DNA of 64,000 nt, taken from contig JBIQJB010000001.1 of assembly GCA_044507735.1 (NCBI GenBank), forward strand, positions 192,001 through 256,000, given 5' to 3'. This stretch comes from Nitrosopumilales archaeon. Its GTDB lineage: Archaea; Thermoproteota; Nitrososphaeria; Nitrososphaerales; Nitrososphaeraceae. Shown one piece after another: positions 1 to 64,000 of this stretch. Positions within the stretch are counted from its first letter, which is position 1, and each line of letters begins with the position of its first letter. The position numbers and the translations under genes were made by a program. The notes under the pieces are model-generated. The model saw only the letters and a program-made list of their open reading frames with translations. It did not search any database and had not been told where the DNA came from.

Positions 1-1017
1 ATAGTCCACAGGGATTTTGCTCCCGCCGTGCGTCAGGTTATAATATGCATACTGTGCCTCGTGGTTGGCGGCGTGCTTGAAAAGGTAGCGGCCTACTGCA
101 TCGCCCAGTGCAAAGACCCCTTTGACGTTTGTTTCAAGGTATTCGTCCACCACGATAAAGCCTCTGCTATCCGTTGCCACTCCCGTCTTTTCTAGATCAA
201 GAGTGTCAGAGTTTGGAATTCTGCCGGTTGCGACCAAAAGCTGGTCCGACTCTAGCTCGATCTGCTTGCCGGTGTGATTCTTGGAGACAACGGTAAAAGT
301 ATCGCCGTTCCTGCTTACCGATTCGGTATCGTATCCCAGATAGACATTGTATTTTTTCGAGAAAATTTCGGTGAACTTGTCTGCAATTTCCTCATCTTCG
401 CTTGGCAAGAGAACGTCACGACGCTGTACAATGTTTATCTTTGTACCAAGCGAGCCAAAGAAGTGTGCCAGTTCTGCTGCAATGTATCCCCCACCGATTA
501 TGGTCAGCACTTGCGGCTGCTTTTTGAGCCTGAGCGCTTGGTCGCTTGTCAAGAATCCTGTTCCTTCAAGGCCTTTTATCGTGGGTATTTCAGGGCGCGT
601 CCCTGACGCTATCAGGATCCTGTCTGCTCTGATAGTTTCGCCTCCCACAGAAAGAGTCTTCTCGCCTACAAAGCTGCATTTTGCCGCAAACAGCCTTGGA
701 TTGTCGATTTCAGAAAATGCCTCCATTATGCTGTCAGAATCTGAATCTATGATACCGTTGGTCCTGTTGACTATTCCTTCAAAATCTACAGAAATCCCAT
801 TGTTGACATTGATGCCAAACTGGGCCGCGTTCTTGATTGTCTCTGCAACGTCTGCACTATGTATCAGCAGCTTTGACGGTATACAGCCGCGGTTGAGGCA
901 TGTCCCGCCCATTCTGTCCTTTTCGACAATCGCGACGCGCAGGCCAGATTGGGCTGCGTAGTTTGCCACGTCCAGACCTGAGCCGCTCCCGATGACTATG
1001 AGGTCGAATTCCTGCAT
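1..1017 (-). CDS. Class-I pyridine nucleotide-disulfide oxidoreductase (dihydrolipoamide dehydrogenase / mycothione reductase-like), runs off the window edge
   Basis: Not in ORF track. Manual translation MQEFDLIVIGSGSG...GGTCLNRGCIPSK (FAD-binding motif and redox CxxxxC), IIGGGYIAAE, FALGDAVGRYLFKHAANHEA. Confidence 0.92.
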   Translation of the reverse strand, partial: MQEFDLIVIGSGSGLDVANYAAQSGLRVAIVEKDRMGGTCLNRGCIPSKLLIHSADVAETIKNAAQFGINVNNGISVDFEGIVNRTNGIIDSDSDSIMEAFSEIDNPRLFAAKCSFVGEKTLSVGGETIRADRILIASGTRPEIPTIKGLEGTGFLTSDQALRLKKQPQVLTIIGGGYIAAELAHFFGSLGTKINIVQRRDVLLPSEDEEIADKFTEIFSKKYNVYLGYDTESVSRNGDTFTVVSKNHTGKQIELESDQLLVATGRIPNSDTLDLEKTGVATDSRGFIVVDEYLETNVKGVFALGDAVGRYLFKHAANHEAQYAYYNLTHGGSKIPVDY

Positions 1018-1134
1018 GAACCCTTATCCATGATATTTCAGATAAGTGTGATCGTGCTGTTGCGTCGCTATCAAAGATATATTAGCAAGTAACTGGTAAT
1101 GGTCTTTTCATAAGCGGAGGCTTGAAGAAAAAGC

Positions 1135-2586
1135 TTGTCATCGTCACCGTCCCATGATTTCAAGGGGATGCTGGAAATAATGCTCAGCCAAAGGCCCGAG
1201 CTCACCCCGGAACAGGTGAGGGACATGATAGACGAAAAAAAGCGAAAGGTGGGTGCAGGCTACCTTACGGATCAGGGTGCTCTGTTTCTGGTAGCTGCCG
1301 ACCTCGGGATATCATTTGAAAACGTGCCAAAGAGTCAATCAGGCCTCAAGGACATTTACATAGGAGCAAAAGAAGTTACGGTCGTAGGTAGAATAATGAA
1401 TGTCTACCCTGTGCACACGTTTACAAAGAGGGAGAGCAACGAACAGGCAGTAACCCGGACACTTGTAGTCTACGACAAGGATGCAAGGGTGAAAGTGAAA
1501 TTGTGGGACAAGCAAGTTGCGGTGCCCGACGAGATGGGGCTGCGGGCGGGCGACGTCATCAAGATAGTCAAGGGCTATGTGAGGGCGGGACTCGATGGCA
1601 AGCCGGTGATCAACTTGGGCAGTTATAGCGCAATCGAGACTGTGCCGGACGACACCGCCATACCAAATATCGAGTCGCTCGAAACTACGGTCGACGCTAT
1701 CGACGGGCCGCAGGATAGCGCTGTTATTAATGGCGTCATTGCAAGCAATCCCCGGATCAGCGAGTTTGTTAACCTCCGAGGAGAGATAAGCAAGTCGCTC
1801 CAGCTGCAGGTATCAAACGACTCTGGCAGCCGCACCCTCCGAGCCGTGATCTGGAATGTTGACGAAACAAGGCTGCCGAAGGTCTTCAAGCCAGGTGCCA
1901 AGGTGCGCATGATAGGTGTTCGTGTGAAGCAGGGTAACCCGCAGTACGGCAACGGAGACTTTGAAATACACGGAGACGAAGGCACAATACTGCAGTTCTC
2001 TGAAACGCAGGAGGATGTCGAGGTCATGCCACTCAGAATCGTTTCTGTAGGCGAGGAAACCGGCAGGGGCAGCTTTCTATGTCTTGCGGTAGACAGGGCC
2101 GGCAGATCTCTTATTTTGACAGTCGATAACACTCTCACTAGCTCTGATTCGCTAGGTCCAGGTACAATGATCGAATGTGTTCCCTCCCGAATTTTCGGTA
2201 ACTCAGTCGTGCTGTCAAAGGATGATTCATACATCAGGATTACTGATGATGACAAGTCTTTTCCAAAGCTGGAGAAGTTTGAGAAAAAGATCAAGGACAT
2301 TCAGGCGTCGCAAGATACTTGTATTGTTGAAGCTATCGTGTTGCAGGCTCCAGAGACTACAGACGTCAACACAAAGACAGGAGAAACAGTGTCCGTCGCG
2401 TCAACATTGCTGGGCGATGACACTGGCGAAATCCGGCTGGTTGGCTGGCGCAACCAAAGCGCCGCAGTCGCCAAACTGAACGTTGGCGACAGGATCAAAT
2501 TCTCTGGAGTTACTGCTGCAAATGGCCGCGATGGTAAAGCTGAGCTGACGCTCAGACCTTATTCGTCCGTGACAAAGTTAACCTAA
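1135..2586 (+). CDS. rpa: Replication protein A / OB-fold ssDNA-binding protein
   Basis: N-terminal GYLTDQGALFLVA segment; repeated OB-fold motifs (DDTGEIRLVGW, VKVKLWD, LRAVIWN). Confidence 0.85.
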   Translation: MSSSPSHDFKGMLEIMLSQRPELTPEQVRDMIDEKKRKVGAGYLTDQGALFLVAADLGISFENVPKSQSGLKDIYIGAKEVTVVGRIMNVYPVHTFTKRESNEQAVTRTLVVYDKDARVKVKLWDKQVAVPDEMGLRAGDVIKIVKGYVRAGLDGKPVINLGSYSAIETVPDDTAIPNIESLETTVDAIDGPQDSAVINGVIASNPRISEFVNLRGEISKSLQLQVSNDSGSRTLRAVIWNVDETRLPKVFKPGAKVRMIGVRVKQGNPQYGNGDFEIHGDEGTILQFSETQEDVEVMPLRIVSVGEETGRGSFLCLAVDRAGRSLILTVDNTLTSSDSLGPGTMIECVPSRIFGNSVVLSKDDSYIRITDDDKSFPKLEKFEKKIKDIQASQDTCIVEAIVLQAPETTDVNTKTGETVSVASTLLGDDTGEIRLVGWRNQSAAVAKLNVGDRIKFSGVTAANGRDGKAELTLRPYSSVTKLT

Positions 2587-2615
2587 ATTAGCCGCAGGCT
2601 GCTCTTCTCGTAATA

Positions 2616-3872
2616 TTGGTAGGAGTAGGCTCAGTGGAGACGAGTATCGAGCGGCAGGCAAGCGAACTGAAAGCAATGGTTCGCAATCAATCTTCTAGAA
2701 CTGACGAAAACTTCAAAGTCGGAGTTGAAATTGAGATCTGTCTAATCGATGCTAATGGCATGCCCGTCAATGCCAAACCAGCGATCGAGCGGCTCCGAAA
2801 GTACCATGATGTAGATTATGAATACGGAAAATGCCAGATGGAATACAAGACCGAGCCTGTTTCCTTTGACAGGCTAATTCGCCTCAATTCGCAGTTTGAG
2901 GAGTTTATAGAACACCTTGACATGGTCGTGAACAAGGTATACCAACGCGATGTTATTCCTGTGTTCCTTGGGGCAAACCCCTCCCCATATGTCCTTGAGG
3001 ATGGCTTGATAACGAAAAAACCACGCTACCTGCAGCTGGCAAGGTGGCAGAAAAAGATGCATGATGTTGAAATCGATGGTCAAAAGATCAAGGCACTCCA
3101 CGCCGCTGCAGCGATACAGGGATTCCATCTGCATCTTCAAGGCAAGAACCCCAAGTTTACGGCTCAGATGTTCAATCACATTTTGAACCTAATTCCCGCT
3201 GCCATACTTCTTGGAGCCAACAGTAGGCTTTTTGCAGGTAGGGTGTACTCGATGCACGAACCTCGGATTTATCTCTACGATCAAACAGAGCAGCAAAACT
3301 CGGGCTTTCCCGGCATAACGAGATACCTTGAAGGCGTCGAGGACTATATTGACTATATCGCATCGAGAGAGCCCGTTATTGCCAAGGACTATTTTGGGCT
3401 TGTAAAGGAGAGACACGACGATGCTCGCATCCGTTTGAACACTGGGTTTTACCGAGTGGAGACAAGGGTCATGTCAGTCCAGCCCACGCCCCGGACAATG
3501 ATGGCACTCATCGAGTTCTTTGCGGGCTACCTTCACCGGGCAATCCATGATGAGAGGGCACTGCGGCCGCTGGCATCTGTAAGGGAGGAGCGGCAAGCCG
3601 TGGTGAGATCGGGCTATAACGCCAAGACACACTTTAACATCGTTGAGACGGTAAGGAACCAGCTCGATTACGCTAGGAAGGGGCTTGCAGATCTTGGCAC
3701 AAAGCCTGACTTTCTTAACATCCTTGAAAAGAGGCTTGAAAACAGGACGACGGCAGGTGAATACGTTGCAAAGCTGTGGCAATCAAAATACAATGGCGAC
3801 GTGGAGCGCACACTGCAGGAAGTTGTATGGTACGTATGGCAAAAATCAAAGATCAATAGCCCCTTTGTGTAG
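2616..3872 (+). CDS. Glutamate--cysteine ligase family 2 (GCS2) protein
   Basis: VGVEIEICLID, CQMEYKT, GFHLHL, ANSRLF and RVETRVM motifs of the GCS2 fold. Confidence 0.75.
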   Translation: MVGVGSVETSIERQASELKAMVRNQSSRTDENFKVGVEIEICLIDANGMPVNAKPAIERLRKYHDVDYEYGKCQMEYKTEPVSFDRLIRLNSQFEEFIEHLDMVVNKVYQRDVIPVFLGANPSPYVLEDGLITKKPRYLQLARWQKKMHDVEIDGQKIKALHAAAAIQGFHLHLQGKNPKFTAQMFNHILNLIPAAILLGANSRLFAGRVYSMHEPRIYLYDQTEQQNSGFPGITRYLEGVEDYIDYIASREPVIAKDYFGLVKERHDDARIRLNTGFYRVETRVMSVQPTPRTMMALIEFFAGYLHRAIHDERALRPLASVREERQAVVRSGYNAKTHFNIVETVRNQLDYARKGLADLGTKPDFLNILEKRLENRTTAGEYVAKLWQSKYNGDVERTLQEVVWYVWQKSKINSPFV

Positions 3873-3937
3873 CCGTGGTTTATGCAATGCCCTGGCAATA
3901 TTGTTCCTTTTAACCAGAACGACTCTGTGTGTCTGGG

Positions 3938-6745
3938 CTAGTCTGCCCAAAAGCCCCTGGTGATAACATACTGCCTTTCCGCTTCGTAAATGCTCTTGTA
4001 CGCCTGTTCTTCATCAACATAATTGCGCAGGATTCTTGCGGCAGTATCAGCACCGACACCATGACCCGACAGGACGACGATCGCCTTCTTGCCAAAGTTG
4101 TTGACAAGAGACGCAACCTTCCACGCTCGCTCAAACTTGTGGTTCTGCTCTGGCGTGAGCTTGCCCCCTGCAAGCCTGGTACGAATTATTCTGGACATAT
4201 CGTCGTCAGACCAGAAAGTCGCTGTGATGAGGCGGGACCTGCAATATGGACATGAGATCTCCTCCGGCACATCCTTTGTTTCCATCACCCGCTCCCACTT
4301 GCCACACCTGATGCATACCAGCCGGTGCTTTGTCTTCTCCAACCGCTCCTTTACGAGTTCAATAACACCTCTTTCAAGACTGAGCGGCATTGCGCCGGCC
4401 ATTTTGCCGGAATGCTCTATTATCGTCTTTGCAAGGTCGGAAAATTCGCGCACTTCAATCCAGTGAATCCTGATTTTTTTCTCCTTGATGTCATCAAGCA
4501 CCTGTTGCGTCTGATGTATATCGTACTTGTCATGAACCAGCTCCCTTATCGATTCCGAGCTAACCGGTGTCTTGGCATACCTATCGTAAATCATGCGTGC
4601 AACCTTCTTGTCATACACTGCTTCCTTGCTTATCATGCCAAAGCGCTTGGCAACCGTCCAGACCTTCCAGTTGATGTTGTGTGTACCGGTCAGGGCTGCA
4701 ATTATCACGGGCTCAAGATCGTAAACGTCATTCAATGCGGCTTCCAGCCTGCCCTGTACAATCCTGGCGCTTGAGGTAAGCATTATCCGGTAGGCGTCCG
4801 ATCTCGATTCGACGACATAGCCAAGCTGAGAGGACAAGATAGTTGACAATAGCGATGCGATTGTATTGTTCACCTTTGATCCAAATACAGAATGAATTAC
4901 GAGCACGTTGCGAGCGATATTGCTTTCAACAACAACGTTCTTTGAATCCGGGATTACATTGAGCGCCTTCTTTGTTTCTTCAATTACCGGCGTAGACAAC
5001 CTTATTTGCCCACTTGCCGCCTGAGCGCGTATCTCTCCAACTTCTTCAGCTGTCTTGTAGTCAACGGGAATCATTTCTCCAACCCAGTACGGAATATTGA
5101 TGGCCGCCCCGCGCAAGGGCTCGACATTCATTACCAGCCTCCCTTCGTCTACAGAGAGCACGCGCCACTGTGATCCCTTGAGCACAAAGACGTTCCCCTT
5201 TTCACCATAATCGCCGACAAACTGCTGGTCAAGCGTACCTATCCTTCGCTTGCTAATCGAGTCAATGACTTCGAATTTCAATACGTGCGGAATCATGGAG
5301 AGGTTTTCAAAATAATACTTGTACGCCTTAATCTTTCGGGCGTATGTGCGGTTTTCTCGATCGTATTTTATGATGTTGTGGCCTGCTAGAATTTCAAGAC
5401 AGCTCTCGACATCAAACAGGCTTATGTTGCGGAAAGGGTATGCACGCGTCACTAGATCGTGTGCATAATCTACTCTGATAGGATCACGGGTCTGCATTGC
5501 AAGTCCGACAAGGTGGTGGGCCATTGCGTCCAGTGCCCCCTCGTGCATTTTTTGTTCCTCTATGGATCTCTTTTTCATTCTTCGAATGATGGCAAGCGCC
5601 TCGATTTCGTCATCAGGGTTGTTGACAACCACAAGACCTTTGGCAAAAGTCCTCTGGCTGTGCCTGCTCCTGCCAATTCTCTGCATGAGCTTTGACACCT
5701 GCCTGGGCGATCCATAATGAATAACGAGATCGACAGAGCCAATGTCAAGACCGAGTTCAAGCGAGCTAGTACAAACCACGATGCCAGCCTCACCAGAGCG
5801 CAATGTATGCTCTGTTTCTTCTCGCATTTCTTTAGAGAGTGAACCGTGGTGAACGTCTACCTTGATCTCGTCCTGGTTTTTCAGTATTGTGCCAAGATAC
5901 TCTGCCTCGTCGCGGGTGTTTGTAAACAACAGGATCGAGCCTTCGACCTTTTCCTTCTTTACATATTCAAGAATGAAATGTGCAACATTGTTGAGTGATC
6001 CCTTGACGAAATGGACGTCAATGTCATACCCCCTGCTCGCTGTGTCTACCAACACTGCGCTTTTCCTGTCTGTACCTGAAACAAACTGTGCTGCCTGCTT
6101 CAAGTTACCTACAGTGGCTGAGAGCCCGATCCTTGCTACATTTTGTGTTGATGCAGCTTGCAGGCGCTCAAGGCTCAGAGACAGATGCGCGCCCCGTTCG
6201 TTTGCCACAAGCTCGTGCACTTCGTCAACGATGACCCACTGCAAGCCTTTCAGGGCCGCGAGCATCTTTTCGTTTGTGAGCACTACAGCTAGCGACTCGG
6301 GTGTTGTGATCAGGACATCAGGTGGGTCTTCAACTATTTTCTTTCGTGCCGCGGCAGTAGTGTCCCCGTGGCGGATCTCCACTCGCAGGCCTTCAGAATG
6401 TGCATAGCGCACTACCCTTCTCAGCACATCGTTGTTGAGGGCTCGAAGAGGCGTGATGTATATTGCCCTTATATTGCCCGGGCTCTTGTGGTGTGCAAGC
6501 ATCGTGAAAACTGGCAAGACAGCCGCTTCGGTCTTGCCTGAACCAGTAGGGGCTACAAGCAGACAGTTTACCCTTCTGGCAATGACCGGAAGAGCCTTGT
6601 ACTGAATGGTGGTTAGGGATGTAAAGCCTTCCTTACGGAATTTTTCAATTACAAGCTGCTCTTCGGCGTGGTCACTTTTCAGTGTCTGCAGCTGTTCTGG
6701 ATTGATGCTGCTGCTCTCGTTTTTGCTTCTGAGCTGATCTTTCAT
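3938..6745 (-). CDS. lhr: Lhr-like DEAD/H-box helicase with C-terminal Zn ribbon (start uncertain)
   Basis: APTGSGKT, DEVHE, GLSAT, HHGSLS, QRIGRS; C-terminal CIRC...CPYC. Confidence 0.92.
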   Translation of the reverse strand: MKDQLRSKNESSSINPEQLQTLKSDHAEEQLVIEKFRKEGFTSLTTIQYKALPVIARRVNCLLVAPTGSGKTEAAVLPVFTMLAHHKSPGNIRAIYITPLRALNNDVLRRVVRYAHSEGLRVEIRHGDTTAAARKKIVEDPPDVLITTPESLAVVLTNEKMLAALKGLQWVIVDEVHELVANERGAHLSLSLERLQAASTQNVARIGLSATVGNLKQAAQFVSGTDRKSAVLVDTASRGYDIDVHFVKGSLNNVAHFILEYVKKEKVEGSILLFTNTRDEAEYLGTILKNQDEIKVDVHHGSLSKEMREETEHTLRSGEAGIVVCTSSLELGLDIGSVDLVIHYGSPRQVSKLMQRIGRSRHSQRTFAKGLVVVNNPDDEIEALAIIRRMKKRSIEEQKMHEGALDAMAHHLVGLAMQTRDPIRVDYAHDLVTRAYPFRNISLFDVESCLEILAGHNIIKYDRENRTYARKIKAYKYYFENLSMIPHVLKFEVIDSISKRRIGTLDQQFVGDYGEKGNVFVLKGSQWRVLSVDEGRLVMNVEPLRGAAINIPYWVGEMIPVDYKTAEEVGEIRAQAASGQIRLSTPVIEETKKALNVIPDSKNVVVESNIARNVLVIHSVFGSKVNNTIASLLSTILSSQLGYVVESRSDAYRIMLTSSARIVQGRLEAALNDVYDLEPVIIAALTGTHNINWKVWTVAKRFGMISKEAVYDKKVARMIYDRYAKTPVSSESIRELVHDKYDIHQTQQVLDDIKEKKIRIHWIEVREFSDLAKTIIEHSGKMAGAMPLSLERGVIELVKERLEKTKHRLVCIRCGKWERVMETKDVPEEISCPYCRSRLITATFWSDDDMSRIIRTRLAGGKLTPEQNHKFERAWKVASLVNNFGKKAIVVLSGHGVGADTAARILRNYVDEEQAYKSIYEAERQYVITRGFWAD

Positions 6746-6830
6746 AAACCATTACTGCAAACAGGCCAGCGATAAACAGCCCAACCGCGACGAGCGCGTA
6801 GCTGTCGAAGTTCGCGATTTCTCCTGCCAT
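6672..6830 (-). CDS. Small single-pass membrane protein (52 aa)
   Basis: Manual translation MAGEIANFDSYALVAVGLFIAGLFAVMVYERSAQKQKREQQHQSRTAADTEK; TATA-like ATATATATTTA about 25 nt upstream. Confidence 0.6.
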   Translation of the reverse strand: MAGEIANFDSYALVAVGLFIAGLFAVMVYERSAQKQKREQQHQSRTAADTEK

Positions 6831-7096
6831 TTGCTGTTAGTCAATATATGTCAAATAAATATATATCCTTGCACCATCCGTTCCGCGGTTTTTCACCCTT
6901 TTATTGAGAGTGGGCTAGGATGGTACGAGGAGAAATTAATCGCCCTGCCAGAGCGTGACTCCAGCACGTGTAGCAGGAGCGACTATGTGTATGTTCGTCC
7001 GTATAGGGATACGAAAGTGGGTCTGGTCTTCGACTTAAAACTGTAGATCGCATACATTGCTAAAAGCCTCGTGGATCTATGGTCTAGCTGGAAACT

Positions 7097-7285
7097 CTAT
7101 CCCGCTTCTTCCAAGTCCTGCTTGGTCAGGCGCTGTGGCCACTTTGATTCAGCCAGCTGCTTCAGCTTTTGGCTTCGGGCCATAATGAAGATAATAATGC
7201 CCATCAAGAATATGGTTACTGCGAGCACCAGTAGGCCTACGACCAGAAATTCCATGGTGTCTGCCGTAACATCCGCCAGCATCAT
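7097..7285 (-). CDS. Small single-pass membrane protein
   Basis: Hydrophobic run FLVVGLLVLAVTIFLMGIIIFIM followed by basic residues. Confidence 0.55.
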   Translation of the reverse strand: MMLADVTADTMEFLVVGLLVLAVTIFLMGIIIFIMARSQKLKQLAESKWPQRLTKQDLEEAG

Positions 7286-7382
7286 ATTTAGGAGGTTTTG
7301 CGGAAGGTAATGGCTAGTCCCGCGGAAGGTTACGCATTGGTTATATCTATTTATGAGGAGCCCCCCGCAAGAAATATGCACC

Positions 7383-7862
7383 ATGCGTCAGAGGACATTG
7401 CTCATCGCGGGGCTTGCTGCCGTTGGGGTGGCTATTGCAATAGCCGTGCCGATGGCGATACTGGCCATGCAGAGTTCGCATCAACTAAGATTCGAGTATG
7501 TCAAGTCTGGCGGCATCGCAGGAATCACTGAAAGGCTTGCTTTTGATTCGGGAAATGGCACGACAATTTCGTTCTATCAAAGCACCATGAACACTACTGA
7601 AGAGAGGCTGCTGTCTGAATCTCAGGTGCAGGAACTGAGGCAGACAATAGCAGGCAGCGGTTTCTTTACGTTTGACAGCGCTTATACTGCAAGGCAAGGT
7701 CCGGCAGACTATTTCTCCTACACGCTCAACATTACAATGGACGGAAGGACGCATTCGGTTTCTTGGGTCGATGACTTTGCTGCGGCGGAGCCAGTTCCTG
7801 AGGGCCTGAAGAACATCGTGAGCGAAATGGAGCAGACGTTCTCTGCTGCACAACCAGCTTGA
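7383..7862 (+). CDS. Membrane-anchored/secreted emfourin-like (M4 protease inhibitor-like) domain protein
   Basis: N-terminal hydrophobic helix; SGGIAG ... ADYFSYTLNITMDGRTHSVSWVD ... VPEGL pattern. Confidence 0.55.
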   Translation: MRQRTLLIAGLAAVGVAIAIAVPMAILAMQSSHQLRFEYVKSGGIAGITERLAFDSGNGTTISFYQSTMNTTEERLLSESQVQELRQTIAGSGFFTFDSAYTARQGPADYFSYTLNITMDGRTHSVSWVDDFAAAEPVPEGLKNIVSEMEQTFSAAQPA

Positions 7863-8348
7863 ATGGCAGATTATTGGTGATTATCAGGCTGCGCAGGTTG
7901 CTCGCTTATTATTAACACTCCAGAGTCTCTTGTAGTAGTAATTGTTCCCATTCTGCTTTTCGCGAGTGGGTCATATGCCCATTGCCACGCCATCATTGCG
8001 CTATCACTCCCAATGTTCCGGTCGGATGTGAGCATCGTCAACGTCCTGCTGACATATCCATCCCAAAACATGCTTACCCTGACAGTCCCGGATTGACCAT
8101 ATTATTCTCCACTCTAGTGATGAAATTGTATGCGTGGTCAAGCTAGATCGGTCCAACGCGCCGCCGATTCGCCCATCACAGCTTGTGCCACGGCAGACTA
8201 CAAATAGGCCTCTACGGTGATGATAAGAGGCTCGCAGCTGCTGACCGATCCCCCCCCTTTGAGAGGAATCTGGAACGATCTGGGTGGGCAATACCATAGC
8301 GCTGTAGGAATGCGAATTTGCAACTTGCTTTTCAAGCAGCCTGCACAG

Positions 8349-9734
8349 CTAGCCGGCGCCCAGAATATTGTCCTTAGAGAGAGCTTTGTCGAGCTGCTCC
8401 TTTGTCATCAGCTTTTTCTCTAGCACCAGCTCGCGGATGCTCTTGTTGGTCTTGAGCGACTCTTTGTAGATCTCAGCGGCTTTGAGATACCCTATGTATG
8501 GATTGAGCAGCGTAACAAGGACAGGGCTCTTTTCGATGTATGATGCCAGCTTGTCCTTGTTAGCCTCTATCCCGTCTATCATGTTAGCAGCGAATATTGG
8601 CAGGAAATTCTTTAGCATGTCTGTCGAATCTAGCACGCATTTGAGCATGCCGGGCAACATCACATTCAGCTCGAACTGTCCTGCCTGCGCGGCCATCGCC
8701 ACCGAAACATCGTTTCCAATCACGTTAAAGCAGACCATGTTGAGGCACTCGGCGAGCGACGGGTTAACTTTGCCGGGCATTATTGACGAGCCTGCGTGCA
8801 CCGCAGGTATCAGAATCTCTGCAAGCCCTGCTGTTGGACCAGACGCCATAAGTCGAATGTCATTTGCCATTTTTGAAAGCTCGATGGCGAGGTTTCGGAG
8901 AGCCGATGAGCAAGCAGCTACGTCGTACTTGCTCTGGAGGGAGTAAAACATATTCGGTGATGGCTTTAGCCTAAGCCCTGATATTTTTGACAGATTCTTT
9001 ATCGCCAGTTGCCTGTAACCCTTTGGCGTATTGGCGCCTGTACCCACGGCTGTGCCTCCAAGACCAACATAACTTAGACCTGCCATTGATTGAACAAGCA
9101 TTGCCCTGGCCTGCTTGAGCGAGTAAACATATTGCTCGAATTCTGCCCCAAGCGTAACTGGTATAGCATCCATGAGGTGAGTTCTGCCAATCTTGACGAC
9201 ATCTGAGAATTGTCTTGCCTTCCTTTGCAGCGATGCTATCAGCTTGTCAAGCGACGCCACTGTCTCCTTCATATTCAGCAGGATAGCAACGTGCATTGCA
9301 GTTGGGAATGTGTCGTTGCTTGACTGTGACATATTTACATGGTCGTTTGGGCTCAGTATCTCGTATTTTCCCCTCTTCTCGCCCAATATCTCCAAAGCTC
9401 TATTTGCAATGACTTCATTGCTGTTCATGTTAAACGCGGTGCCGGCGCCAGAATTGATCGCTTCAACCACAAATTGGTCCAGAAGCTTGCCCGCAAGAAT
9501 TTCGTCGCATGCTTTGACTATCGCCCTGGCCTTTTCTGCGTCAAGTGCCTTGAGCTCTTTGTTTGCAAGCGCGGCAGAGCGCTTGATCATGACATACGCC
9601 CTCACGAGATTGATGTGAGCTCTTTGCCCAGTCACCTTATACTGGTTGATTGCACGCGCAGTAAACGGTCCATAGTACGCTGTAGATGGAACCTTGATCT
9701 TGCCAAGCGAATCTTTGTCAATTCTGAATGCCAT
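8349..9734 (-). CDS. fumC: Class II fumarate hydratase / aspartate ammonia-lyase family
   Basis: GSSIMPGKVNP signature, SQSSNDTFPTA, KIGRTHLMDA. FumC versus AspA not resolved. Confidence 0.85.
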   Translation of the reverse strand: MAFRIDKDSLGKIKVPSTAYYGPFTARAINQYKVTGQRAHINLVRAYVMIKRSAALANKELKALDAEKARAIVKACDEILAGKLLDQFVVEAINSGAGTAFNMNSNEVIANRALEILGEKRGKYEILSPNDHVNMSQSSNDTFPTAMHVAILLNMKETVASLDKLIASLQRKARQFSDVVKIGRTHLMDAIPVTLGAEFEQYVYSLKQARAMLVQSMAGLSYVGLGGTAVGTGANTPKGYRQLAIKNLSKISGLRLKPSPNMFYSLQSKYDVAACSSALRNLAIELSKMANDIRLMASGPTAGLAEILIPAVHAGSSIMPGKVNPSLAECLNMVCFNVIGNDVSVAMAAQAGQFELNVMLPGMLKCVLDSTDMLKNFLPIFAANMIDGIEANKDKLASYIEKSPVLVTLLNPYIGYLKAAEIYKESLKTNKSIRELVLEKKLMTKEQLDKALSKDNILGAG

Positions 9735-9798
9735 TGCCGGATGGCACTAGTGAGGGGGCCGTAATAAATTAATCGTCAGCCTGTAGCGATACAATATG

Positions 9799-10197
9799 TC
9801 ATACTATTATCTTGCCGGCGGCCAATTCTTCTATCTTTGCTGCATCATCGCTGGACAGTCTTGCTCCGTGCAGTGCAAGTGGGTTTTGATTCGCAGCTGG
9901 GGTATCACGTACTGGCACTGGTGGTACATAGCGCGTCAGCCTTGAAAACACTATCTTGCCGTACCAGTTGTTTTCAATACACAGCTTGTTCTCTTCTCCT
10001 TCATTCATTTCATCCAATTCTACAAACCTATCAACCACGCCCGAACCGAGAAACATTTCTTTTTTGACAAACAACACTGCCATACCGCGCGACCATCCGC
10101 GACTGATGTTGACGTAAAAAGTGTGCTTGGCAAACAGCTGTTTTTCAAGCTCATCCCTTTGCAACTTGAGGATATAGCGTGGAGGTTGCTCGGACAC
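9799..10197 (-). CDS. Hypothetical protein, possibly EVE/PUA-like fold
   Basis: Clean 132-aa ORF; beta-rich pattern AVLFVK...FLGSGVV...PPVPV. Confidence 0.55.
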   Translation of the reverse strand: MSEQPPRYILKLQRDELEKQLFAKHTFYVNISRGWSRGMAVLFVKKEMFLGSGVVDRFVELDEMNEGEENKLCIENNWYGKIVFSRLTRYVPPVPVRDTPAANQNPLALHGARLSSDDAAKIEELAAGKIIV

Positions 10198-10776
10198 TAG
10201 GCCATCTGGCCTCGCGTAATTATAAAATCATTCTTCTCTGTGTTGTTGCCCTAGCCGTTTGTGGCGGTCAAGCGCCGTCACGATTGAATCCGCATCAATC
10301 CAACTGACCTTGGTCTCGGCTTTGCTGACTCCGAAACTCTCTGATAGTTAACACTGTGCACGTCGCCATCAGCCCAATGGCGAATCTTTGACATCCGATT
10401 ATTACTCCATGAGAACCTCTCTCCCCGACCATGACCATCAAGTGGTACGCTGCCATTTCTAACATTTGATGACAGAAGATGAAAACCATATCCTCCGTGT
10501 CTTACTATGAGCCGGGGACAGATGCCCTTGGTCTTGCCGGAGATCATCTCGGTCAGCGTCAAGTTTGGGGAGTAAGGGACATACTGCTACACGCGGAGAA
10601 CGCATTCCTGGATGGCTTGAATGACAATCATAAGCTAAGCAAGAATTCTGATCCTCTCTCACATACTTTGCTCAGTTACCTTGCCCCTAGTCGCCGTGCA
10701 CTTTGATACTCGTTTATTTTGCATCTCTTGCCAATACATGGATAATATTATATTACTACTGGATTTTTCAAGCCAT

Positions 10777-11709
10777 ATGCAAGTCAGCGGCAAGGTGCTC
10801 GTCTGCGACTCTATTGACCAGACAGGCATTGACAGCATGAAGCGGGCAGGGCTTAACGTCGACTACAAACCCGAGATCAAACCCGCGGAGCTAGTCTCTT
10901 CAGTTAAGGATTATGAAGTCATAGTTGTAAGGAGCAGAACCAAGGTTACAAAGGAGGTCATTGATGCGGCGGCAAACGCCAAGATAATCGCTCGCGTCGG
11001 AGTTGGTCTGGATAACGTGGATGTGAAGGCCGCCGAGGCACGAAAGATCAAAGTCATCAACGCTCCTGAAGCAGCATCTGTCGCTGTAGCAGAGCTCGCC
11101 ATCGGACTCATGATTTCGCTTGCAAGGAGCATACCCCGGGCCGACGCAGAGGGCAAGCGCGGCAACTGGATCAAGAAGGAGCTCATGGGAACGCAACTCT
11201 CTGGCAAGTACCTCGGCATAGTCGGTGTGGGCAACATTGGCAGGAATGTAGGCAGGATGGCAAAGGCACTCCGGATGAACCTGATCGGCTATGATCCTTA
11301 CCCCATAAACCGCGATTTCATTTCAGAGACTGGAATGATAGTAACCGACTTGAACACGCTTTTGGAAAGTGCAGACTTTGTTACTTGCCACGTGCCGGCC
11401 ACTCCAGAGACGAGGCACATGTTTAATGCCGAGCGTTTTGCAAAGATGAAGCCGACAGCCTATCTGGTCAATACTTCAAGGGGGGAGATAATAGATGAGA
11501 ATGCCCTGTACGAGGCGCTGAAGAATGGCACGATTGCAGGCGCAGCCCTTGATGTCTTTGAAGTCGAGCCGCCTACCAACAAGGAATTGCTTGGCCTTCC
11601 AAATCTTATCTGCACGCCACACATTGGAGCACAGACAAAGGAGGCACAGGAGCTTGCTTCCACGGTTATTGCAGAAAAGATAATCCAGATCCTGCGCGGC
11701 GTAATATAG
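10777..11709 (+). CDS. serA: D-3-phosphoglycerate dehydrogenase-like D-2-hydroxyacid dehydrogenase (no ACT domain)
   Basis: ARVGVGLDNVD, GVGNIG, NTSRGEII, LDVFEVEP, TPHIGAQT; start moved to the ATG at 10777. Confidence 0.85.
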   Translation: MQVSGKVLVCDSIDQTGIDSMKRAGLNVDYKPEIKPAELVSSVKDYEVIVVRSRTKVTKEVIDAAANAKIIARVGVGLDNVDVKAAEARKIKVINAPEAASVAVAELAIGLMISLARSIPRADAEGKRGNWIKKELMGTQLSGKYLGIVGVGNIGRNVGRMAKALRMNLIGYDPYPINRDFISETGMIVTDLNTLLESADFVTCHVPATPETRHMFNAERFAKMKPTAYLVNTSRGEIIDENALYEALKNGTIAGAALDVFEVEPPTNKELLGLPNLICTPHIGAQTKEAQELASTVIAEKIIQILRGVI

Positions 11710-11743
11710 ATTATAAAAGGGTAACAGACAGGAGAGGGTTAGT

Positions 11744-12202
11744 ATGCACAGCTATATGACCCAGACATGGCTTCGGATGTGGAAGGAAAACTCTGACGCA
11801 CTCAAGTCAAAGGCGGTAGTCTGGAGGTCGGAGCCAACCATCCATAGGATAGAGAGGCCAAGCAGGCTCGATAGGGCCAGAAGGCTGGGTTACAAGGCAA
11901 AACAAGGCATTGTCGTAGTCCGAGCCCGTGTGGGAAGGGGCGGCATGCGCAAGCAGCGTCCTGTGGCTGGAAGGAGGCCAAAGCACATCGGCGTCGTACA
12001 CATCAAACAAGGCATCAGCATGCGCAAGGTTGCAGAGCGTAGGGTAAACGAGAAATTCCCGAACCTCGAAGTGCTCGGCTCATACTATCTTCACAAGGAT
12101 GGCATGAACATCTGGTATGAAGTGATTCTGGCCGACCCGTCACACCCTGCGATTTCGAAGGACAGAGAAATGCGCGGCAAGCTCAAAGCATTCGCAAAGT
12201 AG
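11744..12202 (+). CDS. rpl15e: 50S ribosomal protein L15e
   Basis: RPSRLDRARRLGYKAKQG, NLEVLGSY, YEVILADPSHP. Confidence 0.97.
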   Translation: MHSYMTQTWLRMWKENSDALKSKAVVWRSEPTIHRIERPSRLDRARRLGYKAKQGIVVVRARVGRGGMRKQRPVAGRRPKHIGVVHIKQGISMRKVAERRVNEKFPNLEVLGSYYLHKDGMNIWYEVILADPSHPAISKDREMRGKLKAFAK

Positions 12203-12224
12203 CAATAATGCCGCCAGCTGCGGC

Positions 12225-12590
12225 TTAGCTGGCTTTTTTCACCAGTTCTCTGTGCTTTCTTAACTCATTAACTGTGGTTACAATGAGTGCCGACTGCAGA
12301 ACATAGCCGCCAAGTATCAGCAAGACTGCATTGAATGGCTTTGAGAATGTAGTCATTATCTGAACATGTGGTGGCGCAAGTGAGTTGCCGATCATCACAA
12401 TCACTGCTAGAGGTATACATACATAGAGTGCCTTTCGGAATCCCTTGTAAGTGAGAACAGTTAGGGCGATGAAGGATAGTTCTAACGCGATCGCCCTATC
12501 GATAAACTGCGGGTCACCAAATGGTATTGCAATTGCACCTACCGCACTAATTAACGCTAGTACTACCACTACCGGGCTGAGAGACATCAC
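12225..12590 (-). CDS. Small multi-pass membrane protein
   Basis: About four hydrophobic segments. Confidence 0.7.
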   Translation of the reverse strand: MMSLSPVVVVLALISAVGAIAIPFGDPQFIDRAIALELSFIALTVLTYKGFRKALYVCIPLAVIVMIGNSLAPPHVQIMTTFSKPFNAVLLILGGYVLQSALIVTTVNELRKHRELVKKAS

Positions 12591-12666
12591 TCGTTTTTTG
12601 TCTGAATTTCAATTAAAGCGTTTCACAATGTAACTATTAATAACGAGCGGAGTACTCTGACGATGT

Positions 12667-13719
12667 ATGAAGGCTGCACGCATAATCAAGACAAAGGAGC
12701 CGCTTGAGATCAAGGACATTGACGTTCCGAAACCAAGGAACGACCAAGTGCTTGTAAAGGTTGAGAGCGCGGGCGTATGTCATAGTGATCTGCATCTGTG
12801 GGAAGGCGGTTACGCCGGTCCTCAGGGCGTTTTTATGAAGGTTGAAGACCGAGGAGTAAAGTTTCCACTTACCCCAGGCCATGAAGTCGCTGGCACCATT
12901 GAAGAGATGGGCGAATCTGTCACCGGCTTTTCCAAGGGCGACAAGGTTCTGGTTTATCCATGGATTGGCGAGGGCACATGTCCTGCGTGCAGAGTAGGTG
13001 AAGAGAACATCTGTGATGCTCCACGCAGCCTCGGCGTGTACCAAGACGGCGGTTATTCTGAATTCGTCCTAGTGCCAAGTCACAAATATCTCGTAAAGTT
13101 GCGAGGGCTTGACCCCGACTCCACCGCATCTCTTGCTTGCTCTGGTCTCACTGCATATACTGCAGTCAAGAAGGCACAATCTCAGCCCGGAGACACTCTT
13201 GTAATAGTGGGCGCAGGCGGCCTGGGGCTCATGGCCGTCCAGATCGCAAAGGCAATTAGCAATGCCAGGATTGCAATCGTGGATATCGATGACAAAAAGC
13301 TAGCGGAGGCCAAAAGGCTAGGGGCAGATGAAGTCATTAACTCTGGGACAGGCGACCCTGTCAAAGGAATCAAGGACGTTACAAACAACTTGGGAGCAGA
13401 GGCAGTAATAGACTTTGTAAACAATGCCAAGACCGCCCCCAACTCTCTCAACATGCTGAGGAAGAGAGGCAGACTCGTCATGGTTGGACTGTTCGGAGGT
13501 TCGCTCGAGTTGAACCTGCCACTTGTCCCGCTACGGGCGTTTAATATAACTGGCGCCTACACCGGCAAGTACGCCGATCTTGTAGAGATGGTAGAGCTTG
13601 CAAGGATGAACAAGATCCAATCAGTCGTGTCAAGAAAGTTCACACTGGATCAGGCAAATCACGCACTGGAAGAGCTGAAGGCCGGAAAGATAATCGGAAG
13701 GGCAGTCATCAATCCATAG
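12667..13719 (+). CDS. adh: Zn-dependent NAD(P) alcohol dehydrogenase
   Basis: GVCHSD, GHE, CPAC...C structural Zn site, GAGGLG. Confidence 0.93.
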   Translation: MKAARIIKTKEPLEIKDIDVPKPRNDQVLVKVESAGVCHSDLHLWEGGYAGPQGVFMKVEDRGVKFPLTPGHEVAGTIEEMGESVTGFSKGDKVLVYPWIGEGTCPACRVGEENICDAPRSLGVYQDGGYSEFVLVPSHKYLVKLRGLDPDSTASLACSGLTAYTAVKKAQSQPGDTLVIVGAGGLGLMAVQIAKAISNARIAIVDIDDKKLAEAKRLGADEVINSGTGDPVKGIKDVTNNLGAEAVIDFVNNAKTAPNSLNMLRKRGRLVMVGLFGGSLELNLPLVPLRAFNITGAYTGKYADLVEMVELARMNKIQSVVSRKFTLDQANHALEELKAGKIIGRAVINP

Positions 13720-13743
13720 GCTGCCCTTACTGGTGCAGTTGCG

Positions 13744-14079
13744 CTACTGCCTCCTGCCAGCATGGAATGCATTCCACACCTTCACGCCGTCGTTTCGCTT
13801 GATGTCTTCAAGGACTGGAGCATAGCCCGGACCGGCAGCCTTTTCCAGTAGCTTCCTCACCTGCTCTTCTCCCTTGAACATTCCGACCCATTCGTCATAC
13901 ACGACCCTTGGGTCTGAGAAGAGCATTGCAAAGGGACTGCGCCCCCTCTTTTTCATGAAATAGTACTCGGCCATTGTAATAAAGCCAGGACCAAATACCG
14001 AGTCGCCTGCTTCAATGAATCTTCTTCTGACCGCCTTGTATGTATCAAGCACGGCTTCAGACCTCTCGTGTGCCTCCAT
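13744..14079 (-). CDS. Hypothetical protein
   Basis: Fills the intergenic space; ATG start with an AT-rich TATA-like box upstream. Confidence 0.65.
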   Translation of the reverse strand: MEAHERSEAVLDTYKAVRRRFIEAGDSVFGPGFITMAEYYFMKKRGRSPFAMLFSDPRVVYDEWVGMFKGEEQVRKLLEKAAGPGYAPVLEDIKRNDGVKVWNAFHAGRRQ

Positions 14080-14201
14080 GCCGCTGCAGACACGGCTTTA
14101 TTATTAACAAGGTCTCATGTTTTTTATTCTACATACTTCTAGCACGGGAACGTCTCAGCAATTTCTGAACCTCTTATAAGGCTTAGAAGACGAGATCAAC
14201 T

Positions 14202-14729
14202 GTGGCAAACGAGGATAAGAGTAATGATGCTACTTATGAAGAGACTGTAGACAGGACTACCTCGGAATCTCCAGCTGGAGTTACAGTTAGAGAAGAGAGG
14301 ACGATAACAACGGCAACCTCGCCGCCGTCCAGCGATGTTGAGAAATACGAGGTTGAATCCATTGAGGCGCCTGAAGTCCCAGAGGAAGAGTCCGTTTCTG
14401 CTAGGGCAAGAGAGGCAGGTAGATCCCTGAAAGACCTTGTCTATTCTCTTGGCAGAAAGACGAGAGAAGTCACAGAAGAAAAGGCCAAAGAGCTAAAGGC
14501 ACAATCAGTCAACGCTGGAGCTTCCACTGACGCAAGGGACATCCAGCACCTAGGCAGCAACGTGGAAGGCTTGATCACAGTTTTCGAGGACACCATGACT
14601 GAGATACGGAAAGAGCCGTACGATGAGCAGGAAAAGCTGCTGGTAGGCTACAAGAAGCTCTTGGAAGAGCAGATTAATGTTATCAATGCAAGGCTTGCAA
14701 TGGCCAAGCGCCTAAAGCCGGGTGCCTGA
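14202..14729 (+). CDS. Acidic, hydrophilic coiled-coil hypothetical protein
   Basis: E/T/S-rich N-terminus, helical C-terminus; TTATAA box upstream. Confidence 0.7.
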   Translation: MANEDKSNDATYEETVDRTTSESPAGVTVREERTITTATSPPSSDVEKYEVESIEAPEVPEEESVSARAREAGRSLKDLVYSLGRKTREVTEEKAKELKAQSVNAGASTDARDIQHLGSNVEGLITVFEDTMTEIRKEPYDEQEKLLVGYKKLLEEQINVINARLAMAKRLKPGA

Positions 14730-14759
14730 CTTTACCAACTATTATTTTGTCAGTTCTTG

Positions 14760-16151
14760 TTATTCGACCAGCAGCTTGCTGGTAATGTCCTTAACCATCA
14801 CAGATTTTATGTTGACGAATTCCTTGATGCCAAATTCTGACAACTCTCTGCCTATGCCTGATTTCTTGATGCCGCCGAAGGGAAGGCGCGGGTCTGACTT
14901 GACCATTTCGTTGACAGACACTATTCCGCTTTCTATCTGACGCGCCAGCCTAATTCCGCGATCAATGTCGGTAGTCCAGATGCTCGCCCCAAGACCAAAT
15001 TCTGAGTTGTTGGCTTCCCTTATCGCCTCCTGCTCATCGTTCACGATAATGATTGGGGCGGCAGGTCCAAATACCTCTTCCCTGACCACTTCCATATCGT
15101 GGTTAACATTTGAGATTATTGTTGGCTCGTAAAAAAAGCCATCACGGTTCACTGGCCGGCCGCCTGTCAGCACCTTGCCTCCTTTGGCCCTTGCATCCTC
15201 AACCTGCTTGGAAAGTGCCTTCCGCTGATTGTCTCTGACAAGAGGACCGACGGTTGTCTTTGGATCAAGCGGGTCTCCCAGGACTTCTGCCTTCGTATTT
15301 TCCACGAACAATCTTGTGAATTTGTCAGCCACTTCTTTTACAACGATAAAACGCTTCGCTGCTATGCAACTCTGACCCGTGTTCAGCAGCCTAGACTGGG
15401 TCGCCATGTGTGCAGTCTGATTCAGCTCTGCATCTTCCAGCACAATGAAAGGGTCACTTCCGCCAAGCTCTAACACAAATTTCTTCAGGCCGCTTGAAGC
15501 AAGCTCGGCCACGCGCCTGCCCGTGTTGACACTGCCAGTAACGGAGACTGCATCGATGCCTGCCTGCACGAGGGCTTCGCCTGCGCGATAGTCGCCGATC
15601 ACTGCCTGAAAAACATTCTCTGGAAAGCCCGCGTCTGCAAAGGCTTCTTCTAACTTGATCGCACTCCCAAGGCATATGCTTGAGTGCTTTAGCACAGCCA
15701 CATTGCCAGCAGTAAGGGCAGGCACTGCAAACCTCATCACCTGCCAGAATGGAAAGTTCCAGGGCATGATGCAGGCCACCACGCCAAGTGGTTCAAATGA
15801 AACAAAGCTCTTGCGAAACTCTGTTGGAATTATTTCATCGCGCAAAAAGACCTCTGCATGCTCCGCATAATAGTCACAAACCCACGCGCACTTTTCGATC
15901 TCGGCGATCGACTGCCTTATCGGCTTGCCCATTTCCTCCGTGATCAGCCGAGCGTATTCTTCACGGTTTTTCCTCATGACTCTGCCAAGCCTGCGCATGT
16001 ATTCGGCCCGCACTGCAAGATCCAAATTTTTCCATTTTGGAAAGGCAGCTCTGGCATCCTTGACCTGTCTGCTGACATCCTCGGGCGTTGCGTTGTCATA
16101 GGATGCAATAACCTTCCCTGTGGCGGGATTGATTGTTTCGATCTTGGGCAT
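14760..16151 (-). CDS. NAD(P)-dependent aldehyde dehydrogenase (succinate-semialdehyde dehydrogenase-like)
   Basis: PWNFPFWQ, LELGGSDP, GQSCIAAKR, EEVFGP, PFGGIKKSGIGRE. Confidence 0.92.
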   Translation of the reverse strand: MPKIETINPATGKVIASYDNATPEDVSRQVKDARAAFPKWKNLDLAVRAEYMRRLGRVMRKNREEYARLITEEMGKPIRQSIAEIEKCAWVCDYYAEHAEVFLRDEIIPTEFRKSFVSFEPLGVVACIMPWNFPFWQVMRFAVPALTAGNVAVLKHSSICLGSAIKLEEAFADAGFPENVFQAVIGDYRAGEALVQAGIDAVSVTGSVNTGRRVAELASSGLKKFVLELGGSDPFIVLEDAELNQTAHMATQSRLLNTGQSCIAAKRFIVVKEVADKFTRLFVENTKAEVLGDPLDPKTTVGPLVRDNQRKALSKQVEDARAKGGKVLTGGRPVNRDGFFYEPTIISNVNHDMEVVREEVFGPAAPIIIVNDEQEAIREANNSEFGLGASIWTTDIDRGIRLARQIESGIVSVNEMVKSDPRLPFGGIKKSGIGRELSEFGIKEFVNIKSVMVKDITSKLLVE

Positions 16152-16193
16152 AGAAGAACTACGCACCTACATGCTAATAAATAAACCAAAAAG

Positions 16194-16357
16194 TCCCGCG
16201 GGCAGGATTTGCCCCAAAAACGGCTTGCTGCCGGTTTTGTTTGAGCCTGCGACTCTTCGGTTACTGCGTTGTGTGCCCGATAGGCTGCTTCACGTGGTCA
16301 GCTACTGAGAAGCCGACATCTACAGCCGAAAGCTCTACCAGGCTGAGCTACCGCGGG
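16194..16357 (-). tRNA. tRNA-Tyr(GTA) with two introns: canonical 37/38 (58 nt) and T-loop 58/59 (32 nt)
   Basis: Acceptor stem CCCGCGG/CCGCGGG+A; D arm GCTC-AGCCTGGTA-GAGC; anticodon stem TTCGG/CCGAA with CTGTAG; T stem GCAGG/CCTGC; bulge-helix-bulge-like junctions; 74 nt after removing both introns. Confidence 0.93.
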
Positions 16358-16397
16358 ACATTTTCGTTTGTTGTAGGAATGATATATAATCGTGGCG

Positions 16398-17357
16398 TCA
16401 GAGATAATTGGTGGCGACGTCGAGCGCAAAGTAAGAGATAATCCTATCCGCACCTGCCCTCCTTATTGATGCGATCGACGATACCTTCCAGTCTTCTTCG
16501 TCTATCATGCCCTTCATCGCTGCAGCCTTTATCATGGCGTATTCGCCACTAACGTTCTGGACTGCAACAGGAACGCGGCATTTGTCTTTTATCATCCTCA
16601 CAAGGTCCAGATATGCGAGCGCAGGCTTTATCATGACCATGTCCGCTCCTTCGTTGATGTCCGTCTCAATTTCCCTAATCACCTGGCGGGGGTTTGAGTA
16701 CGAAACTTGGTATGGCGACTTGTCAAGCTGCGATTTTGCCGCCTTTACAAAAGCCGCGGACCTGAACGGGGTATAGAGCGAAGAGGAATGCTTGGCAGAA
16801 TACGAGAGTATTGAAGCCTTCAGGCCGCGCGCAGCGAGTGCGCTTCTTATCGCATGTACCTGTCCGTCCATCATTGACGACGGAGCGACGACATCTGCTC
16901 CGGCGTTTGCGTGGCTTACTGCGATCTTGGAGAGTACCTCAAGTGTTGCATCATTGTCCACCACGCTACTTCTGTCTGCAATGATGCCGCAGTGTCCTGT
17001 CAGGTTATATTGACAGACGCAAACGTCTGTCACAACTTCTACCGAGCTTCCGAATCCTGACTTGATTGCCCTGGTAGCCTGCTGCACGACGCCATTATCG
17101 TAAAACGCCTGGGACCCTTGGTGGTTTCTGTTTTTTGGTATGCCAAAGACAATAATGGAAGAGATACCAGCATCCAAGACTGACTGGACGTGGCGCTCTA
17201 TCTTGTCGACTGGGGTAACCGACATGCCTGGCATAGAATCTATCTTGTCAGGTCTCTCTGAAACGAATACTGGAAAGATCAGGTGGCTCTTGCGTAGTCC
17301 CGTCGAGGCAAATATCTCCCGGTACCATTCTTTCCGGTCACGTTCGAGCCGTTGCAA
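16398..17357 (-). CDS. hemB: Porphobilinogen synthase
   Basis: DVCVCQYNLTGHCG Zn site, APSSMMDG, MVMIKPALAYLD, VSGEYAMIK. Confidence 0.95.
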   Translation of the reverse strand: MQRLERDRKEWYREIFASTGLRKSHLIFPVFVSERPDKIDSMPGMSVTPVDKIERHVQSVLDAGISSIIVFGIPKNRNHQGSQAFYDNGVVQQATRAIKSGFGSSVEVVTDVCVCQYNLTGHCGIIADRSSVVDNDATLEVLSKIAVSHANAGADVVAPSSMMDGQVHAIRSALAARGLKASILSYSAKHSSSLYTPFRSAAFVKAAKSQLDKSPYQVSYSNPRQVIREIETDINEGADMVMIKPALAYLDLVRMIKDKCRVPVAVQNVSGEYAMIKAAAMKGMIDEEDWKVSSIASIRRAGADRIISYFALDVATNYL

Positions 17358-17449
17358 TGAGTGTTGGTAATGCGTGAATGCGAATATATGTTTTCAATGC
17401 AAAAATCAACCACAAAATTCATAACGTATTCTTGAGCGGAAACTGGTGC

Positions 17450-18343
17450 ATGCACAGGGTAACTGTCGGCATCCCTGCCTACAACGAGGAACAGAACATT
17501 ATCAACCTTCTCAGGTCTCTTGAGGAACAGCGCTCATTGATTTCCGAAGTGATTGTTTCTGACGACTCTTCCGACAGGACACCCAATCTTGTGCGCGACT
17601 TTGCCGATCACTCGGAACTGAAGATCACTCTCTTACACCATGAAGTAAGGAGGGGCGCAGCTGCTGCATGGAATGAAATTTTCCAAAGGGCTTCTGGTGA
17701 TGTTATTGTGCTCTATGACGCAGATACAATTCCACACCCTTCATGCACTGAACAACTAGCATCGCGGATTTCTGGAAAAACTGCACTATGTGCGTCAAAC
17801 TCGCAGCCAGTGCAGGCAACCGGCATTGCCGGCAGGGCGTCTGTGTTTATCGCAAACTGGCTGAGATCGGTAAGACAGGCGGGACTTTCGCAGTACACCG
17901 TAATGGGAAGGGCACTCGCAATAGGCTCAACCGTAGCAAAAAAAATCCAGATACTGTCAGACATTATCGCAATAGATCTTTACTTGCAATGCAGAGTCCT
18001 TGAAATGGGGCTTGATGTAGTCTACAATGACGATGCCGTAGTGTATTTCAGGCCGGCAAACAGCCTGCCTGACATGGCGTCACAGGTGGTGAGAGCGGTC
18101 AACGGCCACAATCAGATAAGGAAGAACATTGAATCGCTTCGAATCGGAATGCCTCGTCATGTTGGAATCGGGGCTGCGTTGAAAAATACTATCTCCGATC
18201 CTGTAGGGGCAATCTCGACTGCCATAGGATATTGTTTGATGCCGTACTATAGGTCAAAGCTCAAGAGCGTAGACTCTGCGAAATGGCATACTGCTGACAG
18301 CTCAAAAGCAATAGACTATCAGCGGCTCAAAGCTAGATTTTGA
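17450..18343 (+). CDS. Glycosyltransferase family 2
   Basis: IPAYNEE, VSDDSSDRT, LYDADT (DxD). Confidence 0.88.
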   Translation: MHRVTVGIPAYNEEQNIINLLRSLEEQRSLISEVIVSDDSSDRTPNLVRDFADHSELKITLLHHEVRRGAAAAWNEIFQRASGDVIVLYDADTIPHPSCTEQLASRISGKTALCASNSQPVQATGIAGRASVFIANWLRSVRQAGLSQYTVMGRALAIGSTVAKKIQILSDIIAIDLYLQCRVLEMGLDVVYNDDAVVYFRPANSLPDMASQVVRAVNGHNQIRKNIESLRIGMPRHVGIGAALKNTISDPVGAISTAIGYCLMPYYRSKLKSVDSAKWHTADSSKAIDYQRLKARF

Positions 18344-18405
18344 CTTGAACACTTTTTTATAACGGCATATTGTGTAAGCAGACTAAAGCAGGTGAAGCCC
18401 GAGAA

Positions 18406-19368
18406 ATGTCAGAGCCGGAAAGGCGTTTTGAGACAATATCTAACAACGACGTAGTGTGGCTGAACATGCAAAAGCCCACCTTTTCTGACATGACTGCACT
18501 TGGGCAGAAATATCCTTTCCAGAGGCTCAACCTCGAGGACTCGCTTTCAAAGATCCAGATACCAAAGATAGACCGGTATGCTGACCACATCTTTGTCATC
18601 CTGCATTTTCCAACTCCTGACAAGGAAAAGGGCTTTCTCTTTAGCCAGCTTGCAATCTTTATGGGCACTGACTATTTGGTGACTATACATCAGGGTGACT
18701 TGAAGCCGCTTGACGAATTGTTCAACATGTGCAAGAGCGATGAACGACAACGCCAACTGACCATGGGAAAATCCGCCGGCTTTTTGCTCCACAAGATAAT
18801 AGATACTCTGGTGGACGACCTGCTGCACATACTCATGAAAGTTGTGGGAAATATCGACGATGTCGAAGACAGCGTTTTCGACGAGCGAATATCAATCCCG
18901 CGTCAAATCTCCCTCTTGCGCAGGGAAATTACCACGCTCAGGAGAATAGTAACCCCGCTTCGAAGGACCGTAGTCGAACTGTCCAAAGAAGTTCAGCGTT
19001 TTTCAAAAGAGGATCTCACAATCTACTTTAACGACGTTCAGGACCACATCGAGAAGGTGTACGAGACGCTTGAGGAGGCAAAAGAGACTGTCGAAATCTA
19101 CAAAGATACCGACTACATGCTCAGCCAAGAAAAGACTAACAAGATTCTTGCAGTCCTCACCATCATCTTCACTCTATCAATCCCAGCCACCGTTGTTGGG
19201 GCATTTTATGGTATGAATATCAACCTTCCTGGCGGTGTCGAGACCGGTCCCTGGACACAGCTTGGCCCATACACTACCCTGATATTCGTCATAATCGTTT
19301 CTTCATTTTCTGCCCTTCTTATGGTATTTTACTTCAGAAGGCTCGGATGGATGGGACCGTCAATGTAA
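18406..19368 (+). CDS. corA: CorA-family Mg2+/Co2+ transporter
   Basis: YGMN signature between two C-terminal TM helices. Confidence 0.93.
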   Translation: MSEPERRFETISNNDVVWLNMQKPTFSDMTALGQKYPFQRLNLEDSLSKIQIPKIDRYADHIFVILHFPTPDKEKGFLFSQLAIFMGTDYLVTIHQGDLKPLDELFNMCKSDERQRQLTMGKSAGFLLHKIIDTLVDDLLHILMKVVGNIDDVEDSVFDERISIPRQISLLRREITTLRRIVTPLRRTVVELSKEVQRFSKEDLTIYFNDVQDHIEKVYETLEEAKETVEIYKDTDYMLSQEKTNKILAVLTIIFTLSIPATVVGAFYGMNINLPGGVETGPWTQLGPYTTLIFVIIVSSFSALLMVFYFRRLGWMGPSM

Positions 19369-19428
19369 CTTGGAATGGTTGTGTACATAAGAGGATAAAT
19401 ACTCGCACAATTACAATCTTGTCTGGAA

Positions 19429-20034
19429 TTGGCGGGGACAAGCGGAGGAGACGTGCATGGCTATGTGTGCACTCCTCACGATAAACAGTCCGGCTCTCTG
19501 CTCGCAAGCTGGAAGAAAAGCGATAATGTAGTTGACATCTATTTTGCTACCGCGACCTTTTCAGAAGAGAGCATTCCCTATTTTCCAAACAAGGCCAATC
19601 ACTACCTGCTTGCGTCCTTCAAGGACATGAATGCGATACTGGAAGATATCCAGAAATCCAACATGGATCGCTTGTCATTTATGTTCAGTTTTTCAGGCCC
19701 CCTCTTTGAGCGCAGTGGCGACAGGCTCAACTATGTTTCTCTATACTTTACAAAATATACTAGCGGAGATCCTGCGTTGAGCGACCTTGCAAACGCGATT
19801 GCCCGGCGCGACCGGGTAAAGAAGGCAAGCCTTGCACAAATGCAGCTTTTGGCGGCAGAGCAGCCCAAGTTCGCATTCCCGTATTCGAAGAATCTGGTCA
19901 TTCTCGAAGTCGAGGGCGAAGCTACTCACCAAACCGACCAGAAATACTGCGAGCGCACAAGGCGCGACGTAGCGAGGAAGGGTATTGCACTCAACAACCT
20001 TGTCAGCTTCTCCATCCTTGAAAAGCTCAAGTGA
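19429..20034 (+). CDS. Hypothetical protein
   Basis: 201-aa ORF with protein-like composition. Confidence 0.7.
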   Translation: MAGTSGGDVHGYVCTPHDKQSGSLLASWKKSDNVVDIYFATATFSEESIPYFPNKANHYLLASFKDMNAILEDIQKSNMDRLSFMFSFSGPLFERSGDRLNYVSLYFTKYTSGDPALSDLANAIARRDRVKKASLAQMQLLAAEQPKFAFPYSKNLVILEVEGEATHQTDQKYCERTRRDVARKGIALNNLVSFSILEKLK

Positions 20035-20494
20035 ACGTCTGCTTCTCTTTAGTTGATTCTACCTGCATTAATCAAATCGCTCAACCATATGTTTGCAACA
20101 ACTAACTAATAGCAAGAAAAAGATCGTATGACTTGGTCCACATGGCGTCATCTTTTTTGCAGTCGGTGATCTGGGATGCCGCCGGCCCCGTGCCGACGCG
20201 AATCACACGCTCTTTCTAACCCTTCTTGTTCATATCCTGTCTCACATGTGCTCCGGCGTTTGTGCTTTCGTTATGGATTCGCTATTTCATCTGCAGTCAG
20301 AGCTCTGTTCTTCATGCAATTATTCTCTTGACAATGCTGGCCATGTGTTTTCCTGCCACCTCAGCTGACTGTGGACTCCCTTAGGCCACTGCCTACAAAG
20401 CCTGTTGATAGTCAAATGTTGATTCCTCAAGCTAACCGGGCGTGTAAGCTAGCTCAAAGCTTAAATATGCAATATTTTCTCTAGCCATTGATTT

Positions 20495-20899
20495 ATGAGC
20501 AAGCCGATGGATCTTGGTGCACTCAAGGTTGGTTCGTACATTGTCATCGACGGCGAACCATGCAGAATTGTTTCATACGATCACAGCAAACCGGGCAAAC
20601 ACGGTTCTGCAAAAGCAAGGATTACGGCCGTGGGAGTCTTTGACGGCAGACCGCATCCATTCGTGGGTCCTGTGTCAACCAAGGTCGAAGTACCACTAAT
20701 TGATAAGCGCAACGGCCAGATCATTTCGAAACAAGGTGACACTCTCCAGATAATGGATCTTGAAACGTTTGAGACCTTTGAGACATCCTCAGTCGAGGAC
20801 GAGATCAAGGAGAAGCTGGCTCAGGGCGACATCCAGGGCCGCGAAGTAGAATACTGGAAGGTCCTTGAGAGGATAAAAATCGTCAGAGTCAAGGGATAA
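20495..20899 (+). CDS. eif5a: Translation factor aIF-5A
   Basis: SKPGKHGSAK hypusination motif. Confidence 0.97.
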   Translation: MSKPMDLGALKVGSYIVIDGEPCRIVSYDHSKPGKHGSAKARITAVGVFDGRPHPFVGPVSTKVEVPLIDKRNGQIISKQGDTLQIMDLETFETFETSSVEDEIKEKLAQGDIQGREVEYWKVLERIKIVRVKG

Positions 20900-21021
20900 A
20901 AGTTCATACAATAGACCAACAGATCGTCCCTTGTGGATGCTGATGAGGTGAAGGAAGAGCCGGCTGACACATCAGTTGATGAGGATTATGAGTCCCGAGG
21001 CATCCATTTCTCTTTTCTCAA

Positions 21022-22422
21022 TCACATCTTTCTCGACCGTGGGTTCAGCATGGTATCAAGGGCGTTTCCGATAAGAACGAATCCAAGGCCGGTTATGGCA
21101 ATCATTACTCCGGGTGGAATTATCCACCACCAAAGGCCCCGCGAGGCTGCACTGGAAGAGTTGGCATCGTGCAGAATCTGACCCCATGTGGGTATCGATG
21201 GGTCACCAAGTCCCAGAAAGCTCACTGCTGATTCTGCAAGGATTGCGCTGGGCACTGCTATGGCAATGCTGGCAAATGTGAGTGGCAGCAGCTGCGGGAT
21301 GATGTGCTTGAAGATTATCTTTGTGTCAGACTGGCCCATCAGCTTTGCAGCCTCGACATATTGCATGTTTTTTAACTGAAGTGCAAGGCTTCTGCTTATT
21401 TTTGCCATCCCGACCCAGCTAAAGATGACAAGGAAACCTGTGATGAGGAAGATGCTTCTGCCGACTGTGACTGACAGTATGATTAGCAGCGGAAGTGTAG
21501 GAAGCGAGTAAAAGATGTCGTTTATGCGCATCAGCCCTTCATCCGTGCGGTTGCCCTTGTAGCCTGCATAGACACCATAAATTAGACCAATCAGGATGGC
21601 TACAACCGATACTGTGATTCCGATAAAAAGCGCGACAGGCGCACCCCACAAGATGCCTATCGCAAGGTCACGCCGGTGCTCATCCGTGCCCATAAGGCCA
21701 TAGACCTTTCCCCCTAGAATTACGCCAGAATTTGTCACGGTGTCCTGTGGATCAAACAGGTAGAACGTTTCTCTGATCGTATATGTTCCCTTTAGCACCT
21801 TGTTTTCATTAGCATCTGAAAAAATCATCACCTGCGGCCTTGATTGGTCTTGCGTGTACGAAAAGATGCTCCTGTAGGGACCCAAGTTCTGCGCTATTGT
21901 CCTGTCTGTTGCAAACACTCGTCCCGAGAACTCGCTTCCGCCCTGCTGGGCGGGCGGCAAAGAGGCGAAATATATCCGAAACTCGTTTCCATCTGGCCGT
22001 ACGACATCAATCTGGAGTACCGGTTGGGTGCTGCCATATTTTGCAGAGTAGAGCAACATAAAGTCGCTCGGGAATGCATCATAGTTGAAGTTGATGTTGT
22101 ATGAATGAGTTACAGTCCGCATGCCGTCTTGCACTGCATTTGTTACCACGGCGTCGCTTGATGTCATGACTATGTGCTCGGGCACCTTCGGTCCAAATCC
22201 GATGTTTGTCCAAGCCGGCGCAGCCGCTCTGGGCAGGTCGATCCAGAAATTTGGGTTGTTCCATTGCCTAAAAGATTCCAGTGGAACCGCCAAGGCAGAG
22301 TAAATAGTCATTGCGATGAGCCCCAGAAGCATGATTGCCCCTGCAGTCCCGCTCTTTGATTTGCGAAACTCTCGGAGTATTTCGTACTTTGAAATTGCCC
22401 TAGCAAAAGTTGCTTTTGTCAT
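21022..22422 (-). CDS. Peptide/nickel ABC transporter permease (DppC-like)
   Basis: MGTDEHRRDL, YVEAAKLMG, LSFLGLG-like and PTWG motifs. Confidence 0.92.
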   Translation of the reverse strand: MTKATFARAISKYEILREFRKSKSGTAGAIMLLGLIAMTIYSALAVPLESFRQWNNPNFWIDLPRAAAPAWTNIGFGPKVPEHIVMTSSDAVVTNAVQDGMRTVTHSYNINFNYDAFPSDFMLLYSAKYGSTQPVLQIDVVRPDGNEFRIYFASLPPAQQGGSEFSGRVFATDRTIAQNLGPYRSIFSYTQDQSRPQVMIFSDANENKVLKGTYTIRETFYLFDPQDTVTNSGVILGGKVYGLMGTDEHRRDLAIGILWGAPVALFIGITVSVVAILIGLIYGVYAGYKGNRTDEGLMRINDIFYSLPTLPLLIILSVTVGRSIFLITGFLVIFSWVGMAKISRSLALQLKNMQYVEAAKLMGQSDTKIIFKHIIPQLLPLTFASIAIAVPSAILAESAVSFLGLGDPSIPTWGQILHDANSSSAASRGLWWWIIPPGVMIAITGLGFVLIGNALDTMLNPRSRKM

Positions 22423-23468
22423 GCAGTGACTTTCACTCTCGGGTCAAAGTAGGCGTAAATGATGTCCGTGGCAAAAACGGTGATCACAAAGATTACTGTA
22501 GAGACATACGTCAGACCAATGATGACAGGCACATCCATGAAACTAATCGCCTTGTAATACAGGCTACCCATCCCGGGCCAGTCGAATACTGCCTCTATGG
22601 TTATCGCCCCGCTGAACGATCCAGCAAGGCTCAGCGCGATAACGGTCACTATGGGTGGGGCGGCGTTTTTCAATGCATGGGAGTAGAGGATCTTTCTTTC
22701 TGGTATCCCTGCAGTCTTTTTTGCCGCTATATAGTCCTCGGCAAGCACTCCCACCAAAAAGTACCGCACGGTATAGGCCCACGAACCAAAGCTTACGAGC
22801 ACAATTGTTATCAGGGGCAGCACCATGTGCCAGAGAAGGTCGAGAACATAAGCAGGATCGGACGGCGGAGTCAGTGGAGTAGACCGAGCAGGAAATATGT
22901 GATAGGTGAAGGCAAATGCAAAGATCATTAGCATCCCTACCCACCATGTGGGGAAGCTTCCTGAAAAAACTGCAAATGCGGAGTTTAGCCTGTCCGGAAG
23001 CGAGCCCGCCCTGTTGGCCACATACGCCCCGAGGTAGATCCCGATAACGGTCACTATTAGCGTAGTTGTTGTAAACAGAAGTACTGTTTTGGGCAGCCTT
23101 TCAAGGATGATGTCTCGCACATTCTGCGAGCCGCTGTCGCTTGTGAGAAAGCTCGACTTGCCAAGGTCAAGCACCATTACCTTGAGTACGGTATTGGTGA
23201 ATCGCTTTGGAGAATACCACGGTTCGTCAAGTCCAAGGTACTGAGTCTGGCGTTCGACCTCTGCATCGATGTATTTCTGCCTGTCGGCGGTATTTTGAAA
23301 CTTGATATCCTTGTGGATGATTTCTTCAGTGACATAGTACTTTACGGCGTCCACTAGTATGCGGTCCATCGTCGGTCCGAGGAGGGCAATGGTGAGGACG
23401 AGGGTGGCAAAGAGGACTACTATCATGTTTATTGAACGCTTTATTAGAAAGCGACCAAAGCCACCCAA
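22419..23468 (-). CDS. Peptide/nickel ABC transporter permease (DppB-like)
   Basis: DLGKS, EDYIAAKKTAG, HALKNA, IEAVFDWPGMG. Confidence 0.92.
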   Translation of the reverse strand: MGGFGRFLIKRSINMIVVLFATLVLTIALLGPTMDRILVDAVKYYVTEEIIHKDIKFQNTADRQKYIDAEVERQTQYLGLDEPWYSPKRFTNTVLKVMVLDLGKSSFLTSDSGSQNVRDIILERLPKTVLLFTTTTLIVTVIGIYLGAYVANRAGSLPDRLNSAFAVFSGSFPTWWVGMLMIFAFAFTYHIFPARSTPLTPPSDPAYVLDLLWHMVLPLITIVLVSFGSWAYTVRYFLVGVLAEDYIAAKKTAGIPERKILYSHALKNAAPPIVTVIALSLAGSFSGAITIEAVFDWPGMGSLYYKAISFMDVPVIIGLTYVSTVIFVITVFATDIIYAYFDPRVKVTA

Positions 23469-23509
23469 TGTGATGTATCCTGCCCCTGGGTACAGTGTAC
23501 TTTTTTCTA

Positions 23510-26500
23510 TTAATATCTGCTTGTACTATTGATTTTCTTGTAGGCGGCCCTGACAAGCCTACCGGAGGCAACTGCCGAAGCACTTGCTATCGAGATGACA
23601 AAGAGGGATGTGCCTATGGACAGCAGCATTGTGGAACCGCCAGCCATGCCTATTGCAATGAGGATGGCAGCTGCAGCCACCGCCATCAGGGCTATCTTGA
23701 CAGCGATCCTGAACCTGTCCTGGAGCCTGGAAGAGAGTGTTACAGGCCACAGATAGACTGCCCCTATTAGTGAGCTTGCAGTGACGCCTGCAATTATCGA
23801 GCCGAGCTCGCCACCAGCTATTGAAAATGATCTTTCAGCTGCGGTCAATATCCCAAACAGAGGATACAATAATGATCTCACAGTTGCCTGCAGCCACGGC
23901 TGCTCTCTTTCATAATCTGCAACCTGTGGGCTGAATGAGTAATATACAGAGTTGAATGCATTCATGAATGCAGCGCCTGATGCAGTCGACAGTATGTACT
24001 GTTCTCTAAAATTGCGCAGGTACTGAACCTGCGGGGTGAGCTCAGAGCCAAACGCTGCTGTTGCGATAAGACATCCGGATGGTTGCTGCTCGGGCTGCTG
24101 TTGTTGCTGTTGCTGCTGGTCGCCACTCTGGTTTTGCATCTGGCCGCCGCTGGTGATCGTTGTTGCCAGGATTGTATTTTCCGTGATATCGGGGCGCAAT
24201 GCGTCATAGCTGTTGGCAAATACGCGCAACTTGGTTGGACCTGGTGAAAGTCTAGATGTCTCTTCGCCAGATATGTTGATGAGGAATTCGCCCGCGTTGC
24301 TGGAGGACGCTTCGGACTTGCCCTTGATCGCAATCTTGCCGTCCTTGTCAAAAATGAAATAGTCTACCGTCGCGTTGCTGTTTGGCTCGCCGCTGATTTC
24401 CACGTTGACTGTCATGGAAACTGGTTGGCCTATTGATATGGGACTTGTATTGACCGATACAATTTCCGCCAGTCTGGGCGTCTCATATTCTGTAAAAGCA
24501 CCAACTTCAAATGGATATGAGTCGTCCCTGAATGCCTTAATTGTAATTACTTTTCCTGCCGCGTTGTAGCTGTCAAGGTAGAACGCACCGTTGCCAATCA
24601 CCGCATTGCGATGCTGGTTGATCCAGGCGATGCTTGCATCATATCGTCTCACGGCCTCCTCTGCACTGACAATGCCTTGAAGGGCAGGAGGGACAAAGTT
24701 TTCATTTTTCATCTTTTGGAGCTCGGCCTTGATTGCATCCGCATGTTCTGGAAGTATCGGGTCAAGCCACTTGGCATCCTTTGCAGTCGCCTGACTGCGC
24801 GAAAACGCAAATTCACCAGACTTGACCAGTCTTTCAGAAGCGGCCATTATTTCCCACGGCTCCGTGGCCCAAATAGTGGCCGAGTCCGCGATCTCTTTCT
24901 CATCGTAGTGCCACTGATCTAAATAACTCTCCACTGTATCATTGTCAATGAATCTGATTCCCTTAACGAGCGGGATCGCTACCTGTGCCTGTGTTGTGAA
25001 CTCTGGATCTACTGTCAAGTCGCCAGGGCCAGAGTTGGTTCCCCATTCGAACATAAAGTATTCTACGTACCAGAGGTCAGATCTGTCCATCGGAATGCCG
25101 TGGTGCCAATTGGAAAATAGCAGGTCGAATGTTACTTTGCTCATGGATCGGCCACTTCTTTCTTGCTTCCACTCTTGAGACTCGGGATCCCAGACTAGCG
25201 CGTCTTTGGGAACGTCAAGCCGGTCGGTTGGCCCTTTTGTCTCTACCGAGGTCCATTTTGCCCTCTGGGGGATTACTTCTCCTGTGTGAGGGTGCCGGAA
25301 CGTCGCAGTGTCTACCAGAGAATAATAAATGTCAGTGCTGTATGCGTCGTTAAGACCTGCTACGGGGTTCCAGGAACCTTGGTGGATGAGTTTGACTCCA
25401 ACCTTGAGCGAATTTCCACCGGGGATCCGGGCATTGAGCGCCGAGTACTTGCTCGTTATTCCGGCGCCAAAGTCATTGACCAGGCCCTCTACATCCGAAG
25501 CCGCCACAAGCGGCTCGGTCTTTTGTGCAACGAAAATCCTTACAGATTCTTGTATGCCTGCCTGCACGCCCCGTTTCAACAGATCGTTTCGCTCCTCCTC
25601 TGAGGTAAAGTTAAAGAAGACTACTCTCTGGGTTACCTCGTCAAGCGTCGAATTCTGGTAGTTCCAGAAAGCGGGGTTCTGGGATCCGGGCATCCTGCCG
25701 AACCACGGGGCATACATTTGGGCAACAATTATGGGATTGTACTTCGCGAAAGCAGAAGACCCTGCAAAACCTTCTGTGTAAATGTGCCACTGAAGATCTG
25801 CCGGATTGGACCCATACACGACAGTAGTGGCCTTGTTGAGGTCTCCATAATCTTTCTGGATGGTAAAGCCGATCTCTTCAAGCAGGGACGAGAGCAACTC
25901 GCCCATTGCGGCTCTTGACGCGTCGTCCTGCCTTATCATGATCTTAATAGTTATCGGGTTGCCCTTGTACATCCATTTGCCGTTTTCCTTGGTTGCGCCA
26001 GCAGCAGTCAAAGCCTCGGTTATCATGCTCTCCGCAAGAACTGGATTGTGCCTGAAGCCAAATGATTCTACGGTGTCTATTACATTTAGATATTCTGGCG
26101 AATATGTTCCATATGGGTCAACCATTGGGCTTCCGTAGCCCTTCAGCACTTCGTCTACCACAAAGTCGCGATCCACCAGGTAGTTCAGCGCGTACCTCAC
26201 TTCTCTGAACTGGAATGGGTTGAGAATGTTGTCATTCGCTGCAGGTGCTGGATTGACAAATAGCCCCATTGATCCGGCGGTCCTCTCATAGACATTCAGC
26301 CTCGGATCATTCTTGGCGTCGTCTGCAGCTTCAAGCGGGATCCTGAAATAATACACGTCAAGTGCGCCTGATCTGACTTCCTGTAGCGCAAGATCCTCGT
26401 TCTCGCGCTCGATAAACTGCACTTGGTTGACATACGAACCCTTCTCCTCTCCTGCAGCTTGGCTGAACGAGGGCAGGGAAGTAACTGTGACTGTGGTAGA

Positions 26501-26614
26501 AATGAGTAAAATGATGGCAACTATTGCTGAAACCCGCGTTATTGGTGCTCTGTGCACTGTTGAGTGTGTTCTAGCTGGTGCTAATATAGTTTTCAGTGAA
26601 GCTAGCTGCCTCAT
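23510..26614 (-). CDS. Family 5 ABC solute-binding protein with polyQ linker and CFI-box-CTERM domain
   Basis: EVRYALNYLVDRD, IGNGAFYL; QQQQQQQQPEQQP linker; GCLIATAAFGSEL...YYSFSP followed by TM helices. Confidence 0.9.
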   Translation of the reverse strand: MRQLASLKTILAPARTHSTVHRAPITRVSAIVAIILLISTTVTVTSLPSFSQAAGEEKGSYVNQVQFIERENEDLALQEVRSGALDVYYFRIPLEAADDAKNDPRLNVYERTAGSMGLFVNPAPAANDNILNPFQFREVRYALNYLVDRDFVVDEVLKGYGSPMVDPYGTYSPEYLNVIDTVESFGFRHNPVLAESMITEALTAAGATKENGKWMYKGNPITIKIMIRQDDASRAAMGELLSSLLEEIGFTIQKDYGDLNKATTVVYGSNPADLQWHIYTEGFAGSSAFAKYNPIIVAQMYAPWFGRMPGSQNPAFWNYQNSTLDEVTQRVVFFNFTSEEERNDLLKRGVQAGIQESVRIFVAQKTEPLVAASDVEGLVNDFGAGITSKYSALNARIPGGNSLKVGVKLIHQGSWNPVAGLNDAYSTDIYYSLVDTATFRHPHTGEVIPQRAKWTSVETKGPTDRLDVPKDALVWDPESQEWKQERSGRSMSKVTFDLLFSNWHHGIPMDRSDLWYVEYFMFEWGTNSGPGDLTVDPEFTTQAQVAIPLVKGIRFIDNDTVESYLDQWHYDEKEIADSATIWATEPWEIMAASERLVKSGEFAFSRSQATAKDAKWLDPILPEHADAIKAELQKMKNENFVPPALQGIVSAEEAVRRYDASIAWINQHRNAVIGNGAFYLDSYNAAGKVITIKAFRDDSYPFEVGAFTEYETPRLAEIVSVNTSPISIGQPVSMTVNVEISGEPNSNATVDYFIFDKDGKIAIKGKSEASSSNAGEFLINISGEETSRLSPGPTKLRVFANSYDALRPDITENTILATTITSGGQMQNQSGDQQQQQQQQPEQQPSGCLIATAAFGSELTPQVQYLRNFREQYILSTASGAAFMNAFNSVYYSFSPQVADYEREQPWLQATVRSLLYPLFGILTAAERSFSIAGGELGSIIAGVTASSLIGAVYLWPVTLSSRLQDRFRIAVKIALMAVAAAAILIAIGMAGGSTMLLSIGTSLFVISIASASAVASGRLVRAAYKKINSTSRY

Positions 26615-27421
26615 TCATGAAGGAGGCTCTGGTATGGCCGAGATAAGGTTCTTAGTATATGGGTGGTACGGGTCTGATAGAACTCTATCTATGGGGCCCA
26701 TCTCGACTATCTTGCCTGATCTCATGATTGCAATCTCGTCGCCCACATATCGGGCGGTTGATAGATCGTGCGTTATGTAAATGTAAGATATGTCAAACCT
26801 CTCCTTCAGATCCTCCATAAGCTCAAGTATTTCGCCCCTCACAGACACGTCCAACATCGACACGGGTTCGTCCGCAACTATTAGCCTAGGGCGGAGGACG
26901 AGAGCTCTTGCTATTGCGACTCTCTGCCTCTGCCCACCAGACAACATGTGCGGCAGCCTGCCAGCGATCTCTTCTGCTTCTAGCCTAACTTCGCGGAGAG
27001 CCGCATATACTCTCTCCATTTTTTGCTCCTTTGAGCTCGCCTTGTCGTGTATGTTGACTGGCTCCATTATAATGTCTAATATCTTCATTCGAGGGTTGAG
27101 TGACGCGTACGGATCCTGGTAGACCATCTGGACTTTGGTCCTAAAGTCCTTCAACTGCCTACCTGTGAAATGTGTAACATCTTGACCTTCAAAGATTATC
27201 GAGCCACTATCCGGGTCAGTTGCCCGCATGACCAGTCTTGCGACCGTAGTCTTGCCAGATCCAGACTCGCCTGCCAGCACTAGCACCTTTCCCTTCTCCA
27301 GTGCGAAGCTGACATCGTCGACAGCTCTGACAAAGTCCTCACCAGGACTCTTCTGCAAAAGCTGGCGGAGGCTCTTCTTGACTGGGAAGTATTTTCGGAG
27401 GTTTCTGGCCTCGAGTAGCAT
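26615..27421 (-). CDS. Peptide ABC transporter ATP-binding protein
   Basis: GESGSGKT, LSGGQRQR, ADEP, HPYT. Confidence 0.93.
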   Translation of the reverse strand: MLLEARNLRKYFPVKKSLRQLLQKSPGEDFVRAVDDVSFALEKGKVLVLAGESGSGKTTVARLVMRATDPDSGSIIFEGQDVTHFTGRQLKDFRTKVQMVYQDPYASLNPRMKILDIIMEPVNIHDKASSKEQKMERVYAALREVRLEAEEIAGRLPHMLSGGQRQRVAIARALVLRPRLIVADEPVSMLDVSVRGEILELMEDLKERFDISYIYITHDLSTARYVGDEIAIMRSGKIVEMGPIDRVLSDPYHPYTKNLISAIPEPPS

Positions 27422-27683
27422 GGCATTCAAATTGCTCTGCAGCCTCAAGTTGTCACACTGGAGATATAAACAGTGGGCTAGCATGTTTAGTTGCAATAAC
27501 CTGAATTAAGCAAGTAGAGTCAGAGGGAACGCGCCAAGAGTCCATAGTTCGGAAACTTGTCTCGCGATTCCGGTGCTTGAAACATTCAGCAATAGCGATG
27601 CTTTAGAGTCAAGCCGCGAAGCAGCTAGCGAGCATGCACACACACAAAGTTGGTTAATATTAAGCGGAATTGCCAGTTCTGTT

Positions 27684-28370
27684 GTGAGGCTGGCAGCGCT
27701 CTATTCCGGGGGCAAGGACAGCACATTTGCAATTTTCCGCGCAAAGGAAATGAAACATCAGATCGCCTGCCTGATTGCCATGCATCCTGACTCAGACGAC
27801 AGCTTGCTCTTTCACTATCCAAATAGCTGGGTAACAAGGTTCCTTGCAGAGGCAATGCAGCTCCCAGTTGTGGAATTTGAGATTAAAGGAAAGTCAAGGG
27901 AGGATGAAGTAGAAGCGCTACGAGAGGCAACGGCGCAGGCAAAATCCCGCTATGGCATCCAGGGGGTTGTTTACGGCGGTATTGCAAGCAACTTTCAAAA
28001 GCGCGCCTTTGAAGAGGCATGCAGCATGCACGGACTTGCCGCAGTAGCCCCTCTGTGGAACATCGAGCCAGAAGGGTACATGAAAGAACTGATCCAGTTG
28101 GGCTTTGATGTTCTAATAGTCGGGGTGTCCGCTATGGGGCTTGACAAAGAGTGGCTTGGCCAGCAGCTCAACGAGACGTCTCTAGCCAGGCTGATCGCCC
28201 TTTCCAAAAAATACGGCTTTAATCTCACGTTTGAAGGAGGCGAGGCCGAGACTCTGGTAGTCGATTGCCCACTTTATAGCAAGAAGCTGAGAATAAACGC
28301 GGCCAACACCCACTGGGACGGGCAGAGGGGAATATTTGAAATACAGGACGTGTCATTAGTAGGCAAGTAG
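27684..28370 (+). CDS. dph6: Diphthine--ammonia ligase (PP-loop ATPase)
   Basis: LYSGGKDS PP-loop, APLW, FEGGEAETLVVDCP. Confidence 0.85.
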   Translation: MRLAALYSGGKDSTFAIFRAKEMKHQIACLIAMHPDSDDSLLFHYPNSWVTRFLAEAMQLPVVEFEIKGKSREDEVEALREATAQAKSRYGIQGVVYGGIASNFQKRAFEEACSMHGLAAVAPLWNIEPEGYMKELIQLGFDVLIVGVSAMGLDKEWLGQQLNETSLARLIALSKKYGFNLTFEGGEAETLVVDCPLYSKKLRINAANTHWDGQRGIFEIQDVSLVGK

Positions 28371-28375
28371 CGGTA

Positions 28376-29749
28376 ATGTTTGATAACTTACGCGAAGGCC
28401 TTAGGGGAGCCCTGAAAAAGATAGTAGGTGCGTCTGATATCAACGAAGAGCTCATAGATTCGCTCTGCAGGGATGTCCAGCGTGCGCTCTTGCAGTCGGA
28501 CGTCAACGTGAGGCTGGTGCTTTCCATAACCCAAAACCTTAAGCAGAGGGCGCTACAGGAGCAACCACCAAAGGGGCTTTCAAGAAAGGATCACATCGTC
28601 ACTATCTTGTATGGCGAGCTTGCCAAGATGCTCGGCTACTCCGGAGAGGTCATACAGACAATAGACAAGGCCAAGGAAGACGAGCGTGCGCTTGCGACCT
28701 CTTTCTTTAACCCTGGCAAGCAGAATGTCGTCCTTATGCTGGGTATTCAGGGAAGTGGCAAGACCACCGTTACCGCCAAACTGGCAAGATGGCTCACAAA
28801 GCATGGCTACAGGGTGGGAGTAGTGGGAGCAGACACATGGCGTCCCGGCGCGCTGACACAGCTAAAGATGAACTGCAGCAAGATCAACGTCGAGGTTTAC
28901 GGGGAGGAGGATAACAAAGATGCGGTCGCTATTGCGAAAAACGGTCTCGAGCACTTCAAGGATCAAAAACTCGACGTTGTAATAATTGATACTGCTGGGA
29001 GACACAAGGAGGAAGAAGGCCTGCTGCAGGAAATGAGCGACATGTACCGGGTCGCAACTCCTGATCTGGTGCTGCTTGTCATCGACGGCACCATAGGTCA
29101 GGGCGCGTTCAAACAGGCCGAAGCATTCCACAAGGCGGCGCCTGTAGGGGGCATTGTGATCACAAAGCTGGACGGCACCGCCAAAGGAGGTGGCGCACTG
29201 GCTGCATCGGCTGCGACAGGCGCAAAGGTGATGTTCATCGGCACTGGAGAGCGTATTGACGATCTTGAACAGTTCTCGCCAACGGGATTTGTTGGCAGAT
29301 TGCTTGGTATGGGCGATATCAAAGCGCTTTTGGAGATGGCAAGAGGACTTGAGCTTCAGGCAGATGAAAACCAAGTGAAGCGCTTGATGAGTGGCAAGAT
29401 GACAATAGAGGACTTTTACTCCCAGATGGAGCAGGTGAGCAAGATGGGATTTAGGAATGTGATAGAAAACCTGCCGGGGCTCTCAGGCATGGTCAAAGAA
29501 GATCAGCTTGATGCCATGCAGGTAAGAATGGAAAGATGGCGGTTTATCATACAATCTATGACAAAAGAGGAAAAGAAAGACCCCGATATCATCAACGAGT
29601 CGAGAAGAAAGCGCATAGCAAGAGGCTGTGGATTGCCAGAGAGCGAGATCAAGGCCATGATCAAACAATATAACGATTCTAAGACGATGATGAAGCAATC
29701 AAAGGGGAGACAGATGCAGGGGCTCTTGAGGAGATTTGGTCTTGGTTGA
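28376..29749 (+). CDS. srp54: Signal recognition particle protein SRP54
   Basis: GIQGSGKTT, DTAGRH, TKLDG, M domain SMT...SRRKRIARG. Confidence 0.97.
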   Translation: MFDNLREGLRGALKKIVGASDINEELIDSLCRDVQRALLQSDVNVRLVLSITQNLKQRALQEQPPKGLSRKDHIVTILYGELAKMLGYSGEVIQTIDKAKEDERALATSFFNPGKQNVVLMLGIQGSGKTTVTAKLARWLTKHGYRVGVVGADTWRPGALTQLKMNCSKINVEVYGEEDNKDAVAIAKNGLEHFKDQKLDVVIIDTAGRHKEEEGLLQEMSDMYRVATPDLVLLVIDGTIGQGAFKQAEAFHKAAPVGGIVITKLDGTAKGGGALAASAATGAKVMFIGTGERIDDLEQFSPTGFVGRLLGMGDIKALLEMARGLELQADENQVKRLMSGKMTIEDFYSQMEQVSKMGFRNVIENLPGLSGMVKEDQLDAMQVRMERWRFIIQSMTKEEKKDPDIINESRRKRIARGCGLPESEIKAMIKQYNDSKTMMKQSKGRQMQGLLRRFGLG

Positions 29750-30836
29750 TGCCCGGACCATTTTATCGCTAAAGAAGCATTACAAGCTCTGCAAGCAATG
29801 TTCTGAAAGACATGGCTTCGCGGGAGCACGATCCGAGGATCAATGCTACATATGCCGCGGCCTCATGGATGACATTGACTCAATTGCAAAAAAGATACTC
29901 CGCGCTATGAAGGGGTATGAATTTGATACCTTCCTTATCGGTGCGACTTTGCCAACCCAGATATATGAGCGGGAGGATGCTCTGAGGGCTCGCCTGAAAA
30001 TACGCGGTGTGGAGAGTGCCAAGAACCAGCTAACACGCGAGCTTGGGATGCGGCTCAGCCGGCTTTTGAGAAAAAGAGTGGATTATTTGAAACCAGATGT
30101 TACGGTAAACTTGGCAATAGACAAGGAAAATAACATAGACATTGCAATCAAGTCAAGGCCTCTTGCAATTGCTGGCAAGTATGTCAAGACTGTGCGCGGC
30201 ATCTCTCAAAAGCAAGACAGATGCCCAAGTTGCGAAGGCAGAGGTTGCGATTCCTGCAAGTATTCCGGGCTGTCTGGCTTTGACAGCATTGAAGGCGCAA
30301 TTGCTGATGGGCTGATCGAAATGACCGGCGGCCAGACGCCGAAATTCTCTTGGATCGGAAGCGAAGATCAGGGCAGCTTGGTCCTCGGAAGCGGCAGGCC
30401 ATTTTACGCCCGAGTATTCAACCCAAAGAAAAGGAATCTGAAAAAGAAACAGATTAGAAAAGCAGGAATCATGCGGGCCACGATCTCTGTCCTCAAAGAA
30501 GAGCCAAAGCTCCAGCCTCGCTTCAGGGTCAGGACAAGGATTCACGCAAGATGCGAAAGAGAAATAACAAAAGGGGACATCAAGAAGCTTGGTGCACTCG
30601 CTGGCGCAGAAGTGAACTTTGAGAACAAATTCAAGACGGCGACCAAAAAGATCTATTCAGCCCGCGCTCGCAAAATCGACGACAAACAATTCATGCTTGC
30701 TATAGTAGCTGATGGAGGCCTGATGATAAAACAGTTTGTCGGAGGCGAAGAATACATGAAGCCAAACGTTTCGGAGATCGTTGGCGCCAAGTGCGAATGC
30801 ATCTCATTCGACGTTCTTGACGTTTCGCTTCAGTAA
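29736..30836 (+). CDS. pus10: Pus10-like tRNA pseudouridine synthase (degenerate active-site motifs)
   Basis: N-terminal Cys pairs, THUMP-like region, GKYVK..RGISQ, GSED...LGSGRPF, GGLMIKQFVGG, PNVSE. Confidence 0.8.
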   Translation: MVLVDARTILSLKKHYKLCKQCSERHGFAGARSEDQCYICRGLMDDIDSIAKKILRAMKGYEFDTFLIGATLPTQIYEREDALRARLKIRGVESAKNQLTRELGMRLSRLLRKRVDYLKPDVTVNLAIDKENNIDIAIKSRPLAIAGKYVKTVRGISQKQDRCPSCEGRGCDSCKYSGLSGFDSIEGAIADGLIEMTGGQTPKFSWIGSEDQGSLVLGSGRPFYARVFNPKKRNLKKKQIRKAGIMRATISVLKEEPKLQPRFRVRTRIHARCEREITKGDIKKLGALAGAEVNFENKFKTATKKIYSARARKIDDKQFMLAIVADGGLMIKQFVGGEEYMKPNVSEIVGAKCECISFDVLDVSLQ

Positions 30837-30877
30837 CGTTTTTGTTTCAGAGGGGCAACATCTGTCAGCGGCAGCAG

Positions 30878-31600
30878 ATGAGCAATTTTGATCCGCTCTA
30901 CAAGGTTCACGACGCATTCAAATCGGGCCAGATCCAAAAAAAGATCTACGACCTTGTAGTCGAAAGGTTCCCCCTCGTTCTGGAAGGCATAAAGAGGGTG
31001 GAAGAAGCATCCGGCTTGAAATATCCATATTATTATGTTGAGCCGAGTCTTGTGGTTTCAACATCGGCAGTTGAGTTTACCCAGATGGGGATTTTGTTTG
31101 CAAGGACGATACCCGTCGTTGGTGATGATAACCTGCTGCGCGTGGTTGTCCAGATTACCGCTCCGCTCATCGCGCATGGTCTCAAGGGAACGATACATGC
31201 AATACTCGCTCACGAGTTCATGCACTATCTGGAGCTTGTGAGCAGGATAGTCAAGATGAAGGTAATATCAGATGAGGTATCCGGCACACTTTTCGAAGGG
31301 ACGTATGCAGATTCCTCCAGACTGCTTGACGAGCGCGCAGTGTTCAAGTCGGATCCTACTCTGATACGGCATATTACCGCCCGGTTCCCGGAGGGGTTCA
31401 GGGACATCAAGCTTGAGGACAAAGTGATCAAGATGTGGATGAATAAGGGTCTGCCTACAACAAAGGTTCCGATCGATGCAAACGTGATCAAGATCCCGAT
31501 TGAGGCCATGGCAAGGCTGCAGGTAGAGCAGGTGGTGAAAGATAAGATTACCGAGTTTGAAAGCGTGAAACTGCGAAAGAAAAAGACAGGTTATGTCTAG
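30878..31600 (+). CDS. Hypothetical protein with HExxH metal-binding motif
   Basis: ILAHEFMHYLE. Confidence 0.75.
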   Translation: MSNFDPLYKVHDAFKSGQIQKKIYDLVVERFPLVLEGIKRVEEASGLKYPYYYVEPSLVVSTSAVEFTQMGILFARTIPVVGDDNLLRVVVQITAPLIAHGLKGTIHAILAHEFMHYLELVSRIVKMKVISDEVSGTLFEGTYADSSRLLDERAVFKSDPTLIRHITARFPEGFRDIKLEDKVIKMWMNKGLPTTKVPIDANVIKIPIEAMARLQVEQVVKDKITEFESVKLRKKKTGYV

Positions 31601-33242
31601 TATTTCGCCTCAAGAACTTCAAGTCATCAGACAGTGCATCGGCAAAGTTGCAAAGAGACACATCGTTTCAGCCTTGTGCATTTACGGATCCCGTGTAGCA
31701 GGCTATGCCAGGCCTGACAGTGATATCGACATACTTGCTGTACTCGAAAATTATCCCTATATTGTCAAGTACGCCTACTTTACCGAGGAAGGAACAAAGC
31801 TATCAGTCCTCGCAGTTGACAAGAAGGCCCTAGAACGCGATGCAAGGACCGGCTTTCTTGGAGAATTTGTTGTAGGCCGGTTGCTACACATTTACGAGCC
31901 TATTGTCAATGCAGAATTTCTTGCAGCGATCGAGCGGGTCTACAAGCGGCGAGTCATCCTCGAAGAGGTACAGGACATTGTCAGTTCCGCTGGCGTTCTG
32001 AGCACCGAGATCAGCTTCCCCTTGGAATTTGTAGCCTTTTCCAAGATAAAGCGGAGGATGTCGCTTTATCCAAGTGCCGCGTACAGCTACCAAAAAACAT
32101 ACAGCAACAAGGATAACCCAGTGAACAACAAACGAAATCTGGAATTCGCACTTGATGGTTATCAAAAGGCATTATCTGACATCATCGACGAAGACAACGG
32201 TCTGTTTCTGCCAAGGATGGATGGTCTCCTGCAGATTTCAGATAAACGCGTACTTGTGGAAGAGACCAGAACGCGTCTTAAGCTGACCCGGAGATTGCAG
32301 GAATTCAGCTCCTATTTTGTGCATACCTACGCAGGGAGGAAGATCATGCATCTTGCAATAGCAGAGGCAGAATCAAAGATCAGGAGGCGCACCAAAGCCG
32401 TTAATCTTCCCAGATTCATGGCCTGTCCGAGAGGCGCGTACTGGCAACTTCCTGAAGGCAAGTTGGTGGTTGACAGCAGGGATTGGCTTGGAGATCTAGG
32501 ATTTTCGGTTGTCGGAAAGAGGCGTCTTGGCAATTTTCAAAGCAGGACTGTTCTGCACGAATTGCAGGACGGGAGGAAGATTGTCGTCAAAGAGCTTGCT
32601 AGGACGAAGGCTGCCAAGTGGGCAGCACTGAGCATCTGGACATCGCCGGTAAAAAGGAGGTTCAGGGTGAATCCGCTTCTCAGGCTCGGCTTTGAGTACA
32701 AGGCCCTCCGGCACATCCGGAGTCTCGGCCTTCATACACCTATGATAGTAGCAATAGTTCTTGACAGGAAGCTCTTGGTCACGCAATTTATCGAAGGCAT
32801 GACGCTGGCAGAAGTGGTGAAGGCATACCTTAGGGGAAAAGGAGAGGAAAAACATAGTTTGCTACTCTATCAGGCCGGTGAGCAGATTGGCAAAATCCAC
32901 AGCTCAGGGGGAGCATTTGGCAATGTCAAGCCCAAGAATATTATTGCAAGTAGAGATAGTGGTGACCTCTATTTCACAGATGTTGAGCAGTTTGTCTTCC
33001 AGGATGGGGATCCCGCATGGGATATTGCGCAATTTGTCAGCTGGAGCCTAAAGGGCAATCCTGACGTGGAGAGGGCTGCTGAAGTGACAAGGGAATTTCT
33101 GCACGGCTATGTTAGCGCTACAGGTACTGTAAACATTGTCCGCCTTTACAAGAACCGGCGCTACATCGAGTCGTTTTACCCGGTGCTAACACCCAACGTG
33201 GCACGGGCGATCAAAAAAGAGATCAAAGAAATTGCGAATTAG
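31593..33242 (+). CDS. Minimal nucleotidyltransferase fused to a Kdo/RIO/Bud32-type kinase-like domain
   Basis: YGSRVAGYARPDSDIDI (Pol-beta GS..DxD); VVKE, EYKAL, FGNVKPKNII, FTDVEQ, WDIAQF. Confidence 0.8.
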   Translation: MSSISPQELQVIRQCIGKVAKRHIVSALCIYGSRVAGYARPDSDIDILAVLENYPYIVKYAYFTEEGTKLSVLAVDKKALERDARTGFLGEFVVGRLLHIYEPIVNAEFLAAIERVYKRRVILEEVQDIVSSAGVLSTEISFPLEFVAFSKIKRRMSLYPSAAYSYQKTYSNKDNPVNNKRNLEFALDGYQKALSDIIDEDNGLFLPRMDGLLQISDKRVLVEETRTRLKLTRRLQEFSSYFVHTYAGRKIMHLAIAEAESKIRRRTKAVNLPRFMACPRGAYWQLPEGKLVVDSRDWLGDLGFSVVGKRRLGNFQSRTVLHELQDGRKIVVKELARTKAAKWAALSIWTSPVKRRFRVNPLLRLGFEYKALRHIRSLGLHTPMIVAIVLDRKLLVTQFIEGMTLAEVVKAYLRGKGEEKHSLLLYQAGEQIGKIHSSGGAFGNVKPKNIIASRDSGDLYFTDVEQFVFQDGDPAWDIAQFVSWSLKGNPDVERAAEVTREFLHGYVSATGTVNIVRLYKNRRYIESFYPVLTPNVARAIKKEIKEIAN

Positions 33243-33256
33243 ATTTTTTTTCGTTT

Positions 33257-33466
33257 CTACTTTTTCCCTTTCTTGGCAGTATCTTTGTGAGTGAACTCGG
33301 TATACCCACACTTGCCACAGGTAAACCTGTCCTTGTGTTCGGCCATGAATGTGCCCTTTCCGCAGCGGGGGCAGTCACGCCTAGTACGGGTAACCTTGTC
33401 TCCTGCAACCTTGTAGAACTTGTATACTGCAACCTCGCCTTTAGCCGGAGCTTTCTTGTCCGCCAT
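33257..33466 (-). CDS. rps27ae: 30S ribosomal protein S27ae
   Basis: [23 protein letters not shown]. Confidence 0.97.
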
Positions 33467-33468
33467 TG

Positions 33469-33858
33469 CTACTTCTTGGCACCTCCGCCCTTGGATGCTG
33501 TTGCTTCCTGCTTGGCCTTAAGCTTAGCGGCCTTTTCTTCGTCAAGGATCTTCTTGCGTTCTTCTTTTGGCATTGTCCTTAGAATTCTATACCGTGGCAG
33601 CTGTTTTGCTGCTTCCTTTTCGTCGTCATAGACGTAAAAGAGCGCATGCACGTCGGTCATGCCAGTTTCACATACAAGATTAACCGGGATAACTTGCTTT
33701 TTATCGACACTAAGCTGGCTCGCAATCTTTTCAGCGGCCTCGATTCTCTTGATCTTGCCGGCAGCTCCCTTGAACAGAGCCCTTACCTCCCGCCTGTTCA
33801 GAAGTGAGTTCTTGCGGTCTTCCAGCGTCACGATTTCCTGATTGGACAAATCAGACAA
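33469..33858 (-). CDS. rps24e: 30S ribosomal protein S24e
   Basis: [10 protein letters not shown]; adjacent to S27ae. Confidence 0.88.
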
Positions 33859-34404
33859 AATCGTTCCTGTAACTCATATAAGTATTTGCTTATGCTATGC
33901 TGTTCCATGGTTTGCAATGACTCCCGAGTACTCTTCTTAGTAGTATTCAACTCAGACATGCCGCGAGTGGTATGTCATGAGGTATACAGAAGAATTCAAT
34001 TAGATCAGGTTCCATGAAGCCCTTCAGACTATGTGAAGAACCGTGTCGTTACTCTGCCATTTCTCCTCTTCCTGTGTGGGGCTGTTGCTGGTCTAGACAG
34101 CCGACGTCAAGGGCTTGTTCACTCAATCTCTCACAGGGTTGCTGATTGGCTTTCTTTCTTGAAACTGGGTTGTTGACCCCGGATGATATCTCACATTCAT
34201 GCCCGCTTGCGCGTTGCGTGGCGACCGCATTGTTATTGACTTGGTGCACAGCGGCCTATGCGGCAGAGGTTGATGCTGGTGATCCTGGTGAGAGATTGCG
34301 AGAGGCTTGCGTGGGTGTGTGTGCTGATTGTTCCGCGCTGACTGATCCTCCATCCTCTATTACACGAAAATCAAATATACCCAACACATGAAGAGAGAAG
34401 TTGA

Positions 34405-34812
34405 ATGAAGCCATTCTTCCAAGAATTTTGCGACAAGGTGATCACGCTTGACCGGTCTGTCAGGTTTGCCGGCATTGCCGACGAGGACGGCAAGCTCGTG
34501 GCAACTGCCGAGAGGAAGGGGCTAAAACCGCTCCTGTCCGCGGAAGAGAGGGCTCAGTATGCCATCACTGCGGCCACCCGCCAATACACTAGACTCAGAT
34601 GGGAATATCTGTTGGGCAAGATTAACTATGCAATGTCTCACTATGCCAAACTGATAAGGGCGACGATCCCGATAGCCGACGAGAACAGCAGATTGTCGTA
34701 TGTACTCCTGCTATCCTTCGATGTCGACGCGGAGAATGTCCACGAGGTAATCATGAAAAAGATAATCCCTCTTGTTCGCGAAAACACCAGCAGATTCCTG
34801 CACGACGGCTAG
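34405..34812 (+). CDS. DUF6659-like (roadblock/profilin-like) thaumarchaeal protein
   Basis: SVRFAGIADEDGKLV...RKGLKPLLS...LGKINY...RATIP...LLLSFD. Confidence 0.7.
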   Translation: MKPFFQEFCDKVITLDRSVRFAGIADEDGKLVATAERKGLKPLLSAEERAQYAITAATRQYTRLRWEYLLGKINYAMSHYAKLIRATIPIADENSRLSYVLLLSFDVDAENVHEVIMKKIIPLVRENTSRFLHDG

Positions 34813-35157
34813 GACCGCCTAGCCTTCTAACCGTCCTATTTTCCAGCCGCAGGCACGCTAGTCTGATCTTCTCGCCTAGATCGAGTCTCTATTGCCCGCC
34901 CCCGGAGTTTCGATGACAAGCACAGTTTGATTGCAATACCTGCACCGTAAAGTGGCAGAAGTTTGCAATTCCAACAGTCTCCGAAAATGTATTTGAATGT
35001 ACCAAAATCAAAAGGGGTTATGACTGTGTCTTGGTCGTCTGAAGGCCGAAACCCCCAAAGGTGTACGGAAACTGTTCAGATCACTCCAACGACCTGTAGA
35101 TCTCTCTCTTGTTAACCCTATTCCCGCAAGTTGCAGTACGATGACTTGTTACAATTG

Positions 35158-35334
35158 CTATGTGTCCGGACTTCCGTCTCCGTCCATGTCGTGGTCGACT
35201 TCATGCAGTTCCTTTTGCTCAATCTCGTCCTTGCTTTCGACCTCTTCAGGCCAGAGTTCTGTCTTGGGAGGTTTCTCATCTTCCTTCTTGACTATTGCCT
35301 CCTTCGGTACTTCCGGAAATTTCTTGCTGCTCAT
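35158..35334 (-). CDS. Small acidic hydrophilic protein (58 aa)
   Basis: Manual translation MSSKKFPEVPKEAIVKKEDEKPPKTELWPEEVESKDEIEQKELHEVDHDMDGDGSPDT. Confidence 0.6.
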   Translation of the reverse strand: MSSKKFPEVPKEAIVKKEDEKPPKTELWPEEVESKDEIEQKELHEVDHDMDGDGSPDT

Positions 35335-35361
35335 GGTTGAAAAATAAAAAAGGGCGGTCTA

Positions 35362-35658
35362 CTACTTGTTTGTTCCAGCAGCGCCCTGCTCGTACTGATC
35401 GCCGGTCTCTCCAGCGCCTGCTGTCCCCTTAGCCATGCCTTTGCTTCTCGCGACTTCACGTGCCTCTTCCGGATTTCCGCCTTCCTGACCTTTCTCAACT
35501 ATCTGTTCAGTCATTTCGCGTTTGACCGCCGTTGGCTCGTGTTCCTGTATCTTCGCAGGGGTCATGGGTTCCTTTTCACGGTATTCTTTCGTTGGGTCTT
35601 CTCTCCTTCCCTTTTCTGTGCCGGCCGCGCCTTCTTCGTACTCTCTACTTTCTGACAT
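35362..35658 (-). CDS. Hydrophilin/LEA-like small protein
   Basis: E/K/G-rich with no hydrophobic core; terminal repeat EYEEGAAGTEK / QYEQGAAGTNK. Confidence 0.7.
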   Translation of the reverse strand: MSESREYEEGAAGTEKGRREDPTKEYREKEPMTPAKIQEHEPTAVKREMTEQIVEKGQEGGNPEEAREVARSKGMAKGTAGAGETGDQYEQGAAGTNK

Positions 35659-35746
35659 GACTCCCGCGGCATCAAAGACTATTTACTGATTTTGAAACAA
35701 TGCAAAGGTATATTTTTCATAGCCGGCGAAGTTGGCATAGCAATAC

Positions 35747-37204
35747 ATGCCCTTTGAAAGCCTTGGAGAATACATCGATGCACTTGAACAGGCAGGACAG
35801 CTCAAGAGGGTTAAGTCAAAAGTTAGCCCACATTTGGAAATAGCCGAGATCATGCGCCGACTGATGTATTCCGACGGCCCAGCGGTTCTGTTTGAGAATG
35901 TCGAGGGCAGCAGTGGCATGCACGTGCTTGGGAATGCATTTGGCAGCATGAAGAGACTTGAAATCGCGCTCGAAATGCAGGATTTCACCGAGATCGGGAG
36001 GCGCATCACGGAGCTGACAAAGATGAAGATGCCATCCGGCATGCTCAATAAGCTAAAGATGCTGCCCAAGCTGTCAGAGTTAAGCGAATATGGTCCCAAG
36101 TATGTTGACAGCGGGCCGGTCACCGAAGTTGTCGAGACTGACAAGGCATCGCTCAACTCAATGCCTGTCCTGAAGTCATTTGCAGGCGACGCCGGAAGGT
36201 TCATCACTTTTGGGATGACTGTGACAAGACACCCTGAGACAGAGATCCGCAACCTTGGAGTCTATCGAATCCAGGTTGTTGATGACAAGCATGCCATAAT
36301 GCACTGGCAGACGCACAAGCGAGGGGCCCAGCACTACAAGATGCTGAAAGAGCAGGGCAAAAAGATCGAAGTGGCAATTGTGATCGGGGCAGATCCCGCG
36401 ACTGTCTTTAGCGCGGTCGCGCCGGTTCCGGAAGGAATGGACAAGTACCTGTTTTCCGGCATTACCCGGAAAAAAGGTGTAAAGCTGGTAAAGTGCAGGA
36501 CAGTAGACCTGGAAGTACCTGCAAACTCTGAAATCGTTCTGGAAGGCTACGTAGATCCAAACGACGTAAGGATGGAGGGCCCCTTTGGTGACCATACCGG
36601 GTATTACACACCAGCTGAGCCCTTTCCAACTTTTACACTGACAGGCATAATGAGGCGACAAAACCCGATCTACCTTACAACGGTGGTCGGCAAGCCCGTC
36701 TTGGAAGATGCCTATATTGGTAAGGTGATCGAGCGGTCGTTCCTCCCGCTCATCCAGATGTTCCACCCTGAAGTGGTTGATTTCTCGATGCCTGCCGCAG
36801 GCTGGTTCCAGGGGCTTGCAATAATGTCGATAAAAAAACAGTACCCTGGGCAGGCGAAGAAGGTCATGATGGGTCTGTGGGGCATGGGGCAGCTGGCACT
36901 GACCAAGATGTTCATCGTAGTAGATCATGATGTCAATGTGCACGACATTAACGACGTTATCTGGGCAGTGACTACCCGTGCAGACCCAGCGCGTGACACT
37001 GTCATTATCAACAACACTCCAACAGATACACTCGACCCTGCCTCGCCACTTGTCAATCTCGGGTCAAAGCTTGGAATAGACGCTACTACCAAGACTAGAG
37101 AGGAAGGATATATGCGTGAAATCCAGCAGCTAGCCACTGTGGACGAAGAAACAAAAGCACTCGTTGACAGAAAATGGCGCGAGTACTTTAATGGTACTTT
37201 ATGA
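35747..37204 (+). CDS. ubiD: UbiD-family decarboxylase (menaquinone/futalosine pathway)
   Basis: RNLGVYRIQ, EIVLEG, EGPFGDHTGYY, DVIWAVTTRADP, SKLGIDAT. Confidence 0.93.
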   Translation: MPFESLGEYIDALEQAGQLKRVKSKVSPHLEIAEIMRRLMYSDGPAVLFENVEGSSGMHVLGNAFGSMKRLEIALEMQDFTEIGRRITELTKMKMPSGMLNKLKMLPKLSELSEYGPKYVDSGPVTEVVETDKASLNSMPVLKSFAGDAGRFITFGMTVTRHPETEIRNLGVYRIQVVDDKHAIMHWQTHKRGAQHYKMLKEQGKKIEVAIVIGADPATVFSAVAPVPEGMDKYLFSGITRKKGVKLVKCRTVDLEVPANSEIVLEGYVDPNDVRMEGPFGDHTGYYTPAEPFPTFTLTGIMRRQNPIYLTTVVGKPVLEDAYIGKVIERSFLPLIQMFHPEVVDFSMPAAGWFQGLAIMSIKKQYPGQAKKVMMGLWGMGQLALTKMFIVVDHDVNVHDINDVIWAVTTRADPARDTVIINNTPTDTLDPASPLVNLGSKLGIDATTKTREEGYMREIQQLATVDEETKALVDRKWREYFNGTL

Positions 37205-38312
37205 TATTGTAGGAATTATCGCGCTCTGCAACCCTAAAGCCTGCCTGTTTTACGGCCGCAATTATCCTGTCTGATGTCAACTCTGTCGATCGGGCTCCAG
37301 TCGCGCTCACCACTTCTTCGCCAATGAGCGTGCCGCCAAAGTCGTCCGCGCCATAGTTGAGTGCAAGCTGCGCCATGCCTATGCCATTTGTCAGCCACGA
37401 TGACTGGAGATGATCGATGAGGCCAAAGTACATTATTCTTGCAATTGCAATCATTTTCAACAATGATAATCCGCCTGCTGGATACTTGATCTTGCCCTCT
37501 GATTGAATCTGGGTCTTGTTTGGCTCAAAGCTCCATGGGATAAAGACAAGAAAGCCGCCAGTCTTTTCCTGCAACTGTGCTATCTTCATGATGTGTCTGG
37601 CCCTCTCTTCCTCTGTGTCCACAGTGCCATACATCATGGTGGCGACAGACTTGAAGCCCAGCTGGTGCGCCTCTTCCATTATGCGGAGCCACTCGTGGCT
37701 CTTTATCTTGAGAGGGCTGATCTCCTGCTTCACCCGATCTTCCAGGATCTCGGCTCCGCCGCCAGCGAACGTGTCCATGCCTGCATCCTTGAGCCTGGCG
37801 AGAACTTCTCTTGTGCTGCTGTGTTCGACTTTGGCAATCATGTCTACCTCAGAAGGCGACAGACCATTTATCCCGACGTCAGGGCACTTTTGCTTTATCG
37901 CTCTGAACGCGTCTTCGTAGTACTCCAGTTTCAAGTTTGGGTTATGGCCGCCCTGTATCAGAACCTGTGTTATGCCAAACATCTCTCTTGACATAGCCAC
38001 TCGTTTGACAATGTCTTCTATCGGCACAGTGTAAGACTCTTCGTGACCGGGCGGGCGGTAAAAGGCACAGAATTTGCAATAGGTGACACAGACATTGGTG
38101 TAGTTGAGTATGATGTTGTTGATGAATGTGATGGTGTCGCCAAACAGTCGCTGCCTGAGGACATTTGCAACAAGGCCCATTGAATGGACGTCGTCTGACT
38201 TCATCAACCTGATGCAGTCATTGAGGCCAGGCCGGCTGCCTGCAAGTACGCCTTCAAGAATGTCGCTGATATCTGACTTTTTGAGAAAATCTGTGAGCAG
38301 CCTGTTTTGCAA
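37188..38312 (-). CDS. mqnC: Cyclic dehypoxanthine futalosine synthase (radical SAM)
   Basis: CVTYCKFC; QSSWLTNG...YGADDFGGTLIGEEVV; mqn gene context. Confidence 0.8.
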   Translation of the reverse strand: MQNRLLTDFLKKSDISDILEGVLAGSRPGLNDCIRLMKSDDVHSMGLVANVLRQRLFGDTITFINNIILNYTNVCVTYCKFCAFYRPPGHEESYTVPIEDIVKRVAMSREMFGITQVLIQGGHNPNLKLEYYEDAFRAIKQKCPDVGINGLSPSEVDMIAKVEHSSTREVLARLKDAGMDTFAGGGAEILEDRVKQEISPLKIKSHEWLRIMEEAHQLGFKSVATMMYGTVDTEEERARHIMKIAQLQEKTGGFLVFIPWSFEPNKTQIQSEGKIKYPAGGLSLLKMIAIARIMYFGLIDHLQSSWLTNGIGMAQLALNYGADDFGGTLIGEEVVSATGARSTELTSDRIIAAVKQAGFRVAERDNSYNIIKYH

Positions 38313-38396
38313 GTGTTAACGCGGTTGTGGGGTCGTCAATGGTATTTAATCGTTTTATGCCACAACCTTAAGATACAAGACTGCGATCAGCTGATT

Positions 38397-38765
38397 GTGG
38401 CTGCAGACAAGCTAACAGAACTCGCCAACCACAAGTACATGAACCTAGAGACTTACAGGAAGAATGGTCAGCCGGTCAGGACACCTGTGTGGTTCATGAT
38501 CGATAACAATGTGATTTATGTCGTGACTACAGCTGACACCGGCAAGGTCAAGCGCTTGCGCAACAATCCTGCAGTGCGCATAATGCCAAGCGGCTTCAGG
38601 GGAGAACCCAAGGGCGAGTGGATGGAAGGAAGAGCCAGGTTTGCTGAGGGGGCTGAAGCAGAGCGGGCAATAGAGTTGCGCAAGAAAAGATATGGACTTC
38701 AGGCAAGGCTTGTTGGTCTCATCCGGGACGCGACCACTGTTATTGCTATACAGCTACTGGATTAA
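38397..38765 (+). CDS. PPOX-class putative F420-dependent oxidoreductase
   Basis: LETYRKNGQPVRTPVWF, TGKVKRLRNNPAV. Confidence 0.87.
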   Translation: MAADKLTELANHKYMNLETYRKNGQPVRTPVWFMIDNNVIYVVTTADTGKVKRLRNNPAVRIMPSGFRGEPKGEWMEGRARFAEGAEAERAIELRKKRYGLQARLVGLIRDATTVIAIQLLD

Positions 38766-38791
38766 CAACAATTTATAACCGACTCTGACCC

Positions 38792-39910
38792 ATGCAGCTG
38801 CAGTTGCAAAAGAGCGACACCATTACAGGCGGAACGGCGGCTTTGGAGAAGGCACTTGCAGGAGAGGAGCTTTCGTACAGCGACGGAGTCCAATTGATGA
38901 ACGAGGAAAACCTTTTCCTTCTTGGTGCCGCTGCAGACAAGATCAGGAACAGGGTCTGCGGCAACGTCGTCACATTCGTCGCGTCTTACTATCTGAACTA
39001 TACCAACGTTTGCGCCGCCAGCTGCCCTCTTTGTGCATTCTACCGGAAGGGCAACGAAAACGATGCCTACACTTTGTCAACAGAGCAAATAGTCGCCAGA
39101 TCAAAGATTGCGATTGAACAGATGGGTGCGACAGAACTTCACATAGTTGGAGGGTTCCATCCCAAACTTGGACTTGACTATTATGAAAAAATGATGCGGG
39201 CAATAAAAGCCGAGTTCCCAAGAGTAATAATAAAGGCGTTCACTCCTGCAGAGATATTCTTCATCTCACGGGTGACAAAGAACTCGGTAAAGGAAGTACT
39301 CATGCGCCTCAAGGCTGCGGGACTGGACTCGTTGCCGGGAGGGGGAGCTGAAATCTTTCACCCCGATGTCCACAGAAAGATAGTGATTGGCAAGTGTTCA
39401 GGTGAAGAGTGGCTTGACACTGCGCGCCAAGCGCACGAGCTGGGCCTAAAGAGCAACTGCACGATGCTCTTTGGCCACATCGAAAGACCTGAACATATAG
39501 TCGACCATGTGCTGAAGCTAAGAGAGCTTCACAAGAAGACAAAGGGATTTACAACTTTTATCCCGCTGAAATTCAGCCTTGAAAACACCGAGCTTGAGCA
39601 AAAGGGGTTGGTCACTGCGGAAAGCCCATCATCCTATGACCTTCGTGTCATTGCAGTGTCTCGCCTGCTACTGGCAAACGTGATGAACAACATCTCAGTC
39701 TACTGGGTGGCACTTGGCAAGAAGGTTGCTCAGGTGGCGCTCTCTTATGGCGGGAACGATATGGTGGGGACCGCGTTCTCCGAAGAGATATTCAAAGCCG
39801 CGGGAAAAGAGACCGGCACCTCAATTCAAGAGCTTGCAAGTTTGATCAAGGAGATCAAGCGGGAGCCAGCCCAGCGGGACACATTCTTTAACATCATCAG
39901 AAGGTTCTAG
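38792..39910 (+). CDS. mqnE: Aminofutalosine synthase (radical SAM)
   Basis: CAASCPLC; HIVGGFHP; VYWVALG...AQVALSYG..D. Confidence 0.8.
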   Translation: MQLQLQKSDTITGGTAALEKALAGEELSYSDGVQLMNEENLFLLGAAADKIRNRVCGNVVTFVASYYLNYTNVCAASCPLCAFYRKGNENDAYTLSTEQIVARSKIAIEQMGATELHIVGGFHPKLGLDYYEKMMRAIKAEFPRVIIKAFTPAEIFFISRVTKNSVKEVLMRLKAAGLDSLPGGGAEIFHPDVHRKIVIGKCSGEEWLDTARQAHELGLKSNCTMLFGHIERPEHIVDHVLKLRELHKKTKGFTTFIPLKFSLENTELEQKGLVTAESPSSYDLRVIAVSRLLLANVMNNISVYWVALGKKVAQVALSYGGNDMVGTAFSEEIFKAAGKETGTSIQELASLIKEIKREPAQRDTFFNIIRRF

Positions 39911-39984
39911 ATGATGTATCCAACGCTTGTGAATTAACATAGTTCAGCAAGACGTTATTCATAATTCTACGATCAGGCAGGGAG

Positions 39985-41208
39985 GTGGAGGCAATGCAAA
40001 AAGTTGTAGGGATTCTCATCGCAATTTCCATACTGCTGGCCTCTGCGCTTGCGATTCAAGTAAGTCGCGATGGCGGGCTGGCAGTGGGCCAGACGGAAAA
40101 TCCTGTGGCAAAGGCGGCTCCTGACACGTCTTCATCGCAGCAAAACCCCAGCACCACAGCTATCGTCAATTCCGGATCGGCAGTACTTGACACCGAAAGT
40201 TTGACTCTTAACCAAGTGTTCAAAAAGACCAACAACTCTGTGGTTCAGATAACGAGCAGCGTAAAGACAGTCGTCCCAAACATAATAATCAATGGCAATC
40301 CGCTAGAAAGCCAATCGACGCGTCTTGGTTCCGGGTTTGTTTACGATACCGAAGGTAGAATCATAACCAACAACCACGTCGTTGACGGCGCAAGAACTGT
40401 CGATGTCACGTTTGTAGATGGAAATACATACTCTGCCGAGGTTGTGGGAACCGACGCCTTTAGCGACATCGCAGTGCTGCAGATAACTGACGATTTTTCA
40501 GACGAGGTCCTGAGTCCTCTTCAGCTTGGCAACTCTTCGTTGTTGCAGGTCGGACAGCAGGTTATAGCAATTGGAAATCCATTTGGCCTGAGCAATACCA
40601 TGACCACAGGGATCGTAAGCCAAGTAGGGAGGCTGCTGCCAAACCCTGAGTTGGGATTCTCCATTCCAAGTGCAATACAGACAGACGCTGCCATCAACCC
40701 TGGCAACTCCGGAGGGCCGTTGCTCGACGCTCAGGGTAATGTGATGGGTGTCAACACCGCAATCACGTCCAACACTGGCGATTTTTCCGGCATTGGCTTT
40801 GCAATCCCTTCGAATACTGTGGCGCGCATTGTGCCGCATCTCATAAGTGAGGGCAAGTACGACCACCCTTGGCTAGGCATAACGGGCACAAACCTAACGC
40901 CGGATCTTGCAGAAAAGAAGGGGCTTCCGAGGGACTTTAAGGGCGTGGCCATCGCTTCAGTGGTTCCTGGGGGACCCGCGGAAAAGGCCGGCATTATAGG
41001 CGGTTCCGGGAATGACTTGCTTGCAGGTGATGTCGTAACCGCAATCAATGGGCATACAGTCAAAAGGATAGAGGACATTATCTTTTACATAGAAGAGCAA
41101 ACTTCGGTGGGAGACAAAGTTACGATCACGGTTCACAGGGACGGTCAATCCCAGGAGCTTTCTGCAACTCTGGAAGCAAGACCACCACCCATGGCACAGA
41201 TAGGCTAG
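39985..41208 (+). CDS. htrA: HtrA/DegP-like serine protease with PDZ domain
   Basis: TNNHVV, DIAVL, INPGNSGGPL, C-terminal PDZ, N-terminal TM helix. Confidence 0.93.
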   Translation: MEAMQKVVGILIAISILLASALAIQVSRDGGLAVGQTENPVAKAAPDTSSSQQNPSTTAIVNSGSAVLDTESLTLNQVFKKTNNSVVQITSSVKTVVPNIIINGNPLESQSTRLGSGFVYDTEGRIITNNHVVDGARTVDVTFVDGNTYSAEVVGTDAFSDIAVLQITDDFSDEVLSPLQLGNSSLLQVGQQVIAIGNPFGLSNTMTTGIVSQVGRLLPNPELGFSIPSAIQTDAAINPGNSGGPLLDAQGNVMGVNTAITSNTGDFSGIGFAIPSNTVARIVPHLISEGKYDHPWLGITGTNLTPDLAEKKGLPRDFKGVAIASVVPGGPAEKAGIIGGSGNDLLAGDVVTAINGHTVKRIEDIIFYIEEQTSVGDKVTITVHRDGQSQELSATLEARPPPMAQIG

Positions 41209-42035
41209 ACCACCTTTACTACCACATCTGTGTCGATTACTTTCCTTTCTTTGGCCATTTCAAACATCCTTTCTATTGCTATCTTGCCGTCATGACCCAT
41301 GTCAACAGTCAGTTTGTTGACGTACATTTTCACAAATCTTGTGATTGTTTCCTTCGGCTGTCCTCGACCATATTGCATTGCATAATCGACCGCAGCATCG
41401 ATGTTGTCAAGACCATATTTCACCGATCTTGTAAAGAAATCGCTGAATTCCTCTATCTGCTCGGCACTCATTGTCCTGGCGCTTGCGACATTGATCCCAA
41501 GTGGTACCGGAAGGCCACTCATGTTCTCTGTCCACCAGCTGCCAAGGTCAAGCGCTGCAGAAAACCTGTTCCTGTCGTAGGTTATCTGTGCCTCGTGAAT
41601 GACCAGCCCTGCATCGACCCTGCCTGCTGCCACTGCGTCAGGTATGGCGTCAAAGGACATCTCTTGTTCATTGAACTTGCCAATTGCCAGCAGTAGCAAG
41701 AGGTTTGCGGAGGTCATCTTGCCCGGTATCGCTATAGTGGCCTCTTGTAACTGCTCTGGCGTCATCTTGTTTTCCTTCTTTGTAATGACTATCGGGCCAT
41801 AGTTGAGCCCAAAACTGCCACCGCTTTTCAAGATGACATAGTCCTGCAGATAGGCAAATGCATGAGCAGAAACTGCGGTGACGTCCAGCTCGTGCTTGAG
41901 CGCACGCCGGTTGAGAGTTTCGATGTCCTGTATGACGTGTTTTACTGCAAAGCTGGATCTTACCTTGCCAGACGCAATTCCGTAGAACATGAACGCATCG
42001 TCCGCGTCCGGCGTATGCCCAAGCGTTATCTCCAT
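41205..42035 (-). CDS. mqnD: 1,4-dihydroxy-6-naphthoate synthase (MqnA/MqnD family)
   Basis: GHTPDADDAFMFY, YGPIV, AIPG..TSA, LVIHE, LPVPLG. Confidence 0.85.
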   Translation of the reverse strand: MEITLGHTPDADDAFMFYGIASGKVRSSFAVKHVIQDIETLNRRALKHELDVTAVSAHAFAYLQDYVILKSGGSFGLNYGPIVITKKENKMTPEQLQEATIAIPGKMTSANLLLLLAIGKFNEQEMSFDAIPDAVAAGRVDAGLVIHEAQITYDRNRFSAALDLGSWWTENMSGLPVPLGINVASARTMSAEQIEEFSDFFTRSVKYGLDNIDAAVDYAMQYGRGQPKETITRFVKMYVNKLTVDMGHDGKIAIERMFEMAKERKVIDTDVVVKVV

Positions 42036-42230
42036 GACTCATTTTCAACCGATTTTTGTACCTATTAAATCATCGTCTCGAAATTTGCGAAAACTCATTG
42101 TCGCAAAATCACCATTGCAGGGGAGAAACGTGCTCAATATAAGAGCTATGTGGTAGCACTCTATAAAATTTCGCAGGATGGGGAACAAATGCTAAGAATT
42201 CTTTTATATTGGACACTCTACTCCGAATGT

Positions 42231-44480
42231 ATGGAGAGAAGATCCGACAGCAACCAGGATAAAGTTCTGCAACTCCAGTTTTTGGGAAGCACCGCACAAG
42301 ATTCGCAGCCAAAGGTGGCCCTCTTTGCAGTAGATACGAAGGGTGGCATCACCACGATCAAAAAGCTACAATCTCTTGAAGGCAACAAGATCAGCCTTTC
42401 CGAATTGACCCGCAATGTGAAGGAAGGTGTCATCTATGGGTTTGGACCTGATATTGACGAGACCGAAGTAAGAAAAGAGATGTTGTTTACATTTAGGCCA
42501 AAAGAAAAGATCCGCGAGTGGACAGACACCGGTGTTATTGAAATCAACCCAAAGTGGCGCGACTGGATCCTGCCGATAGCGTGCGTCCACGGTGACGTTC
42601 ACAGATGTCGCTTTATCTTTCCACCCATCATTACTCTTGCAGGAACGAAAACACTCGCCGCAAGTTCACCAGCGGCCCGCAGTTCTACTTTTAAAATTGC
42701 GCAGGGCGTCTCTGATCAACTCCATCCAATATACCCTGAGCTTTTTCCAATCTGCGCACCTGTGTGTAATGCCGTCGTTGAAGTTTACGAAAAAACGTGC
42801 TGCTGTTTAATCCGGCCTTTTGACATAGACGCTTTGCTTGACAGGCTAAGGGAATGGCTTGAAAGAATTCCGCCGATACCTCCAATAGATCCGGAAGATC
42901 CGATCGGTCCGATACCCGGACCAGACCCTGCTCCATTTGGAAGAGAGGTTGCCAAGACTGCCAAATTGGCTCAGGCAAGCGCGATCAAGATTCCACTTGG
43001 CATCTTGCCACAGAGGCTTGTGGAAGATTACCAAACACTGTCCACATTGCCATATGAAAAGAGGCTTGAATACGTCAATACCCGCGACTACCTCTATCCG
43101 ATATTCTGCACATGCAGCTCCAGGAAAGTAGGCGAAACCCCGGTCAACGAAGACGGTGAATTCAGCCTCTGCTACTTCAAAGGACCGACAAGAAGCGGGT
43201 GCAGAACGACGTATTACTATAAGGTGAGGCAGTGGCAGGAGAACCAGTGGGTCTACATCTACGATGGCTCGACCACAAATGAGTACTTCAAGGGGTCAGA
43301 CACCGCTCATCTGCGCACATGGAAGGGGCTTGCGTGCCGGCCGGATGGAGGAATAAATCCCGGAGGAGACTTTGTAATGCTGGAAAACATTGGCTCCACT
43401 CCGAGTTGGAGGCTTGACAGCCCGACACAGGATTCAGAGTTCGGCGTATCAAGTGCGAATCCTTCGGACGGCCTTACGAACATCGGCCAACCATGGGGCA
43501 AGACGCTTCATTTTAGGCTCAAGTTCAGCGAGGGGCTAAAGGCGCTCGGAGCAAAGTATTACAGGGTTAGCGTAGTCAAGGCCAACTCTAGCGGAGATCC
43601 CGAGTTGGGAGCGGTCCCGCAGCCTCTGACAAGCCCTGTTGCCTGGAGACGCTGGATCAATGCTGGCGGCCAGATCAAGACAGAGGCAGTTACGCTCGGT
43701 CCGCTAGTAGCGCCCAACGGAGCAGGCGCACTATATTTGATACCATACGAAGCTGACGCGCCACTTGGATGGCTCTGGTTCCAGTACCATCAGACATGGA
43801 ATACCACCGCCTACGATAACGCCAAGCATCTTGTCATTGTAGAAATTTTTGACGCTAATGGCAACAGGCTCAAACCAAATGGAGCGCCCGGAGGCGATAT
43901 TGCCAAACCCTTCACATTCAGACGCTGGATCGACGAAGAAAACACCGTGGCCGTGAACTTTGCAGCGCTGACACACATGTTCCACGTCGACAATATCAAG
44001 TGCTACGGCGACATCGTCGACTTTCGCAAGAACGGGGTTCCATCAACCGCCGAATGCCAGTTCATTACAGGGTGCGCAACGGACAACTTTTCTGTCGGCA
44101 TGTATGCATTCCATGTCAACGGCTTCATGAGTAGCTATCACCTCTGGTATCACAGAGGACTCAATGGTCCGAATGTGACTCTTGAGACAGGCACCACAAA
44201 TGCACCTGCCGGCATACCTCCAATTCCAAGCCCGCTCAACTCTGCAAATGCGAAGCAGTCCAATTCAAGCACATTTGATGAAATGCTTGGACCCCACGAC
44301 AAATGCTCATTCAGCGTAGAGCTCAGAGTATATCCAAAGCACACGGATGGCTTTGGGACGATCTGGGAGTACGGCGCTTCTGACACGGCTGCAGTTGCTT
44401 TGGAAAAGGTTCTCTGCATCAGCAGTCAAGCTCTCGCGATACCTGTTCGGGAGTTGTCAAAGCCGGCACCATTGCCATAA
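42231..44480 (+). CDS. Large Cys/Pro-rich beta-rich hypothetical protein (about 750 aa)
   Basis: Long clean ORF; TTTTATATT box about 25 nt upstream of the ATG at 42231; T-rich tract after the stop. Confidence 0.85.
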   Translation: MERRSDSNQDKVLQLQFLGSTAQDSQPKVALFAVDTKGGITTIKKLQSLEGNKISLSELTRNVKEGVIYGFGPDIDETEVRKEMLFTFRPKEKIREWTDTGVIEINPKWRDWILPIACVHGDVHRCRFIFPPIITLAGTKTLAASSPAARSSTFKIAQGVSDQLHPIYPELFPICAPVCNAVVEVYEKTCCCLIRPFDIDALLDRLREWLERIPPIPPIDPEDPIGPIPGPDPAPFGREVAKTAKLAQASAIKIPLGILPQRLVEDYQTLSTLPYEKRLEYVNTRDYLYPIFCTCSSRKVGETPVNEDGEFSLCYFKGPTRSGCRTTYYYKVRQWQENQWVYIYDGSTTNEYFKGSDTAHLRTWKGLACRPDGGINPGGDFVMLENIGSTPSWRLDSPTQDSEFGVSSANPSDGLTNIGQPWGKTLHFRLKFSEGLKALGAKYYRVSVVKANSSGDPELGAVPQPLTSPVAWRRWINAGGQIKTEAVTLGPLVAPNGAGALYLIPYEADAPLGWLWFQYHQTWNTTAYDNAKHLVIVEIFDANGNRLKPNGAPGGDIAKPFTFRRWIDEENTVAVNFAALTHMFHVDNIKCYGDIVDFRKNGVPSTAECQFITGCATDNFSVGMYAFHVNGFMSSYHLWYHRGLNGPNVTLETGTTNAPAGIPPIPSPLNSANAKQSNSSTFDEMLGPHDKCSFSVELRVYPKHTDGFGTIWEYGASDTAAVALEKVLCISSQALAIPVRELSKPAPLP

Positions 44481-44569
44481 CAACAGACAAAACCTTCTCT
44501 TTTTTCTTTGATCAAAAAAAGAACCGAACATTTAATAGTCCTGCGAAAAACTTTTTTCGATTGTAGCAT

Positions 44570-46771
44570 ATGCCGAAGTTCAAGTCAACCCAAGACATAT
44601 TGAGAATAATTGGTAACAAGGATCAAATTCGAAACTTTGGTGTCATTGCCCATGTAGACCACGGCAAGACGACCATGAGTGATAGCCTCCTCGCCGCGTC
44701 GGGCATCATTTCCCCGTCGGTCGCAGGTCAGGCGCTAGCCCTCGATTCCATGAAGTTGGAGCAGAACCGACAGATGACAATCAGAGGGGCAAACGTCACG
44801 CTATTCTACGAAACGGACGGCAAGGAATACGTCATCAACATGATCGATACACCCGGCCACATTGACTTTACCGGCAGGGTGACCCGTGCGCTGCGCGCAA
44901 TTGACGGAGTGGTCGTGGTGTCAGACTCTGTAGAGGGCATCATGACCCAGACAGAAACCGTCACCAGACAGGCACTTGAAGAGCGCGTGAGGCCTGTGCT
45001 TTACATCAACAAGATAGACAGACTCGTCAAGGAGCTAAAGCTGGGTCCAGAAGAGATGCAGAAGTGGCTTATGAACATCATCAACCACTTTAACCAGCTC
45101 GTCGATATTTATGCCGAACCAGAACTCAAGGACAAGTGGAAGGTCAGCATTCAGGGCAACAGCGTTGCCTTTGGCTCTGCCAAGGATCGCTGGGGCTTTA
45201 ATTTCAAAATGGCACAAAAGACAAAGATCAACTTTAAGGATGTTTATGATGCTTATACAAAGAATGACCCTGAGCTCATAAAGTCGCTCTCGCAGAGATC
45301 GCCTCTATCAGACGCGGTGCTTGGCATGGTGGTGGAACATCACCCGCCGCCCCACGTTGCCCAGAAATACAGGATCCCAAAAATCTGGCCGGGCGACCTC
45401 AACTCTGAAACTGGCAGGGCGCTGCTGGCATGCGACGAAAAGGGCCCTGCACTAATGATGGTGACCACCATCAACGTTGACCCTCAGGCTGGAAGGGTTG
45501 CGACAGGTAGGCTCTACTCTGGCACCATAAAGGACGGTGACGAAGTCTACCTTGTCGACGCAAAGAGGACAGGAAGGGTACAATCTGTAAACATCTACAT
45601 GGGTAACACCAGAGAAATAGTGAGCGTTCTGCCCGCAGGTAACATCCCTGCACTGCTAGGGCTTGACTATGCAGTCGCAGGCGAGACCATATCGACTGTC
45701 AAGGGCGTACAGCCTTTCGAATCGATCAAGTACGTGTCCGAGCCTGTGGTCACTATTGCAGTCGAGCCAAAGCACCCCAAGGACCTACCCAAGCTAGTGG
45801 AGGCGCTGCGCAGAATCACCGTGGAAGACCCCAACCTGATAGTCAAGATCAACGAGGAGACCGGCGAGACTCTGATGGCAGGCATGGGTGTACTTCACCT
45901 GGAGATCGCAACTTCGCTCCTGCAGGAAGCAGGCCTTGACATTGTCACTACACAACCACTCATCAACTACCGCGAAACCATTCGCTCAAAGGCCGGGCCC
46001 ATAATGAGCAAGTCGCCTAACAAGCACAACAAGATATTCCTCCGCGTCGAGCCCCTGCCAGACGACATCCTTGACATGATAAGGACCGGCAAGATTAAGG
46101 AGGACATGGACAAGAAAGAGATGGCGAAGCTCTTGAGGGACAAAGGATGGAGCGCAGACGAAGCAAGGAGCGTTGCTGCAATAGATGTAAGCGGTAACAT
46201 GCTGGTAGATGAGACCAAGGGTGTCCAGTTCCTTCAGGAATCGATGGATTCTATCCGGTCAGGCTTTGACGACGTGATCAAGAATGGCCCGATAGCACAT
46301 GAAGCAGTCAGAGGTGTCAAGTTTGTGCTACACCACTTTGTGCCTCACGAAGACCCTGCACACAGAGGTCTTGCTCAACTTATGCCTGCTACGAGGAGAG
46401 CCATGTTGGGCTCGATGCTCATCGCGGACCCTGTGCTCCTTGAGCCGATACTTGGCATTGAGATCAAGTGCCCGCAGGACCTAATCGGCGCGGTGTCAAC
46501 TGTACTTTCGGGCAAGCGTGGCAAGCTGCTCAACGTAGAGCAAAAGGGGATCATTGCAATCATGCAGGGCGAAGTGCCCGCTTCAGAAACGTTCGACCTT
46601 TCTGAAAAGATGAGAGGGGCCACGGCAGGCAAGGCGATGTGGAACACCTACTTCAAGGCCTGGCAGCCAGTTCCAAACTCGATATTCCGCACACTGGTTG
46701 CAGATGTGAGGAAGAGAAAGGGACTCAACCCTGAGCCGCCATCGCCAGACGAGTTCATAGACAAGGAATAA
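44570..46771 (+). CDS. fusA: Translation elongation factor aEF-2
   Basis: AHVDHGKTT, DTPGH, NKID, diphthamide loop HEDPAHRG. Confidence 0.98.
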   Translation: MPKFKSTQDILRIIGNKDQIRNFGVIAHVDHGKTTMSDSLLAASGIISPSVAGQALALDSMKLEQNRQMTIRGANVTLFYETDGKEYVINMIDTPGHIDFTGRVTRALRAIDGVVVVSDSVEGIMTQTETVTRQALEERVRPVLYINKIDRLVKELKLGPEEMQKWLMNIINHFNQLVDIYAEPELKDKWKVSIQGNSVAFGSAKDRWGFNFKMAQKTKINFKDVYDAYTKNDPELIKSLSQRSPLSDAVLGMVVEHHPPPHVAQKYRIPKIWPGDLNSETGRALLACDEKGPALMMVTTINVDPQAGRVATGRLYSGTIKDGDEVYLVDAKRTGRVQSVNIYMGNTREIVSVLPAGNIPALLGLDYAVAGETISTVKGVQPFESIKYVSEPVVTIAVEPKHPKDLPKLVEALRRITVEDPNLIVKINEETGETLMAGMGVLHLEIATSLLQEAGLDIVTTQPLINYRETIRSKAGPIMSKSPNKHNKIFLRVEPLPDDILDMIRTGKIKEDMDKKEMAKLLRDKGWSADEARSVAAIDVSGNMLVDETKGVQFLQESMDSIRSGFDDVIKNGPIAHEAVRGVKFVLHHFVPHEDPAHRGLAQLMPATRRAMLGSMLIADPVLLEPILGIEIKCPQDLIGAVSTVLSGKRGKLLNVEQKGIIAIMQGEVPASETFDLSEKMRGATAGKAMWNTYFKAWQPVPNSIFRTLVADVRKRKGLNPEPPSPDEFIDKE

Positions 46772-46956
46772 GAGCACTCTCCCCCTCCTCCCCCTCCGCT
46801 CATTTTTGTGCCGCTTTTTCAGGCCATGACTAGATAATGTCGTACGTTATGATTTGTTGGAAATAGCTCATGAGCAAATGACTATGCCATCACCATGACG
46901 TTCGTCATGACGCTCAAGGGACACAAGAACCACTATATCGTCAAGCTGCTGAGAGG
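46768..46956 (+). repeat. Direct repeat copy 1 (aEF-2 3' end, spacer and cas1 5' stub)
   Basis: Shares ATAAGAGCA, GCTCATTTTTGTG and ATTTGTTGG with 47622-47804; 49 nt identical (46899-46947 = 47747-47795). Confidence 0.9.
46772..46820 (+). terminator. Probable aEF-2 terminator
   Basis: GAGC...GCTC around a pyrimidine tract, then TTTTT and a second TTTTT. Confidence 0.5.
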
Positions 46957-46959
46957 TAT
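46907..46959 (+). pseudogene. cas1: cas1 (casposase-like) remnant 1: first ~17 codons
   Basis: MTLKGHKNHYIVKLLRG, same as the start of remnant 2. Confidence 0.7.
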
Positions 46960-46969
46960 CGTTGTTCCA

Positions 46970-47536
46970 TCACGCGTGTTCGAGCAGCTCGGTTCGATAC
47001 TTCGGAGCAAGTGCCATGGCCTTCGCTTTGAACTCTGCTTGTGCTGCTTCATCAAGCATAGGTGGAGGCGTTGTGCGGGTTGCGACCGGTACACCAGCCT
47101 CCATGAAGAAATCCTCCTGACCGGGCGGTGAACATATGCAAAGCATTCTCACGGGCTGAGAGGAGGAGTTGTGAAACTGGTGCGGCGCGTTTGCTGGGAT
47201 ATTGATCGTCTCACCCGCCCGCACGGCACGTTTCGTGCCGCGAAAGGTAGCCTCAAGTTCGCCCTCAAGCATGATGAAAGTTTCTTCGAAGTCGTGACGG
47301 TGTGGAGGTGGTCCGCCACCCGGGGGTATATGCATGTCGATCAGGCAAAAGCGGCCTGACGTGTCTTTACCTGTGAGAAGGATGGTGTACGTATCTCCAA
47401 CCACTCCAATGTGAGGAAGTTTCTGATTGGTGTTTGGCTGGGCAATGGCGAGATCGCGTTTAAGATTATCGGATGGTAAGATTGCTGAAGCTGGCGGCTC
47501 CGGCATATTTGTTTTTTTGGACATTCTGCGCTTCAA
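46970..47536 (-). CDS. Cupin-domain protein (quercetinase-like); alternative ATG at 47524
   Basis: PPGGGPPPHRHDFEETF and IPANAPHQF cupin motifs. Confidence 0.9.
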   Translation of the reverse strand: MKRRMSKKTNMPEPPASAILPSDNLKRDLAIAQPNTNQKLPHIGVVGDTYTILLTGKDTSGRFCLIDMHIPPGGGPPPHRHDFEETFIMLEGELEATFRGTKRAVRAGETINIPANAPHQFHNSSSQPVRMLCICSPPGQEDFFMEAGVPVATRTTPPPMLDEAAQAEFKAKAMALAPKYRTELLEHA

Positions 47537-47621
47537 TAGACAAATGGCACCTCCAACTAATCAAATTATCGAAACATGATTCTCTATCAAAATTGTAGGT
47601 TGTGGATTTAATTGACTATTG

Positions 47622-47804
47622 ATAAGAGCAGTTTCCTTCACCCTACCCCGGCTCATTTTTGTGTCGCCTTTTAGGTTCGGCTATATCATGTTGTATGTTA
47701 TAATTTGTTGGAGATAGCTTATCAATAGATGGCATAGCCATCATATCGTTCGTCATGACGCTCAAGGGACACAAGAACCACTATATCGTCAAGCTATTGA
47801 GAGG
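47622..47804 (+). repeat. Direct repeat copy 2
   Basis: See copy 1 (46768-46956). Confidence 0.9.
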
Positions 47805-48070
47805 ATATGGAGCATCAAAAAGCCCGAATAATAACAAGGTTGTTTCGAAAGGAGCTAGGGATGAATTCACAGGCCCGCAAGAGATTGAAGAATGGTTTGT
47901 GACACAAATTCCGTATGAACGGATTGAAATAGCCGACAAGGTGTACGTGTCGACTGATGTTATACAACTGCTAGTTGATCATAACATAATGTGATTTTAT
48001 TGGATTTGCTTAGTAAGCCTTTTGTCAACATGAACAATATCGTGGCTAGTCTTACTTGCACAAACTATGA
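47755..48070 (+). pseudogene. cas1: cas1 (casposase-like) remnant 2: N-terminal ~105 codons, frameshifted
   Basis: MTLKGHKNHYIVKLLRGYGAS...EEWFVTQIPYERIEIADKVYVSTDVIQLLVDHN, then a shifted frame NVILLDLLSKPFVNMNNIVASLTCTNY; aligns by eye with remnant 3. Confidence 0.8.
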
Positions 48071-48177
48071 GGGATTGATCTAATGTGCCATCAGTGAATT
48101 AGTAGAGAAGACGGCAGTTCGTCAGTTTCATGTACAGCGTCCTAACCTGTCTGCTCTCTGCCTCGCCGCTCAGACCG

Positions 48178-48672
48178 CTACATCCGGGAAGCAGTAGAAG
48201 GCTCTGCTGGCGCCGCCTTGCCAAAGTAGGCCTTGACATGTGGCCTGTACATGTAATAGAGGATTACTGCGCTGATGATGATGATGCTTACAATAGCTCC
48301 TACATTTCCAGTCACCAGCGAGACCGAATTCAAAACTATACTGACAACTGCCAGCACAACAGTCAAGGCCCAAGCCCAGGACTTGCCCGTTAAAAGGCCG
48401 TATGCGACAATGGATGAGAAGACGCCTAGACCGAGAAGCATTGCTCCAACTGCTATCGCTGCGCTGCCAATGGCGTTGGTGGGGATCTCGGAAATATCTA
48501 CACCTGGCAGCGTGTCTTGCGTCTGCTGCGATGATGTCGGACCTGCAAGCGTTGACATCACCGGTCCTAGTGCGATCATGCCTAGCCCTCCGATTACCAT
48601 GAAGCTACCGCCAATTATGTTGAGAATTGCAATAATGGTCACGCCGGTCGGGCGTGCGCAAGCTATAGTCAC
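48178..48672 (-). CDS. Four-TM membrane protein
   Basis: RPTGVTIIAIL...GKSWAW...YMYRPHVKAYF. Confidence 0.8.
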   Translation of the reverse strand: MTIACARPTGVTIIAILNIIGGSFMVIGGLGMIALGPVMSTLAGPTSSQQTQDTLPGVDISEIPTNAIGSAAIAVGAMLLGLGVFSSIVAYGLLTGKSWAWALTVVLAVVSIVLNSVSLVTGNVGAIVSIIIISAVILYYMYRPHVKAYFGKAAPAEPSTASRM

Positions 48673-48957
48673 ATGCTGTGAATGGGAGCATCGGATTTAA
48701 AGGCACTGGTCATGGCGATTATTGCATCAGCATTTTCGGAGCCCTCTCCGCTGACATGAGGATCCACATCCTCACTTACGATGACGAGTACATCATTTTT
48801 TCCTTGGAGGATACCTAAATATCACCATACGGTCTACCTTGGTGTGCGGATTTTGTTGATTGTCTGTAACCAACATTCTTTGAATTCTGGGAAGAACAGA
48901 ACCGATAGTAACGCAAGAAATCCCAGACGAGATAGCAACACTACGTACGTATTGTGT

Positions 48958-49373
48958 CTACTTCCATTCATATCCAATGGCTTTGACTTGCTGTGTCGCA
49001 GGATCAAAATCAGACTCTAGAGTCAAGATCGTTCAGCCAAGAATATTTCTGCGAATTTGTGTAGCCTGAGATCATCACCAATCCTCTTATTTTTCCGCCC
49101 TCCACCGTCCTGCCCTTTTCGTGGGCCCACCACAAGAATGTGTCTCCGTCGGAAAATGTTACAAATCCATTGTAGCTTGCATCGACGACTCCGTGGGGAT
49201 ATTGGGTCATTGTACCAAAACTCATGCTCTTTCCACTTGGAAATTTGCCTATCCCTCTTCCAATCATCAACATAGCTCAATTCTATTGTTATTCCTTCTA
49301 CGGGATGCACCTTAGTTATCCTGAACGCTACTGCATTGCCAGTCCCTTCAAAGATTTTCTGGCCTAAAGCCAT
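48958..49373 (-). pseudogene. Doubly frameshifted paralog of 52340-52759
   Basis: MALGQKIFEG...ELSYVDD, shift, GKFPSG...KYSWLND, shift, ...GYEWK-stop. Confidence 0.85.
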
Positions 49374-49670
49374 AGAAAAATGCAAATTTGCAAATTCATA
49401 AGGACTATGTTATTGGGTCTTGGTAACTTGGTGGGGGAGATCAATGTCAATTTCCTTCGCACGATCCTGCTTATCTCATGTCAAGTTACTGCCGTCTTCT
49501 TTTGCAATATTTAGTACTCTCCACTCGTTGGAATGTTTTTGCCGGTTTTTGTGAAGTTGGATCAGTGAAATGTTCCATTTTGAGTTGTTGTCTGTGTTTA
49601 TCGATAGGAACTATAAGCAGAAGGGCGCATCCACTAATCATAAATCCGACAAAGCTAACTATTCGATAGT

Positions 49671-51170
49671 ATGGAAGAGCTGCCTCAAAGAGCTTTAATC
49701 CTTCAAGGAGGCGGCGCCTTAGGTGCCTATGAGGCAGGTGCTTTCAAGGCGCTATATGAGAAACTGATCAAAGAAGACAGAGAGAGCAAGAACGCCGAAA
49801 GGCCTCTTTTTGACATCGTCGCGGGTTCGTCGATTGGAGCTGTAAACGCCTGCTTTCTAGTAAGTTACGTTCTCAATAACAAACAATCCAATCCTGAGAA
49901 GAGCATTGCGGATTGTTGGAAAGATTCCGATCAGGCTCTGGTGAACTTTTGGATCGGTCTTGCCAATCACACCTTACTAGATAATGCACCAATCCGGTTT
50001 GTATGGGATTGGATTTGGAATTCAGCTAAAGCCTACCGAGATGGATGGGTTCAGTACTGGAAAAACCTTGTCGAGATCTTTCCGGGGAGCATCAGCTTCA
50101 GAAAAGAATGGCCTTTCAGGGAGTGGTATTATTCATGGCCTGACAAGTGGGGACCGCTGGCAACAGGTGAAGGAGCAAGGCGGTATTATTCATACTGGAA
50201 TTCTTCTTTTACAGGTATCGAGGGGATTTTGACCGGGGGCATTCCTCAACCGGATTACAAATTTCTAAATGGGTTTGCTCCAGGCTTCTATCGCTTTGAC
50301 AACACTCCCTTAATCAACACCTTAAAAAGGATGTGGTATCTAAATGGCCAGCCGATATCAACAAAGAAAGGGGAACCTAGGCTATTGTTGGTTAGCGTCG
50401 ACGTGCAAGATTGCAGCTCTGCTGCGACCTTCGACAGCTACGAAAAGAAGAGAGACGGCAGTACTATAAGACATCATTTTACCGAATATGGATCGGAAAA
50501 TGAGGAGCCAAAAGTAATAGAGTACGAGGGTGTCGCTACAGATCATTTGCTTGCAAGCATGTCTACAAATCAGAGATATGAATTTCCTTCCATGCGTACT
50601 GCCGACGGAAGGCAGACACGTTACTTTTGGGACGGCGCGTACCTTAGCAATACACCATTGAGGGAAGTTATTCAACACCATCGGGACTTTTGGCTAAAAA
50701 CAGAAGGCGAGAAGAAAGTGCCAGATCTGGAAGTCTATATCATCAACCTATATCCCGCAACTGAAGCAACGGTGCCCCAAGATGCCGATTCCATCCAAGA
50801 CCGGGAGATTGATATAAAGTTCCACGATAGAACAAAGTATGACTTGAAGGTTGCTGGCATGGTAACTGACTACATAGATCTCGTGGAAAAGCTGAAGGAG
50901 CTCGCAGAATCAAAGGGATTGTCAGAACAAGTCAAGAGTATCCTTGATGGAGAAGTGGGGAAGAGCGTCAAGCGAAGCGGAGATAAGAGAAGGTATCGAA
51001 GTCTGATCGAAGGCAGGTTTGCAATCCCGAGAACTGTTCACGTCGAAAGACAGGATGATTCAAATGCAATTTATGGCAAGGCATTTGACTTTTCAGAGCA
51101 TACCGTTAAGAACTTGATCGACCTAGGCTACCAAGACGGACTCAAAGCCTATGATAAGAGTGCAGAATGA
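49671..51170 (+). CDS. Patatin-like phospholipase
   Basis: QGGGALGAY oxyanion hole, GSSIG nucleophile, WDGAYLSNTPL. Confidence 0.92.
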   Translation: MEELPQRALILQGGGALGAYEAGAFKALYEKLIKEDRESKNAERPLFDIVAGSSIGAVNACFLVSYVLNNKQSNPEKSIADCWKDSDQALVNFWIGLANHTLLDNAPIRFVWDWIWNSAKAYRDGWVQYWKNLVEIFPGSISFRKEWPFREWYYSWPDKWGPLATGEGARRYYSYWNSSFTGIEGILTGGIPQPDYKFLNGFAPGFYRFDNTPLINTLKRMWYLNGQPISTKKGEPRLLLVSVDVQDCSSAATFDSYEKKRDGSTIRHHFTEYGSENEEPKVIEYEGVATDHLLASMSTNQRYEFPSMRTADGRQTRYFWDGAYLSNTPLREVIQHHRDFWLKTEGEKKVPDLEVYIINLYPATEATVPQDADSIQDREIDIKFHDRTKYDLKVAGMVTDYIDLVEKLKELAESKGLSEQVKSILDGEVGKSVKRSGDKRRYRSLIEGRFAIPRTVHVERQDDSNAIYGKAFDFSEHTVKNLIDLGYQDGLKAYDKSAE

Positions 51171-51261
51171 CTGTGCAAAATCACTATTACTCGCTTGTCT
51201 CCTTAACGATCCTTTCTTGATGAGATATACTGTCACTACCTGAATAGTTATTTTATGATTC

Positions 51262-52169
51262 TCAATCAATTTGAAAGGAATCGAGTACTATGTTTCCTTG
51301 TCTCGTCCGTGCATATTCATCCTTTCTGATCACGCGAACAAATGTCGCTTCTTCTGCAGAAGACTTGTAAACAGCAAATTTGACTAACCCTCCGAGAGGA
51401 TTAATCTGATCATAAACTAGTGTTTGGAATGAATTATGCGTCTTGTGGGCAAGGCCTTAGTGTGATTCAGGCCCAAGGTCATTAGCGAACTTCGTAATTT
51501 TCGCAGCTAGCATGCCCCTAATTCAGCAGATCATCAACGGCATCCGACACATATCGATTGTTCATTATGTCACCTCTACCACAACGCGAGTAGTAGATAT
51601 GTCTTGTTGAAAATAATTTGACATAAGTTCTAAAATAGACATATCCAACTCGTGCTTCTACGGTGAGAAATTCGCACATGTTAGTCGAGGTATTGACTTT
51701 TGCAAGATTCTGGCTCAATCCTGTAATGACATCGCTCAAATTATACCTGTCAAGACTCTTCAGAAAGGTAGTCTGGATCTGAAGCTTGGCGGCCATTAAC
51801 TTTCTTTTGCAAATAAGGACCCTTTTCTTTCAAAGAGCATCATACTGTCCGTTGTGTGACTAGTTTCAGTTGGATTTGACATTATTCTGAGCAGCTTGGA
51901 ACCAAATTGCCAAATGAATCTGACAAGATTACATTGATGTCATCATTTGTGAGTAGCGTTATTGCATCAGTTGAAACATAAGCCTTGCCGGCAATTGTAA
52001 TCTGTTCAGAAGGAATGTGCACTATGAACCATTTTTCCATTTCAGCCTGCCCTTGTAAACCTGGTGATGTTGTCTTTCAGGCATGTTCAGTTTGCTATGA
52101 GGCCAATGGAAAAGTCGTAGCCATGCACCAACTCACATTGCAGTTTGTTCAATTGCCCATCAGCGTCAA
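51262..52169 (-). pseudogene. cas1: cas1 (casposase-like) remnant 3: nearly full-length, multiple stops and frameshifts
   Basis: Stitched frames LTLMGN*TNCNV / LVHGYDFSIGL / EKWFIVHIPSEQITIAGKAYVSTDAITLLTNDDINVILSDSFGNLV / AAKLQIQTTFLKSL...FLTVEARVGYVYF...SDAVDDLLN*G / LAHKTHNSFQTLVYDQINP; matches Cas1 E..A..Y, N.LLNYGY and H...L.YD..EP. Confidence 0.85.
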
Positions 52170-52339
52170 CGCATCATGTGCAGCATGTAATTGCTGCGGC
52201 TCTACTCCAGTTCGCCCTATTTTTTGTGCTCAGACTGAGGGAATCAATCTTTGGAAGAGGGAATAAGAAAACAAATCAAACGCTTTGTGCCCAAAAATCC
52301 GCGTTGGACACAAGGCGACTAATCAGAGTGGAATTGCAT

Positions 52340-52759
52340 TTACTTCCATTCATATCCTGTGGACTTGATTTGCCGTGTTGCAGGGTCAAACTCTGTCTCT
52401 AGGACAATGACAAGGTTGTTCAACCAAGAATATTTCTGCGAATTTGTGTAGCCTGAGATCATCACCAATCCTCTTATTTTTCCGCCCTCCACCGTCCTGC
52501 CCTTTTCGTGGGCCCACCACAAGAATGTGTCTCCGTCGGAAAATGTTACAAATCCATTGTAGCTTGCATCGACGACTCCGTGGGGGTATTGGGTCATTGT
52601 ACCAGAACCCGTGCTCCTAGCATTTGGAAACTTGCTCAATCCCCTCAGCTCCTCGACAAAGCTCAGTTCCATTGTCGTTCCTTCCACAGGGTGGACCTTC
52701 GTTATCTTGAAACTTACTACGCTGCCAGTCCCTTCAAAGACTTTTTCGTCAAAGACCAT
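52340..52759 (-). CDS. Hypothetical beta-rich protein ending GYEWK
   Basis: Intact 139-aa ORF from the ATG at 52759; paralog at 48958-49373. Confidence 0.8.
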   Translation of the reverse strand: MVFDEKVFEGTGSVVSFKITKVHPVEGTTMELSFVEELRGLSKFPNARSTGSGTMTQYPHGVVDASYNGFVTFSDGDTFLWWAHEKGRTVEGGKIRGLVMISGYTNSQKYSWLNNLVIVLETEFDPATRQIKSTGYEWK

Positions 52760-53231
52760 GACAAAGTGCAGAGTTTGCAGTTCATAAAGATTGCTTTCCG
52801 AGTTCTGGATTTTCTGACGGGACATCTAGGTCGCTAGCAACCGGCTAACCACGCACTATTGATTGGTGCCCAAGTTGTGATTCAAGAGTACCGTTGGCGT
52901 TTGGAGTTTGATTAAGATCGGGCCGAATCACATCGGTGACATCATTCGCTCTCATGCAGGAATCGATCTGAATCTTGCATAGTATGAAGTTGAATCACGC
53001 ACGAGACAGGTGGCGGTTTACTCAAAAGACGTACAAGAACCAACAGTAAATGGACTTGGTATCGGAACAAACAAAGTGCAGGTATTGAATGAAGGCGATT
53101 CGACAAAGATGAAGCCTCTTGAATGGATGGAAAAGAATTAATCGCGCGAAGTCCATGATATACTGAGAGTGCAGGGCCTTAACTGGATGGCGAGTGGAAA
53201 GGGTAGCTGCTGGATAATCATGACAGTTGCA

Positions 53232-54014
53232 TCAAAGTATGGCGGCAGCCTTTAGGAACATGATGACAGCTACAAAGATCAACACAACGCCAATGAGCAG
53301 CTTCAGAGCGTTGGCACTAAATCTGGTTGTATATTTCGCGCCGATATACCCACCTATCATAGCTGTCGAACCCATCAGGCCAAGCACCAAAAAATCTACA
53401 TTTCCATTTAGCAAATGACCTGCCAAGCCCGCCGCACCCATGATCGAAGATGCTGCTAGGTTTGTCCCAATAGCTACCTTTGGCTCCATCTTTAGCACCC
53501 CGATCATTGCCGGCATCCTTATGCTACCAAGTACTAATCCGACCATGCCGCCAAGAAAACCAACACCAAAGCCAATTGAGGATTCAACACCTAGATTTGG
53601 TTTACTCGCGGCCTTCTGTTCGCCCTTTCCTTTTTGAGAGCTAGTGATTAGCGAGTATGCTTCATAGGAAACAATCAAACCAATGATGACAAAGAGAAAA
53701 GTTACTGGCACATGCTGTGTCAGCATAGAACCAAGAAAAGCACCCGCTGCACCTGTAGCAGCCATTATTGCAAAGATTCTGAGGTGCACGTTATTCTGTC
53801 GGAAGTGTCTGATTGCTGCGGTCATGGCTCCCAGAGTGCTAATGCCCATGTTCGTTCCAGCAACCATAGCTACCGTAGCTCCTGCGCCTCCAGTCGTTGT
53901 GAGAATCAGTGGAAATCTAAGCACTCCGAGAACCAGGCCTAAAAGACCTCCTACAAATCCAATGGCTAACCCAAGTGAGCCAAGCATGATAATCGTGAAT
54001 AGGTCAATTGGCAT
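53232..54014 (-). CDS. TauE/SafE-family (sulfite exporter-like) membrane protein
   Basis: Two internal repeats GFVGGLLGLVLG / GFLGGMVGLVLG, AIGTNLA, GGYIGA. Confidence 0.88.
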   Translation of the reverse strand: MPIDLFTIIMLGSLGLAIGFVGGLLGLVLGVLRFPLILTTTGGAGATVAMVAGTNMGISTLGAMTAAIRHFRQNNVHLRIFAIMAATGAAGAFLGSMLTQHVPVTFLFVIIGLIVSYEAYSLITSSQKGKGEQKAASKPNLGVESSIGFGVGFLGGMVGLVLGSIRMPAMIGVLKMEPKVAIGTNLAASSIMGAAGLAGHLLNGNVDFLVLGLMGSTAMIGGYIGAKYTTRFSANALKLLIGVVLIFVAVIMFLKAAAIL

Positions 54015-54179
54015 TTTGTTCTATCAGGATATTATCGGAAGCAATAGAGCCTATAAAAGCAGATATTCACACCACGCGCAACGAAATGATCTCCGCGCGG
54101 GATGGAACGGTCAATCAAATTGCTTCCACGACACGAGTTTGCAACTGCGCTAAAATTCATGCTGGATAAAATGAGAAGA

Positions 54180-54545
54180 CTATCCCTTGCTTTTCGACCA
54201 CTTTATCATCCAGTCGATCAGCGACATGACAGATTCAACGAGCTCTTGTCCTTTTGGAGTCAGACGATATTCGACACGTGGTGGGATTTCGTTATATGCC
54301 TGCCTGCTCAGGATGCCGCTCTTTTCTAGTTCCTTGAGCCTAGAAGCCAGAGTCTTGCTGCTAATCCCTTTCAATGCCCGCCGAAACTGTTTGTACCTGA
54401 CAGGTCTTGTGGTGCAGCAGAGAGGTATCAGAATTTCAAGTGTTCCCCTTTTGGTGATAATTTTGCGCAGCTTGGCTGTCTCTGCCATCAAGGAATCAAC
54501 ATCGTATCCGCAGCCTTCGATCATTGGGAGCTTCTTGGTTTCCAT
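54180..54545 (-). CDS. HxlR-family winged-helix regulator
   Basis: ISSKTLASRLKELE, YNEIPPRVEYRLTPKG; Cys in GCG and LCC. Confidence 0.92.
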   Translation of the reverse strand: METKKLPMIEGCGYDVDSLMAETAKLRKIITKRGTLEILIPLCCTTRPVRYKQFRRALKGISSKTLASRLKELEKSGILSRQAYNEIPPRVEYRLTPKGQELVESVMSLIDWMIKWSKSKG

Positions 54546-54574
54546 GGTGAAACTAACGATAGCAGAGTATCCTT

Positions 54575-54613
54575 GACAAGTTAAATAGTTTCCCAAGTAA
54601 ACCTAAGCGGTGA
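54575..54613. promoter_or_regulatory. Candidate shared TATA box (TTAAATA, 54581-54587), imperfect palindrome and SD (GGTGA, 54609-54613) in the 72-bp divergent intergenic region
   Basis: GACAAG-TTAAATA; TAGTTTCCCAAGTAAACCTA; GGTGA 4 nt before the ATG at 54618. Confidence 0.5.
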
Positions 54614-54617
54614 TAAA

Positions 54618-54704
54618 ATGGCAAAGAATAACCAACCAAAAGAAGCGGTAAAGGAATGCTGCCCAGATGGTTCGTGCAAAGGTTGTTGCTGCTGTTGCTG
54701 TTAG
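54618..54704 (+). CDS. 28-aa polycysteine micropeptide MAKNNQPKEAVKECCPDGSCKGCCCCCC
   Basis: Manual translation; SD GGTGA; TATA box upstream; GGTGGTGAACAACC hairpin-like sequence and T6 tract just downstream. Confidence 0.75.
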   Translation: MAKNNQPKEAVKECCPDGSCKGCCCCCC

Positions 54705-54875
54705 GCGGTGGTGAACAACCCCTCTTTTTTCCAAAAAACCACGCGATCGGCAACAGCCGCAAATGTGCCGTAGCAAAAACAACCAACTTGCAGCACCCGA
54801 TACTAAACACCGAGTACGCAGCGGAACTCCAAACCCTAATACTTATATTAAGTTTATAAAACACCGTTATATTGT

Positions 54876-55649
54876 ATGGCATTTCTAGAAGTAAAGGATC
54901 TGCGCGTCAGCATCGACGGCAAGGAGATCCTCTCTGGACTCAATTTGAGCGTTGAAAAGGGTGAGGTCCACGCGATCATGGGACCAAACGGTTCTGGCAA
55001 GAGCACTCTTGCAAATGCTATCCTTGGTCACCCCAAGTACAACGTCGAGTCTGGCGATATACTCGTAAATGGAGAGAGCATCCTCGACCTGTCTACCGAT
55101 CTTCGAGCAAGGAAGGGTCTTTTCCTCGGATTCCAGTACCCTATAGAAATCCCTGGCGTTGGCTATAGCCACTTTTTGAGGAATGCTTACAACACTCTCG
55201 GCAAGGAAGACAAGAACCGCGAAGTGTTCCTCACTGTACGCGAGTTCCACGAGTACGTCAAAAAGAATCTTGACGCGGTAGGGCTTGACAAGTCGTTCTT
55301 GAGTCGATACCTGAACGAAGGGTTCTCCGGCGGGGAGAAGAAGCGCTCAGAAGTAATGCAGATGCTTGTCTTGAAGCCAAATATTGCGATACTCGACGAA
55401 CCGGATTCAGGGCTTGACATTGATGCCGTCAAGGCGGTGGCTGAAGCAATAAACAAGCTGATAGATACTGGTGCTGGTGTGATCGTGATTACACACTATG
55501 CTAGGATCCTGCGTTACTTGACAAAACTCGATCGCGTCCACGTGGTTGCAAAGGGAAAAGTAATCCGATCGGGTGGCAAGGAGCTTTCAGAAGAGCTGGA
55601 AACAAAGGGCTATGGCTGGCTTGGGATAGAAGAAGGCAAGCCGGAATAA
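54876..55649 (+). CDS. sufC: Fe-S cluster assembly ATPase SufC
   Basis: GPNGSGKS, FQYPIEIPGV, NEGFSGGEKKR, DEPDSGLDID, ITHY. Confidence 0.96.
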   Translation: MAFLEVKDLRVSIDGKEILSGLNLSVEKGEVHAIMGPNGSGKSTLANAILGHPKYNVESGDILVNGESILDLSTDLRARKGLFLGFQYPIEIPGVGYSHFLRNAYNTLGKEDKNREVFLTVREFHEYVKKNLDAVGLDKSFLSRYLNEGFSGGEKKRSEVMQMLVLKPNIAILDEPDSGLDIDAVKAVAEAINKLIDTGAGVIVITHYARILRYLTKLDRVHVVAKGKVIRSGGKELSEELETKGYGWLGIEEGKPE

Positions 55650-56031
55650 TAGTGAGACTGTAATTCACAGCTCTTCACTCCTCTTTTCTCTTTCGAATAT
55701 TTCCGAAATTCGGACGATGATCATCAACATAGACTCACGTGATATTGTCCAAAAACGCGACTTCTGCCTGCAGAGCGTAATCCTGGTTCTCAGTGATATT
55801 TGTCCGGGCAGCAGGTGCTGCAACCATAATGGGATACTCCGACTCGATGATTGATCTTTCAATTTCTCATCTACAAACCATGTATTCCTGCTTAGACAAC
55901 GGCAATGACAACAGGCATTATTCGGAGTTGCTATTGCAAGAATAGCTGTATATCAATTGTCTTGCAAGTGGCTGCACGCGTGAACGAATATACAATTGTT
56001 TTAAATATGGTTTGGAGGCAATTTACAGCAA

Positions 56032-56736
56032 ATGTCCGAAACACCCTCTTCTGCTGCTACTACTACTCCCACTGCAACTACTTTCTTGAACTTTTCATTC
56101 TTCAAGGTGGATCCAAAGTGGCGCTGGCTCAACGAGATCGGCAAGGATGAAGCGGCCAAAGAGTTTGCAAACCTGGTCGAAGTGGCGAACACTAAGATGA
56201 AAGTGCGAACATATTCGACTCTGGGTCTGCGTGAAGATTCTGACTTTATGATCTGGATGATATCTGATTCGGTCGAAAAGATGCAAGTCATGACTTCCAA
56301 GATCTATTCGACAGTGCTTGGAAAATACATCACACCGTCGTATGTCTTTTTGTCTGCAGCAAGACCATCAATCTATTCTTCGAGGGTTACGCCCGGCTTT
56401 ATGACCGACGAGCAGCCTATGAAATACTGCATCGTCTACCCTTTCGTAAAGTCACGCGAGTGGTACTTGTTGCCATTTGAAGAGCGGAAGAAAATGATGG
56501 AAGAGCACATCATGGTGGGTCGAAAATTTCCGCAGGTGAGGCTCAATACCACATACTCTTTTGGTCTTGACGATCAGGATTTCATGCTGGCATTTGAGAC
56601 TCCCGATTTGATGGCATTCCTGGAGCTGATAATGCAGTTGCGGGAAACAAAGGTGAGCAAGTACGTTGTCCGAGATACTCCTATGATTGTCTGCGTTTAT
56701 AAGGGAGTCGAGGACATCATCAAAAGTCTGGGATAA
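56032..56736 (+). CDS. Chlorite dismutase / coproheme decarboxylase family protein
   Basis: YPFVKSREWYLLP.EER..MM.EH, YSFGLDDQDF. Confidence 0.9.
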   Translation: MSETPSSAATTTPTATTFLNFSFFKVDPKWRWLNEIGKDEAAKEFANLVEVANTKMKVRTYSTLGLREDSDFMIWMISDSVEKMQVMTSKIYSTVLGKYITPSYVFLSAARPSIYSSRVTPGFMTDEQPMKYCIVYPFVKSREWYLLPFEERKKMMEEHIMVGRKFPQVRLNTTYSFGLDDQDFMLAFETPDLMAFLELIMQLRETKVSKYVVRDTPMIVCVYKGVEDIIKSLG

Positions 56737-57290
56737 TGCAGGCGCTAAAAGAATGGGCCGTTGTCTGCAGGGCTCTTGAAGATGGTCGACAGGTCGTGCT
56801 TTTGCGCAAGGGCGGCATACTGGAATACAAGCAGGGCTTTGAAGTGAAACACGACCGGTTCTTGCTGTTTCCCACATTTGAACACCAGTCTAAGGATCAT
56901 CTGCAGCCAGATTATGCGAATAAATTGGACGACGTGTTGAAAGAGCAGCCAGCCCCCGGCAGCAACAAGATAACTGCATACGCTGAAGCAGTTGAGGTCA
57001 AGGAGTTGACCGACCGCACTGCCGTGCACTCGCTTGCAAAATACCACATATGGAACGAAAGCTATGTTAATGCGAGGATTGATTACAACCCCAAGAAGCC
57101 AATGAGCGTGATATTACTCCGCGTTTTCAAATTGGACAGTCCCATAATGGTCGACAGCAAGCCTGAGTGGGTCGGCTGCAAATCATGGATACCGCTTGAT
57201 CTAGAGGCAGAAGGTAGGCCCGCGTTGAGTGATTCTCAGTTTGACAAAATCGCGGCAGAAGTCAGGGAGGTGCTATCTGTAGCAGCATGA
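56736..57290 (+). CDS. DUF1802-family protein
   Basis: ALKEWAVVCRAL..G.Q..LLRKGGI.E, LFPTFEHQ, GCKSW. Confidence 0.85.
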   Translation: MQALKEWAVVCRALEDGRQVVLLRKGGILEYKQGFEVKHDRFLLFPTFEHQSKDHLQPDYANKLDDVLKEQPAPGSNKITAYAEAVEVKELTDRTAVHSLAKYHIWNESYVNARIDYNPKKPMSVILLRVFKLDSPIMVDSKPEWVGCKSWIPLDLEAEGRPALSDSQFDKIAAEVREVLSVAA

Positions 57291-58273
57291 AATATCGAAG
57301 ACTTGGCAAGAGCGGAATAAAAGTAAGCGAGATAGGATTTGGAACATGGACTATTGGCCTCGACTGGTGGGGCAAAAAGATCGATGACGACGAAGCGATA
57401 AGAATGCTTAAGCGCGCATACGACCTTGGAATCAACTTCTTTGAGACTGCAGACATGTATGGTAAGGGCAAGAGTGAGCGACTGATGGCTCAGGCCTTCA
57501 AGGACATGCGCGGCGAAGTAATCTATTCAACAAAATGGGGTTATGACATGTACAATGCTGAGCAGGTTGGGCACAACGAGCTCCCACAAAAACACGACCC
57601 TGAATTCCTTCATTTTGCGCTTTCAAAAAGCCTCGAGAGGCTAGAAACTGACTATGTGGATGTATACAGTCTGCACAACCCCAAGATGGATGCGATAAAG
57701 AATGACGCACTTTTCCAGGCGCTTGATGACCTGGTGAAAAAGGGGACGGTCAAGAGCCACGGTGCTGCGCTTGGGCCCGCTATTGGGTGGAAAGACGAAG
57801 GACTTGAGGCGATAAGGAACCGCAACATCACTTGTCTCCAGACGGTCTACAACATATTGGAACAGGATCCAGGTCGCGACTTTATCCGCGAAGCCGAACG
57901 CTACGATGTTGGAATCATGGTACGCGTGCCCGACGCATCAGGGTTGCTCACGGGAAAAGTCACGGCCAATACAAAATTTGACAAGAACGATCACCGCAGC
58001 TTCCGAAAGCAAGAGTTCATCCTCGAAGCAGTGCAAAAGATAGAGAACATGAAACCTGTTGCAAACAGCAAGGGGTGGAATATCACCGAACTTGCGATCA
58101 AGTTCATCTTGTCGCAAAAGCAGATTTCCGTGGTGCTGCCGACAGTGACAAGCATGGAAGAGCTAGAGATGTTTGCATCGCTTTCCGATGGTAACTACCT
58201 TACTCCGTCAGAGGCTGCCCAGGTCGAACAAATGTACGAAAAGAACTTCTACGTCCAGCCAATCGCCAAATGA
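57287..58273 (+). CDS. Aldo/keto reductase
   Basis: YRRLGKSGIKVSEIGFG, FETADMYG, SLERLETDYVD. Confidence 0.92.
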   Translation: MKYRRLGKSGIKVSEIGFGTWTIGLDWWGKKIDDDEAIRMLKRAYDLGINFFETADMYGKGKSERLMAQAFKDMRGEVIYSTKWGYDMYNAEQVGHNELPQKHDPEFLHFALSKSLERLETDYVDVYSLHNPKMDAIKNDALFQALDDLVKKGTVKSHGAALGPAIGWKDEGLEAIRNRNITCLQTVYNILEQDPGRDFIREAERYDVGIMVRVPDASGLLTGKVTANTKFDKNDHRSFRKQEFILEAVQKIENMKPVANSKGWNITELAIKFILSQKQISVVLPTVTSMEELEMFASLSDGNYLTPSEAAQVEQMYEKNFYVQPIAK

Positions 58274-58815
58274 GTGCCACAACGGAGCTCTTGCAGGATC
58301 ACGTCTTCATCCGACGGCTGCAGACGGTCATTGAAAAATGCTACACTCTGCTATATGAAGGCAAGGAGGTGCCATTTGGCGACCTCGTCAAGATATCTGA
58401 CATGATTGAGCAGTTTGTGGACAACCTCCACCATGGTAAGGAAGAAAAAAGCTACTTTCCGGAAACAGAGGGCAGGGATCATTATTCAGAAGAGATCCGA
58501 AAGTTTGTGATAGAACACGAATTCGGCCGGAGGATCGCCAAGAGGGTGAGGATGCATCTGGAGGAACTTTTGCAGGGTAGGGACGCAAGGGAGCCTCTGG
58601 CGCGTTTCCTGAAAACTTATTCTGTCTTTATTTTGGATCATACTTCAAAAGAGGACAGGTTCTTTAACGACATTAAGGAAAGAAGATTGCTCTCTGACAA
58701 GGAAGAGGAGGATCTAAAAAGGGCTTTTGAACTCATGAGACGCGACTGCATGCGCAAGAGCGGCGACATGGAGAAAATGCTGCAGCAGCTGGAAAGCGCC
58801 GAGTGGGCGCGCTAG
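58270..58815 (+). CDS. Hemerythrin-like (HHE) domain protein
   Basis: DH, HHGKEE, EH, HTSKED. Confidence 0.85.
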   Translation: MSATTELLQDHVFIRRLQTVIEKCYTLLYEGKEVPFGDLVKISDMIEQFVDNLHHGKEEKSYFPETEGRDHYSEEIRKFVIEHEFGRRIAKRVRMHLEELLQGRDAREPLARFLKTYSVFILDHTSKEDRFFNDIKERRLLSDKEEEDLKRAFELMRRDCMRKSGDMEKMLQQLESAEWAR

Positions 58816-59807
58816 ACAAAATATTTCACGCGCTCTTTCTTGAACTCGCGGGAGCTGAAAAGTATCTGGTAGTCCTTTATGCCGATCGCTTCAGACATCT
58901 CGGCGGCCATTTTTTCTGCGGCCTCGAGCGTCCTTGCATGCACCATGCTGAATAGGTTGAACCTCCAGTCCGGGTAGATCGGCCTCCTGTAGCAGTGGCT
59001 TACTTGCGGAAAAGCGGCCAGCTTGAACCCAACTTCGTCAATCTTGTCTTCTGGCACATGCCACACGACCATCCCGTTGGCGACAAAGCCAGCGTCACGG
59101 TGGCGCAGTATTGCAGCAAACCGCCTCATGATTCCGTTCTTCTCGTATTCTTTCGCCCTGGCAAGCAGCTCGCCTGTTGTTATTCCCAAGTTGTCGGCAA
59201 GTTCCTTGAATGGCTCTGGTACCACTGCAAGATCCTTTTGGAGTTCGCGGATGAATTCCTTGTCTCGCTCGGTAATCTGCACTTTTTCTGGATTGAGCTC
59301 CTTCACTTCTTCAGTCGGCTTGGGTTTCTCTGGATCGCTGTTTACCATATCGAGCCTGACGCCTATCTTGTAGAGCTTTAAGGTGGGGAGCACTCTGTAC
59401 TTTATTACGCCGTCGAGAGCCGCCATTCTGTCAAGATCGACTTTCATGTCGGTGCCGGGCGGGACCGCAAGCGTGAACCACATGTTGTATTCGTGGTTGC
59501 GTTCATAGTTATGGCTGACGCCCGGATGCTCGTTCACCTTTTCTGCAACGTATTCAAGTTTGTCCGGCTTTACTGAAAATGCTACCAGCGCGCTCTTGTA
59601 GCCGAGTCTACGTGTGTCAAAGATCGCGTTTATCTGTCTGATAAGCCCGATATTTTTCAACGAAGATATTCTGCGCATGACTTCTTGTTCGGAGATTCCA
59701 TACCTTTGTGCAATCTCCAGATAAGGCCTGTCTACGAGAGGAAAAACCCATTGGATCTCGTTTAGCAGCTTCTTGTCAACCTCATCAAGCCGCTCGTTCA
59801 CTTGCAT
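58812..59807 (-). CDS. ahbAB: Fused siroheme decarboxylase AhbA/AhbB (Lrp/AsnC-like, NirDL-type)
   Basis: Two AsnC-like halves with VSHNYER and VSHCYRR, NLFSMVH. Confidence 0.88.
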   Translation of the reverse strand: MQVNERLDEVDKKLLNEIQWVFPLVDRPYLEIAQRYGISEQEVMRRISSLKNIGLIRQINAIFDTRRLGYKSALVAFSVKPDKLEYVAEKVNEHPGVSHNYERNHEYNMWFTLAVPPGTDMKVDLDRMAALDGVIKYRVLPTLKLYKIGVRLDMVNSDPEKPKPTEEVKELNPEKVQITERDKEFIRELQKDLAVVPEPFKELADNLGITTGELLARAKEYEKNGIMRRFAAILRHRDAGFVANGMVVWHVPEDKIDEVGFKLAAFPQVSHCYRRPIYPDWRFNLFSMVHARTLEAAEKMAAEMSEAIGIKDYQILFSSREFKKERVKYFV

Positions 59808-59865
59808 TTGGCAAAGTCAAAATTGTTTCCCATCTATTAAAAACCTACCTCTTTCACTATGTATC

Positions 59866-59958
59866 ATGGTAGATGCAGGCGACGCCCTCTGGATCACCTC
59901 TGTCATTGCACTGTCCATAGGAGCTACCTTTCTGATGCTGTATCTCCTCAGGCGGTGA
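59866..59958 (+). CDS. 30-aa single-TM micropeptide
   Basis: MVDAGDALWITSVIALSIGATFLMLYLLRR; TATTAAAA about 25-30 nt upstream. Confidence 0.5.
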   Translation: MVDAGDALWITSVIALSIGATFLMLYLLRR

Positions 59959-60184
59959 TCTAGCCTGCCGCCGCCCCTCCCTCCCCTAAACGTGCTCTCT
60001 TGGTTATAAGGATGGAAACCAAGCGTGTATTTGCCTGTAGGGCTTGTAGCCATCAAGGCGCCTGCTCCCCCAGCGCGCTCTACAGGCAAACCCCGATTTC
60101 AAGAATTTACACTCTTTCAGATCAGGGGGGTGCATATGGTTTATTTGTCAATTCCGCGAATATTGTACGTGGAGGAGAAGAAAC

Positions 60185-60391
60185 ATGGTTGACAGGGCAA
60201 GACTGGCAGCTACAAGATGGATTCCCTACAGCTCGGCAGGCGCCGCAGTATCACTTGTCGCCGGGTTTCTGCTGGGCCTTCCGCCGATACAGGTAATCGT
60301 ATCGACTGCACTGACCGCGACTCTGATCTTTAGCGGACTGTTCTTCCAGTCGTACGGAAGAGAAGAGAAAGGCCAAGAGGTCCGGCAATAG
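60185..60391 (+). CDS. Small two-TM membrane protein
   Basis: Two hydrophobic segments; GGAGGAG upstream. Confidence 0.6.
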   Translation: MVDRARLAATRWIPYSSAGAAVSLVAGFLLGLPPIQVIVSTALTATLIFSGLFFQSYGREEKGQEVRQ

Positions 60392-60486
60392 GATAATTCC
60401 CTTCTCACTTTTTTCGTCATTTGGGTAACAAGGTTACTGTTAATTTTTAAGTCGGGAGCGCGAAGTAAAGGGTACTAGAGAAGTCT

Positions 60487-60729
60487 ATGAGGCTATTTGG
60501 GTGGAAGCCGAAAGGCAAGATGTACAGTCTGAAATGCAACCAATGCGGCAAGGGCTTCTTGTCAAGCTACGCCCTTGAAGCACCAATATGTGGCACATGT
60601 CTTCAAAAAGCCAAGTCATTAGACTCTACCATAGAACACGAAAAGCATTGCATAAAGTGTGGTTCTGCAGGAGTGATCTATGGTAAGGAATACTGCTACT
60701 CTTGCTACTTTAATTTCGGCAAAAAGTAG
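60487..60729 (+). CDS. Small double Zn-ribbon protein
   Basis: CNQC, CGTC, CIKC, CYSC. Confidence 0.75.
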   Translation: MRLFGWKPKGKMYSLKCNQCGKGFLSSYALEAPICGTCLQKAKSLDSTIEHEKHCIKCGSAGVIYGKEYCYSCYFNFGKK

Positions 60730-60800
60730 GACGTCAATACGCCTCCATTGTGTGGAGGCGCCAGCAGAAGAAAGAAAATGTATGGATGCCCGTTGGTGTT

Positions 60801-61298
60801 TCACGCGGCGGATTCTCTTGCCATCATGCCCTTCCATGCCTGGAAGATCGGCTCATATTTTTTCGCCGGTTCGATCACACCTAACTGCATCATGAACCTG
60901 AGATCATCTCGAAATGCCTTATGCTCTACAATCTTGCTATCGGTGGTCAACCTATAGATGTGTGCTGCCATGTAGGAGAAACTATTGCCAGTGGGTTCTA
61001 TCCCAAAGAAGTTTCCTACATGCTTGCCGGTTACCCGGAGGATCATGATTACCTTGTCGCCAGACGCAATGGTTTCCTGCTCCTCGTAGTGCAGGTCCGC
61101 AAATGCGTTCCGAAGCTTTGTAATGGTGTCTCTCACCTCGTCCGCCCCGCGCAGCTTGCCTCGCTCAGGGCTTGCCTGTGACTCGTGGTTAAAATATTGC
61201 GAGTCAACCAGTTCGTCAATCTTGGTAACATCGCCGGTGTTAAATGCTTCGATCACTTTCCTTACTGTTCTTATGTTTTCTTCTATGTTACCTGACAT
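60801..61298 (-). CDS. SnoaL-like ester cyclase (NTF2 fold)
   Basis: AFADLHY, GDKV, GKHVGNFFGIEPTG, KIVEH...DDL..M.QLG. Confidence 0.9.
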   Translation of the reverse strand: MSGNIEENIRTVRKVIEAFNTGDVTKIDELVDSQYFNHESQASPERGKLRGADEVRDTITKLRNAFADLHYEEQETIASGDKVIMILRVTGKHVGNFFGIEPTGNSFSYMAAHIYRLTTDSKIVEHKAFRDDLRFMMQLGVIEPAKKYEPIFQAWKGMMARESAA

Positions 61299-61378
61299 GC
61301 GCGACTAGTCACCAAACTTATTCTTAAGAAATTTGGAAGAAAATTCAGATTTTCCAAAATAGAGAAAGGGAAAGGGGA

Positions 61379-61660
61379 TTAATCCTGTGGGAGAGGATCA
61401 TTCCTGCTAATCTTGTATGCAAACACGTCGTTGAACGTCAGCCCGAGGATCACGTTGCGGCCCGACGCGATTATCTTCTCTTTTGGTACTGCAAACCTGT
61501 AATCGTAGTGGCCGTCAACAATTATCTTGGTCTTCGTCTCCTTTATTACATGTCCCACATGGTCTTCGTCCTGCGTCCTAACTCCTTTGTTAAAAAGCGA
61601 AGTTGGGTACCTGCCCTCGTATGTGGCTAAATCAACCCTTGTATCTGGTATTGCCATCAA
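61379..61660 (-). CDS. Hypothetical protein (PRC-barrel-like)
   Basis: KGVRTQD..HVGHV...FAVPK. Confidence 0.65.
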   Translation of the reverse strand: MMAIPDTRVDLATYEGRYPTSLFNKGVRTQDEDHVGHVIKETKTKIIVDGHYDYRFAVPKEKIIASGRNVILGLTFNDVFAYKISRNDPLPQD

Positions 61661-61965
61661 TTTCTGTAATGGCAGGATGCAAGATTAACTGTGCTTGGAA
61701 CAAGGCTGTATTGAACAGTAGTGCAACCAAGAAATCATCCTAGTGACTGCCCAGTCTAACGCGGTTATGATTATTCAAAAATGTTCTTGATAAGCACTAA
61801 TGACTAGAGGGACGTAGAATTTTTCATGTGACAGCCAGACCAGGGAGCCAGCTCCTCAGTCGGTATGGCTGTCGCAAGGCGAGATGCTTCACAACAACAA
61901 GACATTTCCAGGGGCTGGTTCCAGCACGATATAACTCTTTAATGGGATAAGGTAGATGTTCGAAT

Positions 61966-62097
61966 ATGCCTTCAAGCGAGCTTTTGAGGTGCACGGTTTG
62001 TGGACAGGATTTCCCAACAATCGATTCACTAATGGAGCACCAGCTGGCAGAAGAGGAAGAAGTTGAGCTCCGCCACAAAGGATTCGCCGATGGCTAG
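61966..62097 (+). CDS. 43-aa C2H2-like Zn-finger micropeptide
   Basis: Manual translation MPSSELLRCTVCGQDFPTIDSLMEHQLAEEEEVELRHKGFADG. Confidence 0.65.
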   Translation: MPSSELLRCTVCGQDFPTIDSLMEHQLAEEEEVELRHKGFADG

Positions 62098-62216
62098 ATG
62101 ATGGTATGTCCACAGCGCCTGCGACGTTCACAAAATCGGAGCACGTTTAGCTAGGGATCTTAAGAATCTTCAAGACTGCCTAGCCATTATCATGACGTGT
62201 ATCTACGAGAATCCCT

Positions 62217-62390
62217 ATGGGATCTTGCAGAATTTATGGCGGAGAGATGCGAAAGATCGCAATCTGTTCTGCTTGTGAGGGAAATGTCCAATGGAAGTGC
62301 ATTTCATGCAGCAAAGAGACTGACAGATCGGTCCATATTCATGAGCGCAAAATAGTCGCCTCAAGAACGATTGACAACGAAAAAACCTGA
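62217..62390 (+). CDS. 57-aa Cys/His Zn-binding micropeptide
   Basis: Manual translation MGSCRIYGGEMRKIAICSACEGNVQWKCISCSKETDRSVHIHERK... Confidence 0.6.
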   Translation: MGSCRIYGGEMRKIAICSACEGNVQWKCISCSKETDRSVHIHERKIVASRTIDNEKT

Positions 62391-62845
62391 GCACAAGTCC
62401 ATGGACTTCAACCGTGCGGTGGGGTAGAGAGGCAGCTGCAACAACCACATCAGCAGGCATTTTGGGTACACTACTACTTATGCTACGTTGGCAACGGTAG
62501 CGGAAAATGGCTCCTCTCCTCCTGTGAATGTCGTGAGCAGCATAACAAAAAGGGCAGATCAGCGGAGGAGCAGCAGTAACAGTAGCAGGCATTGGCTATG
62601 ACTCCAATGCTTAGGTGGGAGTGTGTACCATCGATGGCATTAGGAACCTTGAACGCTTTGGGGTTGAGAGGATGTCAGATCATCACAGGCGAGCCTCTCC
62701 AAACGGAGTCGCCTGCTACTTCTTCCAGTTCTTCTTCAGATGGAGCGGCAATGTAGGTTATTATGTTATTTATAATCAAGAAGAATCAGAGGGAACTTGC
62801 GTGGTGCCATGCTTTTATCTGGCCGTTTGATACAATACCTTTACG

Positions 62846-63235
62846 ATATCTCGTGAGACCAGAGGCGAACGTTATGTTGATCTTCCCGGGCTGGTCCTTG
62901 CAGTAAACAGGTCCATACGGTACTGTGCAGTTGTGAACAAGCTGGGCTATATAATCGCCCAAAAGTACCGCAGGGGTCTCCAGCCGCTAATGACTGCAGA
63001 AGAAACTCGCAAGAACGCGCTGCATGCAATAATCCGACATTCGACCCGGTTATCGTGGGAAAGCAAGTTTGGTAAGTCGTTGTACTCGATCACTCGATAC
63101 GAGAATGTCATAAGGGCTACAATACCACTGATCGAAAATCATCTACTGCTGGTGTCACTTGATCCAAAAGTTGGCAATGTGGATGGACTGATGATGCAAG
63201 GCGTATTACCTGCAATCAGAGGTTATCAAACTTGA
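62846..63235 (+). CDS. DUF6659-like paralog of 34405-34812, start codon unclear
   Basis: RSIRYCAVVNKLG...RRGLQPLM...FGKSLY...RATIP...LLVSLD; homology extends upstream of the GTG at 62933. Confidence 0.65.
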   Translation: MSRETRGERYVDLPGLVLAVNRSIRYCAVVNKLGYIIAQKYRRGLQPLMTAEETRKNALHAIIRHSTRLSWESKFGKSLYSITRYENVIRATIPLIENHLLLVSLDPKVGNVDGLMMQGVLPAIRGYQT

Positions 63236-63407
63236 CATTTGTTCAAATTCTCTATTGATTCCCATAGTGAGAGATGGATGATGATGATGCAATTGTTTTT
63301 TTCTTGGATTGAGAATACAAATTGCAAAACCGAAAAGTGATCCTTTTCTCTTCTATACTCTGATTGCTACTCAATGCATAACTAGCATTCTTGCGAATTT
63401 CTCAGTT

Positions 63408-64000
63408 ATGCGAGAGGAACAAAAAATCCTCAACCATTTCATCGACACTGAAGATGAAAATGGCCATACAAACATTCTCCATGAATTGCAGACGGTAACA
63501 GAACAAAAAGTGGAGGAACTAGACTACGAGCAACAGATAGACCGGTGGAACAGGTACCAGCAGCTTCTGGACAAAATAGAAAAGAAGTGTGATACAAATA
63601 CTGGGGTCAGACTTGCCAGAAACGTCTGGCACAACTTCAAACTCTTTACTGCTACATCTTCTGCGGTACTTGCTGTTGTGGGGATTACAGGATTGATGGC
63701 ATTATTGGGGGCATATACGTTGGATAATGCCTATTATGCGGCCGGAGGCCTCTTTGCTCTGGGTGTTGCAGCATGGCAGGCGTTCATCAGGCTTCACCAT
63801 CCATCTGCAATCCACTTCAAGTGTTCTCCTGTCTTGCATATCGACGAATTTGCCTACATCCGACACGCGATAAAGTCAATCCCGCCAATTGAGAATGACC
63901 CTGTGGTGAGGCTGCCTGTGCTTGAAATGTCTGTGTCGAGGGCATGGCTGGCGCAACACGGGATGTTGAAACTCATGCAAAACCTTGTTGACATATAAAA
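63408..64000 (+). CDS. Hypothetical membrane protein, runs off the window edge
   Basis: Open frame to the edge; two hydrophobic helices. Confidence 0.65.

Follow-up and report, generated by a model that had tools for sequence, protein, structure and literature searches.

How did three broken cas1 genes come to lie one behind another downstream of the aEF-2 gene in a Nitrososphaera genome (soil group I.1b, an ammonia-oxidising archaeon)? The machinery that integrates CRISPR spacers presumably descends from casposons, and, to our knowledge, the natural integration history of few casposons has been documented. An earlier note on this DNA had described a casposon hotspot that was hit several times and whose remnants decayed unequally. 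Here we analyzed the 64-kb stretch of DNA that holds the locus (the window), which is part of a 315-kb contig, together with the 2.3-Mb genome that was searched. With a probability of roughly 70%, we read the 5.5 kb behind aEF-2 (46777 to ~52245) as a graveyard of family-1 casposons on which at least three elements landed.

Results

Three cas1 relics behind an intact aEF-2 gene

The gene upstream of the relics is aEF-2, as the earlier note had assumed: it carries the EF-G/EF-2 domain set and its product is 88-98% identical in amino acids to the aEF-2 of 10 relatives over residues 1-733. Relic 1 starts 136 nt past the stop codon of this full-length gene, and the target gene is undisrupted. With P0001, an intact 362-aa relative, as the tblastn query on the window, we recovered all three of the mutually homologous fragments that had been proposed, where they had been proposed, and all remaining matches in the window had E ≥ 1.8 (Table 1). 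The two pieces of relic 2 (47755-47988 and 47988-48068, plus strand) are 74% and 63% identical to P0001, and the three pieces of relic 3 (52169-51900, 51850-51512 and 51513-51277, minus strand) are 46-57% identical, spread over three frames with at least two frameshifts and six in-frame stops. That the fragments are Cas1 is borne out by the alignment of all three to P0001 and by the score of relic 3 with Pfam Cas_Cas1 (26.9 bits, cut-off 22.3); the whole genome has two matches to this profile, both within relic 3. The strings cited earlier as eroded Cas1 motifs of the longest fragment, TVEARVGYVYF, DDLLN*G and AHKTHNSFQTLVYDQINP, are present in the relic 3 translation, which retains E173, H245 and D257 and has N in place of E260. 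The farther a relic lies from aEF-2, the more decayed it is, with 10/10, 39/48 and 70/128 invariant residues kept in relics 1, 2 and 3, respectively. A candidate fourth cas1 remnant in 48080-49000 was rejected, its best six-frame score being 33 against a shuffle mean of 36.4. No tRNA was found in a scan of the region, and no Rfam family in 44000-55000. The stretch 41067-47556 is backed by an independent metagenome contig, and contiguity past 47556 comes from a single assembly.

Table 1 Features of the aEF-2 locus in window coordinates
Feature	Position	Strand	Basis
aEF-2 gene (733 aa), intact, integration target	44570..46771	+	Pfam GTP_EFTU, EFG_III, EFG_IV, EFG_C
R1, last ~25 nt of aEF-2 including the stop codon, proximal target-site repeat	46748..46776	+	Reference for repeat scans
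Left-end (subterminal) sequence of relic 1, stop codon to cas1 start	46777..46906	+	Homologous upstream of cas1 in 9 other elements
cas1 relic 1, codons 1-17 only	46907..46957	+	tblastn, 88% identity to P0001
Intact cupin gene (188 aa), fused downstream of relic 1	46970..47536	-	Pfam Cupin_2, 4.5e-20
R2, second aEF-2 3' end copy, decayed	47602..47630	+	20/29 identical, core 17/23
Left-end sequence of relic 2	47631..47754	+	Alignment to other left ends
cas1 relic 2, codons 1-105 with a frameshift at 47988	47755..48068	+	tblastn with P0001
DUF2127/DUF7144 membrane protein gene, behind relic 2	48178..48672	-	Pfam
Decayed duplicate of R-like sequence, post-stop sequence and 161-aa gene, weak candidate fourth scar	48860..49404	-	Direct repeats D1, D2, D4
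Intact patatin-like phospholipase gene (499 aa) adjoining the 3' truncation of relic 3	49671..51170	+	Pfam Patatin, 6.1e-16
cas1 relic 3, codons 1-301, inverted, last ~60 codons gone	51277..52169	-	tblastn and Pfam Cas_Cas1
Decayed left-end sequence of relic 3, inverted	52170..52244	-	Weak alignment to other left ends
R3, third aEF-2 3' end copy, direct orientation, just past the 5' end of inverted relic 3	52245..52272	+	9-mer and gapped match
161-aa gene, multi-copy family, first gene past R3	52340..52825	-	No Pfam or PADLOC match

The relics group with casposases

Relics 2 and 3 were placed in a Cas1 tree, relic 1 with its 17 codons being too short to place. Both fall within a clade of Cas1 genes linked to protein-primed PolB (pPolB) or aEF-2, the casposase clade, which is split at 100/100 from array-linked Cas1, including those from the same family and order; the fragments thus group apart from CRISPR-linked Cas1, as the casposon reading of the earlier note required. 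Inside the casposase clade they nest in a Nitrososphaera subclade (100/97), where relic 3 is placed beside P0001 (98/87) and relics 2 and 3 form a group with P0001 at 98/82. Among solved structures, the family profile matches 6opm best (2.4e-37), which is the M. mazei casposase (PMC8464041). Judged on the intact relatives of the relics and not on the truncated window copies, the protein is compact (355-379 aa), with Cas_Cas1 as its sole Pfam match above cut-off and no C-terminal HTH domain.

Copies of the aEF-2 end bound each relic

A repeat of the final ~25 nt of aEF-2 borders every relic, in the manner of a target site duplication. R2 is the sole match to R1 with ≤6 mismatches in the 64 kb on both strands. 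R3 matches R1 at ~15/20 positions with one indel, as read by eye, its support being the gapped match together with the 9-mer GGAATAAGA, which occurs on the plus strand of the 64-kb window at 46765 and 52260 only; the sequence after R3 resembles that downstream of the aEF-2 stop codon. The left ends of relics 1 and 2 are 75% identical, and neither further left ends nor further R copies were found elsewhere in the genome. Three insertions predict four target copies, of which three are clear and the fourth (~48885) is weak; here the repeats D1, D2 and D4 are 74-95% identical to 52333-52790, and a weak extension reaches the R3 region. The repeat unit starts ~24-26 nt upstream of the last base of the stop codon; independent elements of two other genomes (G132 and G028) have the same start, as expected of a site-specific integrase. 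Direct repeats of the local aEF-2 end (≤5 mismatches of 23) also lie 3.1-5.6 kb downstream in 4/14 other loci.

The site is occupied in relatives

Three relatives (G079, G150, G156) have an intact cas1 116-123 nt downstream of aEF-2, and a fourth (G136) has a stub there. Across Thaumarchaeota, aEF-2 is directly upstream of an intact or stub cas1 in 15/40 loci; as these 40 loci were searched for with N-terminal peptide patterns, the excess of N-terminal stubs among them is partly built in. Members of the casposase clade occur in pPolB (PF03175) elements in G132, G028 and several named Thaumarchaeota loci, and the 11.3-kb element of G132 is flanked by an 18-nt direct repeat that is 3/24 positions off the aEF-2 end of that genome. 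Four relatives (G133, G166, G132, G028) are without cas1 behind aEF-2; because the ~70 nt that follow the aEF-2 stop codon are the same in them as at occupied sites, none of the relatives compared offers a clean empty site. In three intact relatives, only background-level pairs of terminal inverted repeats (TIRs) were seen, the best candidate of G132 scoring like background. Hence, of what the earlier note had hoped to see in relatives, Cas1 elements at aEF-2 and elements with pPolB were seen, and clean empty sites and convincing TIRs were not.

In the window itself, generic repeat finding gave no convincing TIR pair bounding any segment, and a six-frame search with PF03175 found no pPolB in the window or the genome, the best matches (E = 0.018, below cut-off) falling inside long ORFs on other contigs. 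Because no polB and no recognizable TIRs remain, we call these sequences relics and not casposons: the casposon identity proposed earlier holds for the Cas1 clade, the aEF-2 site and the target repeats, but not for polB, and no convincing TIRs were seen. A model prompted by G136, which treats the cas1 stub as belonging to a long TIR of a single element, was rejected as a general explanation, with 0/13 cas1 starts (12 loci) having an inverted copy of the cas1 5' end in the same locus. G136 itself has the cas1 5' end repeated in inverted orientation; the two copies are near-identical over the first 145 nt but no longer so beyond, implying that recombination or conversion between such cas1 copies happens. 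Comparison with relatives also revealed that synteny breaks at the aEF-2 locus. This synteny breakpoint is a new point, and the insertion site coincides with a chromosomal rearrangement.

Serial insertion or duplication in place

We infer several independent insertions, and consider this well supported, because there are three scars, relic 3 is inverted, decay is graded, relics 1 and 2 diverge unevenly and the relics are truncated in separate foreign contexts; the hotspot claim of the earlier note is upheld on these grounds. The uneven divergence consists in 3/51 differing coding sites between relics 1 and 2 (6%, all synonymous by codon reading) versus 30/121 aligned non-coding sites (25%; Fisher p = 0.003). 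The alternative that survives best, though we judge it unlikely, is a single old casposon insertion, after which segmental duplication and inversion made the cas1 pieces and the R copies. Duplication is seen in this very region, where two copies of a 460-nt segment that includes the 161-aa gene lie 3.4 kb apart (83% identity), and the inverted repeat of G136 shows exchange between cas1 copies; R2 and R3 are decayed, and relics 2 and 3 could be duplicates of each other because both group with P0001. However, relics 2 and 3 are merely 62.5% identical in DNA, the divergence of relics 1 and 2 is unlike neutral decay after duplication, the repeat unit has the same start as in the independent G132 and G028 elements, and relic 1 with the cupin gene and relic 2 with DUF2127 are each matched in a different genome, the former in G132 and the latter at locus L096, which has in common with the window the order aEF-2, cas1 stub, DUF2127 (minus strand).

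Beyond these observations, the sequence of events, how many there were and what was later deleted may be reconstructed as follows under serial insertion. The casposase of these transposons, a Cas1-type integrase, recognizes the 3' end of aEF-2, inserts without damage to the gene and duplicates a short target. Each newcomer uses the target copy that still ends the live aEF-2, so that older elements are displaced outward. At least three elements would have landed, two oriented as aEF-2 and one inverted, each leaving a copy of the aEF-2 3' end (R1, R2, R3) beside its cas1-bearing end. Deletions would then have taken the pPolB gene and the far ends, and point mutations and frameshifts would have killed the residual cas1. 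The gaps are now occupied by unrelated genes (cupin, DUF2127 membrane protein, patatin and the 161-aa gene). Transposition from this locus is no longer possible.

The cupin module and the other genes in the wreck

The cupin protein is 93% identical in amino acids to that of G132 alone; 54 others of the 238 genomes searched have a match, none above 46%. It is also 66-80% identical to many contigs of 53-67% GC, and the gene was probably acquired from bacteria. The patatin gene has a weak PADLOC phospholipase-effector match (5e-5), and PADLOC on six neighboring proteins gave weak phospholipase and CARF-like matches only. The family of the 161-aa gene is found in 37/72 genomes of the genus, with up to 4 matches each; we rejected it as a casposon gene, as it is a scattered multi-copy family without a match in any casposon locus compared.

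The window at 46907-47624 matches G132 with 86.8% identity over 719 nt, across the cas1/cupin junction and up to R2, and on this sequence match the fusion of relic 1 and cupin is a module that G132 also has, which is a new point. One could therefore suppose that relic 1 was a small non-autonomous casposon derivative with cupin cargo that arrived as a unit, mobilized in trans or carried by recombination, an explanation that we regard as very improbable. In its favor, the module is more similar than the aEF-2 DNA of the two genomes (80.2%), the G132 copy is ~600 kb away from the aEF-2 of G132, the cupin is so nearly confined to these genomes at high identity, and a family-1 casposase is reported to accept nearly every DNA end for integration into its target (PMC8464041). 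On the other hand, the module was found in only two genomes and one metagenome contig, inverted termini are not recognizable in it, and a rearrangement of the G132 genome could also have moved it. Derived changes are common to the right-hand R copy of the window and that of G132, which implies that this repeat moved together with the block and did not arise anew. A more specific proposal, which we find doubtful but worth stating, is that relic 1 was a 0.85-kb miniature casposon (left end, 17 cas1 codons, bacterial cupin, target-like right end) that spread between Nitrososphaera lineages after the genomes diverged, trans-mobilized by resident casposases, and that Nitrososphaera casposons either bring along or regenerate the aEF-2 3' end. 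If so, these additional aEF-2 ends would serve as secondary targets elsewhere in the chromosome, the surroundings of the G132 element being one example, and would flag where large rearrangements broke it.

Relation to CRISPR-Cas

No CRISPR array was found in the window or on its contig. The genome has a single array, of at least 65 repeats, on another contig (C12:54-4284), with no cas gene recognized among its nine flanking ORFs; the earlier description of a solo cas1 without a CRISPR array therefore stands for the window and the contig but not for the genome. Arrays adjoin 13/17 loci with other Cas1 types versus 0/9 loci with casposase-type Cas1. That the pieces are the dead cas1 of a lost CRISPR-Cas locus, perhaps that of the C12 array, has next to no probability and is already contradicted, for although the genome has this array and no cas1 besides the relics, and Pfam and NCBIfam call the family 'CRISPR-associated Cas1', the tree separates the relics from the array-linked Cas1 of their own family and order, the intact relatives reach no NCBIfam subtype cut-off and adjoin pPolB or aEF-2 and never arrays, and the contig is without one.

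Discussion

In the main this locus is ordinary, since PMC4046053 and PMC6563490 have already reported ef-2 as the usual target of family-1 casposons, as well as tandem family-1 casposons such as the pair in Ca. Nitrosopumilus adriaticus. It resembles the Thaumarchaeota family-1 casposons described there (NitAR1-C1, NitSJ-C1 and the tandem NitNF5-C1/C2) in the compact Cas1-type integrase with no extra domains, in insertion at the aEF-2 3' end with the gene left intact, and in re-use of the site with stacked elements; unlike them, it consists of relics only, without pPolB and recognizable TIRs, and one copy is inverted. Upstream of pPolB, family-1 casposons further carry three or four small, conserved genes. 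The direct target repeat is ~24-29 nt at this locus versus ~22 nt by computation in N. koreensis. The host also differs, the available text of PMC4046053 and PMC6563490 reporting no ef-2 casposon in Nitrososphaera.

A Nitrososphaera casposon, NitEve-C1, is described in PMC6563490 as intergenic and as encoding a HEPN nuclease. The G132 element has the same gene content (cas1, HEPN, pPolB), and its Cas1, 69% identical to P0001, belongs to the subclade of the window fragments; unlike the window relics, it is intact and not behind aEF-2. Its 18-nt repeat connects the element with aEF-2 as a target, a connection that the available text of PMC6563490 does not make for NitEve-C1. The tandem, decaying family-2 casposons of Methanococcoides burtonii and Methanolobus psychrophilus likewise re-use one safe site behind an essential gene and form arrays, with older copies inactivated, but they have an HTH-bearing casposase, an RNA-primed PolB and tRNA targets, according to the sections of PMC4046053 consulted. 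The same source offers the Tn7 arrays at attTn7 behind glmS as an analogy to casposon stacking, although the proteins of Tn7 are unrelated.

The locus is a readable layered record, written in target copies, orientation and graded decay. On our preferred reading of at least three landings, elements returned repeatedly to the aEF-2 site in soil Nitrososphaera, a group for which the literature searched, in its available portions, describes an intergenic casposon only. Relics of the cas1-proximal end persist beside an essential gene, and foreign genes gather in the wreck. The current picture of casposons is unchanged by this locus but extended, and its natural target and end sequences can be used in integration assays.

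Three decayed cas1 pieces behind aEF-2

The aEF-2 gene of the window is 88-98% identical to aEF-2 of ten relatives across all 733 residues. The 103-aa open stretch of the minus-strand fragment, used as query, retrieved one intact relative, P0001 (362 aa, annotated Cas1; 59% identity), and a tblastn search with P0001 placed three pieces in the window, numbered here by distance from aEF-2, with no further match at E < 1.8 in the 64 kb. A six-frame search of the whole 2.33-Mb genome with the Pfam Cas_Cas1 profile gave two matches, both inside copy 3, the better one scoring 26.9 bits against a cut-off of 22.3. By these searches and by translation, the fragment coordinates and motifs quoted in the earlier note are correct.

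Features of the aEF-2 locus (window coordinates)
Feature	Position	Strand	Description
776-aa ORF	42150-44480	+	no Pfam or PADLOC match
aEF-2	44570-46771	+	full-length; Pfam GTP_EFTU, EFG_III, EFG_IV, EFG_C
R1	46748-46776	+	last 29 nt of aEF-2 plus a few bases
cas1 copy 1	46907-46957	+	P0001 residues 1-17, 88% identity (tblastn)
R2	47602	+	sole other window site within 9 mismatches of R1
cas1 copy 2	47755-47988 and 47988-48068	+	P0001 residues 1-105, one frameshift (tblastn)
Patatin-like phospholipase gene	49671-51170	+	intact, inside the relic region
cas1 copy 3	52169-51900, 51850-51512 and 51513-51277	-	P0001 residues 1-301, three frames (tblastn)
R3	52260	+	second GGAATAAGA site, 92 nt past the 5' end of inverted copy 3

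The fragments group with casposases

Full-length proteins like P0001 (~70% identity) are present within the same genus, and matches to P0001 at E ≤ 1e-5 occur in 24 of 71 genomes of the genus and 30 of 238 of the family, with the window's own genome not counted. One such gene, in genome G132, lies together with a HEPN gene, a NACHT-pentapeptide gene and a protein-primed PolB (pPolB; PF03175, 1.7e-18), and another, in G028, with a pPolB (2e-15). CRISPR arrays adjoin 13 of 17 loci with other Cas1 types in the family and order, versus none of nine P0001-type loci (one of them from the unpublished genome G009). In a maximum-likelihood tree of 32 rows the P0001-type and array-type sets are separated at 100/100, and copies 2 and 3 fall inside a Nitrososphaera subclade (100/97), beside P0001 (98/82); copy 3 sits on a long branch (0.87), as a pseudogene would. 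The top solved-structure match for the family profile is 6opm (2.4e-37), described as the M. mazei casposase (PMC8464041), and of the NCBIfam models, intact P0001-type members passed the general cas1 one and none of the subtype ones. Clade, structure match, NCBIfam result and pPolB context together identify the fragments as thaumarchaeal-type (family-1) casposase genes. The earlier note had taken them for casposase rather than CRISPR-linked Cas1, and the separation of copies 2 and 3 from array-type Cas1 (100/100) bears this out.

Copies of the aEF-2 3' end delimit the relics

The direct repeat containing copies 1 and 2 (~79% identity across 189 nt) starts not at cas1 but ~25 nt before the end of aEF-2, stop codon included. 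For a 23-nt core of R1, R2 (6 mismatches) is the only match below 7 mismatches on both strands of the window. On the plus strand, the 9-mer GGAATAAGA across the stop codon is present at 46765 and 52260 only; around the latter, R3, ~15 positions of 20 nt match R1 with one indel (by-eye reading), and the sequence that follows resembles the post-stop-codon sequence of relatives. The positions of R1, R2 and R3 thus give the following layout: aEF-2 and R1; a left end (the sequence between R and the cas1 start), cas1 codons 1-17, a cupin gene (-) and R2; a second left end, cas1 codons 1-105, DUF2127 (-), a decayed copy of a 161-aa gene, patatin (+), inverted cas1 codons 301-1, an inverted left end and R3; and, beyond R3, the 161-aa gene (-). 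A fourth, weak R-like stretch lies ahead of the decayed 161-aa copy, near 48885.

In four of 14 aEF-2-linked loci the local aEF-2 end recurs in direct orientation (≤5 mismatches of 23) 3.1-5.6 kb downstream; three more loci carry inverted copies (3-6 mismatches). In G132 an 18-nt direct repeat flanks an 11.3-kb pPolB-bearing element (loci L064/L069, merged coordinates 9788 and 21137) far from aEF-2, and has 3 differences in 24 positions from that genome's own aEF-2 end: this casposon would sit at a secondary landing site mimicking the primary one. The duplication made by the element of N. koreensis is described as 13 bp long, within a computed repeat of 22 bp (PMC8464041).

No pPolB remains in the genome, and terminal inverted repeats were found neither in the window nor convincingly in intact relatives. 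The stub as part of a long terminal inverted repeat was tested and rejected. The window elements are relics, not casposons.

Several integrations or local duplication

Decay grows with distance from aEF-2: of the invariant residues set from seven intact relatives, copy 1 keeps 10/10, copy 2 39/48 and copy 3 70/128. Copy 3 is interrupted by six stops and at least two frameshifts and lacks its C-terminus; at the positions corresponding by spacing to the Cas1 active site (E141, H208, D218 and D221 of E. coli; PMC4046053), E173, H245 and D257 are kept and E260 is replaced by N. Between copies 1 and 2, differences affect 3 of 51 coding positions, each of them synonymous (by-eye codon reading), versus 30 of 121 aligned non-coding positions plus 14 gap columns (Fisher p = 0.003, gaps excluded). 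This pattern fits two elements that would have diverged under selection on cas1, and is unlike the in-place copying of a dead stub. Copies 2 and 3 share 62.5% DNA identity. The foreign counterparts of the two proximal relics differ as well: the stretch 46907-47624, which holds the stub, the cupin and the spacer as far as R2, is 86.8% identical to a stretch of G132 across 719 nt, through the cas1/cupin junction, and the order aEF-2, stub, DUF2127 (-) of relic 2 is common to locus L096 (titled Nitrososphaera sp.).

Because of the decay gradient, the copy 1/2 divergence pattern and the separate counterparts, we favour at least three integrations: three or more elements would have integrated behind aEF-2, two direct and one inverted, and later deletions would have reduced them to relics. 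The independent events proposed in the earlier note are likewise favoured on these grounds. The main rival, a single relic duplicated and inverted locally, is improbable given the copy 1/2 pattern; we keep it in view because local duplication does exist in the region, copies 2 and 3 group together in the tree, and one expected target copy is absent or very weak.

The aEF-2 site in relatives

Three relatives (G079, G150, G156) have an intact cas1 beginning 116-123 nt behind aEF-2, with no pPolB nearby and CAP-domain, peptidase and MG2-domain genes next. In G136 a 33-codon stub follows aEF-2, and 5 kb away lies a full-length copy that is inverted and frameshifted, its distal boundary the inverted aEF-2 end; the architecture is the same as the window's. 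Among the ten genomes compared, cas1 or a stub stands at aEF-2 in four, another four have it elsewhere only, and G133 and G166 have only distant Cas1 types adjoining CRISPR arrays. Thus Cas1 elements at aEF-2 do occur in relatives, as the earlier note's reading implied; the comparison it proposed, for empty sites and intact elements, yielded the latter and no clean empty site, because genomes without cas1 there keep the same ~70 nt behind the stop codon.

Across Thaumarchaeota, N-terminal patterns from an alignment of seven intact proteins found 40 loci, with aEF-2 directly upstream in 15 and pPolB matches in 11; N-terminal stubs make up 24, a figure biased by these patterns. In an unbiased whole-protein search, fragments of ≥57% identity were mostly N-terminal (about a dozen versus three, hand count). 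A Nitrosarchaeum sp. contig (L084) carries two full-length casposase genes head to head, 7823-8887 (-) and 10001-11047 (+), with a 1.1 kb gap and a pPolB for each. On another Nitrososphaerota contig (L088), a TauE homologue (10485-11198; 70% identity to window 53232-54014) lies ~2 kb past two cas1 stubs behind aEF-2, so TauE may be an old neighbour of the site.

Rearrangement and neighbouring genes

Synteny downstream of aEF-2 is broken at the locus (46772-54810). Genes found a few kb past aEF-2 in five relatives lie on contig C49 of the window's genome, where (13.7-23.3 kb, L063) they adjoin genes located just upstream of the suf operon in four relatives; in the window the suf operon follows aEF-2, from about 54810. 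This is a reciprocal exchange, with one breakpoint in or beside the casposon graveyard; that the casposon copies had a role in it is a guess.

The cupin gene (55% GC) shares 66-80% identity with genes from many metagenome contigs (53-67% GC) that have neither aEF-2 nor cas1, a pattern suggestive of bacterial origin. Window 41067-47556 is matched collinearly, at 88% identity, by an independent metagenome contig (L134), so the assembly is confirmed as far as the cupin. The 776-aa ORF, whose region L134 keeps at 88%, is inserted between a menaquinone-biosynthesis gene (41226-42035) and aEF-2, a gap of about 100 nt in eight relatives. The 161-aa protein (52340-52825(-), 48951-49404) belongs to a multi-copy family matched in 37 of 72 genus genomes (including the unpublished G022), up to four times per genome; many copies have stops or lie at contig ends, and the gene behaves like a repeated or mobile one. 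The patatin-like gene weakly matches PADLOC phospholipase effectors and has a 35% paralogue on contig C12 of the same genome. C12 also carries a CRISPR array (54-4284, L112) of at least 65 repeats (unit beginning GTTTGAATCGAACTATTATAGGATTGAAAG) that starts at the contig end; the nine ORFs beside it have no cas domain, and the genome assembly has no intact cas1.

Relation to published casposons

The aEF-2 3'-distal region is described as the target of complete thaumarchaeal casposons, and tandem and decaying copies are described in Methanomicrobia (PMC4046053). In a further account, ef-2 is the target used most often in Thaumarchaeota, two family-1 casposons stand in tandem in Ca. Nitrosopumilus adriaticus, and the location of a Nitrososphaera casposon is intergenic (PMC6563490). 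Our full-text literature search, main articles only, found no report of casposon relics at ef-2 in Nitrososphaera. The window shares the ef-2 target and tandem stacking with published family-1 casposons and differs in holding relics without pPolB. Overall, the earlier note's observation is real and its interpretation sound. The kind of casposon is already known, and the locus adds another case; what comes on top is modest, namely stacking with an inverted copy, the cas1-cupin module shared with G132 and, at a secondary site, repeats that resemble the aEF-2 end.

Follow-up and report, generated by a model that had tools for sequence, protein, structure and literature searches.

The direct repeat that opens at the aEF-2 stop codon very probably consists of the cas1-proximal ends from two generations of family-1 (thaumarchaeal) casposons, stacked at the last 15 nt of that gene. 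It lies in a window (the whole stretch of DNA analyzed) of 64,000 nucleotides. PMC4046053 and PMC6563490 describe aEF-2 as the target of thaumarchaeal family-1 casposons and report tandem arrays, with the tandem pair NitNF5-C1/C2 and the HEPN-encoding NitEve-C1 as examples in ef-2; solo terminal inverted repeats (TIRs) of casposons are described in PMC4779613. Tandem casposons at ef-2 and solo TIRs are thus already in print; the array is of this established type, with a single feature that is less usual. TIR sequence shared with intact elements and a ~15-bp target-site duplication (TSD) at the aEF-2 3' end indicate that the window carries casposon-derived DNA. The assignment to family 1 would follow from the target site, the protein-primed polymerase (pPolB) of genome G101, and a match to a published HEPN-encoding family-1 casposon. 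The window elements are not themselves autonomous family-1 casposons, as they lack an intact Cas1 gene or pPolB.

The locus reads, in order, aEF-2, TSD1, TIR_A, cupin (minus), TSD2, TIR_B, cas1 remnant, DUF2127 (minus), orf120 (minus), patatin (plus), cas1_C (minus), TIR_C (minus), and a possible TSD3:

44570-46771, plus strand: aEF-2 gene, with Pfam matches to GTP_EFTU, EFG_III, EFG_IV, EFG_C and others; its last 15 nt are the casposon target
46757-46773, plus strand: TSD1, ATAGACAAGGAATAAGA, the aEF-2 end with its stop codon
46772-46956, plus strand: TIR_A, comprising the terminal repeat core CCCCC...TTTGTGCCGC, the cas1 5' leader, and the first 17 cas1 codons from 46907
46970-47536, minus strand: Cupin_2 gene, the only gene of unit A (PF07883, E 4.5e-20)
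47520-47610, minus strand: region upstream of the cupin gene, possibly a degenerate right TIR of unit A (marginal pairwise TIR alignments)
47611-47627, plus strand: TSD2, ATTGACTATTGATAAGA, an eroded target copy
47625-47804, plus strand: TIR_B, the second repeat copy (nhmmer)
47755-48068, plus strand: cas1_B remnant, a 79-codon ORF and ~27 more codons in another frame
48178-48672, minus strand: DUF2127/DUF7144 membrane protein gene, island cargo (Pfam)
49671-51170, plus strand: patatin-like phospholipase gene, island cargo (PF01734, E 6e-16)
51277-52169, minus strand: cas1_C, an inverted casposase pseudogene covering Cas1 residues ~1-301, with stops and frameshifts
52170-52252, minus strand: TIR_C, of a different TIR subfamily, like the TIRs of G101
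52252-52268, plus strand: TSD3, TGGAAGAGGGAATAAGA, a weak and tentative mark of the array's distal edge
from 52283: possible further TIR core, CTTTGTGCCC, weak and not detected by nhmmer

A Pfam scan of aEF-2 returned five EF-G/EF-2 domain families and two overlapping matches, and its orthologues are 81-99% identical across the last 99 aa (44 loci). The two repeat copies (46768-46956 and 47622-47804) share one orientation, lie 854 nt apart, and align by BLAST at 79% identity over 189 nt, with E 1.3e-36 against the whole 2.33-Mb genome, which contains exactly two copies. Both open with ATAAGAGCA, in which the aEF-2 stop codon (46769-46771) falls in copy 1, and both contain GCTCATTTTTGTG; their longest identical run is 49 nt (46899-46947 and 47747-47795). 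An earlier note on this DNA had described a diverged direct repeat of ~185 bp running from the aEF-2 stop to a cas1 start, with 49 identical nt inside it, and the alignment bears out both points. Its remark that an oppositely oriented gene follows each repeat holds for the cupin gene; the DUF2127 gene is indeed on the minus strand, but ~105 codons of cas1 remnant intervene.

The cas1 start that the note placed at the repeat end is likewise real. The 79-aa ORF at 47755-47994 aligns at 59-77% identity with the N-terminal ends of seven open frames of 356-379 aa in five relatives, and the three of these full-length frames that were scanned all match PF01867 (Cas1) at E ~1e-47. By tblastn, cas1_B is 77% identical to residues 1-78 of the G147 Cas1, and tblastx recovers a continuation at 47988-48068, for a frameshifted remnant of ~105 codons in total. 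The inverted cas1_C scores 26.9 bits against PF01867 with internal stops and aligns in four tblastn pieces over ~300 codons. These remnants (17 codons in A, ~105 in B, and ~300 in C) are the only cas1 matches in the genome; no intact cas1 and no further PF01867 match was found in this 97%-complete assembly. No PF03175 match exceeded the cutoff in the genome (best 13.7 bits, in a 916-aa frame on another contig), and Pfam identified no polymerase among the 23 ORFs tested at 42-64 kb of the window. As the genome has neither an intact casposase nor a protein-primed PolB, the array cannot move now. In copy 1, the "cas1 stub" may not be a truncated gene but the interior of a long TIR, as in genome G107.

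The aEF-2 3' end, or a copy of it, precedes each of the two repeats. TSD2 is identical to TSD1 at 12 of 17 positions, a closeness reached by 28 of 127,968 window 17-mers (2.2e-4), which agrees with the eroded target-site duplication that the note had suspected before copy 2. TSD3 matches TSD1 at 11 of 17 positions, the 3' 9 nt exactly, and 117 of the 127,968 17-mers come equally close. In a tblastx comparison of the island (46772-56000) with 49 loci, synteny was limited to cas1, the TIRs, and the DUF2127 gene, so that the distal boundary of the array depends on the weak TSD3. A DUF2127 homologue also adjoins a cas1 stub downstream of aEF-2 in G167 (locus L043).

We searched for the TIRs with a core HMM built from 23 aEF-2 loci and two further TIR copies. 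TIR_A was recovered by nhmmer at E 2.5e-12 with the core model and E 3.5e-20 with a long model, and TIR_B at E 6.6e-5 and E 2.4e-16. Of 45 loci examined in the genus, 31 (about two thirds) have a TIR core directly after the aEF-2 stop; the 23 loci that went into the HMM belong to this count partly by construction. Among the 14 loci without a core, two are cut off by the end of their contig. Most of the genus carries the initial 50 nt of the TIR; on that ground alone, this stretch could be read as native aEF-2 3' flank, a reading countered only by the inverted copies at far element ends. Such copies bound TSD-flanked units at aEF-2 in G118 and G219, in G113 (weak), and in G107 (very weak, E 2.4), and they also occur outside aEF-2 at L025 and L032 (weak, E 0.15) of G101.

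Intact elements with this TSD and TIR are present in relatives. The G101 element at L025 is flanked on either side by the TSD TTYAGCGACAAAGAGTAAAA, has a perfect TIR of 44 nt, and encodes Cas1, HEPN, NACHT-pentapeptide, and PF03175 PolB proteins. The 5.6-kb element of G107 has 187-nt TIRs (91% identical) with the cas1 start inside them, and 20-nt TSDs. The window TIR core is the 44-nt perfect TIR of G101, and the equivalent region forms the 187-nt TIR of G107. A TSD1-type sequence of 15-17 nt borders both element ends in G107, G118, and G113 (20 nt, 95%) and in G219 (18 nt, 83%). Clear cas1-less, TIR-bounded, TSD-flanked units exist at aEF-2 in G118 (1.47 kb, two ORFs, minus-strand TIR E 7.5e-4, TSD 20 nt at 95%) and G219 (1.03 kb, two ORFs, minus-strand TIR E 1.2e-5), and more weakly in G113 (2.87 kb, at least five ORFs, minus-strand TIR E 0.11, TSD 20 nt at 95%). 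A search of the genus for the cargo of the G118 and G219 units found no second TIR-bounded copy. In G101, a gene without a nearby TIR shares 90% identity with one cargo gene of the G219 unit. At the G147, G003, G143, and G163 loci, inverted-repeat searches of the retrieved DNA detected no far ends.

Comparison with metagenome contig L116 suggests the age of the array. Against L116, aEF-2 is 92% identical, TIR_A 72-73%, TIR_B 59-72%, and cas1_B 74%, whereas the cupin gene is 94% identical, its upstream region 91%, and TSD2 matches at 16 of 17 positions. The array is thus older than its divergence from this relative, whose aEF-2 shows an 8% nucleotide difference. The TIRs have since drifted at about the neutral rate while the cupin gene, its upstream region, and TSD2 were kept, which marks the cupin gene as domesticated cargo. 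A dN/dS of 0.10 likewise suggests that the cupin gene trapped between the copies is still functional. Contigs from the RNA library X19 cover part of it, which alone does not demonstrate transcription. Conservation does not support a retained role of the TIR core as aEF-2 terminator: the core is 73% identical to that of L116 against 92% for aEF-2, and only the T-run and TTTGTGCCGC persist. Over the inner 66 nt, window copies A and B are 92% identical, in comparison with 72% and 61% for the orthologous pairs and 65% for A and B within L116. The 49-nt identity is attributable to local gene conversion between the copies in the window lineage and not to a conserved signal.

An assembly artefact joining reads from two strains is refuted as far as contigs can show. 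Many metagenome-assembled genomes of the genus do break here, and contigs stop 3-145 nt from the aEF-2 stop in G155, G194, and G173. However, the copies are only 79% alike, contigs of runs X5, X9, and X13 from three studies bridge every junction (aEF-2/repeat, repeat/cupin, and cupin/copy 2), and two metagenome contigs, L115 and L116, have the same layout in the same order (87% identity). A loose end at 46857 in run X5, which resembled a unit A strain variant, is a misplaced paralogue, since its sequence matches TIR_B as continued in an L116-type strain. The runs reported no joints and thus give no evidence of excision or an empty site; they are contigs and blind to rare forms. Plain segmental duplication of the aEF-2 3' flank, with no transposition, is already disfavored and very unlikely. 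It would account for two same-orientation copies with no inverted partner detected in the window, but intact, TSD-flanked casposons elsewhere have the duplicated sequence as their TIR, and both copies were already present in the diverged L116 lineage. Moreover, TIR_A is 82% identical to the aEF-2-proximal TIR of G216 and 72% to TIR_B, which argues against a recent local duplication; as TIR_A occupies the same position in G216, even the "youngest" unit is old. By the terms of the earlier note, its proposal would fall if the repeat were a one-off duplication or an artefact and relatives showed no variable content; instead, 8 of the 45 loci show similar stacking, with additional same-orientation TIR cores (E <= 0.01) and differing genes between them. 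We give as little credence to a single long-TIR element like that of G107, in which TIR_A would be the cas1-distal arm, cas1_C and TIR_C the other arm, and copy B a nested insertion. The G107 element also sits at aEF-2 and consists of an arm with a 33-codon stub, 5.2 kb, and an inverted cas1 with its arm, spanning 5.58 kb against 5.48 kb here. This reading, too, is already disfavored: TIR_C is not similar to either TIR_A or TIR_B (z -1.0 and -1.2) and falls in a different subfamily, its resemblance being to the G101 TIRs at L032 and, from 15160, at L025 (z 3.2-3.3), whereas the two arms of G107 match at 91%; copy B is preceded by a TSD of its own; and cas1_C is ~50% identical to cas1_B over residues 37-78.

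There is about an even chance that the 854-bp unit A, with its single gene, arose by deletion of a larger element, in place or before insertion. The earlier note had instead proposed a non-autonomous mini-casposon with cargo, inserted at aEF-2 by a casposase supplied in trans, at a site that accumulates gene cassettes. Such trans-mobilized entry is possible but the less likely route, and the proposal is partly borne out: unit A has a clear left TIR, and cas1-less units with an inverted TIR core and near-perfect TSDs occupy the same site in G118, G219, and G113, but the right TIR of unit A is marginal. The core HMM finds only two plus-strand matches in the window at E < 10, with no clear right-hand (inverted) TIR for unit A or B, and a ~100-nt nhmmer model from 13 TIRs gave no minus-strand match at 47520-47610 even at E 100. 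Pairwise alignment of the reverse complement of 47520-47607 yields z 2.0-2.8 for 4 of 15 TIRs and z < 2 for the other 11; the scores for those four were reached in 4-13 of 300 shuffles, and none was seen in the plus-strand control. The conservation of TSD2 and the right end is equally explained by a role as cupin promoter. Recent activity shows no sign, and the genome has no casposase.

The cupin gene has its only close orthologue (93% aa) in G101, the next best being 46% identical, and an exact 32-nt cupin word occurs in three metagenome contigs and in zero species-representative genomes. Over 719 nt, the cupin module aligns at 87% identity with a G101 block at a non-aEF-2 locus, which shares the identical cas1-stub/cupin junction; the match stops at a TSD2-like sequence. 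Between the window and G101, dS is 0.36 for the cupin gene and 1.59 for the aEF-2 3' end, which points to horizontal sharing of the module, and G070 has an empty site where G101 carries the block. These observations favor a mobile mini-element. However, the G101 copy retains the old TSD2 with four shared derived substitutions, so that it moved together with its flank, unlike simple casposition, and the insertion, ~1.07 kb relative to G219, flanks the module with ~140 unrelated nt at either end and lacks a clean TSD. In a broader and equally doubtful form, the Nitrososphaera aEF-2 3' end would be a casposase-fed landing pad where trans-mobilized cas1-less units of one to a few genes stack gene-proximally like CRISPR spacers, some cargo is fixed by selection (the cupin gene, with a promoter from an old element end), and units travel between species. 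If true, these would be the first non-autonomous casposons and the first Cas1-mediated gene-scale acquisition.

Repeated casposon integration at the aEF-2 3' end is the best account of the repeat, which supports the serial insertion at one site that the note had proposed; such insertion is already published biology. From published casposon biology, the casposase (Cas1) would cut in staggered fashion around ATAGACAAGGARTAA and join the TIR-bounded element, with gap repair doubling the 15 bp. Because the gene-proximal copy would still be a valid target, a later element would land there and displace the earlier one outward, after which the outer TSD copies and TIRs would decay. We infer the insertion order, newest next to the gene, from published models. 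The array is old and inert, being conserved in a diverged relative, with TIRs that drift neutrally and no casposase in the genome.

The CRISPR adaptation module is presumed to descend from casposons, only a few of which have received study. The locus documents, in well-resolved fossil form, how Cas1 mediated integration repeatedly at a single site in soil ammonia oxidizers; it shows the extent of decay, through neutral TIR drift and gene conversion between copies, and that cargo can outlive its transposon as a selected host gene. The comparative by-product, namely the genus-wide TIR cores and the cas1-less units in at least two to three genomes, may outweigh the window itself. If mobilized in trans, such units would extend casposon biology to non-autonomous elements and offer a natural integration-assay substrate.

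Integron cassettes and CRISPR spacers, the analogies drawn in the note, are likewise added serially and with polarity at one site beside a fixed "leader", and Cas1 chemistry is common to CRISPR adaptation. The window differs in having no attC/attI, IntI, regular short repeats, or position-tied expression logic, and each of its units is an entire transposon remnant, with sizes that differ widely, from 0.85 to >4 kb. Pfam found no integrase among the 23 ORFs tested at 42-64 kb, and the repeats are casposon TIRs, not an integron-like array; a regular family of short (25-40 nt) CRISPR repeats is also absent, the window having two 189-nt repeats 854 nt apart. MITE or Ds-like elements are non-autonomous deletion derivatives of DNA transposons. 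The G118, G219, and G113 units resemble them in having both TIRs and TSDs without a transposase, as expected of trans-mobilized derivatives, but carry intact unrelated genes, and unit A has no clear second TIR. No description of non-autonomous casposon derivatives was found in the literature searched, including the available portion of PMC6563490.

With the published family-1 casposons, the array shares the aEF-2 3' end as target, an intact target gene, a ~15 bp TSD, TIRs, Cas1, and tandem re-use of the site, and the intact G101 relative has the published gene set of Cas1, HEPN, pPolB, and small genes upstream of pPolB. The window differs in having no intact element or pPolB but three casposase remnants, one of them inverted, and one unit that consists only of a TIR and the cupin gene. 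The solo TIRs of Methanosarcina mazei are likewise stranded at a preferred site after full elements decay, and outnumber complete elements across strains (PMC4779613). They belong to another casposon family with another target, whereas the window ends are stacked, each with a TSD copy, with intact genes between them. Tn7 uses the unrelated transposase TnsABCD in place of Cas1 and another target-recognition mechanism, yet its islands at attTn7 behind glmS, a comparison drawn in PMC4046053 and PMC4779613, are likewise site-specific and downstream of an essential gene, where re-use builds islands of partly inactivated elements and accessory genes.

We aligned the two copies of the direct repeat downstream of aEF-2 and found 79% identity across 189 nt, and BLAST detected only these two copies in the 2.33-Mb genome (E 1.3e-36). 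The locus contains the following features, in which TIR denotes a terminal inverted repeat and TSD a target-site duplication:

44570-46771, aEF-2, with EF-2 domains
46757-46773, TSD1
46768-46956, repeat copy 1, containing TIR_A
46970-47536, minus strand, cupin gene
47611-47627, TSD2
47622-47804, repeat copy 2, containing TIR_B
47755-47994, 79-aa ORF (cas1_B) starting in copy 2 and matching N-termini of relatives' frames
49671-51170, patatin-like phospholipase (PF01734), between casposon remnants
51277-52169, inverted casposase remnant (cas1_C), with internal stops
52170-52252, TIR_C, the TIR of the cas1_C remnant, of a different subfamily

Copy 1 starts within the final codons and the stop of aEF-2, whose 3' end holds the 15-bp target ATAGACAAGGARTAA. 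Both copies share GCTCATTTTTGTG and are closed by ATGACGCTCAAGGG..., with a longest identical run of 49 nt (46899-46947 / 47747-47795). The 17 nt ahead of copy 2 agree with the end of aEF-2 at 12 of 17 positions, a level reached by 28 of 127,968 17-mers in the window. The 79-aa ORF matches at 59-77% the N-termini of seven open frames of 356-379 aa from five relatives; the three full-length frames scanned (G147, 364 aa; G101, 356 aa; and G003) are all Cas1 (PF01867, ~1e-47). The earlier note's description of a repeat running from the aEF-2 stop to the cas1 start is thus confirmed throughout. We reject an assembly artefact: contigs of three independent runs span all junctions, and two metagenome contigs keep an identical order of parts at 87% identity.

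Complete elements in relatives define the parts of the repeat. In G107, a 5.6-kb element adjoining aEF-2 lies between 20-nt direct repeats that match the end of this gene, and its 187-nt arms (91% complementary) take in the cas1 leader and first codons. An 11.3-kb element of G101 (locus L025) has TTYAGCGACAAAGAGTAAAA at either side and a perfect 44-nt TIR, TAAAAACACTCTCCCCCCTTTTTACGAGGGAATTTGTGCCGCTT, and encodes Cas1, a HEPN protein, a NACHT-pentapeptide protein, and a protein-primed-type PolB (PF03175). On the basis of these elements, each window copy consists of a TSD copy of the aEF-2 end, a casposon TIR, a cas1 leader, and a cas1 start. The G107 arms are identical up to codon 19 of cas1 and divergent beyond; these long TIRs may reflect TIR extension as in protein-primed replicons.

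Relative to L116, one of the two metagenome contigs with the same layout, aEF-2 is 92% identical. The corresponding values are 72-73% for TIR_A, 59-72% for TIR_B, 74% for the cas1_B remnant, 94% for the cupin, 91% for the region upstream of the cupin, and 16/17 for TSD2. By these comparisons, both repeat copies predate the split from L116 and are decaying neutrally. A recent local duplication is excluded because TIR_A shares 82% identity with the G216 TIR next to aEF-2 but 72% with TIR_B. The inner 66 nt of A and B are 92% identical in the window and 65% in L116, and the orthologous pairs between window and L116 reach 72% and 61%. Given this concerted evolution, we attribute the 49-nt run to recent gene conversion rather than to a conserved signal. 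The cupin has been retained since the L116 split, and its retained upstream region is probably its promoter.

Unit A, comprising TIR_A and the cupin, spans 854 bp, measured from one TSD to the next. In a sample of 201 family genomes, its cupin has one close relative, in G101 (93% aa; next best 46%). Window 46907-47624 matches this G101 block at 87% DNA identity, including the junction of a 17-codon cas1 stub with the cupin 3' flank, and the match stops at a TSD2-like sequence. The block sits 600 kb away from aEF-2, surrounded by ordinary genes; at the same position G070 has an empty site and G219 an intermediate state, against which ~140 unrelated nt flank the module on each side, with no clean TSD. 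Between the window and G101, cupin dS is 0.36 and dN/dS 0.10, compared with a dS of 1.59 for the 3' ends of aEF-2 in this pair of genomes, indicating that the cupin module is shared horizontally and under selection. Retention of the cupin along with its probable promoter also accounts for TSD2 having moved with it to G101.

The cas1-less cargo units proposed in the earlier note gain real support from relatives and only partial support from unit A, whose candidate right TIR is marginal (z 2.0-2.8 for 4 of 15 TIRs; plus-strand control flat); nhmmer gave no hit to a right-hand TIR. The first unit is cas1-less in G118 (1.47 kb), G219 (1.03 kb), and G113 (2.87 kb), with TIR cores and near-perfect TSDs at the borders and two to five small ORFs, most of them without a known function. 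These units make the strongest case for non-autonomous derivatives of casposons, of which we found no description in the literature searched, including the main text of PMC6563490. A zf-C2H2/DUF2795 cargo gene in the G219 mini-unit (L055, 822-1220) has 90% DNA identity to a G101 gene (L110, 0.785 Mb) with no TIR or TSD nearby, and is a second cargo gene in different contexts in different species.

We surveyed DNA downstream of aEF-2 in 43 of the 56 other genomes of the genus that gave a match and in one from a neighboring genus; the 13 genus genomes left out were unpublished (6) or had little or no downstream DNA (7). An HMM built from 23 of the 31 positive loci and two further TIR copies placed the TIR core directly after the aEF-2 stop in 31/45 loci, and two of the other 14 end at a contig edge. 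A further same-orientation core (E <= 0.01) occurs in eight of the 45: the window, G107, G113, G118, G182, G101, G061, and G070. Junctions of inverted TIR, TSD, and direct TIR lie at aEF-2 in G107 (inverted E 2.4, very weak), G113 (weak), G118, and G219, and away from it at two G101 sites, one weak (E 0.15).

At L066 (G101, rel 902 and 2943) and L069 (G070, rel 503), the TSD copy before the direct TIR core is reverse-complemented, e.g., TTCCTCCTTGTGTCGAT; this arrangement would result if the 15-bp spacer separating facing TIRs were inverted. Casposon ends far from aEF-2, at L025 (G101, 1.136 Mb), L027 (G163, 0.257 Mb), and L032 (G101, 0.465 Mb), are still preceded by sequence resembling the aEF-2 end, e.g., GAGTTCATAGATACGGAGTAA, representing either look-alike targets chosen by the casposase or array pieces relocated with their TSD. 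Contigs of several genus metagenome-assembled genomes stop 1-145 nt past the aEF-2 stop (L040/G155, L041/G194, L038/G173, and others), which fits repeated casposon DNA breaking assemblies.

In the rest of the island, cas1_B extends in another frame to ~48068, and the genes between the cas1 remnants are a DUF2127 membrane protein, a 120-aa ORF, and the patatin-like phospholipase. The latter may be defense-type cargo; the other aEF-2 loci retrieved contain no homologue that we could find. No similarity was found between TIR_C and TIR_A or TIR_B; compared with two G101 TIRs it scores z ~3.2, and a weak third TSD (11/17) follows it. A second direct repeat (48951-49404 / 52333-52790; ~455 nt, 225-nt core at 95%, 3.38 kb apart) spans two paralogous minus-strand ORFs of 120 aa (49023-49385) and 161 aa (52340-52825), one within the island and the other just past TIR_C and the tentative TSD3; neither has a Pfam match, nor does the 776-aa ORF that immediately precedes aEF-2 (42150-44480). 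The 97%-complete genome contains no Cas1 match besides the remnants and no protein-primed PolB match above the cut-off, which indicates that the casposon array is dead.

Overall, the island very probably represents a fossil array: ends of family-1 casposons sitting at their canonical ef-2 site. According to PMC4046053 and PMC6563490, thaumarchaeal family-1 casposons target exactly the aEF-2 gene end, and tandem re-use of this site is already published; the serial addition at one site put forward earlier was right but already known. The G101 element at L025 agrees with the HEPN-encoding family-1 casposon of a Nitrososphaera genome, as described in PMC6563490. Its right end (14469-15143) carries two TIRs that point the same way, one of 72 nt (83%) and one of 44 nt (100%), and these enclose one DUF3237 gene together with a TSD-like sequence, mirroring the TIR-gene-TIR unit of the window. 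The array is a structure of a kind already known, in a setting that is genus-wide and new.
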